Below are positions 1-64,000 of a stretch of DNA of 64,000 nucleotides, piece after piece (within the stretch, counting starts at the first letter, position 1; every line of letters begins with the position of its first letter). The stretch covers positions 6,432 through 70,431 of the forward strand of contig CARAIG010000073.1 in the NCBI GenBank assembly GCA_948938605.1, read 5' to 3'. Source of the DNA: an uncultured Eubacteriales bacterium. GTDB lineage: Bacteria; Bacillota; Clostridia; Christensenellales; CAG-314. Made by a program: the position numbers and the translations under genes. The notes under the pieces were generated by a model. The model searched no databases, was not told where the DNA came from, and saw only the letters and a program-made list of their open reading frames with translations.

Positions 1-110
1 TGCAATGTTAATATTATTGTACTACAAGCAGAATGAAAAGTAAAACAAAAAAAAGCCCGCTTTGCGTTGAAACCAATAAAGTGAGCTTTTAGTATTTACT
101 AATTGTATAT

Positions 111-147
111 TGTACAAGTTAAGCTGTTAAAGTGCGTTAATTGTACA
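111..147. repeat. H-element hairpin repeat, copy 1 (inverted relative to the other copies)
   Basis: Sequence is tgtacaagttaagc-tgttaaag-tgcgttaattgtaca. Its reverse complement ends in gcttaacttgtaca like the other copies. It lies 8 nt beyond the rubrerythrin stop. Confidence 0.6.
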
Positions 148-154
148 TCGATTA

Positions 155-805
155 TTATGCGCGTGCAGTTGCCGAACGGCTGTTTTTTAACGACAGCAAA
201 GATGAAATATCTGACGTTTCCATACTTTTTAAGTGAAGCAGTATTGCGCCTTGTTTTGCTTTGCACAAGGGGCATTCCGTCCAACCTTCGGTAGAAGTTT
301 CGGCATAACCGCACGACGAACAAACCCAGGTGGTAGGATCGTCGCGTTTGTATAATGTGCCTTCCTTCATTTGTTCGTACAGTTCAAGGAAAATGCTTTC
401 GTGGATTTTTTCGACGGCGGCTGTTTGTTCAAACAATTTTGCTATGTCGTCAAAACCTTCCTTTTTGGCGGTTTTAGCAAAAGCCAAATATATCTTTGCT
501 TCGTTGTGTTCGTCTTCGGCGGCAAACTTTAAATTGTCTAAAATCGTCCACTTTTCCTTAAAGGGAAAGCCTGCCGAATATTCGATATTCTTTATAGGTT
601 TAGCCGAAGCTTTTTGCAAATACGTGTAATACATACGCGCGTGGTTAAATTCCTGATAGGCAATCGTATCGACGATTTCCGCCATTGTTGCATACCCTTC
701 GTTGCGCATACCGTATTCCACAAATTCGTAACGGGTGCGCGCTTGCGTTTCGCCCGAATAAGCTTTGGCTAAGTTTACATAAGTTTGACTGTTGATTAAT
801 TCCAT
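155..805 (-). CDS. rbr: Rubrerythrin (ferritin-like diiron domain plus C-terminal rubredoxin-like CxxC...CxxC)
   Basis: MELINSQTYVNLAKAYSGETQARTRYEF... with ...WVCSSCGYAE..CPLCKAKQ. AGGAG RBS lies upstream of the ATG at 805. The track ORF 155..964 carries a spurious N-terminal extension. Confidence 0.85.
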   Translation of the reverse strand: MELINSQTYVNLAKAYSGETQARTRYEFVEYGMRNEGYATMAEIVDTIAYQEFNHARMYYTYLQKASAKPIKNIEYSAGFPFKEKWTILDNLKFAAEDEHNEAKIYLAFAKTAKKEGFDDIAKLFEQTAAVEKIHESIFLELYEQMKEGTLYKRDDPTTWVCSSCGYAETSTEGWTECPLCKAKQGAILLHLKSMETSDISSLLSLKNSRSATARA

Positions 806-1108
806 TTTTAATACGCTCCTTTTACGTAAATTATTTACGCTAATAATTCGATTTAAACCTAAAATCGAATTTATTTTGCGGTTTACTGCCGTTATGCCTA
901 GTAGCCTATGGTTATCAACGGTAGACCCTCTTCTCAAATATAACCAGTAACACCGAAAAATCATTTTATTTTTTGTGAAAATATTCGGTGCGCTTTGGTT
1001 ATGTTAACCGAACCGTATATATGCGCGCGCCTTTGCCAACCTAAATATATTCCGTTGCAAAACGGCAATGGCGGCACTAAAAAAATAAAAATGCTTTACT
1101 GTACAAAC

Positions 1109-1137
1109 TTGCCAAGTTTGGCTTTTGCGTGTATAAT
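1109..1137 (+). promoter_or_regulatory. Putative dnaA promoter (-35 TTGCCA, 17-bp spacer, -10 TATAAT)
   Basis: TTGCCA at 1109-1114 and TATAAT at 1132-1137. The ATG at 1147 is only 9 nt downstream and has no SD. A 17-bp palindrome at 1104-1120 overlaps the -35. Confidence 0.45.
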
Positions 1138-1146
1138 AAACGTACT

Positions 1147-2511
1147 ATGATTAAACTACAACAAATATGGGACAATATTTTGCTGGAAACGGAATCGAAA
1201 GTTTCGACGTTGCAGTATGACTTGTATATAAACCAATTACAGCCCGTCGGCATACACAACGACAGGCTTTATTTGCTTGCCGAAACGCGAATCGTTAAAG
1301 GGATTGTAGACAAAAACTACAAGGATATAATACGTAAATGCACAAATCTCGTGTTTCCCACCATCATCGATGTGGAAATTGTTACCGAAAACGATTTGGA
1401 TAATATAGGCGATGTTGAAAAGGAAGCGGAATTGCCTGTTAGCAGCAGTTATGTTTCCCTTGTAGACGACAAGGCGGTGTTTGTAGCTCAATACACGTTT
1501 GATAACTTTGTTGTAGGCAAAAGCAACGAATACGCTCACGCCGTAGCATATGCCGTGTCCGAAGCGGAAACGACCAAATACAACCCTGTATTTTTGTGGG
1601 GAGGCGTGGGACTTGGTAAAACTCACTTAATGCACGCTATCGGCAATTCTTTGCAGCGTAATTTTCCCGAAAAGAAAATTAAGTACGTTACTTGCGACCA
1701 GTTTGTAAACGAATTTATCGAATCGTTGCACGACACTACTAACCCCAATGCAATGAAGAACTTCCGCAACAAGTACCGTAAGTTGGACGTATTAATGATG
1801 GACGACGTACAGTTTTTGGCTAAAAAGGAAGGAACGCAAGAAGAAATGTTCCACACGTTTAACGAACTGTATCTTGCCAATAAGCAGATTATTTTGAGCA
1901 GTGACCGTCCGCCGAAAGAAATACAAATAGAAGAACGTTTAAAAACGCGTTTTGCTACCGGCGTAATTGCGGATATTCAACCGCCCGATTTAGAAACGCG
2001 TATAGCGATTTTGCAAAAGAAGTGTAACGCTAAGGGGTACGGCTTAGATATTCGCGTATTAAGTCTTATTGCAGAAAAAATCACGAATAACATACGTGAA
2101 ATGGAAGGTATGTTGAACCGCATTATAAGTTACAGCACTCTTGTAGGCGGTAATCCCAACGAGATGAATATCGTACACGACGCCTTGCGCGATTATGCCG
2201 ACAGTACGTCGGATATAATTACTATCGACCATATAGTCGCCGCAACCTGCGATTACTTCCGCGTTAAACGCGAAGACTTAATCGGTAAAAAGAAAAACAA
2301 GGAAATCGTTGTCCCCCGTCAAATTTGTATTTACCTTATATGCGACATTTTGGGACAGAGTATTCCGCTTGTATCTATCGGCGAATATTTTGGCGGACGC
2401 GATCACACTACCGTTATGCACGCCCGCGACAAAATAAGCGAAGAATGCAAAAATAACGATACTACTGCGGCGCACGTTAAGGATATACGCGACAAAATCT
2501 ACAACCGCTAA
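1147..2511 (+). CDS. dnaA: Chromosomal replication initiator DnaA
   Basis: Walker A GGVGLGKTHL, box VII/sensor region and C-terminal HTH ...GGRDHTTVMHARDKI. The GTG at 1129 in the track lies inside the predicted -10, so the ATG at 1147 is preferred. Confidence 0.95.
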   Translation: MIKLQQIWDNILLETESKVSTLQYDLYINQLQPVGIHNDRLYLLAETRIVKGIVDKNYKDIIRKCTNLVFPTIIDVEIVTENDLDNIGDVEKEAELPVSSSYVSLVDDKAVFVAQYTFDNFVVGKSNEYAHAVAYAVSEAETTKYNPVFLWGGVGLGKTHLMHAIGNSLQRNFPEKKIKYVTCDQFVNEFIESLHDTTNPNAMKNFRNKYRKLDVLMMDDVQFLAKKEGTQEEMFHTFNELYLANKQIILSSDRPPKEIQIEERLKTRFATGVIADIQPPDLETRIAILQKKCNAKGYGLDIRVLSLIAEKITNNIREMEGMLNRIISYSTLVGGNPNEMNIVHDALRDYADSTSDIITIDHIVAATCDYFRVKREDLIGKKKNKEIVVPRQICIYLICDILGQSIPLVSIGEYFGGRDHTTVMHARDKISEECKNNDTTAAHVKDIRDKIYNR

Positions 2512-3060
2512 CCTAAGCCCGTATAAACATCGTAATACTGCGTTAAACTGCGAACGGTGGGCGCAGTCACGTATGTCCGTATACGCTCCTTTGCCACCGT
2601 CTTGTTTACCTTGTCTTGCTCGTTTCTACGGGCTTAGGACAAGATAGACTTTAAAGGGCGTTTACTGCGTTAAACATCATAGCTCGTTTCGGTCCTTTAC
2701 GTCTAGTAAACTCCCTGCGGGCTATTCGTTTGCCTAGCATCTGTGCCCATCTACGGGCTTAGGACAAGACGATTTAGAGTGTAAAATGCGTAATGTTGGC
2801 GACATTAATCAACTAAGTGTTACAAATCAATGGGATACATCTCGGAATTAGGTGGATGTCGGTCGTCTTTGCGAGCGAAGAATCCAGTAGGGTGGGCAGA
2901 CTCTTGCCCGCCGTAATTAATTAAACCCAACCTTAATTACGAATTCCGCATATATCTTTCAACCATCTTTATATTACGTCACCCCTCCGTCCGATTCGTT
3001 TTTATGGATATTGCAAAAAACGTAATCGTGCAATGTAATTAACGTCACTGCGATTATTAT
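2512..3060. repeat. Family-A mosaic intergenic element, copy 1
   Basis: Starts right after the dnaA stop. The roughly 85-nt 5' module (taagcccgtataaac...cacgtatgtc...tacgctcc) is shared with 20209-20293. A 12-bp perfect IR, cctaagcccgta (2512-2523), pairs with tacgggcttagg (2627-2638, repeated at 2751-2762). The gggcagaNNcttgcccgccgtaa block at 2894-2916 is shared with 20733-20755. Confidence 0.65.
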
Positions 3061-3140
3061 GAAAATTATGTTTTGCGATTGGTAAACTGACAAAAAATAA
3101 GTGACAAGTATGATTTTAATTTTATATTTACAATAAATAA

Positions 3141-3179
3141 AAGTACAAGTTAGGCGTTTAAACCGCTTTACTTGTACTT
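3141..3179. repeat. H-element hairpin repeat, copy 2
   Basis: aagtacaagttaggcgtttaaaccgctttacttgtactt, flanked by A/T runs, 91 nt beyond the stop of the 3270..5351 gene. Confidence 0.6.
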
Positions 3180-3269
3180 TTTATTATTTGACAATGTGTA
3201 TTAATAGTTTTTGTTGAATAACCGATTGTATTTTAAACTTTATCTAATATGTTGCAGATTGCGTTATTT

Positions 3270-5351
3270 TTATTGCTTAATGCAGTCTACTATGTCATAA
3301 CCGAGCGATGTTATTTCCTGATAAAGTTTATCCAAGTCCATATAGTCGTAGGCATATATTTGCGCTAATTTTTTAAGCAGTTCGTCGTGTTTGTAATCTA
3401 ACTTGTTAATGTCCGCTTTGTCGTTTACGGCGCGGTACTTGTGTTTAATAAGTTTGTCCAAACCGTAGTAAGTAGTAATGCAAGCGTGAAGTTTTTTTGC
3501 AGTGTCCTTGTGCGCAACATTGCCTTGATCGTCGGCTTTAATATCCTTTGCGCGCATTTGCTTGTAGTCGTTTAAAATATACAGTGCGTTCCAGCGGGAG
3601 TGTTCGATAAACGCTAATACGTTGCTCGATTCCGTATTAAAAAAGAATGAGTAATCGCTGTAACCGTTATCCCGTCCGCTGTTTATGTAGCGTTCGTTAA
3701 ACTGTTTTTCCGTTACGGCAGCACCTTTATTATCCGAGTGTTTAACCATACCGTATCCCATAAGGTGCAGTTTAAATTGGTAATTAAGCGCATGGTACAA
3801 GTTGGACGACTGTTGTATAACGGGCAAGTCAAACCACATTTCGCGCATAAGTTCGCGGTTATCTTGTTGGTTGGTAATATTGTGATAAAGCAAGTTTATT
3901 GTTTGAGCCAGTACAGTCAAGTCGTCATTGACGATGGATTGGTGATCGAATATTTGTTTTTCGTTTCCGAAGTAGCAAACGTTGTCGTCGTATAATTTTA
4001 ATTTTTCCCCGCTGTTATTCCGTGTGCGCACAAATATTTTGTAATTCGTTTCGTTGTCTATTAAGCGTTTAATTGTTTGTGCGTATGCGGCGTCTTCCAA
4101 ATCGTCGGATAGCGAAACTATAAAATAAGTGTAACTGTCGGCGCTTACAAGCGACTTAAATAAGCGTTTTGCTTCGGTAGAGTTGATGTCTAAATTTTGA
4201 TGCGACAAGTTGCAGATTTTGGGCGGTTTTTCGAAATCGCAATTTTCAAAATCTTTGTCAAACTCGTAATCGATACGCGAAAAATATTCGTTATTCAAGG
4301 ACTTTTCGTCGTTGTCGAAAACATAATAATTTACGGGTTTTACTTCGAGTTTTTTGTTCGTATCGTCCATTTGGGCAAATTGGAACTGCGTCGAACACAT
4401 ACGGAACAAAGGATAATTAAACTTACCGAAGCCGACAAATACGATGTTTATTTGCTTGTCGCGTTTAAGGGTAAAGTTTCCGTTATAAAAGCCGCGCGGA
4501 ACATATTTTGTTATGGGGTGTTCGTAAACAAAATTGCGTGCAATCAATTCGTATTTGCTAAAACAGGATATGCGCGCGCCCACCTTTACTTCTTCCTGCG
4601 AAATAAACGTTTCCTTAATAAACTTCATTACGTTGTGTTCCGCTTCGATATGCAAAATTGCGTTTGCGCCTTGTTTTGTTAGTTGCGCAAAGTTATCGAT
4701 TACTTTTGTGTAAACCGAACCGCTGTCCTTAAAGACAATTATATGGTGTTCCTTTTTGGCAAGTTTGTATAAAAATATTTTGGAATTTAATTTAGCGTTA
4801 ATTACGGGTATGTTGTTTTTGAGCAAATCGGCATAACGGTCGCGTGAAGTTTTTTCTTCTAGCAAAATGCAGTTGCTGTTATTTTTAAGGTACTTTAACG
4901 AGTCGTCCGAATAACCCAAAACTATATCGCAACTTTTGCGCAATAAACGGTTTACTTTAAAGTAATTGCGTATACGTTGACTGAAAAAGCTTGCTACCGA
5001 CAAAACCGTCGCAGTTGCCGTAGCAATGTATGCTAAAATTATATCGGCGTAAAATAACGGCATAGCTTTGCATATGGGTGAAAGGAAACTTACGGATATT
5101 TTGAACTTAAACGTATCCAATACGGTGTTTCCCAGTGAAAAGCAGTACAGGAAAGTTAATTCTTCGCCGTTAAAAACCGCCGCTGTCATATACATAAAAT
5201 AAAGCAATATAACCGACGGCGCAAGGAAAAACAAATTCTTTTTGGAAATAAGTTCTCCGGAATTTTTGTTTGACCGCACCATTATGAAAATAATGGCGGA
5301 AATAAGGCCGATTGACAATATAAGGAATACGATACTTAAAGCTAAATACAT
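3270..5351 (-). CDS. Large membrane protein: N-terminal TM helices, two Rossmann/TrkA-N-like segments, C-terminal RyR-like segment. Function unknown.
   Basis: 693-aa ORF with an AGGAG RBS. Hydrophobic N-terminus, IVFVGFGKFN glycine-rich strand-loop, and C-terminal FIEHSRWNALY...KLHACITTYYGLD resembling RyR-domain signatures. Domain calls are by eye only. Confidence 0.7.
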   Translation of the reverse strand: MYLALSIVFLILSIGLISAIIFIMVRSNKNSGELISKKNLFFLAPSVILLYFMYMTAAVFNGEELTFLYCFSLGNTVLDTFKFKISVSFLSPICKAMPLFYADIILAYIATATATVLSVASFFSQRIRNYFKVNRLLRKSCDIVLGYSDDSLKYLKNNSNCILLEEKTSRDRYADLLKNNIPVINAKLNSKIFLYKLAKKEHHIIVFKDSGSVYTKVIDNFAQLTKQGANAILHIEAEHNVMKFIKETFISQEEVKVGARISCFSKYELIARNFVYEHPITKYVPRGFYNGNFTLKRDKQINIVFVGFGKFNYPLFRMCSTQFQFAQMDDTNKKLEVKPVNYYVFDNDEKSLNNEYFSRIDYEFDKDFENCDFEKPPKICNLSHQNLDINSTEAKRLFKSLVSADSYTYFIVSLSDDLEDAAYAQTIKRLIDNETNYKIFVRTRNNSGEKLKLYDDNVCYFGNEKQIFDHQSIVNDDLTVLAQTINLLYHNITNQQDNRELMREMWFDLPVIQQSSNLYHALNYQFKLHLMGYGMVKHSDNKGAAVTEKQFNERYINSGRDNGYSDYSFFFNTESSNVLAFIEHSRWNALYILNDYKQMRAKDIKADDQGNVAHKDTAKKLHACITTYYGLDKLIKHKYRAVNDKADINKLDYKHDELLKKLAQIYAYDYMDLDKLYQEITSLGYDIVDCIKQ

Positions 5352-5717
5352 TGATTGCTCCTTTGTTTATTAATGCAATTCAAAAGCGGGTTCGAGTGAA
5401 TATACTATGACTAGTTTGCACACTGCGTTGCTTGCATAAGTGTAATTATAAAGTTTTGACATACGGTTTGCGCCGCTAATCAATGAAGTTCCTTTGCGGT
5501 AATATATGGCAGCAGCACAGGTATTTAATTGTATTCGATCCTTTGTGCATTTAAACTGCAAACCGTTTAGGACTATACAAAAGTATATCATACTGAAAAA
5601 CAAAATGCAATACGCTCATATAGTTTTTTGCTGCCGACATAATTCGTTGCAGTTTAGCTTTGTAAATACTAGTCGCTTATTGCTAGAAATCAAGAATGAA
5701 AGTATAAAACGATACAA

Positions 5718-5760
5718 AAAAGTACAAGTAACAGCGTTTAAAGGGCTTACTTGTACTTTT
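5718..5760. repeat. H-element hairpin repeat, copy 3
   Basis: aaaagtacaagtaacagcgtttaaagggcttacttgtactttt, 71 nt beyond the stop of the 5831..6727 gene. Confidence 0.6.
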
Positions 5761-5830
5761 AAATTTTGATTATAATTAAGTTATTTTGTCTAATTACAGT
5801 TACTGTAAACCGCGTTTAAAGCACTGTATT

Positions 5831-6727
5831 TTAATCATCGGCATTTAGTACGGTGTCTTTTTCGAAGTGACTTTCGGCTATACGCTTATCGGCAAGTGTA
5901 AAGTATTTTTTGTACGCTTTGGTTAACATTTTGTTGTAGCGTTTTGTATCGGGCGACTTAGGCTTTTTAAACGAATAAGCGCCGTTAACTTTCCAACTGT
6001 TAAACCACCCTATTCTAATTGCGTCGGTAGGACACAAGTGCGCGCAACGCATACACATTATGCAATCGCCGCCGAATTTTATTTTGCCGTCCTTGACGGT
6101 TATATTATGCGTAGGACAAATGTTGACGCATTTTTTGCAGTTTACGCAATTTTCATTTACTTTGTACTGCTTGCCGTTAAGACGTCCGCCCCAGTGCTCG
6201 CACCGCATAACCCAAGCGATAAATCCGCCCATAAAAACTTTTTGCAAGCGGGACTTTACTCCGTCCTTAATTTCCTTAATGTCCAGTTGTGCAAGTAACT
6301 GTGCCGTAGTCCACATACGGTAAGCCATTTCGTCGCCGTGACGGAAAATCATATTATACGGCATACAGTAGTGATATTCGTTGTTTACCGTTATATTGCG
6401 GCGTTTGAGCATTGCCGTCAATTTGAGAGAAGATATATTATTTAGTTTTAACGGTTCGCCTGATGTGTTAATTATAAACGCGGGCTTTTTAGTGTTAAGT
6501 TTTGGCAGTTTTTTACAAAACCGCAACACGATAGACGGCGCGTTGAATGCGTGTACGGGGTAGCCTATTCCTATTAAATCGAAATCGTTAACGTCGTATT
6601 TAAAATCGTCCTCCATTCGGATAAGAGTAACGTCATCGCCGTATTGAGTTGTAAATATGTTGGCGTAGCAGTCCACGATTTTTTGCGTGTTGCCTGTGCC
6701 GGAAAAATAACAAATCAGTATTTTCAT
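5831..6727 (-). CDS. Flavodoxin-like domain fused to a 2x[4Fe-4S] ferredoxin domain (EFR1-family-like)
   Basis: MKILICYFSGTGNTQKI flavodoxin start, plus CVNCKKCVNICP and CIMCMRCAHLCP cluster motifs. Confidence 0.8.
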   Translation of the reverse strand: MKILICYFSGTGNTQKIVDCYANIFTTQYGDDVTLIRMEDDFKYDVNDFDLIGIGYPVHAFNAPSIVLRFCKKLPKLNTKKPAFIINTSGEPLKLNNISSLKLTAMLKRRNITVNNEYHYCMPYNMIFRHGDEMAYRMWTTAQLLAQLDIKEIKDGVKSRLQKVFMGGFIAWVMRCEHWGGRLNGKQYKVNENCVNCKKCVNICPTHNITVKDGKIKFGGDCIMCMRCAHLCPTDAIRIGWFNSWKVNGAYSFKKPKSPDTKRYNKMLTKAYKKYFTLADKRIAESHFEKDTVLNADD

Positions 6728-6783
6728 AAGTGAATTTTGATTAATGCGTAGTCTTGTTTATATGATTGTGACTTTGAAGATAA

Positions 6784-8313
6784 TTACTGTAACTTTTTGT
6801 AATGAGCGTTAAATTCGTCATCGTACCAGTAATAATTGTCTTCGTTTGCGTCGTGACTGTCGTACCATATTTGAGCGTATATTTTGTCTGCCTTTGCCAA
6901 ACGGTCGAAGTCCCAACAGTATTCCTTGTAACTGGGGTTATACCAATGTCCTGCAAGTACGGTTGTACCGCGTGCGGTAAATAGCTCGCCGTCTTGGTTT
7001 TCCCATTGCAGACGGTCGGTTATATTCCCGCTGTTAGACAACAGTTTTCCGCCGTGCAGTTCTGCTATATGTTTTAAAGTTTCAAACTTAACTTCTTTTT
7101 CGGGGTCGTAACCTATGTCGGGCAGTACTGCGTTTTTAGGATTGCGCAACGCTTCGTAATCGACAGAATCGCCATTTTCGTATTTGCCGAATTTAAGTAA
7201 GGGGAAGTTGTCCCACTTTTTACCCAATTTTTCGTATTGGGAAACTCCGCCGAAATATGCAATCATTTTTGCTTCGTCTTTGTGTTTGTACCAGTAAACC
7301 GCGCTGTTGGGGCTTTTGAACAAACTCATTATAGCAAGGCGTTTAATCCAGCTTTTGGGTACGGCTTTGCCTGCTTTCAATATTCCGTGAGTCTTTTTAA
7401 ATTTGTTCCAAAAGTCAACGGTCGTTTGCGTTTGGTAGTGAAACATATCTTCCAGTACGTGACTGTCGTAAAACCACAGTCCGTGGAAGTTGCGCGTTGC
7501 ATTGAAGCGCGGTTCGAAAAAGTTTTTGACCGAGCCGCCGATAATTTCGAAGCCGTCGTCTAAAATGTCGTAACCCGTTACGCAATTAGCAAGCCCGCCG
7601 CCAAGGTTGAACACTTTGCCCCAAAAATTGTCGCCCAAGTCCTGCGCAATATCCTGACGTAAAATGTTTGCAATAAGCAGCCCCGAAGTTTCGGCTGTGG
7701 ACCATTCCAACGGCGCGTTGAAACAAGTGTGGAACATAAGTCCGTCGCTCATATTGTCGCTAAGCATATTGTCGTGCAGCATTGCCGTTTGGCGTATGAC
7801 CGCTTTGTGCCGAATGTCGCTTTCCAATATGCGGAACTCGCCGCGCATTTTTGTCAGCGAATACAAGTCGAACGGGCTAATCAACAACGGATCGCCTACG
7901 CGTCCCCACAAGTGCTTTTCGTTACGGTTGCCGTATAATGCCATTGTGGAAATATGTATCAATTTGGGTTGCGGGTTGGCTTGCTCGATTGCCGTTGCCA
8001 AAACGTCCGCACCCTTTTCGTTGCACTCGATTGCCCTTTCGGGACGTTGGTCGGACAAGGGCGGGATTACTGCTGCCATATTAACAACGTAACTTACGCC
8101 GTCAATCAGCCGTTCGCAAACCGTTTTATCCGCTATGCTGCCAATTACAAATTCAATGCGTTTTAAATCCTTTTTGTGACGGCGCTTAATGTCCTTTATG
8201 CGTTTGTCCTTTGGAAATACAAGTAATTTGTATTGAGTATCGGGAATTTTTAAACATTCGTTAAGCACTTGTGTGCCCATATTTCCCGTTACGCCGGTTA
8301 TTGCAATTTTCAT
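6784..8313 (-). CDS. NAD(P)-dependent epimerase/dehydratase-family (extended SDR) protein with an uncharacterised roughly 200-aa C-terminal domain
   Basis: MKIAITGVTGNMGTQV Rossmann motif. GGAACGGAA RBS favours the ATG at 8313 over the track start at 8334. Confidence 0.75.
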   Translation of the reverse strand: MKIAITGVTGNMGTQVLNECLKIPDTQYKLLVFPKDKRIKDIKRRHKKDLKRIEFVIGSIADKTVCERLIDGVSYVVNMAAVIPPLSDQRPERAIECNEKGADVLATAIEQANPQPKLIHISTMALYGNRNEKHLWGRVGDPLLISPFDLYSLTKMRGEFRILESDIRHKAVIRQTAMLHDNMLSDNMSDGLMFHTCFNAPLEWSTAETSGLLIANILRQDIAQDLGDNFWGKVFNLGGGLANCVTGYDILDDGFEIIGGSVKNFFEPRFNATRNFHGLWFYDSHVLEDMFHYQTQTTVDFWNKFKKTHGILKAGKAVPKSWIKRLAIMSLFKSPNSAVYWYKHKDEAKMIAYFGGVSQYEKLGKKWDNFPLLKFGKYENGDSVDYEALRNPKNAVLPDIGYDPEKEVKFETLKHIAELHGGKLLSNSGNITDRLQWENQDGELFTARGTTVLAGHWYNPSYKEYCWDFDRLAKADKIYAQIWYDSHDANEDNYYWYDDEFNAHYKKLQ

Positions 8314-8497
8314 ATTGTTCCGTTCCTTTAACATATTTTTTATCTTTACAGTAATTTAATTTACGGTGTTAGCATTGATGCGTTTAAACAAAATTGCCTG
8401 TCAAGTTGTTTGAATATAAAACCTTTAAAGTTGTCCATATTTAAAAGCAGGTTGGTAATTTGCGTTTACAATGTTGATAACACCGTAATTTTCCACA

Positions 8498-8560
8498 TTG
8501 GTTAAAATAGCCGTTTATACAGAATTTTAACATTAAAACGACCGTCGGTTCATTAAAAAA
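8498..8560 (+). repeat. B-element, copy 1
   Basis: ttggttaaaatagccgtttatacagaattttaacattaaaacgaccgtcggttcattaaaaaa aligns with copies at 9700, 15013, 26194 and 31996. Confidence 0.65.
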
Positions 8561-8636
8561 TGCAAAATAAGCGATACGTATTGCATATTTTGAATTTTTT
8601 TACGGTTTTTTGATGCGGCGTTTGCAAAGAATTGAT

Positions 8637-8672
8637 GTGTACATCCAAAAGTGTCCAACTTTTGTGGTACAC
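8637..8672. repeat. H-like hairpin variant (GTGTAC...GTACAC arms)
   Basis: gtgtacatccaaaagt-gtcca-acttttgtggtacac. About 13 bp pair, and the outer arms match H-element termini. Confidence 0.4.
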
Positions 8673-8943
8673 CCTAAAATTACTTAAACGGCTATTCACA
8701 GTTCCTAAGTCAATTTCCGTTTAGCCATAGAATATCCGCAGGATACTAATGTGGGATTAAAACCCTGCGCCCGAAAGCGCGCATTTTGCGCACCCCTGCC
8801 GTTTGCCCGTCCGTTTAAACGCATACTCTAAAATTATAAATGATTTTTAAGTTAAAATCAAGGTAAATGTAACACATAAAAAAAAATTAAATATAAACTT
8901 TTTTACAGTAACGTATTTGTAAAAAATAGAGTTATGAAAATTG

Positions 8944-8972
8944 TTGCATATTTGCAAAAAATTTAGTATAAT
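8944..8972 (+). promoter_or_regulatory. Putative sigma-70-type promoter upstream of tRNA-Pro (-35 TTGCAT, 17 bp, -10 TATAAT)
   Basis: TTGCAT at 8944-8949 and TATAAT at 8967-8972. It would give a leader of about 220 nt before the tRNA. Confidence 0.45.
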
Positions 8973-8996
8973 ATTTAAGCATAAAAATAACCAATT

Positions 8997-9020
8997 GTAT
9001 CGAAGTGTAGCGCAGTTGGG
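8997..9020 (+). repeat. Duplicated 5' fragment of tRNA-Pro (direct repeat of 9199-9222)
   Basis: gtatcgaagtgtagcgcagttgg versus gtatcgaggtgtagcgcagttgg at the true tRNA. An inverted D-arm copy, gcgctaccaactgc, lies near 9143-9156. Confidence 0.7.
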
Positions 9021-9202
9021 GATTTGCGTTAGCAAATAAAACCACAGAGCATTAAGATTATTTAGTAGTTGAAAACACACAAACAACACAGTGTGTTGTT
9101 TGTAGCAAATTCCGCAAGAACTATGTTCGTAGCGCGGAAGCGCCTTTGGCGCTACCAACTGCTATAAAACGGAAAAGTTAAATTAAATAGAAATAATCGT
9201 AT

Positions 9203-9278
9203 CGAGGTGTAGCGCAGTTGGTAGCGCGCTTGGTTCGGGACCAAGAGGCCATGGGTTCGAATCCCGTCACTTCGACCA
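9203..9278 (+). tRNA. tRNA-Pro (anticodon CGG), CCA encoded
   Basis: Manual cloverleaf: acceptor cgaggtg/cacttcg, D stem gcgc/gcgc, anticodon stem cttgg/ccaag with loop ttCGGga, T arm atggg-ttcgaat-cccgt, discriminator A plus CCA. Confidence 0.9.
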
Positions 9279-9301
9279 AGTCAACGGCTCGCTTGTGAGT
9301 C

Positions 9302-9343
9302 ACAAAGATAAGGAACGCAAAAGAGCGTTCCTTTTATCTTTGT
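9302..9343 (+). terminator. Hairpin downstream of tRNA-Pro (possible terminator or processing stem)
   Basis: acaaagataaggaacgc / gcgttccttttatctttgt long stem with a weak U-tract. Confidence 0.45.
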
Positions 9344-9449
9344 TCCCTTATGCTTCGCCGTTCTGGGTTTCCGTGACGAGACAGTTCGAATTATGTAGCG
9401 CTCCACTGAGTTACGCTTACCGTTGCTACGCAAACGGACGAATCCCGTT

Positions 9450-9485
9450 CTTAGCCGAGCAACGCAGTTGCGAACGCCATGAGCG
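9450..9485 (+). repeat. 36-nt block shared with family-A copy 2
   Basis: cttagccgagcaacgcagttgcgaacgccatgagcg matches 20488-20523 at 35 of 36 positions. Confidence 0.85.
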
Positions 9486-9699
9486 TAGCGAATACTTCGA
9501 CCAAAATAACGGCAACTTGCTTTTCTGTTGCTTCTGTTGCTGTGTTTCCTTTATTTGTTCTTATTTCGACAATTTCTTATCCACGCTCACTTCGTTTGCG
9601 AGGTGTTTGCGGTTGTATTGCTTTACTCGTCTATTTGGCTAAGCCGAGTTGGAGTATTAGAAATGCAAAGTGTCTTGTTAATGTTGCGGTGTCTACAAT

Positions 9700-9770
9700 G
9701 TGGTCAATACAGCCGTTTATACGGAATTGTGAGTCGTTAATAAGCAAATCGTCCGTTTAAGCGGAATAAA
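9700..9770 (+). repeat. B-element, copy 2
   Basis: gtggtcaatacagccgtttatacggaattgtgagtcgttaataagcaaatcgtccgtttaagcggaataaa. Confidence 0.6.
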
Positions 9771-10019
9771 ATTTCTTAGTAAATGTATTATTTGCTAGTT
9801 GGCAAAAGGCGTTGTATGCTGCTTGTTTGTGCAATTTAATAGTTAATTTTTGCAATTTCCCGCATACGTATGCGTCAAAACGGATTTTTTGTTGTGTTTA
9901 ATGTTGTTAAATTACTTGCAAAAGAAAACTCGGTAAAGTATAATCTTGTCATAATAGCATACAAGCAACTACTAATGATGTCTTAGAATTATTAACTACT
10001 GTTAATCCCTCGCTATTAC

Positions 10020-10075
10020 ATCGTATCACGCAACAAAATAATTGTTTGTGTAAAAATATATTCGTGTGCGATATA
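10020..10075 (+). repeat. C-element, copy 1 (imperfect inverted repeat, promoter-proximal to mscL)
   Basis: atcgtatcacgcaacaaaataattgtttgtgtaaaaatatattcgtgtgcgata is nearly identical to 25419-25475. Confidence 0.7.
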
Positions 10076-10097
10076 ATAAAAATTTAAGGAGCGATAT

Positions 10098-10682
10098 ATG
10101 AAAAAGTTTTTTGGCGAATTTAAAAAATTCATTACCCGCGGAAACGTGCTGGATATGGCAGTCGGCGTTATCGTCGGCGGAGCGTTTACTGCAATAGTAA
10201 ACGCATTAAGCAACAACATTTTGCGCCCGTTAATTAACGCATTGCTGTCGTTAATATTAGGCAACAATTCCTTGGAAAGCGTGTACACAATGTTAGTTCC
10301 CGCTTACACCGACGAAACAAAGACGGTTATCGACTACGCAAGTTCAATATACATAGATTGGGGCGCGTTTATCAGTGCAATTATAAACTTTATCCTCATT
10401 GCGCTTGTACTGTTCTGTATCGTTAAAGCAATCAATGCGGCAAACGACGGTTTGAAAAAGGGCGTTCGCAAATACGAACCCTTGACAAAGGAAGAAGTAA
10501 TTGCATACCGCAAGGAAGGTAAAAAATCCAAGGAAATTTTGGCAATTGCGCAAGCTAAACAAGCGGAGCTTGACGAAGAAAAACGCCTTGCCGACGAAGA
10601 AGCCGCCAAGAACGCTCCTAAAACGGAAGCCCAACTGCTTGCGGAAATTGCCGATTTGCTTCGCGAAAAGCAAGCGAAGTAA
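10098..10682 (+). CDS. mscL: Large-conductance mechanosensitive channel MscL with a long charged C-terminal tail
   Basis: MKKFFGEFKKFITRGNVLDMAVGVIVGGAFTAIVNAL is a canonical MscL N-terminus. AAGGAG RBS present. Confidence 0.9.
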   Translation: MKKFFGEFKKFITRGNVLDMAVGVIVGGAFTAIVNALSNNILRPLINALLSLILGNNSLESVYTMLVPAYTDETKTVIDYASSIYIDWGAFISAIINFILIALVLFCIVKAINAANDGLKKGVRKYEPLTKEEVIAYRKEGKKSKEILAIAQAKQAELDEEKRLADEEAAKNAPKTEAQLLAEIADLLREKQAK

Positions 10683-10712
10683 AGCGCCGTCGCACTGTAA
10701 AATAATGTTAAA

Positions 10713-10762
10713 ACACGTATTGATGAAGTGATGTTCGCTTCAAAGCAATGCGTGTTTTTTTT
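10713..10762 (+). terminator. Intrinsic terminator after mscL
   Basis: acacgtattg...caatgcgtgt stem followed by TTTTTTTT. Confidence 0.6.
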
Positions 10763-10945
10763 GCAATGTTTAATGTTTGGTTTTAATAATTAAGGTTGAA
10801 CAAATTTTGTCGGGCGGATTGTGCAATATTAATGTAAGCAATGCCGTATGGTTAGCAAGTACGGACGTTTGCGTATTCGTCAAGGATTGCCCTGTTCGTT
10901 GTTCGAAAGTAGCAGTTTGCCAGACGATAATTAAAGATAAGTATT

Positions 10946-10984
10946 GTGTACAAGTAACGTCATTTAAATGCTTAACTTGTACAC
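10946..10984. repeat. H-element hairpin repeat, copy 4
   Basis: gtgtacaagtaacgtcatttaaatgcttaacttgtacac, between the convergent genes mscL and pepV. Confidence 0.6.
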
Positions 10985-11145
10985 TATGTGTGGAATCGTT
11001 TTACTGTGTCCGCATACTTGCCAAACAATGCTTGTATACGGAAAGTGAAATTAAATTATTTTAAGACCAATAAAAATCCCGCACGTTTTCATTTAAACGT
11101 ACGGGATTTTGTATTTTGTTTTATTGCTGTGAATGTAGCCTGTTT

Positions 11146-12483
11146 TTATTTTGCCAGACGGTAAATTGCTTCAAGGAATATTTCCGCCATAAGTTTAAGA
11201 TTGTTTAAATCGATACATTCGTTAGGCATATGTATCGTTTGTTCTTCGCCGGGGAATAACGGCCCGAATGCAACGCAGTTATTTAAACAGCGGCTGTATG
11301 TTCCGCCCCCTATTGCAATGGGTTCAAGGTTGGTTTTCATTGCCGTATTGTAAACGTCCATTAATGTAGTTACCAGTTCGCTTTCCGCAGGAACATACAA
11401 GGGATCGCTTACGTGCCAAGGGTCTAGCGTAAATTCGCTCGGCGTGCATTTGCGCAAAAGTTCGGTCATATATTCGCAATTGTACGAAACGGGGAAGCGT
11501 ATATCTACCGTAGCTGTAAGCGTGCTTCCGTTTGTGCGCAATACGCCCAAATTGCAAGTTAAGTCGCCGCTTTGTTCGTCGTGAAGTATTATGCCCCACT
11601 TGCTTCCCGTTGTATCGCAAACTTTGTTTGCAAGGAACGTCAACGCCAAGCACTCGGGATAAATTTCGGCAAGTGCCTTTAATACATTGTGAGTTGCGTT
11701 AATACCTTCGCAAGGGGTGCTTGCATGCGCCGCTTTGCCGTAAGCGGTAAGTGTTGCCGTTTCGCCGTTTATTGCAATTTCCACGCCGTCGCGTTTAAAA
11801 CCGTCGGGCAGTTTACTTGCGGGCACAGTCGCTACGCATTTGGACGGCACTACGTTTGCGCGGTCGCCCGCAGTTACCGTTACGCCTTGGGGCAATTTGC
11901 CCAAATCTATATTAAAGTGGTAAATGCCTTTTTCGCGGTTAATTACCGGGAAGTCGCCGTCGGGCGAAAATGCAACGTCAGGACGGGGCATTGTTGCAAA
12001 GTAATGTTTTACGCAGCCCATATCCGTTTCCTCGTCGCAGCCGAATATAAGACGTACCGTTTTTGTAGGTTCGAACCCCGCTTCTTTAAGTGCTTTAACT
12101 GCAAACAGGCACGCAATCATAGGTCCTTTGTCGTCCATTGTGCCGCGTGCGTAAATTTTGCCGTCGTGGATTTCCGCCGCATACGGGGGATACTTCCATT
12201 CGGCAGGATTGGACGGCACTACGTCAAGGTGACCGAGTATTCCCAGCACTTCCTTGCCTGTTCCTTTTAAATCGACGTGACCTGCATAACCGTCGTCGTT
12301 GTAAGTTTGCAAACCCATTTGCTGTGCAGTGCTAAGCACGTAATCCAGACAGTCGCGGACTTCGCGTCCGAACGGCGCGCCGATGTCTTCCGCGCCCTTT
12401 TCCGTTTTGTAACGCAATACGTTTTGCAACGTTGCAACCAATTCGTCAAATTGTCGATCAAGTATTTTTTTAGCGTCTTTCAT
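11146..12483 (-). CDS. pepV: M20-family dipeptidase (PepV/Sapep-like)
   Basis: ...GILGHLDVVP...YARGTMDDKGP... M20 metal-binding motifs. GAGG RBS lies before the ATG at 12483. The track start at 12615 is a spurious extension. Confidence 0.85.
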   Translation of the reverse strand: MKDAKKILDRQFDELVATLQNVLRYKTEKGAEDIGAPFGREVRDCLDYVLSTAQQMGLQTYNDDGYAGHVDLKGTGKEVLGILGHLDVVPSNPAEWKYPPYAAEIHDGKIYARGTMDDKGPMIACLFAVKALKEAGFEPTKTVRLIFGCDEETDMGCVKHYFATMPRPDVAFSPDGDFPVINREKGIYHFNIDLGKLPQGVTVTAGDRANVVPSKCVATVPASKLPDGFKRDGVEIAINGETATLTAYGKAAHASTPCEGINATHNVLKALAEIYPECLALTFLANKVCDTTGSKWGIILHDEQSGDLTCNLGVLRTNGSTLTATVDIRFPVSYNCEYMTELLRKCTPSEFTLDPWHVSDPLYVPAESELVTTLMDVYNTAMKTNLEPIAIGGGTYSRCLNNCVAFGPLFPGEEQTIHMPNECIDLNNLKLMAEIFLEAIYRLAK

Positions 12484-12585
12484 TATAAACCTCAATTCGT
12501 TTAAAAATTTATATGTAATAGTATACACAAATTTTGTATATTGTGCTATTATATTTGTACAAATTTTTACAAAAAGGATAAAGCA

Positions 12586-13293
12586 ATGGCTAACGTCAAT
12601 GACGGACATAGACAAAGACTGCGCGAACGTATGTTAAAGGAAGGCTTGGAAAATTTTCAAGACCACGAACTGTTGGAATTGCTGTTATTTCAAAGCGTTC
12701 CGCGCAAGGATACTAATAAGTTGGCGCATACGCTGCTTGCAAGTTTCGGCAGTTTGCACAATGTGTTAAAATCACAGCCCGACGAATTAATGCTGGTAAA
12801 AGGCATTTCGCAAGTAACTGCGTGCAACTTGGCTATGTTAAAGGAAGTTTGGCGCAGAGCTAAACGCAGCGAAAAGGAACAACTGGATTTAAGCGATATA
12901 AAGGACATAATTAAATTTGCCCGTTTGCTTGTTGCCGAAAGTTATGCCGAACGCGTTGTTGTGGTATACGTCGACCGCGGCACAAAGTTTTTATTCAGTG
13001 AGGAATACGTTGCCGATTCCGACACGCAAACGGTACACTTGGACATTAAAAAGATTGTGTCGAGCGCAGTCAGACTGAAAGCAGGCGGGGTTATGCTGTT
13101 CCATTGTCATACGGAAGGCGATTGCAAACCGAGCAAAAGCGACATACGTTTTACTCAAAAACTACTTTATGCATTAAGCGGTTTGGAAATTGTCTTGTTA
13201 GAGCACATAATATTTGCGCCCGAAGGCGACTATTACAGTTTTTACCAAAGCGGTGTTTTGGAGCGTATGCTTGAAGATTACAAAATAGAATAA
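12586..13293 (+). CDS. radC: RadC-like JAB-domain protein (UPF0758)
   Basis: MANVNDGHRQRLRERMLKEGLENFQDHELLELLLF plus HhH, and a JAB-like motif HCHTEGDCKPSKSD. AGGA RBS present. Confidence 0.85.
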   Translation: MANVNDGHRQRLRERMLKEGLENFQDHELLELLLFQSVPRKDTNKLAHTLLASFGSLHNVLKSQPDELMLVKGISQVTACNLAMLKEVWRRAKRSEKEQLDLSDIKDIIKFARLLVAESYAERVVVVYVDRGTKFLFSEEYVADSDTQTVHLDIKKIVSSAVRLKAGGVMLFHCHTEGDCKPSKSDIRFTQKLLYALSGLEIVLLEHIIFAPEGDYYSFYQSGVLERMLEDYKIE

Positions 13294-13317
13294 AACAATT
13301 AACGAGGTTAAAAAGAT

Positions 13318-14751
13318 ATGAAACAATTACGTACAAGATTTGCGCCCAGCCCTACGGGGTATTTGCATATAGGCGGTTTGCGTACTGCGTTATATTCGTA
13401 TTTATATGTGCGTAAAAATAACGGGAAGTTTATTTTGCGCATAGAAGATACCGACCAAGGACGTTACGTTGAAGGCGCAGTGGAAATTATTTACCGCACT
13501 TTACGTGAAACAGGCATTGTGTATGACGAAGGTCCCGACGTCGGAGGCGATTACGGTCCGTACATTCAAAGCGAACGTAAAAACGAATACTTGAAATACG
13601 CAAAACAACTAGTGGAAAGCGGACACGCTTACTACTGCTTTTGCAGTGAAGAACGTTTGGCTTCCTTGCCTGACGTCAACGGTGCGCGCAGATACGACAA
13701 ACACTGCTTGCATTTAAGTAAGGACGAAGTTGAACGCCGTATTGCTTCGGGCGAAAAATACGTTATCCGCCAAAATATGCCTACAACAGGCAGTACTACT
13801 TACCACGACGCTGTTTACGGTGACATCACTATCGAAAACAGCGAACTGGAAGACCAAATTTTAATTAAGTCGGACGGTATGCCGACATACAACTTTGCAA
13901 ACGTAATAGACGACCACCTTATGCACATCAACTGCGTAATGCGCGGTGTGGAATATCTTAGCAGTACGCCTAAGTACAATTTGCTGTACGATGCGTTTGG
14001 ATGGGAACGTCCTATGTACATACATATGCCGCCCATTATGAAGGACGCGCAACATAAACTTTCCAAACGTAACGGCGACGCAAGTTACGAAGATTTAATC
14101 AAAAAAGGATTTTTAAAAGACGCTATTATCAATTACATTGCGCTGCTCGGTTGGTCGCCTAAGGACGATTCCGAAAAAATGAGTATGGACGAAATGCAGC
14201 AAAAGTTTGATATTTCAGGCATTAGTAAAAGTCCGTCGATATTCGACCCGCTAAAACTTGCTTGGCTCAACTCGTTGTACATCAAGGAAATGTCTGCCGA
14301 AGATTTTGCCGATTACGCTACTCCTTGGATGGAAAACGGCTTTTTGGCGAAATTCGACAAAACGCTTGTGTGTAAATTAATTCAAAGCCGTATCGAAACT
14401 TTCGGCGAAATGGAAGACAAACTCCGCTTCCTTGTGGAGTTCGACAAGTTCGACAAGGACTTGTACACTAATGTCAAGCAAAAAGCCGATGCAACTCTTG
14501 CCAAGGAAATACTGCCCGCAATACGCGCAAAGTTATCTGCCGTAACCGAATGGACAAACCAAAACTTGTTCGATACGTTGGTTAACTTGTCGGCGGAACT
14601 CAACTGCAAAAAGGGCGCCGTGCTGTGGATTGCACGTATTGCCCTAACGGGTCTTGCCGTAACCCCCGGCGGAGCAAGCGAGATTGCGGAAATCATCGGC
14701 AAGGACGAAACCTTGCGCCGAATTGACGAATCGATAGCAATGTTAAATTAG
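13318..14751 (+). CDS. gltX: Glutamate--tRNA ligase
   Basis: RFAPSPTGYLHIGGLRTAL (HIGH) and KLSKRNG (KMSKS-type). Confidence 0.95.
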   Translation: MKQLRTRFAPSPTGYLHIGGLRTALYSYLYVRKNNGKFILRIEDTDQGRYVEGAVEIIYRTLRETGIVYDEGPDVGGDYGPYIQSERKNEYLKYAKQLVESGHAYYCFCSEERLASLPDVNGARRYDKHCLHLSKDEVERRIASGEKYVIRQNMPTTGSTTYHDAVYGDITIENSELEDQILIKSDGMPTYNFANVIDDHLMHINCVMRGVEYLSSTPKYNLLYDAFGWERPMYIHMPPIMKDAQHKLSKRNGDASYEDLIKKGFLKDAIINYIALLGWSPKDDSEKMSMDEMQQKFDISGISKSPSIFDPLKLAWLNSLYIKEMSAEDFADYATPWMENGFLAKFDKTLVCKLIQSRIETFGEMEDKLRFLVEFDKFDKDLYTNVKQKADATLAKEILPAIRAKLSAVTEWTNQNLFDTLVNLSAELNCKKGAVLWIARIALTGLAVTPGGASEIAEIIGKDETLRRIDESIAMLN

Positions 14752-14797
14752 CATTTGCGCAATACGTTAAAACAAAAACAATATTTTCCAATAAAAT

Positions 14798-14846
14798 ACG
14801 CGCGTATCTAACGGTTAAACGACCTAAGATGTGCGCGTTTGTTTTT
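14798..14846 (+). terminator. Probable intrinsic terminator after gltX
   Basis: acgcgcgtatct / agatgtgcgcgt stem (two G-U pairs) followed by tttgttttt. Confidence 0.55.
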
Positions 14847-15012
14847 ATTGCCCGTCGTTGTCTTTTTGATACAACATAAGATTACAATACTGTAAAGATT
14901 ATGCGACGTTGCTGTGCTTTGTTATTTTGCAATATACGCATTGGCAGTATGTACATTATGCAGTACTGTTTAATATTGTAATTCATACGCTAAAACGTTT
15001 AATGTTTGCAAC

Positions 15013-15075
15013 TTGGTTGGTACAGCCGTTTTTACGGAATTTTAACGTTTAAACGGACAAACATCCGTTTTAAAT
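15013..15075 (+). repeat. B-element, copy 3
   Basis: ttggttggtacagccgtttttacggaattttaacgtttaaacggacaaacatccgttttaaat. Confidence 0.6.
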
Positions 15076-15361
15076 AAACAATTGCTTGTAAATACAGTTG
15101 CGTATAATCACAAACTAAAACCAATTAAAATATTTTTATAAATTAAAAAATGCTTTACTAACAACGGTAAAGAATAAAACGCTTTGTCAATCGGTTGCAG
15201 AAATATAAAATCGCTATTCGGCAAATTGCAATAAATGAATTGCCGCCGCACAGTGTTCAATATTTGACAATTGCTTTTTGCGGCAGTATAATGTGAAAGG
15301 TTTTTAAGTCTATTAAAAAGCATTGATGAATTTTCGGTATAGATTCGATAACGGGAGTATT

Positions 15362-16276
15362 ATGGAAGAACAATCTAAAAAGTTTAAAATTAATAAAAAA
15401 GAACTTATGCGGACAATAAAGTTTACCTTGTTTTCGATATCCGCAGGAGTAATACAAATCGTTTCGTCCTTTTTGCTTAAATTGCTTATATTGGACAAAC
15501 TTATCCCCTCCGACGCAACGATACGTTTTATTACCGAACAGCCGTTGGAAACGTTTATTGCCGAAACGGTAGGACTTGCGCTATCGATAATTTGGAACTT
15601 TACCTTTAACCGCAAGTTTACATTTAAGGCGGCAAATAATGTGCCGATAGCAATGCTATTGGCGTTTGCGTTTTATGTTCCGTTTTATCCGTTCCAAACT
15701 TGGTACATAGCAACGGTAGAAAAATCCCTTATTCATATAGGCGATTGGGGCTTTGTAATTGCACAAGTAACCGTAATGGTAATCAACTTTGTTTTGGAAT
15801 ACTTGTGGCAAACGTTTGTGGTATTCCGCAAATCCATCGATACAAATACGGCAGCGCAAAAACAGCAGCAAAACGTAGCGGAAACCGATGACGGAACGCA
15901 AGATAAAAATTCGGCAGACAATGCCGAACAAGCCGTTCAGACTAAGGACAAAGCAAAAGATATTGCAACGGATAACTTGTCGCAAAAAATAGAAGTCGAC
16001 GTTGTGCTTGTCGACGCAGGAAAGGACAAAGCAAAAGATATTGCAACGGATAACTTGTCGCAAAAAATAGAAGTCGACGTTGTGCTTGTCGACGCAGGAA
16101 AGGACAAAATTGCAGTAATAAAAGTTTTGCGCGAAGTTTTAAGTTTGGAATTGTCCCAAGCAAAAACCCTTGCGGAAAACACCCCCGCTACAATTGCGGA
16201 AAATAAGTTAAAAGACGAAGCTGTTGTTATTGCGGATAAATTACGCAACGTCGGCGCAACGGTCGAACTTAAATAG
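15362..16276 (+). CDS. GtrA-family membrane protein fused to a ribosomal protein L7/L12 C-terminal domain
   Basis: N-terminal GtrA signature (IKFTLFSISAGVIQ...SIIWNFTFNRKFTFK...WQTFVVFRKS). The C-terminal 70 aa, KIEVDVVLVDAGKDKIAVIKVLREVLSLELSQAKTLAENTPATIAENKLKDEAVVIADKLRNVGATVELK, aligns with E. coli L7/L12 [68 protein letters not shown]. GGGAG RBS lies before the ATG at 15362. Confidence 0.8.
   Translation: MEEQSKKFKINKKELMRTIKFTLFSISAGVIQIVSSFLLKLLILDKLIPSDATIRFITEQPLETFIAETVGLALSIIWNFTFNRKFTFKAANNVPIAMLLAFAFYVPFYPFQTWYIATVEKSLIHIGDWGFVIAQVTVMVINFVLEYLWQTFVVFRKSIDTNTAAQKQQQNVAETDDGTQDKNSADNAEQAVQTKDKAKDIATDNLSQKIEVDVVLVDAGKDKAKDIATDNLSQKIEVDVVLVDAGKDKIAVIKVLREVLSLELSQAKTLAENTPATIAENKLKDEAVVIADKLRNVGATVELK
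15946..16101 (+). repeat. Perfect 78-bp tandem duplication (2 units) inside the GtrA-L12 fusion gene
   Basis: Units 15946-16023 and 16024-16101 are identical. Each encodes DKAKDIATDNLSQKIEVDVVLVDAGK (26 aa), in frame. Confidence 0.95.
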
Positions 16277-16399
16277 GCATACCGCAACATTTATAAAATT
16301 AGCGCATTTATGTATAAGTAACGCCATTTAAAACATTTAGTTGTACATATTATATTGTCGTATATGTGCTTTGTTCAAAACCGATTAACAAAAAAATAT

Positions 16400-16445
16400 C
16401 CCCGAAGTTTTGTAATTGTTTAAAACTTCGGGGTTTTTTTCTTTT
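16400..16445. terminator. Bidirectional intrinsic terminator (GtrA-L12 gene / deoD)
   Basis: ccccgaagtttt...aaaacttcgggg stem flanked by an A-run and a T-run. Confidence 0.85.
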
Positions 16446-16492
16446 TTATTTTACGTTATTTACTTCAATAAACCAAAACGGCGAATATTTGT

Positions 16493-17197
16493 TTAGGCTA
16501 TTTCCAATGCCAATTCCATCATTTCGCGGAAGGAGTTTTGACGTTCGTCGGACGACAGTGCTTCGCCCGTAATTAAGTGGTCGGATATAGTGCAAATGCA
16601 CAACGCTTTTTTGCCCGCGCGTGCAGCGTTTAGGTAAAGCGCTGCGCTTTCCATTTCCACTGCCAACACGCCCATTTTGCCCCAAACGGCAGAGCCTGCT
16701 CCGTCGTCGTAAAAAGTGTCGCTGGAAAGGATATTGCCTACCTTGTAAGTAAAGCCCAACTTCTTTGCGGTTTCCACCGCTTTTTCCAGCAATTCGTAAC
16801 TTGCAATCGGCGCTATCGTTCCCGGCATACCGAACTGGTGGGCGTAGTTGCTGTTGGTGCACGCGCCTTGTCCGAATACTAAGTTGCGGACTTTTAAATC
16901 GGGATGTATCGCTCCTGCCGAGCCGATACGGATTATATTTTCCACACCGTAAAAATTGTACAATTCGTAACTGTAAATGCCTATGGACGGAATACCCATT
17001 CCGCTTGCCATGACGGATACGCGCTTGCCCTTGTACAAGCCCGTATATCCTTGTACTCCGCGTACGTTGTTAACAAGTACCGCGTCGGTCAAAAAGTTTT
17101 CGGCAATGTATTTTGCGCGGAGCGGATCGCCCGGCATAAGGACAGTCGGCGCAAAGTCGCCTTTTTTTGCAGAAATGTGAGGGGTAGGGATAGACAT
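16493..17197 (-). CDS. deoD: Purine nucleoside phosphorylase, DeoD type
   Basis: MSIPTPHISAKKGDFAPTVLMPGDPLRAKYIAENFL...SGMGIPS. AGGAG RBS lies before the ATG at 17197. Confidence 0.9.
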   Translation of the reverse strand: MSIPTPHISAKKGDFAPTVLMPGDPLRAKYIAENFLTDAVLVNNVRGVQGYTGLYKGKRVSVMASGMGIPSIGIYSYELYNFYGVENIIRIGSAGAIHPDLKVRNLVFGQGACTNSNYAHQFGMPGTIAPIASYELLEKAVETAKKLGFTYKVGNILSSDTFYDDGAGSAVWGKMGVLAVEMESAALYLNAARAGKKALCICTISDHLITGEALSSDERQNSFREMMELALEIA

Positions 17198-17446
17198 AAG
17201 TAAATGCTCCTTATATTTAAATTTGCAGAGTTGGCGCAAATACCGAGCAAATTTACGTTATTTAACAGCGGTAATTTTGTCAACGTCTTGACTTGAATAG
17301 TTTAACATAAAACGTAAAATCTTACAATACCCAAAATTAAAAAGTTTGTTTAAAAGTTCGTTTGCTTTGTACATTTGCAAAGTCCACACTGTGCAATTGC
17401 TTAAAGTAACCTGTTTGTAAAAATAATCGGGGATAATAGTAAACAC

Positions 17447-17475
17447 TTGACTTATACTAAGTATTTTGTTAAAAT
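17447..17475 (+). promoter_or_regulatory. Putative rpmH operon promoter (-35 TTGACT, 17 bp, -10 TAAAAT)
   Basis: TTGACT at 17447-17452 and TAAAAT at 17470-17475, about 100 nt upstream of rpmH. Confidence 0.45.
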
Positions 17476-17577
17476 AAAGCAGTATGTTATCGGCTGTTGA
17501 ATATATTAGCCAAAAACAAAAAAACACAAACAAATAATGCGCGTGTTTAACCGCGCAGACATAAGGAGAAACTGAAA

Positions 17578-17712
17578 ATGAAAAGAACTTACCAACCTAA
17601 AAAAAGACAAAGAAGCAAAGTACACGGTTTCCGTGCAAGAATGAAGACAACCGGCGGACGTAGAACTCTTGCAAGAAGAAGAAACAAGGGACGTCATTCT
17701 CTTTCCGCATAA
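17578..17712 (+). CDS. rpmH: 50S ribosomal protein L34
   Basis: [53 protein letters not shown] present. Absent from the track because it is shorter than 60 aa. Confidence 0.95.
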
Positions 17713-17726
17713 GCAGGTAAATAACG

Positions 17727-18059
17727 TTGAAGTCTAAGTACAGACTCAAAAAAAATTATCAATACAACTATGTGTACAAACACGCCAAAAGCGTTGCCGA
17801 CAAAAACTTTGTAATGCTGTTTTGCAAAAGCAATAACCAAGTTCCGCAAGCGGGTTTTTCCGTTAGCAAAAAGTTCGGCAATGCAGTACGTCGAAACAGA
17901 GTCCGTCGTCAGCTTAAAGCAGCGGTAAGTAATTTAATGCCGAAAGTCAAACCGCATTACAACATAGTATTTATTCCGCGCAAAAGCGGAAGTTACTTGT
18001 ATGCCGACATTGTCGAAAGCGTAACAAGTTTGTTCGAAAAATCGGGGTTGCTTGTATGA
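17727..18059 (+). CDS. rnpA: Ribonuclease P protein component
   Basis: Position after rpmH, plus the basic RNR-type motif FGNAVRRNRVRRQLK. Confidence 0.9.
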   Translation: MKSKYRLKKNYQYNYVYKHAKSVADKNFVMLFCKSNNQVPQAGFSVSKKFGNAVRRNRVRRQLKAAVSNLMPKVKPHYNIVFIPRKSGSYLYADIVESVTSLFEKSGLLV

Positions 18060-18301
18060 AATACCTTGCCATAGCGTTATTAAAACTGTACAAAGCCACT
18101 TTATCCAAATGGAAAGGTGGCAAAACGTGTATTTATACGCCGAGTTGTTCGGTGTATTCGATGGAAGCGTATGCCGAATTCGGTTTTTTTAAGGGCAGTT
18201 GGTTGACGTTAAAAAGGCTGTGCAGATGTGCGCCTTGGGGCAAGGGCGGTTTTGATCCTGTGCCTGTAAATTTAAAAGGGCAAATGAAGTGGCACGTGTA
18301 G
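18056..18301 (+). CDS. yidD: Membrane protein insertion efficiency factor YidD
   Basis: C.YTPSCSVYSMEA...GFFKG..LTLKRLCRCAPWGKGGFDPVP. Overlaps rnpA by 4 nt. Confidence 0.9.
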   Translation: MKYLAIALLKLYKATLSKWKGGKTCIYTPSCSVYSMEAYAEFGFFKGSWLTLKRLCRCAPWGKGGFDPVPVNLKGQMKWHV

Positions 18302-18329
18302 TTGTGTTGATTACCGAAAAGGGGAAATA

Positions 18330-19640
18330 ATGAGAAAAAAAATAAGCGCTGCGCTTACGGTTGCGTTATTGGCAATGATATTGCTTACGACGCTTGTAAG
18401 CTGCAAAACATCTTCCGTAGACTACTTCGACTACGGTAAAGACAGCCTTGGCGTAGTAGGTAAACTTGTATTGCTTATGCACCAATGGATAGGTAATTAT
18501 GGTTGGACCGTAGTTGTCTTTACGTTGTTTTTAAAAATATTAATGCTGCCGTTAGATATTTGGCAGCGTTTTTCTGCACGTAAAAACGCACTTAAAATGC
18601 AACGTTTACAACCTATAATCGAAGGAATAGACAAACGTTACGGAGCAAACACTCAACGCGCCAACGACGAAAAGCAAAAACTTTACAAAAAGCAAGGATA
18701 CTCTATGTTGTCCACGTGCTTACCTATGATATTGTCTATGGTAATATTCTTTGTAATGTTCGGCGGATTGCGCGAATACTCCACGTACAGCACTATTATC
18801 ACTTTCCAAGATTTGTCTGCCGAATACTACAATGTTTTGGAACACGAGTTTACATTGGACGAAACCAGCGAAATATATAAAGTGTATACCGACGAGTATA
18901 AATCAAGGGAAACACAATATAAAAATTCCGCTTCGGATAAAGTTAAGGAATTGACCAAGTACGAGGACCTTGTAAAATTGTACTCTCAAATTCACGCGTC
19001 TAATGCGGCAATTAAGTTTGACTCCGCTGCTGCGGACGAAGCGCATAAACTGGCGATAGAACGCGTCCAATCAAAATATTTGGAAGAAAAAGAAAGTTGG
19101 TTGTGGATAAAGAACGTTTGGCAGCCCGACACATGGGAAACGGTAATGCCTGCTTATAATAAGGGGGCAAATGCTTTTTCTACGTCTATTAATATGACAA
19201 ACTTCCCTGACGGCAACGGTGAAGCGACATATAACCTAATCCGTTCGGCAATTTTGGAAGTTGACGGTTACGGCGCAAACGGTACTTGGAACGGTTTGAT
19301 GATTTTGCCTATTTTATCCATAGGTTTGTCATTCCTGTCTATGTGGCTGTCGCAATTTATGGAAAAACGCAGCCGCAAGGGCGAACAGCCTGTCGAAAAT
19401 ACTGCACAAAACGCACAGCAACAAGCGACAAACAAAATGATGATGATACTTATGCCGCTTATGATGGCTGTATTCGGATTTATGTATACGGGCGCATTTG
19501 CAATCTATATGGTATGCAACTATACGTTAAGCATAATTTCCACCGTAGCTATGCGTTTGCCTGTGGAAAAAATGGTAGAAAAGAGTCTTGCTAAAAGCGA
19601 AAAGAAGGAAAATAACGGCAAGGCAAGTTATATGAGGTAA
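18330..19640 (+). CDS. yidC: Membrane protein insertase YidC (lipoprotein type) with an enlarged loop
   Basis: Lipobox LVSC, conserved LPL..WQ, KLYKKQGYS, WLWIKNVWQPD and C-terminal TM helices. At 436 aa it is longer than typical Gram-positive YidC. Confidence 0.9.
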   Translation: MRKKISAALTVALLAMILLTTLVSCKTSSVDYFDYGKDSLGVVGKLVLLMHQWIGNYGWTVVVFTLFLKILMLPLDIWQRFSARKNALKMQRLQPIIEGIDKRYGANTQRANDEKQKLYKKQGYSMLSTCLPMILSMVIFFVMFGGLREYSTYSTIITFQDLSAEYYNVLEHEFTLDETSEIYKVYTDEYKSRETQYKNSASDKVKELTKYEDLVKLYSQIHASNAAIKFDSAAADEAHKLAIERVQSKYLEEKESWLWIKNVWQPDTWETVMPAYNKGANAFSTSINMTNFPDGNGEATYNLIRSAILEVDGYGANGTWNGLMILPILSIGLSFLSMWLSQFMEKRSRKGEQPVENTAQNAQQQATNKMMMILMPLMMAVFGFMYTGAFAIYMVCNYTLSIISTVAMRLPVEKMVEKSLAKSEKKENNGKASYMR

Positions 19641-19647
19641 TATCATA

Positions 19648-20211
19648 ATGAGCAATATACAACAAGCGGCGTCTTTAAATGATAACGTCGCGCATATTAA
19701 GGAATTTTTACACAATGTACTGGTTAAAATGGACATTGTCAATTGCGAAGTCGAAGTAAGCGAAAACGGCGACAGCGTTATTATGAATATCGTCGGCGAA
19801 GACGCGCCTAATGCTATCGGCTACCGCGGCGAAACGCTTGACGCATTGCAATACTTGTGCAACTTGCTGCTGGACGCATCCGAAAGCGGCTTTAAACGCG
19901 TATCTTTGGATGCGGAAAACTATCGCGCTAAACGTGAAAAGATTTTGCAGCGTTTGGCAAGTAACATCGAACAAAAAGTTAAACGTACGGGCAAGGAAGT
20001 AAGTCTTGAACCTATGAATCCGTATGAAAGACGTATAATACACACCGCTTTGCAATCGAGTAAATACGTAACCACCCAAAGCGACGGACAAGGAACGCGC
20101 CGTCACGTTGTAATTACTCCCGTTAATCAAAGTAATATACTTAATGCACCCAATGCACCGCGTAAGACTTTGAATTTTGTATACCGCAGCGAAAAGAAAA
20201 AACGTCGCTAA
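19648..20211 (+). CDS. jag: RNA-binding protein Jag/KhpB (KH plus R3H domains)
   Basis: GYRGETLDALQYL (KH) and EPMNPYERRIIHTAL (R3H). Conserved position after yidC. Confidence 0.85.
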   Translation: MSNIQQAASLNDNVAHIKEFLHNVLVKMDIVNCEVEVSENGDSVIMNIVGEDAPNAIGYRGETLDALQYLCNLLLDASESGFKRVSLDAENYRAKREKILQRLASNIEQKVKRTGKEVSLEPMNPYERRIIHTALQSSKYVTTQSDGQGTRRHVVITPVNQSNILNAPNAPRKTLNFVYRSEKKKRR

Positions 20212-20800
20212 GCCCGTATAAACTTCGCATACTGCGTTAAACGTCGGACGGTTGCTTCGGTCACGTATGTCTTTGTACGCTCCCGCACCACAATGATGCC
20301 AATTGCACACAATCTACGCTTGTGCGTAATTGCAGTTTGCTAGTCCCGCATTGTGCCCGTATAAAATCACGTCTGCGTTGGATTACGTTTTGCCTAGGTC
20401 GTGTATGTCTACTACACTCCCGTCGGCAAATCCGCGCCCGCCTAGCATCTACCCCTTTCTACTGGCTTAAGATTGGATACCAATGTCCTTAGCCGAGCAA
20501 CGCAGTTGCGAACGCCACGAGCGAATGCGAGTATTGCGAGCGAAGCGAAGCAATCCGGAATTTAACTAAACTCAACATTAATTACGTATTATAACCATTT
20601 CGATCAACTTTGTACTATGTCATGTCGAGCGTAGTTTCGCCAAAGGACGGAGAATGTTGCGAGACATCTAGACGAGTAATACGAGTCGCATTATATAAAA
20701 ACCAACTATAAATAATCAATTACTCGTAGGTTGGGCAGAACCTTGCCCGCCGTAAAATTAAACTAAACGTAACCGCAATTACGCATTAAACTGCATTACG
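20212..20800. repeat. Family-A mosaic intergenic element, copy 2
   Basis: Its shared 5' module begins with the jag stop codon itself (cgcTAAgcccgtataaac). An internal second gcccgtataaaa unit lies near 20349. It shares blocks with 2512-3060, 9450-9485 and 31126-31270. Confidence 0.65.
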
Positions 20801-20848
20801 AATTGATAAAACAACATTGTCCTAATCGATTAAATACACAAATGAATG

Positions 20849-20877
20849 TAGCCCGCTATATCGATATAGCAGGGCTA
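20849..20877. other. Strong palindrome/hairpin containing a perfect 16-bp palindrome, GCTATATCGATATAGC
   Basis: tagccc-gctatatcgatatagc-a-gggcta. The perfect palindrome spans 20855-20870, about 110 bp upstream of the CotH-like gene. Confidence 0.5.
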
Positions 20878-20984
20878 ATATTTTCCCAACTGCAAAAGTA
20901 ATAAATGAGTTGCTTGTTATATTAACATAATTATCAGTTGCGGAATAATGTCCCAAAATATAAATTGTTCAAGGATGTAATTGT

Positions 20985-22688
20985 ATGAGAAAAATTGTAA
21001 TAATTGTACTATTTGCTGTAATGCTTGTAGCATTAACCGCGTGTATTCCTGTTGCGCCGCCATCCGATACCGACAGCGACGTCGTTATTACTTTTTCGAC
21101 GGAACAAGGTGCATTTGCAAACGGTGAAACGTCAAAAAAAGTCAAATCCGACGTTAACGGTAAGGTAGCAATCAACGACGAACCGCGTTTGGACGGATAT
21201 GCTTTTAGCGGTTGGTATAACGGACAGGATAAGTTCGATTCTTCCGCAAAGTATACAAAAAGTCAAACCTTTACCGCCAAGTATGTTTCGGGAGCGGAAA
21301 ACGGCGTATACGAAGCGCTGTTTAGCGAAAGCGCACAAGTAAAGGTGGACATAAATATGTCCGACGCGCAGTGGAAAAAATTAAATCAAGACTATTTGGA
21401 TTTTAGCGCAATCGGGGGCAAATCGCCCATATACCGTATGGCGGACAGTGTTACTATCGCCATAGACGACGGAAACGGTTACTTGCACTACTACTACGAA
21501 GAAGTCGGCGTGCGTATGAAAGGTAACACTTCGCGTCACGCATTTTACGGTGACGACGGTTTTACAAGTACGGTTCACTTTAAACTGTCCTTTAAGGAAA
21601 CGTTTGACGACGTTGACGACGGCTATAAGCAAGACGAACTAAAAGTGTGGACGGATGATTCCAAACGCGACGAACGTAAAGATAGGACGTTTGGCGGAAT
21701 GGAAAAGATAGATTTAAAATACAACTCCACTGCCGACGAAACTTACGTTCGCGAGATGTACGCAATGAAGCTGTTCCGCGACAACGGCATATACGCACCG
21801 CACATTACATTGTGTGCTCTTACCGCATTGGAAAAGGACGCAACAACTAAAAACTTAGGAGTGTACCGCATACACGAACCGATTGACGAAGTGTTTATTG
21901 CCCGTAATTTGGGCGAACAAAAAGTGGGCGATTTGTGGAAATGCACGTATTCGTCAAAAGGACCTGCCGACTTAACCAACTACGACTTGGAAAACCGCGT
22001 CGGTGTTGAAGACGAACTTAAAAACAAGTTTTACAGTTACGACAAAAAGACAAACAAAAAGAAAGATAAAGTTACGGGTTTGCGAGACCTTTCCTCCATT
22101 AAAAACTTTATAACTGCAATTAACGGAAGTAACCCCGACTTCGAAAATCTGTTAGACATAAACTACTTTGCCAAGTTCGAAGCAATCAATTACATTTTGG
22201 GTAATCCCGATTGCATACGCAACAACTACAACAATTACTACTTGTATTTCCGCGCCGACGGCAAGGCGATAATAATACCTTACGATTATGACAGATGTTT
22301 GGGTATTACAAAGGATTGGAACCCGACGGGTAGCGCAAATATGTATGTTACGCCTTATACGCGCACCGTTGCGGCAACCGGAGGCGGACAAAACAATCCG
22401 CTTTACGTAAAGCTTATAGACAAGGGCGCGCCCACAGATGACGGCTCGGCGCTTATGCGTTTCCGTCAAAATTTAATTACAATGTCCAATGCGCCAATGG
22501 TGACGGTTCAAGCGTTTAATGCGTACGCTAACGGCTTTAAAGACCGTTACTCGACATTTACCGCAAACGCAATAAGCGTAAACGGTTTGCAGTTCGGTGC
22601 GACCGACACAGGCAACGTTGCATACGCAACATACATTCAAACCAAGCTTAAAACGTTAAACGACAACATCGACAACTACAATCCGTAA
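20985..22688 (+). CDS. CotH-family (atypical kinase-like) lipoprotein with an N-terminal Listeria-Bacteroides-type repeat
   Basis: Lipobox LTAC, GYAFSGWYNGQDKF repeat, and CotH-like blocks VRMKGNTSR, YVREMYAMKLFRDNGIYAP, NNYYLYF...IIPYDYDRCLG. Confidence 0.8.
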   Translation: MRKIVIIVLFAVMLVALTACIPVAPPSDTDSDVVITFSTEQGAFANGETSKKVKSDVNGKVAINDEPRLDGYAFSGWYNGQDKFDSSAKYTKSQTFTAKYVSGAENGVYEALFSESAQVKVDINMSDAQWKKLNQDYLDFSAIGGKSPIYRMADSVTIAIDDGNGYLHYYYEEVGVRMKGNTSRHAFYGDDGFTSTVHFKLSFKETFDDVDDGYKQDELKVWTDDSKRDERKDRTFGGMEKIDLKYNSTADETYVREMYAMKLFRDNGIYAPHITLCALTALEKDATTKNLGVYRIHEPIDEVFIARNLGEQKVGDLWKCTYSSKGPADLTNYDLENRVGVEDELKNKFYSYDKKTNKKKDKVTGLRDLSSIKNFITAINGSNPDFENLLDINYFAKFEAINYILGNPDCIRNNYNNYYLYFRADGKAIIIPYDYDRCLGITKDWNPTGSANMYVTPYTRTVAATGGGQNNPLYVKLIDKGAPTDDGSALMRFRQNLITMSNAPMVTVQAFNAYANGFKDRYSTFTANAISVNGLQFGATDTGNVAYATYIQTKLKTLNDNIDNYNP

Positions 22689-22721
22689 AATTACTGTAAA
22701 AAAAACAAAGGAGAATACATT

Positions 22722-23336
22722 GTGAACTATTTAGATGTAATATTGCCCGCGATAACAACAGTATTGATAGGCGTTTTGGTTCCTTTAATAATGGAGCGGA
22801 TAACGGATTCGCAACAAAAAGCAGAGAAGAAAGCGTCTAAAACCAAATGTATCGGTTACAGTCGTTCGGACAATATTGCAATGTCTGTTATGACGGGGTT
22901 CTCGGTATTGTTAGTTGCGGCGGCATTAGCGTGCATGATACTTTGTATAAAGTATCCCGAAAAATTTGAAGCAACGGCCAAAGAAATCTATATGTTTGCA
23001 GGGTTGTTTGTGTTGTGTTTTGCTTTTGCTATCTTTACAATTGTTTGGACGATATCGTTTACGCGTAAAATTTGTTATAACGAAACGTATATAACGGATA
23101 TTAGACCGTTTGCCCAAAAGAAAAAATATCTCTATTCGGATATTACAAGCGTAGGTAACAGTATTGTGATGATGTATGGACCGTTCCCTACACGTAAAGG
23201 CAAGTTAACGATTTTCTTTGACGACAAATGCCTTAAAATACCTGCGCGAATGTTCGGTGTAAGCGAGTTTTTAGAAAACCTGCGCAAGCAACGCCCCGAT
23301 TTGGAAATACCTTACTGTACGGTTGTCAATTCTTAA
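22722..23336 (+). CDS. Hypothetical membrane protein (about 4 TM helices)
   Basis: AGGAG RBS plus a GTG start and hydrophobic segments. No recognisable family. Confidence 0.6.
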   Translation: MNYLDVILPAITTVLIGVLVPLIMERITDSQQKAEKKASKTKCIGYSRSDNIAMSVMTGFSVLLVAAALACMILCIKYPEKFEATAKEIYMFAGLFVLCFAFAIFTIVWTISFTRKICYNETYITDIRPFAQKKKYLYSDITSVGNSIVMMYGPFPTRKGKLTIFFDDKCLKIPARMFGVSEFLENLRKQRPDLEIPYCTVVNS

Positions 23337-23396
23337 AAAATAATTAAACTTTTCCTTAGTTGCAAAAAAACATTAGCGCATTTAAACAACTATAAA

Positions 23397-23433
23397 AAGC
23401 GGATGAGATTGTAATAATCTCGTCCGCTTTTTG
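23397..23433 (+). terminator. Intrinsic terminator
   Basis: aagcggatgagatt / aatctcgtccgctt stem followed by TTTTT. Confidence 0.8.
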
Positions 23434-23540
23434 TCTAATAAGCACTTGTATTAATAATTTAACAATCCAACTTTGCCTTACTTTTTAATTGTAATTTGAT
23501 TTATATAGTAAAAACGATTTCGATGTGTTTTACAAAAAAG

Positions 23541-24080
23541 TTAGCGGGAACACATTATTTTTCTGTGTGCTTTTAATTTTTTTAATGCCCATTCGTAGTG
23601 CGCTATTGTCGTTGAAATAAAATACTGTCCTAATGTGCTGCCGCCTACCCAAGGAAAAATGTTTTTATTGAATAATTGTTGTGTATCGTATTTTTGTATT
23701 AACGCCATTATGTCGTTATGCGATTGCTCTAAAAGCATCTTTGCTTCTTTAAGCGATATATTTTGCGCCCTTTCAAAAAATACAATATTCATATCGCCGT
23801 AATTTGCCCACGAAAACCCGTCCATTAAAAACTGTCGTTGATTTCCTTGTTCGTTTTCCGACACCCAATGTAACATTAACTGTTGCCATTCGTACAAATG
23901 CATTAAGACGTCTCGTAAATTTTTGTCTCTTTTCCAATGAGCTTCGCTTTTGTTAAGAGTTGAAAAATCAAACTCGGTATTAAGTTCCTGTTCCGTCAAT
24001 GACGAAATAAAGTCGAAAAGGTTATTATATCCCTTTGCGCTTTCTGTAATTAAGTCTTCTTTTGTTCTCGGTCTTGCCAT
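23541..24080 (-). CDS. ClbS/DfsB-family four-helix-bundle protein (DUF1706)
   Basis: MARPRTKEDL...KNLRDVLMHLYEWQQLMLHWV...YGDMN...STLGQYFISTTIAHYEWALKKLKAH matches the ClbS/DfsB family pattern as I recall it. AGGAG RBS present. Confidence 0.7.
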   Translation of the reverse strand: MARPRTKEDLITESAKGYNNLFDFISSLTEQELNTEFDFSTLNKSEAHWKRDKNLRDVLMHLYEWQQLMLHWVSENEQGNQRQFLMDGFSWANYGDMNIVFFERAQNISLKEAKMLLEQSHNDIMALIQKYDTQQLFNKNIFPWVGGSTLGQYFISTTIAHYEWALKKLKAHRKIMCSR

Positions 24081-24102
24081 TGTCTTTCTCCTAAATTGAA
24101 AT

Positions 24103-24585
24103 TTATTTGTTTATTGTTTCGATGATACAACCGTTGCGCTTGTAATAATCTAGCATTTCGGGCAGTTTTGTTTTGTCGTAACTTGTAATACAATCCGAAA
24201 GGACGTGTACAATATAGCCGTTTTTCGCCATATTGTAGCAAGTGGATTTTACGCAAGCAACGGCGTCTGCTCCCGCGATGTAAAATTCTTCAATTCCGTT
24301 TTTGTTAATAAAATCGGTAAAGGCTTCGCTTGTTAATGCGTTACCTTTGCTTTTAACAAATATATTGTCGGAAACGATTTTCATATCGGGGACTAATTCC
24401 GCACCGCGAGTATCGGGTTTGAATGTTCGGGTCCCTTCCGATAAGTTATTGTGCTTAATATAGACGACGTGTATATTGTTTTCAACTGCCCGCTCGATAG
24501 CGTCATTTATATTGCCGATAATTTCTTTGTAGTTTTTAGTGATGTCGTTTTGAATATCTATAACGACTAATGCTTTGTTTTTCAT
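24103..24585 (-). CDS. Isochorismatase-family cysteine hydrolase
   Basis: KALVVIDIQND...K...IAGADAVACV catalytic D/K/C pattern. AGGAG RBS lies 7 nt before the ATG at 24585. Confidence 0.8.
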   Translation of the reverse strand: MKNKALVVIDIQNDITKNYKEIIGNINDAIERAVENNIHVVYIKHNNLSEGTRTFKPDTRGAELVPDMKIVSDNIFVKSKGNALTSEAFTDFINKNGIEEFYIAGADAVACVKSTCYNMAKNGYIVHVLSDCITSYDKTKLPEMLDYYKRNGCIIETINK

Positions 24586-24611
24586 TAGCAAACTCCTGGT
24601 TAATTTTTAAA

Positions 24612-25298
24612 TTAATTTGCTTTTGTATTGTCGTCTTTCGATTCGTTTAAAACTATCGGAGCAATGTCGAATTTTTCCGCGTCGCTTTTGGGTATGTATA
24701 ACCATTGTTCGGGGCCCGTATCGCGCATTAGAGTATTGCAATGTTTAAACTTTGTAACGTACATCAACGTCCAATGAAGATCGCCCACGCAACCGCCCAA
24801 ATGTATAGCGAAAACTGCTCCTGCAAGTATTCCGTAAAGCGGGGATACAAACCATAAGCCTACTGTTAGTCCAGCAAAAATTAACGTGAATACGACAAAC
24901 GGCATTATAAGCGCAGCGATAGACGCTTTTTTACGAACATAAATGTTCGGCACTCCGCAAAAGGCAACGGTAAGCGTTAGTCCGAACGTAAGTTTACCAC
25001 CCGTAAAACATTTGTACGTTATGCCGTGCGTAAGCTCGTGCAGGACAGTGTACAAAAACAACGTAGCAGCCGTAACTAATATTGCGATCATGCCGTTACC
25101 GTAGTTATGTTCGTCTAAAAAATTGTAACCGCTACACTCGACTGCAATAACAAAAAGTATAGGCAGTATCACGATTAGCGGAACAAAAGACAACAACGTG
25201 TAAATTGCAATTTGCTTTTTGTCGCTTTTGGCGTCGACGTGTTTTACAAGCACGTAATCTTCGGGGATTGAATTTTCGTAGTGTTTAGTTTTGTCCAT
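24612..25298 (-). CDS. DUF3267-like membrane zincin (HExxH) protein
   Basis: LHELTHG motif embedded in a polytopic membrane protein. AGGAG RBS present. Confidence 0.7.
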   Translation of the reverse strand: MDKTKHYENSIPEDYVLVKHVDAKSDKKQIAIYTLLSFVPLIVILPILFVIAVECSGYNFLDEHNYGNGMIAILVTAATLFLYTVLHELTHGITYKCFTGGKLTFGLTLTVAFCGVPNIYVRKKASIAALIMPFVVFTLIFAGLTVGLWFVSPLYGILAGAVFAIHLGGCVGDLHWTLMYVTKFKHCNTLMRDTGPEQWLYIPKSDAEKFDIAPIVLNESKDDNTKAN

Positions 25299-25418
25299 TG
25301 TTTTGCTCCTTAAAGTTTTGTCGGGTTATTTGTAAAACCGTTTGACTTTATAATAACATATGTAATTAAGTTTAACTGCACTTAACTACGACTAACTACG
25401 TTTAACAAGCGTTATTAG

Positions 25419-25475
25419 ATCGTATCACGCAACAAAGTAATTGTTTGTTTAAAATTATATTCGTGTACGATAATA
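25419..25475 (+). repeat. C-element, copy 2
   Basis: atcgtatcacgcaacaaagtaattgtttgtttaaaattatattcgtgtacgata. See 10020-10075. Confidence 0.7.
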
Positions 25476-25501
25476 TATAATTTGTTTTAATTAATTACAA
25501 A

Positions 25502-26032
25502 CTAGTTTTGCATTATTTTGTTTATTAATGTATCTGTTTCGGGGTAGTCTTTGTCAATCAAAAAGTAGTTGCACGAATGCTCTTTGCAACCTTGAAAAAC
25601 CGCTTTATTGTCTTTAATCAAGTCTTCCTTCGTAGGCGGTTGCCCCACTCGGTTTTCGATGCAATTAGCATAAGCGGATATATCTAGATAATGGCTTTCA
25701 ATATAGTTTTCGCTCATTACAATAAAAAGGCACTTTATGTTTTTTAAATAGCCGTCGTCAAAATATTTATTCCAGTCAAAAGGAATATAGCAACCTTCTA
25801 TTACAAGGTTTTGTTCGTTTTCGATTGCTGTTTTAATTATCTCTTTTACGATATCCCACAAGTAAGCCAACAAAAGTTCGTCGTCGTAAACAGTTAATTT
25901 TGTTTGACCGCTGCGGATAAGCCCCATTTTTAAATGGTCGATAGATAAATAAGGATATTTATACTTTTTTAATATTTCTTGCGCCAATGCTGTTTTCCCT
26001 GTATGGGAAGCGCCTGATAATAGAATAACCAT
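25502..26032 (-). CDS. P-loop NTPase/kinase-like protein (2-phosphoglycerate-kinase/AAA_33-like)
   Basis: MVILLSGASHTGKTALA Walker A. No clear SD. Confidence 0.65.
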   Translation of the reverse strand: MVILLSGASHTGKTALAQEILKKYKYPYLSIDHLKMGLIRSGQTKLTVYDDELLLAYLWDIVKEIIKTAIENEQNLVIEGCYIPFDWNKYFDDGYLKNIKCLFIVMSENYIESHYLDISAYANCIENRVGQPPTKEDLIKDNKAVFQGCKEHSCNYFLIDKDYPETDTLINKIMQN

Positions 26033-26193
26033 AATTTTAAATTGCGACCTTGACGGTTGTTATATTGTTTAATTTTTATTTTGAGTTGTGTTACTATTGC
26101 TTGACGGCTGTTTGTAGCAACTAAATTTAGTTTTACAAATGAACGGTACGGCTTTGTTTGACATAGTCGCTTTACTTGCATATAAACTGCCAA

Positions 26194-26257
26194 GTGGTTA
26201 AAATAGACGTTTAAACAGAATTTTTGTGTTTAAATGAGTTGACGTCCGTTAGAATGC
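26194..26257 (+). repeat. B-element, copy 4
   Basis: gtggttaaaatagacgtttaaacagaatttttgtgtttaaatgagttgacgtccgttagaatgc. Confidence 0.65.
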
Positions 26258-26335
26258 GGGCAGTAAAGACGTTTGTTGATATTGATACCTGTTATCCGTA
26301 TGGCGACAAAACAGCGAATTGCCTGTTTAAAATTT

Positions 26336-27016
26336 TTATAACGGTTGTTTGCGGGGCTTGTTTTGTCCGCGTGGATACTTTGCAGGCGTGTGTGCCGTTT
26401 TGCGGAATACCAACAAACAACGGTTACTGCTGTCGGGCAAAACGAACTTGTAATCTTTTTCGAATTGCAGTCCTAGCAGTTTGCAAGCGTTGGCGGATGT
26501 TTCCAGTTCGCTTTCGTCCGTTTTGTAGGCAAGGACGATTCCACCTACTTTTACTATTTGCGCTACGTATTCCAACAATATGGGCAAAGGGGCGACTGCG
26601 CGCGCGGTTGCAACGTCAAACTGCTCGCTGTGCGTTTTTGCAAAGTCTTCGGCACGGTCGTGGTAAAAGGTTGCTTCGATTTGTAATTTGTCGCACAACG
26701 TTTTTGTAAAGTTTATGCGTTTTTCCAAACTGTCCACAAGGGTGACGTTTATGTCCGGACGGGCAATTTTAAGGGGCAGTGACGGAAAACCTGCGCCGCT
26801 GCCTACGTCGCACAGAGTTGCGTTTTGCGCTACTGCGACGCTGCCCAAAACGCTGTCGGCAAAGTGTTTGATGTACACATCGTTCTGCTCGGTTATAGCG
26901 GTTAAATTGTATTTGGAATTTTCTTCAAGCAAAAAATCGCAGTAAGTTTTAAACTGCGTTAACATTGTGTCTTTAAGGGCTATGCCCGTTTGTTCGCGTA
27001 AGTAATTTGTAATCAT
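26336..27016 (-). CDS. rsmG: 16S rRNA (guanine527-N7)-methyltransferase RsmG
   Basis: YNLTAI...DVGSGAGFPSLPLKI SAM motif. Conserved neighbour of mnmG. Confidence 0.9.
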   Translation of the reverse strand: MITNYLREQTGIALKDTMLTQFKTYCDFLLEENSKYNLTAITEQNDVYIKHFADSVLGSVAVAQNATLCDVGSGAGFPSLPLKIARPDINVTLVDSLEKRINFTKTLCDKLQIEATFYHDRAEDFAKTHSEQFDVATARAVAPLPILLEYVAQIVKVGGIVLAYKTDESELETSANACKLLGLQFEKDYKFVLPDSSNRCLLVFRKTAHTPAKYPRGQNKPRKQPL

Positions 27017-27220
27017 TTTTTTATATTATGTGAAATATTTTAACCGTATTTATTTGTTGTACTTGTTATTCGGTGTTTTTGTATTTTTTGATATTTTTTT
27101 ATGACGTGACGGAGCTCGGACAAATGCCGCAAAAAAACGCAGTTTAGCGAACCGTATCGCGCAACTTTACAAAATACAATTTTTTGCGACTAATATTTAT
27201 GTAATTACAACACAATAAGT

Positions 27221-27260
27221 TGTGTACAAGTAAAGTCGTTTAAAGGCTTAACTTGTGCAT
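27221..27260. repeat. H-element hairpin repeat, copy 5
   Basis: tgtgtacaagtaaagtcgtttaaaggcttaacttgtgcat, 45 nt beyond the mnmG stop. Confidence 0.6.
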
Positions 27261-27304
27261 ATTTCTTTGTTGCAATGCGTTGTTAATAGGGTGCAAAACA
27301 AATT

Positions 27305-29158
27305 TTAATGTGAGCCTTTTTGCGCCAAGTACACAATAAGTATTTGCACGTCGGCGGGGGACACCCCCGATATACGTCCTGCTTGTCCCAAGTTTTGCGG
27401 ACGTATTTTGTTTAACTTTTGTCGCGCTTCTATACGCAAGCCGTCTATCGTCATATAGTCTATGTCGTTTGGCAAAGGCTTGTTTTCAAGTTTGTTTGCT
27501 TGGGCTATTGCTTCCTTTTCCTTTTGAATATATCCGCGGTACTTGCATTCCACTTCGATTTCGTACAAGGCTTCGTCGGATACGTCTTTAAAAAATCCCA
27601 GCTGTTGCAAGTCTTTCGCTGTTATGTTACTGCGACGCAGCATTTCGTCGACAGTGAGTCCCGCGTTATTTATTGCTTCGCCCTTTGCTTCGAACAACGG
27701 CGCATATATCTTGGGCGACACTATTTTGTTAAGTTCCTTTGATGCATTTTGCAGTTGTTCCTTTTTTGCAATAAAACGTTGATAGCGTTCGTTGGATACT
27801 AGCCCTATTTCCCGCCCCAGTTCGGTTAGGCGCAAGTCGGCGTTGTCCTGGCGTAAAATCAAACGGTATTCGGCGCGGCTTGTCATCATACGGTACGGTT
27901 CGATTGTTTCCTTAGTGGTAATGTCGTCAATTAGCACGCCTATGTAGCTGTTGTCTCGGCGCAAAGTAAACGGCTCCTTGTTGTGTACGTACCGTTCGGC
28001 ATTGATACCCGCAATTATGCCTTGTCCGCCCGCTTCTTCGTAACCGCTGGTGCCGTTTATTTGTCCTGCAAAAAACATTCCTTTTATTTTTTTAGACATT
28101 AAGCTTGCGGTAAGTTCGGTTGCGTCAATGCAGTCGTATTCGATTGCGTAAGCGTCGCGCATAATTTCGACGGTTTCGAGCCCTTCAATGCTGTGGTAAA
28201 TTTGTTCTTGCACGCTTGCGGGCATACTGGACGACGCCCCTTGAACGTAAAACTCGCAAGTATCTTCCGCTTCGGGCTCTAAAAATATTTGGTGGCGTTC
28301 CTTATCGGCAAAGCGCACTACCTTGTCTTCGATGCTGGGGCAGTATCTGGGACCAACCCCGTCGATAGTGCCGTTGTATATGGGCGCCAAATGCTTGTTG
28401 GCAAGGATAATTTCCTTTGTTTTGGGCGTGGAATATGTAAGGTAACAACTGCGCTTTGTGGCAGGTATACTTTGCGTAAGGTAGGAAAACGGCAAAACGT
28501 CGCTTTCGCCTACTTGTTCGACCGTTTTGTCCAAATCGATAGACTTCATACGTACGCGGGCGGGGGTTCCCGTTTTAAAACGGCGTAATGTAAAGCCTAA
28601 TTCCCTTAAACTGTCGGATAAGTGCGATGCGTTTGCAAATCCGTTGGGACCGCTGTCTTTTACGCATTTGCCCACAATCGTTTTTGATTTTAAATATACT
28701 CCGCAAGCCAATACTACCGCTTTGCAAGTGTATGTTAAATCTACGGCGGTTGTGACGGCGAATTCCCCGTTGGGCGTAACGTCTATTTTGACAGCTTCCC
28801 CTTGACGCAAAAATAAGTTTGGAGTGCTTTCGATTGTCTGCTTCATTGTAGAATGATATACGTTTTTGTCTACTTGCGCGCGCGGTGAATAGACAGCGGG
28901 ACCTTTGCCCCTGTTTAGCATACGCATTTGAAGCAGGCTGTTGTCGGCATTGATAGCCATTTGTCCGCCGAGCGCGTCAATTTCCTTTACGATTTGCCCT
29001 TTTGCCGTTCCCCCGATACTGGGGTTGCAAGCAAGGAAAGCAACCGTATCTAAATTTGTTGCAAGCAGCAACGTGGAGCAACCTAAGCGTGCGGAAGCCA
29101 AGCCCGCTTCGCAACCGGCGTGTCCTGCCCCTATTACGATTACGTCAAAAGTTTTCAC
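27305..29158 (-). CDS. mnmG: tRNA uridine 5-carboxymethylaminomethyl modification enzyme MnmG
   Basis: FDVIVIGAGHAGCEA FAD motif and full-length GidA similarity. The GTG at 29158 with an AAGGA RBS is preferred over the TTG at 29206. Confidence 0.95.
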   Translation of the reverse strand: MKTFDVIVIGAGHAGCEAGLASARLGCSTLLLATNLDTVAFLACNPSIGGTAKGQIVKEIDALGGQMAINADNSLLQMRMLNRGKGPAVYSPRAQVDKNVYHSTMKQTIESTPNLFLRQGEAVKIDVTPNGEFAVTTAVDLTYTCKAVVLACGVYLKSKTIVGKCVKDSGPNGFANASHLSDSLRELGFTLRRFKTGTPARVRMKSIDLDKTVEQVGESDVLPFSYLTQSIPATKRSCYLTYSTPKTKEIILANKHLAPIYNGTIDGVGPRYCPSIEDKVVRFADKERHQIFLEPEAEDTCEFYVQGASSSMPASVQEQIYHSIEGLETVEIMRDAYAIEYDCIDATELTASLMSKKIKGMFFAGQINGTSGYEEAGGQGIIAGINAERYVHNKEPFTLRRDNSYIGVLIDDITTKETIEPYRMMTSRAEYRLILRQDNADLRLTELGREIGLVSNERYQRFIAKKEQLQNASKELNKIVSPKIYAPLFEAKGEAINNAGLTVDEMLRRSNITAKDLQQLGFFKDVSDEALYEIEVECKYRGYIQKEKEAIAQANKLENKPLPNDIDYMTIDGLRIEARQKLNKIRPQNLGQAGRISGVSPADVQILIVYLAQKGSH

Positions 29159-29556
29159 TGTTATATATCCTTGAAATTTACTTAATTTTTTGTTTCTGTG
29201 TGACAATTGTTAAAAGCATATTTGCTAAATGTGCCAAACCGTTGTTGCTGTACTGTGTCGGTTTTGCCGTATTTGTTTGCGCTAATTACTTTACTTGTTT
29301 TGTTATTTTGCTGCACTTATGTTTACATAGGGTTTTATTCGTTTTTGCGTAGTTGAATTTTTGCAATCAAAACGTTTTTAATAATTTGCAGATCTGCTTG
29401 TTGCGTATGCTTGCCGTATATAACCTTTTGTTCTTTTTAAATAATTTGTATTAAAAGCGTTGTTTGTTTGCATCGTATTTTTAAAAACATCACCACAAGT
29501 GCAATTTGTAAAACTGCGCGCCGATACGGTATATATTAAGGCTGTTTACAAATTGT

Positions 29557-29593
29557 TGTACAAGAGAAGCCGTTTAAATGCCTAACTTGTACA
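29557..29593. repeat. H-element hairpin repeat, copy 6
   Basis: tgtacaagagaagccgtttaaatgcctaacttgtaca, 23 nt beyond the mnmE stop. Confidence 0.6.
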
Positions 29594-29615
29594 TTTAATT
29601 GTGTTTTAGACAACT

Positions 29616-30914
29616 TTATTTACCCAAGCAAAATTTGCTGTAAATGCGGTCGATAATGTCTTCGCGCGCGGATGTTCCGGTAATTTCGCCCAAGGTTTCC
29701 CACGCTTGGCGCAGCGAACTTGTAACGATGTCCAACGTTGCGGTTTTGCAATTTGCTTGCGCTTCGTCAAGCTGTTGCTTGGCAAGTTTTAGACAAGACA
29801 AGTGCCTTTCGTTGGTAATAAGTAAGTCGCTGTTTTCTATGTCGCCCGCGCTGAACATTTCGTACAATGTGGATTTGATTATTTCAACGTCCCCGCTTTT
29901 TGCGGATACTATCAAGCTGTCAACACAGCAAGGCGAACTGTCGTACAAATCGCATTTGTTGTAAATGCGTACTTGCGGACGGATTGTGGGATAGACCGAA
30001 CGGTCGGAAGGATCGTCCGTTACGTGCAGTACGACATCGGCGCTATCCGCCGCTTTTTGCGCACGCTTTACCCCTTCTATTTCCACAACGTCGGTTGTGT
30101 CCCGTATGCCTGCCGTATCTACAAAATTGAACTTTATGTCGCGGTAGTTTACCGATTCGGTTAGCGTATCCCGCGTGGTACCTTGAATGTCCGATACTAT
30201 TGCGCGGTCGGTTCCGAGCAGAGCGTTAAGTAAACTGGATTTGCCTACATTGGGTTTCCCGACAATGGCGACGTTTATTCCGTATTTTGCCACCTTGCCT
30301 AACGTTGCTGTGGAAATAAGCGCGGACAGTTCGTTGGACAGTGCGCTCAGTTGTTTTTCTACTGCGTTTACCGTAGGTAATTCCAGGTCTTCTTCGGGGT
30401 AGTCTAACGTTGCTTCGCACGAAGATACCAAGTCGAGCAATACGTCTTGCATTGCTACAATTTTTTTGCCCAATTTGTTTTCAAGTAAATTAGCACCCGC
30501 TTTTGCGGCGGATGCGGTTTCCGCATCGATCATTTCAATAATGCCTTCGGCGTTAGTTAAGTTTTGTTTACCGTTAATAAATGCGCGTTTGCTAAATTCA
30601 CCGTTTTGCGCCGGAACTGCGCCGTTTGCTATGCACTGTTCGATTACCGCTTGGCAAACTGCGCTGCCGCCATGGCAGTGAAATTCCACTGTGTTTTCGC
30701 CCGTATAGGAATGCGGTGCGGCAAAATAAACGCACATTGCATTTTCGTCGAATTGCGGTGTGGCAAGTGTGCCAACCTTTAAATAATTGGGTTTGCTTGG
30801 AAACGGTTTAAAAAACTTTTTTGCAATTTCTATTGCGTCGTCGCCGCTCATGCGCACGACGGCAATTGCCGAACGTCCGCGTGCGGTGGATAACGCCACA
30901 ATTGTTTTATTCAT
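29616..30914 (-). CDS. mnmE: tRNA modification GTPase MnmE
   Basis: TIVALSTA...AIAVVRMSG N-terminus, G1 GKPNVGKSSL, DTAGIR, NKCD, and the C-terminal CLGK tail. GGAG RBS present. Confidence 0.95.
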   Translation of the reverse strand: MNKTIVALSTARGRSAIAVVRMSGDDAIEIAKKFFKPFPSKPNYLKVGTLATPQFDENAMCVYFAAPHSYTGENTVEFHCHGGSAVCQAVIEQCIANGAVPAQNGEFSKRAFINGKQNLTNAEGIIEMIDAETASAAKAGANLLENKLGKKIVAMQDVLLDLVSSCEATLDYPEEDLELPTVNAVEKQLSALSNELSALISTATLGKVAKYGINVAIVGKPNVGKSSLLNALLGTDRAIVSDIQGTTRDTLTESVNYRDIKFNFVDTAGIRDTTDVVEIEGVKRAQKAADSADVVLHVTDDPSDRSVYPTIRPQVRIYNKCDLYDSSPCCVDSLIVSAKSGDVEIIKSTLYEMFSAGDIENSDLLITNERHLSCLKLAKQQLDEAQANCKTATLDIVTSSLRQAWETLGEITGTSAREDIIDRIYSKFCLGK

Positions 30915-31125
30915 ATATACTCCGATGTTTTGTTTTTACGTTTTACAATTCTTACAAAAGCATTGTTTGTTGTAACTATTATTTGTCCGATAACAGTGCT
31001 TGACGTTAAATTTCTTGCACCTGTTGCAATGTGTTAATGTCTGGCAACGTGAAATTCGAACCCTGCAAACCGCCTAAGCGAATATAAACTACGCAATACA
31101 ATGTTGCCTTGGCGTTTTTGCTCAG

Positions 31126-31270
31126 TCGTATACGTCCGTGTACACTCGTGTAGCAAGAATCCGTAGCCACCGTCGTCTTGTTTGTCTCTGCACACTTAGG
31201 ACACGTGCGCATAGCGCAAGTACAGTTTCGACTGCGTTGCCTTGCCTTGAAACGGAAACTCCTAGTCTCA
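31126..31270. repeat. Family-A element, partial copy 3
   Basis: Blocks collinear with copy 1: cgtat..gtccgt.tac.ctc, gccaccgtc, cttgttt, gtct.tgc, cttaggaca, actgcgtt, aaactcc. Confidence 0.5.
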
Positions 31271-31539
31271 AAGTGCGTTGCAAGTGTTGCGGCATAGAGA
31301 TTGCGCATTGCTGTGTTGCTGTTGCTCGCGCGTACGTCCGGTACGTTCTCGTGCCTGTTCCTTGCACTGCTTGTCTTATATATCGCAATAACTATTTGAG
31401 TATCCAATGGCTAACTATCGACAGTCTATTTTGTACCGACTAATAGAAAAATGCATATTGGTGTAAGCGCAAATTAGAGTGGTAAATGCGTTAATTCCAC
31501 ACAATCTTGGTTTGTAGGCGTATTGAAGTTTGGGCGGTG

Positions 31540-31854
31540 TTATTTGTTCCAATAAACGATTTTAGTTATTATAACTTTGTCCCAGATATCTTTTAGACTT
31601 TTTTTTCCGCCTTTGTTTTTAAAGTTGAATATTTTGCGGTCCTCGTCGTACTTATCCCAGAAGAAATATCTTTCGGAAGCGTCTTTTGTCAAAATGCAAA
31701 TTATTTCCTTGCAAAATTCGCATCCGCGAAAGTCCCTGTCGACATATCTGCCAATCGAGCATGAATCGTAATGAGCATAACCTTCGATATAAAATTCAAT
31801 CAGTCTTATGCCGTTTTCAGCATTGATTCCGTCAATAAATTCTTTGTAGTTCAT
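31540..31854 (-). CDS. Hypothetical small protein (about 104 aa); start uncertain (ATG 31854 or TTG 31878)
   Basis: Intact ORF, MNYKEFIDGINAENGIRLIEFYIEGYAHYD.... No SD and no recognisable family. Confidence 0.45.
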   Translation of the reverse strand: MNYKEFIDGINAENGIRLIEFYIEGYAHYDSCSIGRYVDRDFRGCEFCKEIICILTKDASERYFFWDKYDEDRKIFNFKNKGGKKSLKDIWDKVIITKIVYWNK

Positions 31855-31995
31855 ATTTAATAATTTGTTTTGCGACAAATGCTAATTTGTTTTTTTATTG
31901 GCGTATGCTTAGGCGGGAAATACTCAAAATGCCAACCAAGCGTTTAATTAAGTCTTAACATACGGCTGTTATATATAATTTATCAGCGAGTATTA

Positions 31996-32059
31996 GTGGT
32001 TAAAACAGCCGTTTAGACAGAATTTTTGCTGTTAAATGAGTTACGGTTCATTCGAAATC
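31996..32059 (+). repeat. B-element, copy 5
   Basis: gtggttaaaacagccgtttagacagaatttttgctgttaaatgagttacggttcattcgaaatc. Confidence 0.65.
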
Positions 32060-32080
32060 TATCAATCTGCAAGTTTTAAC

Positions 32081-32524
32081 TTATCTTTGCGGAAAATTAA
32101 CCCCCATATCTTTAAGTTCGGTCAACTTATCATTCGCTGTTTGTTTCGTCCATTTTGCAGAAACAGTCCGTTTGAGCCATTTGTTGTTATCTGTATTGTA
32201 AACGAAACTTAAAACAAAAACAATATGCGTATCAATCTTAGTGATACAGACGCTCAAATACGGCTCCAAAAAATCCGACATATAGTTATCGTCTTTGTCG
32301 TTAATGATACATTGTAGCGCTTTTATTAAGTCGAATAGTTCGCAAGTAAGCAAACAATTGTCTGTGTAAGTTTCATTTACGTTTTTTTCTTTGTAATTTA
32401 AAGTTATAGTTAACCAATTTGCATCGTAGTCAAAGCATTCGGATTTTTTTGAAGGATTTGCGTTTGGAAATTCGTAACCAACTATATTTAAATCTATACT
32501 TTTGTTTTTATCCACTATTAACAT
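32081..32524 (-). CDS. Hypothetical small protein, possibly immunity-type (WapI-like pattern, recalled only)
   Basis: GGGAG RBS. LNIVGYEFPNA...FDYDANWLTITL resembles the GYEFP...YDxNWL pattern I associate with WapI-family immunity proteins. Not verified. Confidence 0.55.
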   Translation of the reverse strand: MLIVDKNKSIDLNIVGYEFPNANPSKKSECFDYDANWLTITLNYKEKNVNETYTDNCLLTCELFDLIKALQCIINDKDDNYMSDFLEPYLSVCITKIDTHIVFVLSFVYNTDNNKWLKRTVSAKWTKQTANDKLTELKDMGVNFPQR

Positions 32525-33206
32525 TATTGCTCCCTATTCATTGTCCGATGAAATTCAACTACCAACCTAATTTTTGGCCGTACTTTCGATAAATTATTCG
32601 TAGGTCATTTTCTTGTACTTCGCATGGAGTTTTTCAAGGTTATATTTTCGTTTAATATTTGCAGTAATCGCGAATTTTCATGGCTATGCCGACATAGTCA
32701 TTAGCGGTACCATTAAAACTTTCGAGATCGATGAGATGATGGACATTGTATTCGTTCTGTCCAAACCGTTTTCTTCAAGGTGTTATTTCCAAATTATAAT
32801 TGTGATAATATACGATGTGAGTACTTATACAATTGTACCACTTTATTGCCAAATCGACAACTTGTTTGATATCATTGACTTTTATTATAAATTATTAAGC
32901 GACTTTTAGTTGCTGCCAAGTTAACCCGATTAAAAGTTTTTTCCCCAAACTGTACACAGATAAAGTTTTGCTGTGATATATGTTTTATAAAAGCATAAAT
33001 AATTTTGTAAAACTGCTTTTATGCTTAAACTTACAAGTTTGTTGAATGCTTTGCAAATTCAGTAACGGTATTTAGTCTGCTTTTGCTTTTTTTTAATATT
33101 TGTGTTTGTAAATCGATTGCGAAAAGCGGCAAAAAATCAAATTAACTTTATGTGTAATAAATTGAGCTTGAATATTGTATATAGTGTTATTATAATGCTA
33201 AAATCG

Positions 33207-33251
33207 GCGTTTAAATATGCAAAACGTTGCTTTTAAATGCATAACTTGTAC
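33207..33251. repeat. Degenerate or partial H-element (right arm only)
   Basis: ggcgtttaaatatgc...cgttgcttttaaatgcataacttgtact. The left GTACAAGT arm is missing. Confidence 0.35.
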
Positions 33252-33308
33252 TATTATTAACATAATATCTTGCTTTCTTTTGTGCGAATTATTATTGAAT
33301 TTTGGTGT

Positions 33309-33324
33309 GTTTTCACGTGGAACA
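33309..33324. promoter_or_regulatory. Near-consensus parS-like site upstream of parA
   Basis: Reverse complement TGTTCCACGTGAAAAC matches TGTTNCACGTGAAACA at 14 of 16 positions. It lies about 180 bp upstream of the parA start. Confidence 0.5.
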
Positions 33325-33502
33325 TTTATTTTGTTTCATAAATTTTCGACAATATGTTTTTTATTGTTGAAAAAGTTTGTGTTTTGTGTTATTATATAAA
33401 ATGTAATATGACGGACATAAATTGATTTGCTTGCGTACCAATTATTTGCGACTGTGCGCAATAGTAAAGTCGTGCAGGACGTTGTATATTATGGGAGTAA
33501 TT

Positions 33503-34279
33503 ATGGGTAAAATTTTTGCTTTTTCTAATCAAAAAGGCGGAGTCGGCAAGACAACCACCGCTATTAATTTGGCTACTTATGTTGCAAAGTTGGGAAGGAA
33601 AACTTTGCTTGTGGACTTCGATCCGCAGGGTAATGCTACTAGCGGATTTGGTATTGAAAAGAATCAGTTGGAAGCTAACTGCTACGATTTGTTGATGTCC
33701 GAAGCGACTGCCGAACAAGTAATAATGCCTACAATGATCGATAATTTATCTATCATTCCCAGTAATATCGACCTTGCTGCTGCGGAAGTCGATCTTGTTT
33801 CTGTTCCGTTTAGAGAAAGCGCGTTAAAGCGTGCGCTTGAACCGATTGTCTCTAATTACGACTATATCTTTATTGATTGTCCGCCGAGTCTCGGTTTAAT
33901 TACGTTAAATGCACTTACGGTTGCTAATGCAGTAATAATACCCATTCAAAGTGAGTTTTTTGCTTTGGAAGGACTGGTTCAACTGATGAATACTATCAAG
34001 ATTGTTAAGCAGCGTCTTAACCCGCAACTGTATATAAATGGCGTAATTTTGACAATGTACGACAAACGCACTACTATGTCCAAGCAAGTTACTTCCGATA
34101 TTTACAAATATTTTGGTGATAAAGTGTACCCTATACCTGTTCAGCGTAATATAAAATTGGTGGAATCGCCCAGTTTTGGCGTGCCCGTTGTTTTGCATGC
34201 GCCGCATTCTAACGGGGCATTGGCGTACGAAACGCTTGCAAAAGAATTTCTAACAAGAGAGGAAAATACTAATGGCTAA
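33503..34279 (+). CDS. parA: Chromosome partitioning ATPase ParA/Soj
   Basis: MGKIFAFSNQKGGVGKTTTAINLA deviant Walker A. GGGAG RBS lies before the ATG at 33503. The track start at 33422 is an extension. Confidence 0.95.
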   Translation: MGKIFAFSNQKGGVGKTTTAINLATYVAKLGRKTLLVDFDPQGNATSGFGIEKNQLEANCYDLLMSEATAEQVIMPTMIDNLSIIPSNIDLAAAEVDLVSVPFRESALKRALEPIVSNYDYIFIDCPPSLGLITLNALTVANAVIIPIQSEFFALEGLVQLMNTIKIVKQRLNPQLYINGVILTMYDKRTTMSKQVTSDIYKYFGDKVYPIPVQRNIKLVESPSFGVPVVLHAPHSNGALAYETLAKEFLTREENTNG

Positions 34280-35201
34280 CAAAGGACTTGGCAGAGGATT
34301 CGCATCTTTGATGGGAATGAACGATATCGACGAACTTACGCAGCCGACTGCGAAATCTGTCGAAATTGAAAAGACGGTTGCGCCGACGTCGCAAGACAGC
34401 GTTGTACAAATTGCGCTTATCGATATCGACCCCAACTACGAACAACCGCGTAAAAATTTTGACGAAACCGCGCTTAATGAGTTGGCTGAAAGTATTAAAA
34501 TACATGGCGTAATTCAACCTATCGTTGTCACTCCTATCGGCAAACGTTTTATGATTATTGCCGGTGAACGTCGTTTCCGCGCAAGCAAAATTGCAGGAAA
34601 GACTGAAATTCCTGCCATTATTCGTAATTATACATCGCAGCAGATTAAAGAAATCAGTTTAATTGAAAATTTGCAGCGCGAAGATTTGTCTCCGATTGAG
34701 GAGGCTATGGCGATAAGGACATTGATGACGGAATTTAATATGACGCAGGAAGCCGTTGCGGACCGTATCGGAAAAAGCCGCTCCGCTGTGGCTAACACGT
34801 TGCGCTTGCTTACGCTTAGCAATGACGTCATAAGTCTTGTTGAACATGGCAGATTGTCTGCCGGGCATGCACGTACGTTGGTTGTTATTCCTAAGGAAAG
34901 TCAATATAAGTTGGCTCTTAAAGGCTGCGATAACCAGATGACTGTTCGCGAAATGGAAAAAATGGTTCGTGATTTCCTTAGTCCTAAGCCGGAAAAGCAA
35001 AAACCGTCAATTGAAGACAGCAAGGAGCTTATTTCTCTTGTCGGTAATATGAAACGTGCATTTGCAACTAAGGTTAGCGCAATCGGTAATGGTAATAAGG
35101 GGCGTATTTATATAGATTATTTCACGTCTGACGACCTTGACCGTATTTCTACGCTTGTTGAAGAATGGATGAGCGATAAATTCCGTAAGGAAGAAGAATA
35201 A
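34272..35201 (+). CDS. parB: Chromosome partitioning protein ParB/Spo0J
   Basis: KGLGRGFASLMG, IQPIVV, GERRFRA arginine patch and an HTH. Overlaps parA by 8 nt. Confidence 0.95.
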   Translation: MANKGLGRGFASLMGMNDIDELTQPTAKSVEIEKTVAPTSQDSVVQIALIDIDPNYEQPRKNFDETALNELAESIKIHGVIQPIVVTPIGKRFMIIAGERRFRASKIAGKTEIPAIIRNYTSQQIKEISLIENLQREDLSPIEEAMAIRTLMTEFNMTQEAVADRIGKSRSAVANTLRLLTLSNDVISLVEHGRLSAGHARTLVVIPKESQYKLALKGCDNQMTVREMEKMVRDFLSPKPEKQKPSIEDSKELISLVGNMKRAFATKVSAIGNGNKGRIYIDYFTSDDLDRISTLVEEWMSDKFRKEEE

Positions 35202-35221
35202 TTTGATTTTTTAGTAATAAA

Positions 35222-35256
35222 CTGAGTACAAAGTTAATTGTACTCAGTTTTTTCTT
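35222..35256 (+). terminator. Intrinsic terminator after parB
   Basis: ctgagtaca...tgtactcag stem followed by a T-run. Confidence 0.8.
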
Positions 35257-36547
35257 TTTTAGTGCAGTTTTATATTTCACAAGTTTGAAGTGCCAAACTA
35301 ATTATTGCGACCTTTTTTTGTGCGTGACGTGCGGGTATTTTTCGTGCGATGTCGAACGTCGACAAATATCATTGCAAATTGTGATAATTGTCAATCGATT
35401 TTTTGCGCCGATTTTAAAACGTGAAAAAATTCGTGAAAATTATTTTGTTGTTAATATTTTTATGGTTTGGATTATATTGCTAATTTTTTTGTGTCTATTT
35501 TGTATTGTTTGGACTTTTTGTTGTGTTTTTTATAGACGTTTTATACTTCAAAATTGCGGATAATTATGTTATAAAAGGTGGTTGAAATAAGCTCTGAGGC
35601 AGAATTTTAAATTTGTTTTTGAAAAAATTCCGACCATTTTCAAGTTCATTCTGAGTTGAATAGTGATAATTTTTGCAGTGGATTTCATTAATGATGATCA
35701 AGTTTTAAAAGTGGTTTTTGTATATTTAAAAATAAGTTCGTGTCAACAGGCGAACGAATGTCTTATGTGCTCATTAATATTTGTGAACGCCGTTCGCTGA
35801 TACCGACATTTACTTCCAATGTTGCGTGCTTAATAGTTTTGGGGTGTAGTATTCTGCTCTTGACAACAGCCCCAAATATTCAAAATCAAATTGAATTTTT
35901 TTGATTCTGCGTAGGCTATATTGCAAATTTGCTTGAATCGCGTCTTCGTTTTTCTGGCATAACTAGTACCAAAAATAACTTCTGTCGTCAAAATTTTAAT
36001 ATACTTGTTCCGAACGTGCTTAGTTTTGAAGGAATACTGTTGTGTGGTATCGGCAATTTCATCGACAATAGCCTAATTTTATAATTTGCGTAGGATCTAA
36101 TATAATTGCAATTATATTATATTAATTATATTTAAATGTTATTTATTGGATATATTTTGAGTTTTTTTTAGACAATTTTTAAGCGTCATTTATTAATTTT
36201 GACCAATTTGCGTTGTCTGATTTATATATTCAGCGAAATGTTACGCTGATATATGACAAACGGTGTTTAAAGTTTATTTGATCGATGATGTGTTTGTAGC
36301 TGCTTAAATTCATTCCTACTATTGACTTCGTAAAGTTAATTGTTTGTTTTGAATGCCGTTTGGGTGCAAGGATAATGTTCTGTAATAAAGTGACACTGTG
36401 TGTTTTGCAAATTTTCATATATTGGTGCTCTGATTTAGTATTTTGTCCTGTTTGTGTGTCGCAGGTCACTGTGCTACCGTATTTTGTTTCGTAAAGCCGA
36501 TATTATGGTGCTTTTCGGTTTATTGTCGCTTTGACTTTTTTCTTATC

Positions 36548-36563
36548 TGTTTCACGTGAAACA
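36548..36563. promoter_or_regulatory. parS: parS site 1 (perfect 16-bp palindrome TGTTTCACGTGAAACA)
   Basis: Exact match to the Firmicutes parS consensus TGTTNCACGTGAAACA. Confidence 0.9.
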
Positions 36564-36659
36564 GGATCATTTGCAAATAAAGTCTTATTGATAAATATTG
36601 TTTTCTTGTTAATTGTGGCTTTTTTGCAGCTTTTATATATTGTTATTGTAATGAATTAA

Positions 36660-36675
36660 TGTTTCACGTGAAACA
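36660..36675. promoter_or_regulatory. parS: parS site 2 (TGTTTCACGTGAAACA)
   Basis: Identical to site 1. Confidence 0.9.
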
Positions 36676-36728
36676 AAGCGTAAATTAATTGAGATGTTGT
36701 ATGAATTAATTTATTTCTTTGTCAAGTT

Positions 36729-46308: not shown

Positions 46309-49300
46309 GTAAAAATTACGGTACTCCTTACACAACTTCACAACGTCAGGTAATCGAAAGCAGGGGGCGGGATATGTTAGTGTCCGCTTCTGCCGGTACG
46401 GGTAAAACTACGGTAATGATAGAACGTATTGCGCAACTGTTGGAAAAGGACGCGGACATATCCGAAATAGTGGTGGTAACGTTTACCAATCTTGCCGCCG
46501 CCGAAATGAAAAACCGTCTTGCAGTCAAACTGTCGGCTAAGCGCGGCGACAAGCGTATGATAGACCAACTTGAACGTATCGATTCGGCAAATATATGCAC
46601 ATTGCACTCATTTTGCGGCGAACTGCTGCGTAACTATTTTTACGTTGCGGATATCGATCCGTCGTATACTATACTCGATTCGAATTTAATTGCAAATCTT
46701 CGGCAGTCGGCAATGGACGAAGTCTTTTTGCAGTATTATGCCGAAAAAGACGAAGTGTTTAAACAAGTATACAAAATATTTGCCGCAAACAGACAGCAAT
46801 CAAATTTTTACGACGTATTGTTCCAACTTTACGAATTTTCCCGCTGCATTGCGGATTTTAACGGATGGTACAAGGAAAAACGTCAAAACCTTTTAAACTT
46901 GCAGGAAGACGGCGTTATTATTTCAACGTTGTTTGACGACTTGAAAAAGACGGTAAATTATTACCGCGAATCGTTTGCCAAGCTGTATTGCGATGCAACC
47001 GAGCAACAACTTGCGTTTGCTAACATAATAAAGGAAAACGCCGACAAGTTCAGCACTATCCGACTTGACAGTTTCGAACACGCATTGTTTGATACGTACA
47101 AGACGGATATTACTCCGTTGCCCCGCAAAAACAACGCAAAAAAGAGCGAATTGGAAAAGGAAACGGAAAACGCCGTTCGTGACAACTTTGCCCGCCTTGC
47201 CGACAGGTACAAGCAGTATTACAAAAAAACGGCTAATTTGTGCCGCGGACTGGATATGCAAACGTTATGCAACCAAACTTTGCAAACAGTGGCGCAGTTG
47301 GACAAACTTGTGGAAATTATCGACCGTTTCGATAAAATATATTTTCAATCTAAAAAGGAACGCGGCGGCGTTGACTTTAACGACTTGGAACATTTGACTT
47401 TAAAAATACTTGACGATGCTGAAGCGTACCAAGCAATCAAAGCCAATTGCAAATATATTTTCGTTGACGAATATCAAGATACAAACCCTATACAGGAAGC
47501 AATTGTCGCGCGTCTGGCAAGCATCAACGGTCTGTTTATGGTAGGGGACGTCAAACAATCCATTTACGGTTTCCGCGGTTGCGAACCTAACATATTCGCC
47601 GACAAGGAAAAACGTTTTGAAAACGACGGGCAGGGGGAAGTCGTGCGTTTAAACGACAACTTCCGCAGCAATGTTGACATTTTGGATTTTGTCAATGTTG
47701 TATTTTCCGCCGTAATGACCGACGATTTCGGCAAAGTCAACTATAAGCAGGACGCTTGCTTAAACGGCGTAAATAAACCCGCACTTACGCAAACGCCGTC
47801 GGTACGCGTGGATTTCGTTACTCCTGCAACCGTCGACAAGGATGACGACGAAGATATCGGCATTTACGATATTACTGCCGAAACGGATGCGGTAACCGTC
47901 GACCGCGAAGCGGCGCTTGTCGTCAAACGCATTAAACAGTATGTCGGAATGCGCTATACCGACAGCAAGGGGAATGAGCAGATTATCGGCTACGGCGACG
48001 TAGTAATACTTTTGCGTACTTTTAAGGATAAGGCTGTAAGCATATACAATGCGTTAATTTCCGCTAATATTCCCGTCGTTGCCAATTTTAATATGGACGG
48101 TTATGCGTCTAAGGAAATACGCGACTTAATCAACCTTATGCGCGTGTTGGACAACCCGTACAACGATATATATTTGGTGGGCGTATGCCTAAGTTGTTTC
48201 GGCGGGTTTGACGAAAGCGAATTAGGGCTGATACGTTTAAACGACAGCGAACGGATGTCTTTTTACGACAGACTTAAACAGTACGCGCAAGACGGAAGCG
48301 ATGTCGGCATAGTAGAAAAATCTGTAAAATTACTTAAACTGTTGGAAAAACTGCGCTTTTATTCGCACGGGGCTTCGGTGAGCGAAACGGTATTGCAAAT
48401 TCTTAACCTTACGCAATACCGACTGTATGTTCAGGGGCTGCCCAACAGCGGACTCAGGCTACGTAAACTGTATAATTTCATCGATACCGTCAAGGACGCA
48501 AGTTATGCTCAAAGCATAGACAAATTTTTGTCTTATTTGGACAACTCGGAGGAAAACGTGCTGTCGGACAGCGTCGGCTCGACAAACGCCGTACGTATGA
48601 TGACGATGCACGCATCCAAGGGATTGGAATTCCCCGTAGTAATAATTGCCGATTTACAGCACTTATTCAAGCGCGATGACAAGCCGTTAATATGCAATTT
48701 CGATATGGGCATTGCAATGAATCACTACGATTTTACCTCAATGACTTTTGCGCCCACTCTTGCATTGCGCGCTTTAAGTATACGCAATTCCGTTAAAGAC
48801 GGCGAAGAACAAATGCGTTTGCTGTACGTAGCAATGACTCGCGCCAAGTACGCGTTAAACCTTATTGCAAGCACAACGGAAAAACAAATAAACGCAATGC
48901 CTTGTCTGCCTCAGCGCGCAACAAGCCATTTGGATTGGCTGTTGTATACAATCCGCAGCAAGTACGTTTTGTCCGCAAACGGTGAAATCGAAACCGTATT
49001 TAAAAACTCCCAATTGGAAATTAACGTTTGCAAGGATGTATCAAACGTTTCGGACGCGGATACGTTGCAACCAAAACTAGTCCGTCAGGAAACCGATATA
49101 AGTAAAATAGAAAAAAAACTCAATTACAAGTATCCGTATTTAGACCAACAATATATGCCTGCAAAAGTGGTAAGTTCGGCGTTGGACAAGGAGTACATAG
49201 GAGTAAACGAACAGTATGAAACAGCAATTGTTCAGGATAATGACCGCAACAAAATAGGCACCGCATACCACAAGGTGTATCAGTATGTTAATTACGATGC

Positions 49301-49733
49301 CGACCGCGAACAAATAAAGCAAACAATATTTTCCCTTGTAGCCGACGAACGTATAGAGCAACGCTTTGCCGACAAATTGGATATAGACTTAATTTACAAC
49401 ACTTTGCATAACGAGCAGTTGCGCAGTATCGTGGCAAAAGGAACCGTTTACCGCGAAATGCCTTTTATGCTTTATGCGCCTTACAATCAAGTGTCAAAAG
49501 ACGGCAAGTACACCGATGACGTAATGTTGCAAGGGGTAATAGACTTGCTTGTGTTGGGCAAGGACTGTGCCGCAGTCGTGGACTTTAAGTATACTTCGCA
49601 CAGTGACCGCATTAAACAAAACTATACCGCGCAGCTTAACAGTTACCGCCTTGCCGTACAGCAAATTTGCGGAATACAAAACGTCGACTGCTACGTACTG
49701 TCAATTGCGGATAATCTTATAATAAAGTTTTAG
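46305..49733 (+). CDS. addA: Helicase-exonuclease AddAB, subunit AddA (UvrD/Rep helicase plus nuclease)
   Basis: SASAGTGKTTVM Walker A, FVDEYQDTN, and a C-terminal RecB nuclease motif (GVIDLL..VVDFKY). Confidence 0.95.
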   Translation: MSKNYGTPYTTSQRQVIESRGRDMLVSASAGTGKTTVMIERIAQLLEKDADISEIVVVTFTNLAAAEMKNRLAVKLSAKRGDKRMIDQLERIDSANICTLHSFCGELLRNYFYVADIDPSYTILDSNLIANLRQSAMDEVFLQYYAEKDEVFKQVYKIFAANRQQSNFYDVLFQLYEFSRCIADFNGWYKEKRQNLLNLQEDGVIISTLFDDLKKTVNYYRESFAKLYCDATEQQLAFANIIKENADKFSTIRLDSFEHALFDTYKTDITPLPRKNNAKKSELEKETENAVRDNFARLADRYKQYYKKTANLCRGLDMQTLCNQTLQTVAQLDKLVEIIDRFDKIYFQSKKERGGVDFNDLEHLTLKILDDAEAYQAIKANCKYIFVDEYQDTNPIQEAIVARLASINGLFMVGDVKQSIYGFRGCEPNIFADKEKRFENDGQGEVVRLNDNFRSNVDILDFVNVVFSAVMTDDFGKVNYKQDACLNGVNKPALTQTPSVRVDFVTPATVDKDDDEDIGIYDITAETDAVTVDREAALVVKRIKQYVGMRYTDSKGNEQIIGYGDVVILLRTFKDKAVSIYNALISANIPVVANFNMDGYASKEIRDLINLMRVLDNPYNDIYLVGVCLSCFGGFDESELGLIRLNDSERMSFYDRLKQYAQDGSDVGIVEKSVKLLKLLEKLRFYSHGASVSETVLQILNLTQYRLYVQGLPNSGLRLRKLYNFIDTVKDASYAQSIDKFLSYLDNSEENVLSDSVGSTNAVRMMTMHASKGLEFPVVIIADLQHLFKRDDKPLICNFDMGIAMNHYDFTSMTFAPTLALRALSIRNSVKDGEEQMRLLYVAMTRAKYALNLIASTTEKQINAMPCLPQRATSHLDWLLYTIRSKYVLSANGEIETVFKNSQLEINVCKDVSNVSDADTLQPKLVRQETDISKIEKKLNYKYPYLDQQYMPAKVVSSALDKEYIGVNEQYETAIVQDNDRNKIGTAYHKVYQYVNYDADREQIKQTIFSLVADERIEQRFADKLDIDLIYNTLHNEQLRSIVAKGTVYREMPFMLYAPYNQVSKDGKYTDDVMLQGVIDLLVLGKDCAAVVDFKYTSHSDRIKQNYTAQLNSYRLAVQQICGIQNVDCYVLSIADNLIIKF

Positions 49734-49742
49734 GTATATGTA

Positions 49743-49778
49743 AAAAACGGAGTGTAATTAGTTGCGCTCCGTTTTTTG
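49743..49778. terminator. Bidirectional intrinsic terminator (addA / 49815 gene)
   Basis: aaacggagtgt...gcgctccgttt stem flanked by an A-run and a T-run. Confidence 0.8.
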
Positions 49779-49814
49779 ACGTTATTGAATTTGACAGGAT
49801 TTGATAAACAATAT

Positions 49815-50540
49815 TTAAGCCTTTGTATACGATTGCAGCAATCCGTTTAACGCTCCGTTAAGTTTGCGTTGCTGTTCGACTGTGCGTTCGCCGTTAAGTC
49901 CTTTTTCGTGTAACAGTTGCGAAGCGCGTTCGAACACCGCATTGGTTGGTTGGCACTTATTCAGTTCGCGTATCTGTTTTACCGTTTCTTCTACGTTTTG
50001 GGGTTGTTGTGCTTGTTCGGTGCCTACTGCGCGGTTAAGTTCGTTGACAAAACGGGCAAATACTTGTTTTGCTTTGCGTTCGTGCAGTTTTGCAATTTGA
50101 CTGTCCGCTATTGTTACCAATGTAAACGCCAGCCAAAACACTATTTGGAAAATAAGGTAGTCCGTTCGGCTTGTGTCGAATGCAAACGCTACAATGTACA
50201 AACTGCATAAAACAGCGGTAAAAATAAACAATCTAAGCAAACGCAAGCGGTTTTTTACCGGGACGAATTCGAACACTAAGGACGGCTGCTGCGCGTTACC
50301 GTTTGTGTAGGCACGCCATTGACGGCGGTATTCCTGCGGTAGGGTATTTACGAACTGTGCGGTTTTGTGCGGAAACGAACATATTTTACGCGTAACCGAC
50401 ATTACTTTTTTGTTGTGTCTGCGGTAAACGTTTTTGCAAAAATTTACAATGCAAAACAACGCTAAAAGGCAGGAAATTGTCGGCAGTAAAATGTAATCGT
50501 ACAGTGTTATAAAATCAAGAACGATGTGGATGTATTTCAT
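49815..50540 (-). CDS. Hypothetical membrane protein
   Basis: GGAGG RBS, several TM helices, and a coiled/charged C-terminus. No recognisable family. Confidence 0.6.
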   Translation of the reverse strand: MKYIHIVLDFITLYDYILLPTISCLLALFCIVNFCKNVYRRHNKKVMSVTRKICSFPHKTAQFVNTLPQEYRRQWRAYTNGNAQQPSLVFEFVPVKNRLRLLRLFIFTAVLCSLYIVAFAFDTSRTDYLIFQIVFWLAFTLVTIADSQIAKLHERKAKQVFARFVNELNRAVGTEQAQQPQNVEETVKQIRELNKCQPTNAVFERASQLLHEKGLNGERTVEQQRKLNGALNGLLQSYTKA

Positions 50541-50639
50541 TGTGACCTCCGATATATTACTTTACAAAAATTGTTGCCACAACTAATACCGTTTAAACAT
50601 AGACCAACCATATTTTAACTTGCAAAGTTTTGCTAACAG

Positions 50640-50668
50640 TTGTATCTCAACGCAAAATATGGTATACT
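50640..50668 (+). promoter_or_regulatory. Putative uvrC promoter (-35 TTGTAT, 17 bp, extended -10 TGgTATACT), 6 nt before the ATG
   Basis: TTGTAT at 50640-50645, TGg at 50660-50662, TATACT at 50663-50668, ATG at 50675, no SD. Confidence 0.5.
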
Positions 50669-50674
50669 CAATTT

Positions 50675-52501
50675 ATGATTCAATCTGTCGACTTGCAAAC
50701 AAAACTTAAAAACTTGCCAAACGAACCCGGCGTATACATAATGTACGACGTTGACGGCAACATTTTGTATGTGGGCAAAGCTAAAATTCTTAAAAACCGC
50801 GTACGGCAGTATTTCCACTCGTCCACTAAAAAAACGGATAAAGTGTTGGCGATGCTTTCGCACGTTCACGATTTCCGATACATTATTACCGCAAGCGAAG
50901 CGGACGCGTTAAGTTTGGAAAACACTCTTATAAAAAAGCACACTCCCCCTTACAACATTCTGTTAAAGGACGACAAACAGTACCCGTATATCAAGGTGGA
51001 TTTATCCGCCGATTTCCCTAAATTTATAGGCACTCGCAAATTGGCGCGCGACAAATACAAATATTTCGGACCTATAACGCAAGGGGGCATTAAGTCCTTT
51101 ATGGACATACTGTCGTCGGCGTTTCCCACAATTACTTGCAACAACAACTTTAACAAACTGCCTAAAAATTTCCGTCCTTGCTTAAATTACCACATAGGCA
51201 AATGTATGGCGCCGTGCATAGGCAATATAAGTAAAGCCGACTACCGTAAAATAGTAAACCGCGCGGTTGCGTTTTTGTCGGGCGACGACGATGAAGTAAA
51301 ACAAGCGTTAACGGAAAAAATGCTTCAAGCAAGCGAAAAAATGCTGTACGAACAAGCATTGACATATAAGCGGTATTTGGAACTGATAGACAAAATTTCG
51401 CAGCAGCGTATTGTGGTGCTGAACAAGTTTGTCGATTACGATATGTTTGCGGTGGCAAGTAACGGCAATAACTGCGTTGTCAACCACACTATGATACGGG
51501 GCGGCAAAGTAATATTTTCGCAAAACAACGCCGTATCCGACGCAGGTATAGACGAAGCCCAAACGCTGTCGAGTTTCCTTGCCGAGTATTGCGATATGGT
51601 AAAATTGTCGTCGGAAATTTACACTAACTTACCCTTGCCCGACGAAGAAGATTTGGCAAATTTAATCACAACAAAAACAGGCGTAAAAACCGTTATACAT
51701 TGCCCGCAAAAGCAGGACAAAAAACGGCTTGTGGATATGTCCTACCGCAACGCGGTGGAATACTTAACTAAAAGCCAAACCGCGCTCGACAAAAAATTTA
51801 ACGAAACGCACGGGGCGGTGCTGCAACTTAAAGAATTGCTGCACTTGTCCGTTATGCCCAAACGCGTCGAGTGTTACGACATATCCAACGTTCAGGGCGT
51901 GGACAAGGTTGCAAGTATGGTAGTGTTTACCAACGGTCAAAAGGACGCGTCGCAATACCGCCGTTTCCGCATAAAGACTGTGGAAGGCGCAAACGACTTT
52001 GCCAGCATGAAGGAAGTGCTAACGCGTAGGTTCGAACGTATGAAAGCGGACGACGGCGTGTTTGGCAAAACTCCCGATTTGATAGTTGTCGACGGCGGTT
52101 TGGGACAGTTGGATTACGCCCGTCAAGCAATGGAAGAATGCGGCGTAAACGTGCAGCTTGTGTCGCTAGCCAAGCGCGAGGAACTTGTTTATACGCTAAA
52201 CAGTCGCGAACCCGTCATACTTCCGCGTAACAGTTACGCGCTTAATTTGTTAATCAATATCCGCGACGAATCGCACCGTTTTGCTATTACGTACTTCCGC
52301 AAACTGCACAACAAAAGCAGTATTAAGTCGGTTTTGCAAGACGTCGACGGCATAGGCGAAAAACGCCGTATCGAGCTTCACCGCCATTTCAAATCGATGG
52401 ACAATTTAAAAAACGCCACCGTAGACGAAATAGCTTCGGTAAAGGGAATGACACGACCAACTGCGGAAAAACTGTATGCATTTTTGCATAACGGCGCTTA
52501 G
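50675..52501 (+). CDS. uvrC: Excinuclease ABC subunit C
   Basis: LPNEPGVYIMYDVDGNILYVGKAKILKNRVRQYF GIY-YIG domain and C-terminal HhH. Confidence 0.95.
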   Translation: MIQSVDLQTKLKNLPNEPGVYIMYDVDGNILYVGKAKILKNRVRQYFHSSTKKTDKVLAMLSHVHDFRYIITASEADALSLENTLIKKHTPPYNILLKDDKQYPYIKVDLSADFPKFIGTRKLARDKYKYFGPITQGGIKSFMDILSSAFPTITCNNNFNKLPKNFRPCLNYHIGKCMAPCIGNISKADYRKIVNRAVAFLSGDDDEVKQALTEKMLQASEKMLYEQALTYKRYLELIDKISQQRIVVLNKFVDYDMFAVASNGNNCVVNHTMIRGGKVIFSQNNAVSDAGIDEAQTLSSFLAEYCDMVKLSSEIYTNLPLPDEEDLANLITTKTGVKTVIHCPQKQDKKRLVDMSYRNAVEYLTKSQTALDKKFNETHGAVLQLKELLHLSVMPKRVECYDISNVQGVDKVASMVVFTNGQKDASQYRRFRIKTVEGANDFASMKEVLTRRFERMKADDGVFGKTPDLIVVDGGLGQLDYARQAMEECGVNVQLVSLAKREELVYTLNSREPVILPRNSYALNLLINIRDESHRFAITYFRKLHNKSSIKSVLQDVDGIGEKRRIELHRHFKSMDNLKNATVDEIASVKGMTRPTAEKLYAFLHNGA

Positions 52502-52858
52502 CTAAACTGTATGCCGTAGATTGAGCGGTAAAAAATGTAAATATAAAATGTTCTTGACTTCAATAAACAGTCGGGAACATTTTTTTGAATTAAATATTTA
52601 TAATCGTCCCGTGGCATTTATTAGGCGTTTATTAAAGACTTTTGTTCCTACAAAAACGGCGGTGTAAAGTAGTTAATTAATATAAAATTCTGTTACAAAC
52701 GGGATGTATGACGTGGCAAAATATTCGTTTTTTGTGTATTTCACTTATTCAAAATGTCTTTTTTGTCCATAAAAAAGATTGTCTTTGATATGTACTTTGG
52801 AATTGTCGCTATGATATAATTCAAGCGTGTAAAAAAATTCAATACGCTAGGAGCGGCT

Positions 52859-53830
52859 ATGATTAACACTGAATTCATAAAGAAAATGGAATGTACGGGA
52901 ATTGTACCCGTTATAAAATTGCAAAATACCGCCGACGCACCAATGTTGGCAAAAGCGTTGCACGAGGGCGGTATCCGTTGTGCGGAAGTAACTTTTCGTG
53001 CCGAGGGCGCCGACAAAGTCATTGCCGATATGATAAAAGCCTACCCCGATATGTTGGTTGGAGCGGGAACAGTCTTGACTACGGAGCAAGTAGATAAAGC
53101 GGTTGCTGCCGGAGCAATGTTTTGCGTTGCTCCGGGATTTAACCAAAAGGTAGTGCAACATTGTTTAAACAAAGGCGTACCGTTTATACCGGGCGTTGCA
53201 AACGGCAGTCAAATAGAGCAAGCTTTGGATTTGGGTTTGAATTTCGTAAAGTTTTTCCCTGCCGAACAAGCAGGCGGTCTATCTTATATTAAAGCTGTAT
53301 CAGCACCGTACTCCAATGTGTATTTTATGCCGACGGGCGGCATTAACGAAAACAATATTAACAACTATTTGGCAAATCCAAAGGTGGTTTGTTGCGGCGG
53401 AAGTTGGATAGTTCCCGATAAATCGGTTAATGAACAGCGTTGGCAGGAAATTACCGAATTGTGCAAAAATGCCGTCAACAAAATGCTAAACTTTAAGTTT
53501 GCGCATTTAGGAATCAATTGCAACGGCGATGAAATTGCAAAGGGGTGCGCGAAAAACTTTGAACAAACATTTGGCTTTACCGCGAACGAAAGAAGTAAAA
53601 GTTTTTTTGCGGGCAGCACAATAGAGTGCATGAAGTCTGTCGGCAAGGGACAAACGGGACATATTGCAATTTCCACTCCCAATGTAATGCGCGCGGTATA
53701 TCACTTGGCGCTTAACGGCATCAAGGCGGATATGTCCACTGCAAAATACGATTCCAACGGCAAAATGAATTTTGTGTATCTAAAAAACGACATCGGCGGT
53801 TTTGCAATACATCTTATAGAAGAAAAATAA
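52859..53830 (+). CDS. eda: KDPG/KHG aldolase (Eda) with an extra roughly 110-aa C-terminal domain
   Basis: GIVPVIK..., EVTFR, GAGTVL, VKFFPA, MPTGGI aldolase blocks, then a VOC/glyoxalase-like tail FAHLGINC...GHIAIST...FAIHLIE. Confidence 0.85.
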   Translation: MINTEFIKKMECTGIVPVIKLQNTADAPMLAKALHEGGIRCAEVTFRAEGADKVIADMIKAYPDMLVGAGTVLTTEQVDKAVAAGAMFCVAPGFNQKVVQHCLNKGVPFIPGVANGSQIEQALDLGLNFVKFFPAEQAGGLSYIKAVSAPYSNVYFMPTGGINENNINNYLANPKVVCCGGSWIVPDKSVNEQRWQEITELCKNAVNKMLNFKFAHLGINCNGDEIAKGCAKNFEQTFGFTANERSKSFFAGSTIECMKSVGKGQTGHIAISTPNVMRAVYHLALNGIKADMSTAKYDSNGKMNFVYLKNDIGGFAIHLIEEK

Positions 53831-53845
53831 ATTTAAGGGGAAATT

Positions 53846-54868
53846 ATGGCAAAAGTAGTAACTATGGGCGAAATTATGCTTCGCCTTTCAACAAACGGAT
53901 TTAAACGTTTTACGCAAAGTGACAATTTTGACGTCGTTTACGGTGGCGGTGAGGCAAACGTTGCCGTTTCCTTGGCTAATTACGGACACGACGCTTATTT
54001 CTTGACAAAGCTTCCCGCGCACGAAATAGGAACGTGCGCAGTTAACAGTTTACGCCAATTTGGCGTAAAAACCGATTTTATTGCACGTGGCGGAGACCGC
54101 GTAGGTATTTACTTTTTGGAAACGGGGGCGTCTATGCGTCCGTCTAAGGTAATTTATGACCGCGCTCACAGTGCAATTGCCGAAGCCAAGCCCGAAGATT
54201 TCAATTTTGACGAAATATTTGAAGATGCCGAATGGTTCCATTTTACAGGTATTACTCCCGCATTAGGTAAGGACGCACAAAAACTTATATTGACGGCGCT
54301 TACCGCTGCAAAAGCGCACGGCGTAACCGTATCGGTGGATTTAAACTATCGTAAAAAGTTGTGGACTCCTCAACAAGCAAGGAAGTGTATGACCGAATTA
54401 ATGCAATATGTCGATGTGTGCATAGGCAATGAGGAGGACGCCGAAAAGTGTTTAGGTTTTAAACCTGCGCAAACCGACGTTACTGCGGGCGATTTGAAGT
54501 TGGACGGTTATAAGGACATTTTTAAAAGAATGCACGAACAATTCGGGTTTAAATACATTGCCACAAGTTTGCGCGAATCTTACTCCGCAAGCGACAACGG
54601 TTGGAGCGCGTTGGCTTACGACGGAAACGAGTTTTATTCTTCTAAAAAATATGACATCCGTATTGTGGACAGAGTTGGCGGAGGAGACAGTTTTTCGGGA
54701 GGATTTATTCACGGGCTTTTAAAGTATAACGACTATAAAAAAGCATTGGAGTTTGCCGTGGCTGCCAGTGCGTTAAAGCACACTATACCGGGTGATTTTA
54801 ATTTAGTAAGCGAAAGCGAAGCGGAGTCGTTAATGAACGGGGACGCATCCGGCAGAGTTCAAAGATAA
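53846..54868 (+). CDS. kdgK: 2-dehydro-3-deoxygluconokinase (PfkB family)
   Basis: VVTMGEIMLRL...GGGEANVAVSLA...DRVGGGDSFSGGFIHG. Confidence 0.9.
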   Translation: MAKVVTMGEIMLRLSTNGFKRFTQSDNFDVVYGGGEANVAVSLANYGHDAYFLTKLPAHEIGTCAVNSLRQFGVKTDFIARGGDRVGIYFLETGASMRPSKVIYDRAHSAIAEAKPEDFNFDEIFEDAEWFHFTGITPALGKDAQKLILTALTAAKAHGVTVSVDLNYRKKLWTPQQARKCMTELMQYVDVCIGNEEDAEKCLGFKPAQTDVTAGDLKLDGYKDIFKRMHEQFGFKYIATSLRESYSASDNGWSALAYDGNEFYSSKKYDIRIVDRVGGGDSFSGGFIHGLLKYNDYKKALEFAVAASALKHTIPGDFNLVSESEAESLMNGDASGRVQR

Positions 54869-54904
54869 TAATGTAACATCTATATTAAACAAACGGGATA
54901 AATT

Positions 54905-56293
54905 ATGAAACAATTTTTAGATAAAGATTTTTTATTGGAAACGGAAACCGCAAAAATCCTGTACCATAATTATGCGGCAAAAATGCCGATTTTCGACTTC
55001 CATTGTCACTTGTCTTGCAAGGATATATTTGAAGACAGGCAGTATTCTTCAATTACACAGCTTTGGCTTGGCGAAGATCACTACAAATGGCGTCTTATGC
55101 GCGAAATGGGCGTCGAAGAAGAATATATTACGGGCAATAAAAGCGATTTTGAAAAATTCCAAAAATATGCCGAAACTATACAGTACGCAATAGGTAACCC
55201 GATTTATCATTGGACCCATTTGGAATTGCGCCGCTATTTTGATATATACGATATTCTTTCGCCGAAAACGGCAAGGAAAATATACGACGAAGCCAACGGT
55301 AAATTGCAGAGTCTTACCGTGCGCACTCTTATCGAAAAAAGCAATGTAAAAAAGATTTTTACTACCGACGACCCGATAGACGATTTAATTTGGCACAAAC
55401 GGTTAGCGGAAGAAAATTATAAAACGGAAGTAAAACCCACTTTCCGACCGGACAAAAGTTTAAATATCCAACTGCCTTCATATGCGGAATATATGTCGGC
55501 ATTGGGTCAGGTGACCGGTATAAAAATTGACGGGATAAAATCCCTTTTACAAGCTTTGGAAAACAGGATAAACTATTTTGCGGATGTCGGCTGTGTTTGC
55601 GCCGACCATGCTCTCGACGAAGTAATGTTTTTACCCGCAACTGAGAAGGAAGCGGATGTAATAGTAAAAAAAGCATTGTGCGGCAAACAACTTAATGTTG
55701 ATGAAATCGAACGTTATAAAGGCTTTTTGTTGACGTTTTTAGGCAGACAGTATCACTCGCGCGGCTGGGTACAACAATATCACATAGGCGCGCTGCGTAA
55801 TGTGTCCACAGCAAAATTCAACGCTTTGGGTGCCGATTGCGGTTGCGATACGATAGGTGACAAAACCTTTGCAAGCAAACTTTCGCAAATTTTAGACAGT
55901 CTTGAACGAACAAACCAACTTCCCAAAACCATTTTGTATTGTCTTAACCCTCGCGATAACGAAGTTATTGCAACAATGATGAATTGTTTTCAACAAGGCG
56001 GAATTGCGGGTAAAATGCAATACGGTTCGGCGTGGTGGTTTAACGACCAAAAAGACGGTATGTGCCGTCAAATGGAAACCCTTATGCAAGTGGGGCTTTT
56101 TAGTAAATTTGTGGGAATGCTTACCGACAGTCGCAGTTTTCTTTCGTATGCCCGTCACGAATATTTTCGCAGGATTTTATGCAATAAGTTGGCAAGTTTG
56201 ATTGAAAACGGCGAGTATCCTTGCGATGTGGAATTTGTCGGCGGAGTCGTTTGCGATATTTGCTACAATAATGCTGAAAAGTATTTTAAATAG
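54905..56293 (+). CDS. uxaC: Glucuronate isomerase
   Basis: FLDKDFLL...MPIFDFHCHL...EDHYKWRLMR signature. Confidence 0.95.
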   Translation: MKQFLDKDFLLETETAKILYHNYAAKMPIFDFHCHLSCKDIFEDRQYSSITQLWLGEDHYKWRLMREMGVEEEYITGNKSDFEKFQKYAETIQYAIGNPIYHWTHLELRRYFDIYDILSPKTARKIYDEANGKLQSLTVRTLIEKSNVKKIFTTDDPIDDLIWHKRLAEENYKTEVKPTFRPDKSLNIQLPSYAEYMSALGQVTGIKIDGIKSLLQALENRINYFADVGCVCADHALDEVMFLPATEKEADVIVKKALCGKQLNVDEIERYKGFLLTFLGRQYHSRGWVQQYHIGALRNVSTAKFNALGADCGCDTIGDKTFASKLSQILDSLERTNQLPKTILYCLNPRDNEVIATMMNCFQQGGIAGKMQYGSAWWFNDQKDGMCRQMETLMQVGLFSKFVGMLTDSRSFLSYARHEYFRRILCNKLASLIENGEYPCDVEFVGGVVCDICYNNAEKYFK

Positions 56294-56315
56294 AATTTAG
56301 GGCAAATGCGATGTA

Positions 56316-56343
56316 CAAAAAAGCCGTCGTAATACTCGACGGC
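56316..56343 (-). terminator. Intrinsic terminator after the AraC-family gene
   Basis: gccgtcg...cgacggc stem with a T-run on the minus strand. Confidence 0.6.
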
Positions 56344-56403
56344 AGGATTTGTTAAATATTCAATTTTAACATATTGATGCTTGCAAAAATTATACTCGCG
56401 TAT

Positions 56404-57168
56404 TTAACCGTTAGCGGGTGCCGACTTTGCAATTGCGGCATATTCTTTCGGTGAGCAGCCGAAGTGCTTTTTAAACACTCTGGAAAAATACAACGGCTCC
56501 TCGTATCCGCAAATTTGCGCTATCATACCTATATTGTATTCCGTTTGGTAAGACGATGCCAACATTTTTGCCGCTGTTTGCATACGGGTGTTGGTTAGAA
56601 AAACGTGCGGAGTAACTCCCATTTCGTTTTGAAACAGTTTGCGCAAATAGTCGTAGTTGAACGGTAGCGAACGCATAAATTTTTCCAAACTGTAATTGCA
56701 GTCGGGAAAGTTATTTAGTATATCTGATTTGATTATTTCCACCATTTGCGAAAGCGGCTTGTTGCTTTGAAACGCAATTATATAGTTGACGATTAAATCC
56801 CCCAAGGAAGAAATTATAAGTTGTCTTTTTTTTAGGGTGCTGTTATAGTAGTAATAAAAAGCGTCATAAAAAGTGTTTTTTATATGACGTTCACTGTCGT
56901 CGGATATCAATACGGGGGTTTTTTGCGGTAATGTTGCATTGCAGATATTCATATGGATATTTGTAAAACCCACATCGCTGTGATTGTTGTGCTGAACATA
57001 GGGCGGTATAATTACAATATCCCCCTTACCGTATTCTATTTTGGAATTATCTTCAAAAGTAAAAACCCCGTTGCCGCCGGTGCAGTACACTAATTCCCAA
57101 TTTTCGTGAAAATGCTGTGCTACATCGTAGGAATGAAAGTGCTTCGCTACGTAAACAATGTCGTTCAT
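56404..57168 (-). CDS. AraC-family transcriptional regulator (cupin plus HTH)
   Basis: N-terminal cupin-like HFHENWELVY and a C-terminal AraC HTH (...GYEEPLYFSRVFKKHFGCSPKEY). Confidence 0.85.
   Translation of the reverse strand: MNDIVYVAKHFHSYDVAQHFHENWELVYCTGGNGVFTFEDNSKIEYGKGDIVIIPPYVQHNNHSDVGFTNIHMNICNATLPQKTPVLISDDSERHIKNTFYDAFYYYYNSTLKKRQLIISSLGDLIVNYIIAFQSNKPLSQMVEIIKSDILNNFPDCNYSLEKFMRSLPFNYDYLRKLFQNEMGVTPHVFLTNTRMQTAAKMLASSYQTEYNIGMIAQICGYEEPLYFSRVFKKHFGCSPKEYAAIAKSAPANG

Positions 57169-64000: not shown

What the first reader, a model, noticed from the sequence alone, without database searches (positions are those of the whole stretch)
2512..3060. GC-rich mosaic element (family A) begins at the stop codons of dnaA and jag
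Two elements of about 0.55-0.6 kb (2512-3060 and 20212-20800) share several collinear blocks:
- a 5' module of about 85 nt (taagcccgtataaac..actgcgttaaac..cacgtatgtc..tacgctcc);
- gcctagcatct..ctacNggctta;
- ttgcgagcgaag;
- gggcagaNNcttgcccgccgtaa.
Both follow the context cgcTAA. In jag, the TAA of the shared block is itself the stop codon. Copy 1 contains a 12-bp perfect inverted repeat (2512-2523 with 2627-2638) whose right arm is duplicated at 2751-2762, which allows alternative pairings. The elements look more GC-rich than the surrounding AT-rich spacers, as structured RNAs do in AT-rich genomes. I see no ORF in them and do not recognise them as any known RNA or IS. They could be a novel 3'-UTR RNA, a MITE-like element, or recombination scars.
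Basis: seen in the sequence. Interest (0 to 1): 0.6.

Follow-up and report, generated by a model that had tools for sequence, protein, structure and literature searches.

The report
Hairpin-rich repeat inserts after two stop codons
Two related, non-coding, hairpin-rich inserts of about 430-570 bases sit directly after the stop codons of dnaA and jag in one uncultured mouse-gut Clostridia species; they are absent from its closest relatives, so they look like a small new family of intergenic repeat elements rather than a conserved regulatory RNA.

Summary
Window 2512-2941 and 20208-20783 are collinear paralogues (alignment z = 16.6 against shuffles), with 46% GC against 28-30% in the rest of the same spacers.

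Each insert has 2-3 tandem units of about 125 nt (about 280 nt in one strain). A unit runs: left arm CTAAGCCCGTATAAAC, box ACTGCGTTAAAC, a small hairpin between GTC and CTCC(C), variable hairpins, then right arm TCTACGGGCTTAG. A shared tail follows the units.

- The small hairpin is kept in five units with four different stem sequences.
- There is no Rfam match, no coding signal, and no DnaA boxes in the inserts.
- Sister species (DnaA 87-91% identical, Jag 78-86%) have an AT-rich spacer, with a plain terminator where I read it, at both sites. The inserts are therefore a species-specific gain.
- Strains differ by a 245-nt unit bounded by a 12-nt direct repeat. SNP density is roughly the synonymous rate.
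- I found only two loci in about 82 kb of this species, and none in about 130 kb from relatives.

Best reading (about 0.5): a non-autonomous, hairpin-forming intergenic repeat (REPIN/BOX/MITE-like), transcribed passively as 3' UTR. Genome-wide copy number and any mobilising enzyme could not be determined. Modest interest.

The parts
2509..2511 (+). dnaA stop codon. The element begins one base later.
   Evidence: ORF 1129/1180-2511 matches Bac_DnaA, Bac_DnaA_C and DnaA_N. DnaA has the same length and C-terminus as in sister species.
2512..2638 (+). Unit 1A of copy 1, 127 nt. Left arm 2512-2528. Box ACTGCGTTAAAC 2537-2548. Outer stem 2554-2560 / 2594-2600. Hairpin 2570-2575 / 2580-2585 between GTCA (2566-2569) and CTCC (2586-2589). 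Right arm 2622-2638.
   Evidence: Inverted repeat of 17 nt at 94%. Folds as one long rod: RNA z = -4.2, DNA z = -3.9 on + and -4.7 on -.
2650..2763 (+). Unit 1B of copy 1, a diverged unit. Box 2664-2675. Outer stem 2682-2686 / 2718-2722. Hairpin TTTAC/GTAAA 2696-2700 / 2706-2710 between GGTCC and CTCCC. GCCTAGCATCT 2732-2742. Right arm 2752-2763.
   Evidence: Exact repeats spaced 125-127 nt and the 12-nt perfect inverted repeat with 2512-2523. nhmmer scores 59.6 bits, but this unit was in the training set. Weak fold when taken alone.
2869..2941 (+). Tail of copy 1. TTGCGAGCGAAG 2869-2880. Hairpin block GTAGGGTGGGCAGACTCTTGCCCGCCGTAA 2887-2916. AT-rich block TTAATTAAACCCAACCTTAATTACG 2917-2941.
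   Evidence: blastn-short matches to copy 2. The hairpin folds better on the + strand: DNA -7.9 against -4.5 kcal/mol.
3139..3178 (.). Terminator-like hairpin (GTACAAGT..ACTTGTAC) shared by convergent dnaA and the 693-aa gene. It lies downstream of the element, so the element sits inside the presumed dnaA transcript.
   Evidence: Member of an 8-copy hairpin family in the window (family D1). A T-run follows in the sequence. The simple terminator scan did not call it.
20208..20354 (+). Unit 2A of copy 2. Left arm 20208-20223 contains the jag stop 20209-20211. Box 20231-20242. Hairpin CGTATG/TGTACG 20264-20269 / 20274-20279 between GTCA and CTCCC. Further hairpin 20299-20333. No right arm. In this strain it is a fusion of two units across GTACGCTCCCGC (20275-20286).
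   Evidence: Strain L002 carries 245 extra bases at this point, bounded by the 12-nt direct repeat.
20355..20471 (+). Unit 2B of copy 2. GCCCGTATAAAA 20355-20366. Outer stem TTTGCC/GGCAAA 20389-20394 / 20425-20430. Hairpin GTGTA/TACAC 20401-20405 / 20413-20417 between GGTC and TCCC. GCCTAGCATCT 20440-20450. Degenerate right arm TTTCTACTGGCTTAAG 20456-20471.
   Evidence: Poor fold score.
20488..20523 (+). 36-nt block CTTAGCCGAGCAACGCAGTTGCGAACGCCACGAGCG, shared at 97% with 9450-9485 and absent from copy 1.
   Evidence: (family D18). Also present, inverted, downstream of tRNA-Pro in relatives L032 and L033.
20534..20783 (+). Tail of copy 2. TTGCGAGCGAAG 20534-20545. AT-rich block 20562-20586. 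A 140-nt stretch without counterpart in copy 1, including the strain-variable 24 nt at 20637-20660. Hairpin block 20726-20755. Second AT-rich block 20756-20783.
   Evidence: 33-nt direct repeat at 20559 and 20756, 79%.
20849..20885 (+). Terminator-like hairpin TAGCCCGCTATATCGATATAGCAGGGCTA followed by ATATTTT, downstream of copy 2 and upstream of cotH (20985).
   Evidence: Read from the sequence. Conserved in all strains. Not called by the simple scan.
9450..9485 (+). Related 36-nt block inside a 215-nt insert (9280-9494) downstream of tRNA-Pro. The insert is bounded by the direct repeat CTTCGACCAA (9270-9279 and 9495-9504).

Best explanation
These are two paralogous copies of a species-specific, non-coding, hairpin-forming composite repeat. 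Each is a short tandem array of palindromic units plus a shared tail. It is the same general kind of thing as REP/REPIN clusters, pneumococcal BOX elements and MITEs.

**Shown**
- The two copies are homologous along their whole length.
- They are built from repeated units with inverted ends.
- One internal hairpin is kept although its sequence differs between units.
- The composite lies between the stop codon and a terminator-like hairpin of dnaA and of jag.
- It is missing at both sites in every relative I examined.
- Unit number changes between strains at a 12-nt direct repeat.

**Inferred**
- A two-unit-plus-tail composite was copied as a whole from one locus to the other. A-type and B-type units are each closer across loci than within a locus.
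- The copying used either an unidentified transposase that recognises hairpins or microhomology-mediated recombination at ..CTAA.
- The arrays then grew and shrank by unequal recombination between conserved boxes, with occasional exchange of short blocks between loci (the 36-nt block at 97%).
- The inserts are transcribed passively as long structured 3' UTRs of dnaA and of the rnpA-yidD-yidC-jag operon. There the hairpins may at most slow 3'-to-5' decay.
- Hairpin retention reflects selection at the level of the element (competence to be copied) rather than a host function.
For: - Homology between the copies: (z = 16.6).
- Unit architecture and inverted arms. Unit 1A folds as a single rod on both strands, as RNA and as DNA, as expected for a DNA palindrome.
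- The GTC-hairpin-TCC element is kept in five units with four different stems: CGTATG/TATACG, CGTATG/TGTACG, GTGTA/TACAC, TTTAC/GTAAA and CGTAC/GTACG. Only about 3-4% of equally anchored background or random segments have such a stem. Outer stems give a combined p of about 0.005 (my Fisher combination of the five shuffle fractions).
- Absence at orthologous sites. After dnaA: L034 and L035 (DnaA 91%), L030 and L032 (87-88%). After jag: L041-43 (Jag 86%; the jag-cotH spacer is 242 nt there against 773 nt here) and L044-47 (78%). Gene lengths are unchanged.
- Strain polymorphism: a 245-nt unit bounded by GTACGCTCCCGC, plus 24-nt and 10-nt indels.
- SNP density in the element is 1.6-3.3%, similar to the rest of the spacer (3-4%) and to my rough estimate of the synonymous rate in yidC.
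- No coding signal.
- No Rfam family.
- Literature: compensatory changes in hairpins and tandem clusters up to 700 bp are described for REPINs (PMC3116915). Modular size variation from 67 to 637 bp, enrichment downstream of coding sequences and co-transcription are described for BOX elements (PMC3049150).
Against: - Only two loci in about 82 kb of this species, so 'repeat family' rests on 4-6 units.
- No target-site duplication at unit or composite ends.
- No transposase, integrase or Y1/RAYT gene among the window ORFs I scanned.
- The elements are GC-rich, unlike classical MITEs.
- Both copies have the same orientation as the upstream gene and start within 0-1 nt of a stop codon. Random insertion does not predict this precision.
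- In strain L002 the closing helix extends into the last jag codon (CGCTAAGCCCGTA / TACGGGCTTAGCG), while at dnaA it reads CCTAAG.. / ..CTTAGG. The outermost pairs therefore match locus by locus, which hints at selection on, or homogenisation of, the helix in place.
- The rest of the genome could not be searched. The species gave no match in either large contig collection.
Confidence: 0.5

Rival explanations
1. A lineage-specific family of functional structured RNAs: 3'-UTR elements or 3'-UTR-derived small RNAs. Each unit would be an RNA domain closed by the CUAAGCCCGUA/UACGGGCUUAG helix. It would present a conserved CUCC(C) motif next to a hairpin. That motif resembles the anti-Shine-Dalgarno sequence (my own knowledge) and could pair with ribosome-binding sites or bind a protein.
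For: - Same orientation as the upstream genes, and a position between stop codon and terminator-like hairpin.
- The hairpin is kept through sequence change.
- G-U pairs in several stems read on the + strand, and the tail hairpin is clearly better on +.
- Copy 1 folds better on + (z = -4.2) than on - (z = -2.0).
- The outermost pairs of the closing helix differ between loci yet stay complementary.
- CUCC(C) follows the hairpin in all five units (read from the sequences).
Against: - Absent at both sites from all relatives examined.
- SNP density is near the neutral rate, and whole units are gained or lost between strains.
- In L002 the tail hairpin has changes on both sides of one pair that break it rather than compensate.
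- Copy 2 folds no better than shuffles on + (z = +0.7).
- Units 1A and L002-U1 fold equally well on both strands.
- No promoter or terminator flanks single units.
- No Rfam match.
Confidence: 0.2
2. Scars of integrated or exchanged DNA. The spaces after dnaA, jag and tRNA-Pro would be hot spots where foreign segments were integrated and later decayed. The shared blocks would be leftovers of related attachment or end regions, shuffled by recombination.
For: - The gene content next to dnaA differs between species: a 693-aa gene here, a 310-aa gene or mscL in relatives.
- The tRNA-Pro 3' region holds a 215-nt insert bounded by a 10-nt repeat of the tRNA end, typical of integrase sites. That insert carries the 36-nt block found in copy 2.
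- The block order differs between the copies: the tail hairpin block sits in a different place.
- Both copies abut a gene end.
Against: - No integrase or other mobile-element gene in the window.
- dnaA and jag ends share only CGCTAA, which codon usage explains.
- cotH, downstream of jag, is kept in the sister species without the insert.
- The regular unit structure with retained hairpins is not expected of random decay.
Confidence: 0.15
3. Origin-proximal DNA sites bound by a chromosome-organising or replication protein. All three related places lie within about 20 kb of dnaA.
For: Location near dnaA, the rnpA-yidC-jag operon, gidAB and parAB. Repeated boxes occur at regular spacing.
Against: - No DnaA box in the elements. 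The 27 near-matches in the window all lie elsewhere.
- Not conserved in relatives with the same gene neighbourhood.
- The whole window is origin-proximal, so enrichment cannot be judged.
Confidence: 0.05

Closest known systems
REPINs and REP clusters (BIMEs), mobilised by RAYT tyrosine transposases (Bertels and Rainey 2011, PMC3116915)
   Same: - Two short conserved sequences in inverted orientation around a less conserved spacer that still folds into a hairpin.
- Compensatory changes in the hairpin.
- GC-rich relative to spacers, and extragenic.
- Tandem clusters of several hundred bases.
- Right arms read ...GTAG on the complementary strand, and the tail hairpin is preceded by GTAG. This recalls the REP tetranucleotide (my own knowledge; a 4-mer only).
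   Different: - No RAYT or Y1 transposase in the window.
- Only two loci seen, against tens to hundreds.
- Arms of 12-17 nt are separated by about 95 nt with extra conserved boxes.
- The host is a Clostridia species, whereas REPIN-RAYT systems are best known from Proteobacteria (my own knowledge).
- No sequence similarity.
Pneumococcal BOX elements, boxA-boxB(n)-boxC (Croucher et al. 2011, PMC3049150)
   Same: - Modular, with a variable number of internal modules.
- Size range from tens to more than 600 bp.
- Highly base-paired.
- Often downstream of coding sequences and co-transcribed as UTR.
- Occur in a low-GC Gram-positive host.
   Different: - BOX elements have many copies per genome, and terminal inverted repeats with target-site duplications are reported for them.
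- Here there are two loci and no duplication.
- Sequence relation to boxA, boxB or boxC was not tested.
Classical bacterial MITEs (Correia, ERIC, RUP)
   Same: - Unit 1A is 127 nt with 17-nt inverted ends and folds as one rod.
- Non-coding.
- Presence or absence differs between close species.
   Different: - No target-site duplication.
- Not AT-rich.
- No partner IS identified.
- The composite, not the single unit, appears to be what was copied between loci.
Clostridiales-1 RNA (Rfam RF01699)
   Same: Found in gut Clostridiales. There is a weak full-length alignment to 20467-20565, including the AUUGCG..GCAAUCC hairpin.
   Different: The score is 14.5 bits against a gathering score of 48, and E = 0.7 even in a 241-nt search. 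That stretch has no counterpart in copy 1. I treat the hit as chance.

Membership tests
MITE | Terminal inverted repeats | tested here: met
   Unit 1A: 2512-2528 against 2622-2638, 17 nt, 16/17 complementary. A 12/12 match with 2752-2763. The arms of unit 2B are degenerate. The composite as a whole has no inverted ends.
MITE | Target-site duplication flanking the element | tested here: not met
   No direct repeat flanks unit 1A, unit 1B or either composite (sequence read; repeats). The CTAA/TTAG at the ends are part of the inverted repeat.
MITE | Many dispersed copies in the genome | tested here: inconclusive
   Two loci in about 82 kb of this species and none in about 130 kb from relatives. 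The rest of the genome could not be reached: pattern scans of both large collections returned only chance hits.
MITE | A partner insertion sequence with matching ends | tested here: inconclusive
   No transposase domain among the window ORFs I scanned. Genome-wide search was not possible.
MITE | AT-rich relative to the genome | tested here: not met
   46% GC against 41% for the window and 28-30% for the flanking spacer.
REPIN / REP-RAYT | Two inverted conserved sequences with a spacer that folds into a hairpin, with compensatory changes | tested here: met
   Rod-like fold of unit 1A on both strands. Five units keep the GTC-hairpin-TCC element with four different stems. Outer stems are weaker: individual shuffle fractions 0.006-0.31, which I combined to p of about 0.005.
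REPIN / REP-RAYT | An associated RAYT (Y1 transposase) gene | tested here: inconclusive
   None in the 64-kb window. RAYTs are single-copy, so absence from 64 kb says little.
REPIN / REP-RAYT | Tens to hundreds of extragenic copies | not testable with these tools
Look-ups and collection scans are exhausted.
BOX-like modular repeat | Modules whose number varies between copies and strains | tested here: met
   Two units in copy 1, two in copy 2 of this strain and three in strain L002, which has a 245-nt extra unit.
BOX-like modular repeat | Sequence homology to boxA, boxB or boxC | not tested
Any Rfam RNA family (including Clostridiales-1, group II intron domains, 6S, ROOL, raiA) | Score at or above the family's gathering threshold | tested here: not met
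   Only tRNA-Pro passes in the window. E-value scans of both elements and of the L002 variant give nothing better than 14.5 bits for Clostridiales-1, whose cut-off is 48.
Conserved cis-acting 3' UTR of dnaA or jag | Presence at the orthologous position in related species | tested here: not met
   The element is absent after dnaA in L030, L032, L034 and L035, and after jag in L041-L047. Where I read the sequence (L034, L035, L041-43) the stop is followed by an AT-rich spacer and a terminator hairpin.
Pseudogene / decayed coding sequence | Similarity stronger in one reading frame, or homology to a protein | tested here: not met
   tblastx similarity between the copies is the same in all six frames. 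Concatenated six-frame peptides found nothing among 5.8 billion proteins.

The most novel reading that the evidence does not exclude
The units are a new class of structured RNA domain that attaches to the very end of an open reading frame. Its closing helix starts at, or includes, the stop codon; in strain L002 it also includes the last sense codon of jag. Each unit displays a CUCC(C) motif beside a conserved hairpin. Such an array could couple translation termination of dnaA and khpB/jag to mRNA decay, or could act as a sponge for a ribosome-binding sequence or an RNA-binding protein. It would spread between gene ends as a mobile 3'-UTR module.
Probability: 0.1. Interest if true: 0.65.

Novelty: new member of a known kind. 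Interest (0 to 1): 0.3.

Why it matters
If the best reading is right, this adds a small, previously undescribed family of hairpin-forming intergenic repeats in an uncultured gut Clostridia lineage. Such elements are little catalogued there.

It also gives a clean example of a repeat gained exactly between stop codon and terminator of two core genes, dnaA and jag/khpB. That matters in practice in three ways:
- for annotation, because these are long GC-rich 'empty' spacers;
- for strain typing, because unit number varies between strains;
- as a caution against calling such regions novel regulatory RNAs on the basis of GC content and hairpins alone.

It would matter more if the units proved to be processed RNAs, or if the precise abutment to stop codons reflected a real targeting mechanism.

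Tried and rejected
- **Known RNA families.** Rfam at gathering threshold on the whole window, and E-value scans of both elements, of the L002 variant and of other GC-rich spacers. Nothing usable.
- **Pseudogene or small ORFs.** ORF lists and tblastx show frame-independent similarity.
- **Spurious ORFs from other copies.** A query of concatenated six-frame peptides against the protein database found nothing, so it gave no information on copy number.
- **oriC or DnaA-box cluster.** No box in the elements.
- **'cgcTAA' as a target or element end.** Rejected. CGC is 47% of Arg codons, and AGR-to-CGY changes are common between these species.
- **More copies by pattern scans.** The 5'-module pattern returned only chance hits in viral, genome and JGI metagenome collections. 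Three further patterns in viral contigs gave none or only chance-level hits.
- **Phage or plasmid origin.** No blastn match.
- **Extending the genome.** About 18 kb beyond both window ends holds no further copy.
- **Formal covariation count.** MAFFT shifted one row of my N-padded alignment, so I used anchored-hairpin and shuffle statistics instead. Outer stems are individually weak.
- **Strand asymmetry as evidence for RNA.** Inconclusive. Copy 1 and the tail hairpin favour the + strand. Copy 2 as a whole scores slightly better on the - strand. Units 1A and L002-U1 fold equally well on both strands.
- **Resemblance to the sister species' terminator.** The closing helix resembles the dnaA terminator stem of L034 (CCCGTCA..TGACGGG). 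I judged this too short to mean anything.
- **Strain-specific reverse transcriptase in L038.** Below all family cut-offs, in a region with a weak XhlA (phage-type) hit, and with no visible link to the elements.
Full report
**Setting**

The window comes from an uncultured Clostridia bacterium found in mouse-gut metagenomes.
- Exact-protein look-ups place its genes on ENA mouse-gut assemblies and on NCBI MAGs GCA_948690475.1, GCA_948809795.1 and GCA_965646805.1. Sources name related DnaA proteins 'Clostridia/Clostridiales bacterium'.
- ORF 1129/1180-2511 is DnaA. ORFs 17727-20211 are rnpA, yidD, yidC and jag/khpB (R3H plus KH domains). ORF 20985-22688 is a CotH-domain protein.
- The whole window is origin-proximal: gidB, parA/parB-type neighbours, ftsH, addAB and uvrC. 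No ORF I scanned has a transposase or integrase domain.

Yes.
- blastn-short finds the 36-nt 5' block (92%), the 30-nt hairpin block (90%), a 25-nt AT-rich block (88%) and several exact 11-13-mers, all in the same order.
- A collinear global alignment of 2512-2941 with 20212-20783 scores 220.5. Shuffles give 72 +/- 9, and other non-coding stretches of the window give 50-110.
- The inverted repeat is as described, with one arm off by a base: 2512-2528 / 2622-2638, and 2512-2523 / 2752-2763.
- GC is 46% in both elements, 28-30% in the rest of the same spacers and 41% overall.
- The 'cgcTAA' context is not meaningful. CGC is the commonest Arg codon here (47%), and relatives' AGR codons are often CGY in this species.

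**Anatomy**

Each element is a short tandem array of units followed by a tail.

A unit reads, 5' to 3':
1. left arm CTAAGCCCGTATAAAC;
2. box (A)CTGCGTTAAAC;
3. an outer stem;
4. G(G)TC, a 5-6-bp hairpin, then CTCC(C);
5. variable hairpins;
6. in B-type units, GCCTAGCATCT;
7. right arm TCTACGGGCTTAG(G).

Unit content of the copies:
- Copy 1 has unit 1A (2512-2638) and a diverged unit 1B (about 2650-2763). Exact repeats are spaced 125-127 nt.
- Copy 2 has 2A (20208-20354, no right arm) and 2B (20355-20471), with a period of about 140 nt.
- Strain L002 has 245 more bases in copy 2, bounded by the direct repeat GTACGCTCCCGC. It therefore carries a complete first unit of about 280 nt with extra hairpins and a right arm, then a 5'-truncated second unit.
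- The window strain's 2A is the recombinant between those two units.

The tail holds TTGCGAGCGAAG, a small hairpin block (GTAGGNTGGGCAGANNCTTGCCCGCCGTAA) and an AT-rich block (TTAAYTAAAC..AATTACG).
- In copy 2 the AT-rich block occurs twice, and the hairpin block sits about 140 nt further downstream than in copy 1.
- Copy 2 also contains a 36-nt block that is 97% identical to 9450-9485 downstream of tRNA-Pro and has no counterpart in copy 1.
- A-type units (1A, 2A) and B-type units (1B, 2B) are each more alike across loci than within a locus. The two-unit-plus-tail composite therefore existed before it was copied between loci (inference).

**Structure**

- Unit 1A folds into a single long imperfect rod. 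It does so equally well on both strands, as RNA (z = -4.2 and -4.4) and as DNA (z = -3.9 and -4.7). The long L002 unit gives z = -6.3 on both strands.
- Units 1B, 2A and 2B on their own do not beat shuffles.
- Copy 2 as a whole gives z = +0.7 on the + strand. Copy 1 gives -4.2 on + and -2.0 on -.
- The best structural evidence is the small hairpin between GTC and TCC. Five units have it with four different stems: CGTATG/TATACG, CGTATG/TGTACG, GTGTA/TACAC, TTTAC/GTAAA and CGTAC/GTACG. Only about 3% of random segments and about 4% of equally anchored window segments have one.
- Outer stems exist in all units but are individually weak. Shuffle fractions run from 0.006 to 0.31; my Fisher combination gives p of about 0.005.
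- The closing helix matches locus by locus at its outermost pairs: CCTAAG../..CTTAGG after dnaA, and CGCTAAG../..CTTAGCG after jag in L002. At jag it thus includes the stop codon and the last codon.
- Strand preference is mixed, so the data do not separate an RNA fold from a single-stranded-DNA fold.

**Not a known RNA, not coding, not oriC**

- Rfam gives only tRNA-Pro at gathering score. E-value scans give nothing better than a 14.5-bit hit to Clostridiales-1, whose cut-off is 48.
- tblastx similarity between the copies is the same in all frames. Six-frame peptides hit nothing in the protein database.
- No DnaA boxes lie in the elements.
- There is no match in phage or plasmid collections.

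**Comparative evidence**

This is the decisive part.
- Downstream of dnaA, the two closest other species (DnaA 91% identical) have the stop codon followed within 7-15 nt by an ordinary terminator hairpin and a T-run.
- Two species at 87-88% also lack the element.
- Downstream of jag, the closest species (Jag 86%) keeps the jag-cotH arrangement, with a 242-nt AT-rich spacer and a terminator where the window has 773 nt. The next species (78%) has a 102-nt spacer.
- DnaA and Jag have the same length and C-terminus throughout.
- Both elements are therefore gains in this species' lineage. They lie precisely between the stop codon and a terminator-like hairpin (3139-3178 and 20849-20877).
That set includes about 82 kb of this species and about 130 kb from relatives.
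- A 21-base pattern of the 5' module hit nothing but chance in 185,579 representative genomes, in JGI metagenomes and in IMG/VR. This also means the species itself gave no match in those collections.

**Variation within the species**

- Copy 1 is identical, or differs at one base, in the five other assemblies that could be aligned.
- Copy 2 differs between strains by the 245-nt unit, by 24-nt and 10-nt indels, and by SNPs at 1.6-3.3%.
- For comparison, the rest of the spacer shows 3-4% and yidC 0.5-0.9% overall. I estimate that the yidC figure corresponds to roughly 3% at synonymous sites.
- In L002 the tail hairpin has changed on both sides of one pair in a way that breaks it.
- This is close to neutral change with frequent unit-level rearrangement.

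**Interpretation**

The pattern is what small hairpin-forming intergenic repeats show:
- species-specific gain;
- modular tandem units with inverted arms;
- a hairpin kept through sequence change;
- near-neutral drift and unit gain or loss;
- no coding, and no conservation in relatives.

REPINs have compensatory hairpin changes and tandem clusters up to about 700 bp (PMC3116915). BOX elements are modular, 67-637 bp, enriched downstream of coding sequences and co-transcribed (PMC3049150).

I therefore take these to be two copies of a new composite repeat of that general kind, transcribed passively as long 3' UTRs.

**Weak points**
- Only two loci were seen.
- There is no target-site duplication.
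- No mobilising enzyme was found.
- The GC content is unlike classical MITEs.
- The start within 0-1 nt of two stop codons, in the orientation of the gene, is striking. Together with the locus-matched closing helix, it keeps a functional-RNA reading alive (about 0.2).
- A 'scar of integrated DNA' reading (about 0.15) draws on the tRNA-Pro region, which has an integrase-like 10-nt direct repeat and shares a block with copy 2. But no integrase is present, and random decay does not explain the regular units.

**Verdict**

This is a new family of a known kind, with modest interest. The key unknown is genome-wide copy number. That, together with transcript ends, would settle the matter.

Noticed in passing
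window 8982-9019, 9184-9221, 9270-9504: Around tRNA-Pro(cgg) (9203-9278) there is a second, partial copy of the tRNA 5' end with its upstream sequence (84% over 38 nt). There is also a 215-nt insert (9280-9494) bounded by the 10-nt direct repeat CTTCGACCAA, which is the tRNA 3' end. Relative L032 has the tRNA followed directly by the sequence that here follows the second repeat, and it carries the shared block in the opposite orientation. This looks like an old integration or rearrangement site.
   Followed up: partly
window 108-147, 3139-3178, 5718-5757, 10944-10983, 16308-16347, 27220-27259, 29554-29593: A family of similar hairpins (GTACAAGTAA..loop..TTACTTGTAC, often followed by T-runs) recurs at gene ends. 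They are terminator-like and unusually alike in sequence. The simple terminator scan does not call them.
   Followed up: no
window 8499-8530, 9701-9732, 15014-15045, 26195-26226, 31997-32028, 35579-35610: A 32-60-nt intergenic motif (TGGTTAAAATAGCCGTTTATACAGAATTTT...) occurs six times. Its function is unknown; it could be a promoter or operator region, or another repeat family.
   Followed up: no
window 15944-16099: A perfect 78-nt tandem duplication lies inside the ORF 15323-16276, whose product carries a ribosomal L7/L12-like domain. Strains differ in the length of this protein (278 against 304 aa).
   Followed up: no
window 39065-39290; also 8660-8830 and 38190-38340: These are further GC-rich, hairpin-rich non-coding patches. 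The first starts right after the stop codon of the DUF1256 gene (38495-39064) and shares an exact 12-mer (AATCTACGCTTG) with copy 2 (20311-20322). There are no Rfam matches. They may be other families of the same kind of insert.
   Followed up: partly
L038 17238-19451 (strain GCA_948809795.1, about 9 kb to the left of dnaA): A strain-specific insertion carries a 356-aa reverse transcriptase that scores below all NCBIfam cut-offs (best 109 bits to group II intron RT, cut-off 300). Its neighbours are small ORFs, one with a weak XhlA (phage-type) hit. It is absent from strains L039 and L040.
   Followed up: partly
window 3270-5351 (- strand): A 693-aa predicted membrane protein has no Pfam or NCBIfam match. 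It occupies the variable slot next to dnaA that holds other genes in relatives (a 310-aa protein or mscL).
   Followed up: partly
window 10011-10084 and 25410-25483: Two 74-nt upstream regions are 86% identical. They probably form a shared promoter or operator in front of two different genes.
   Followed up: no
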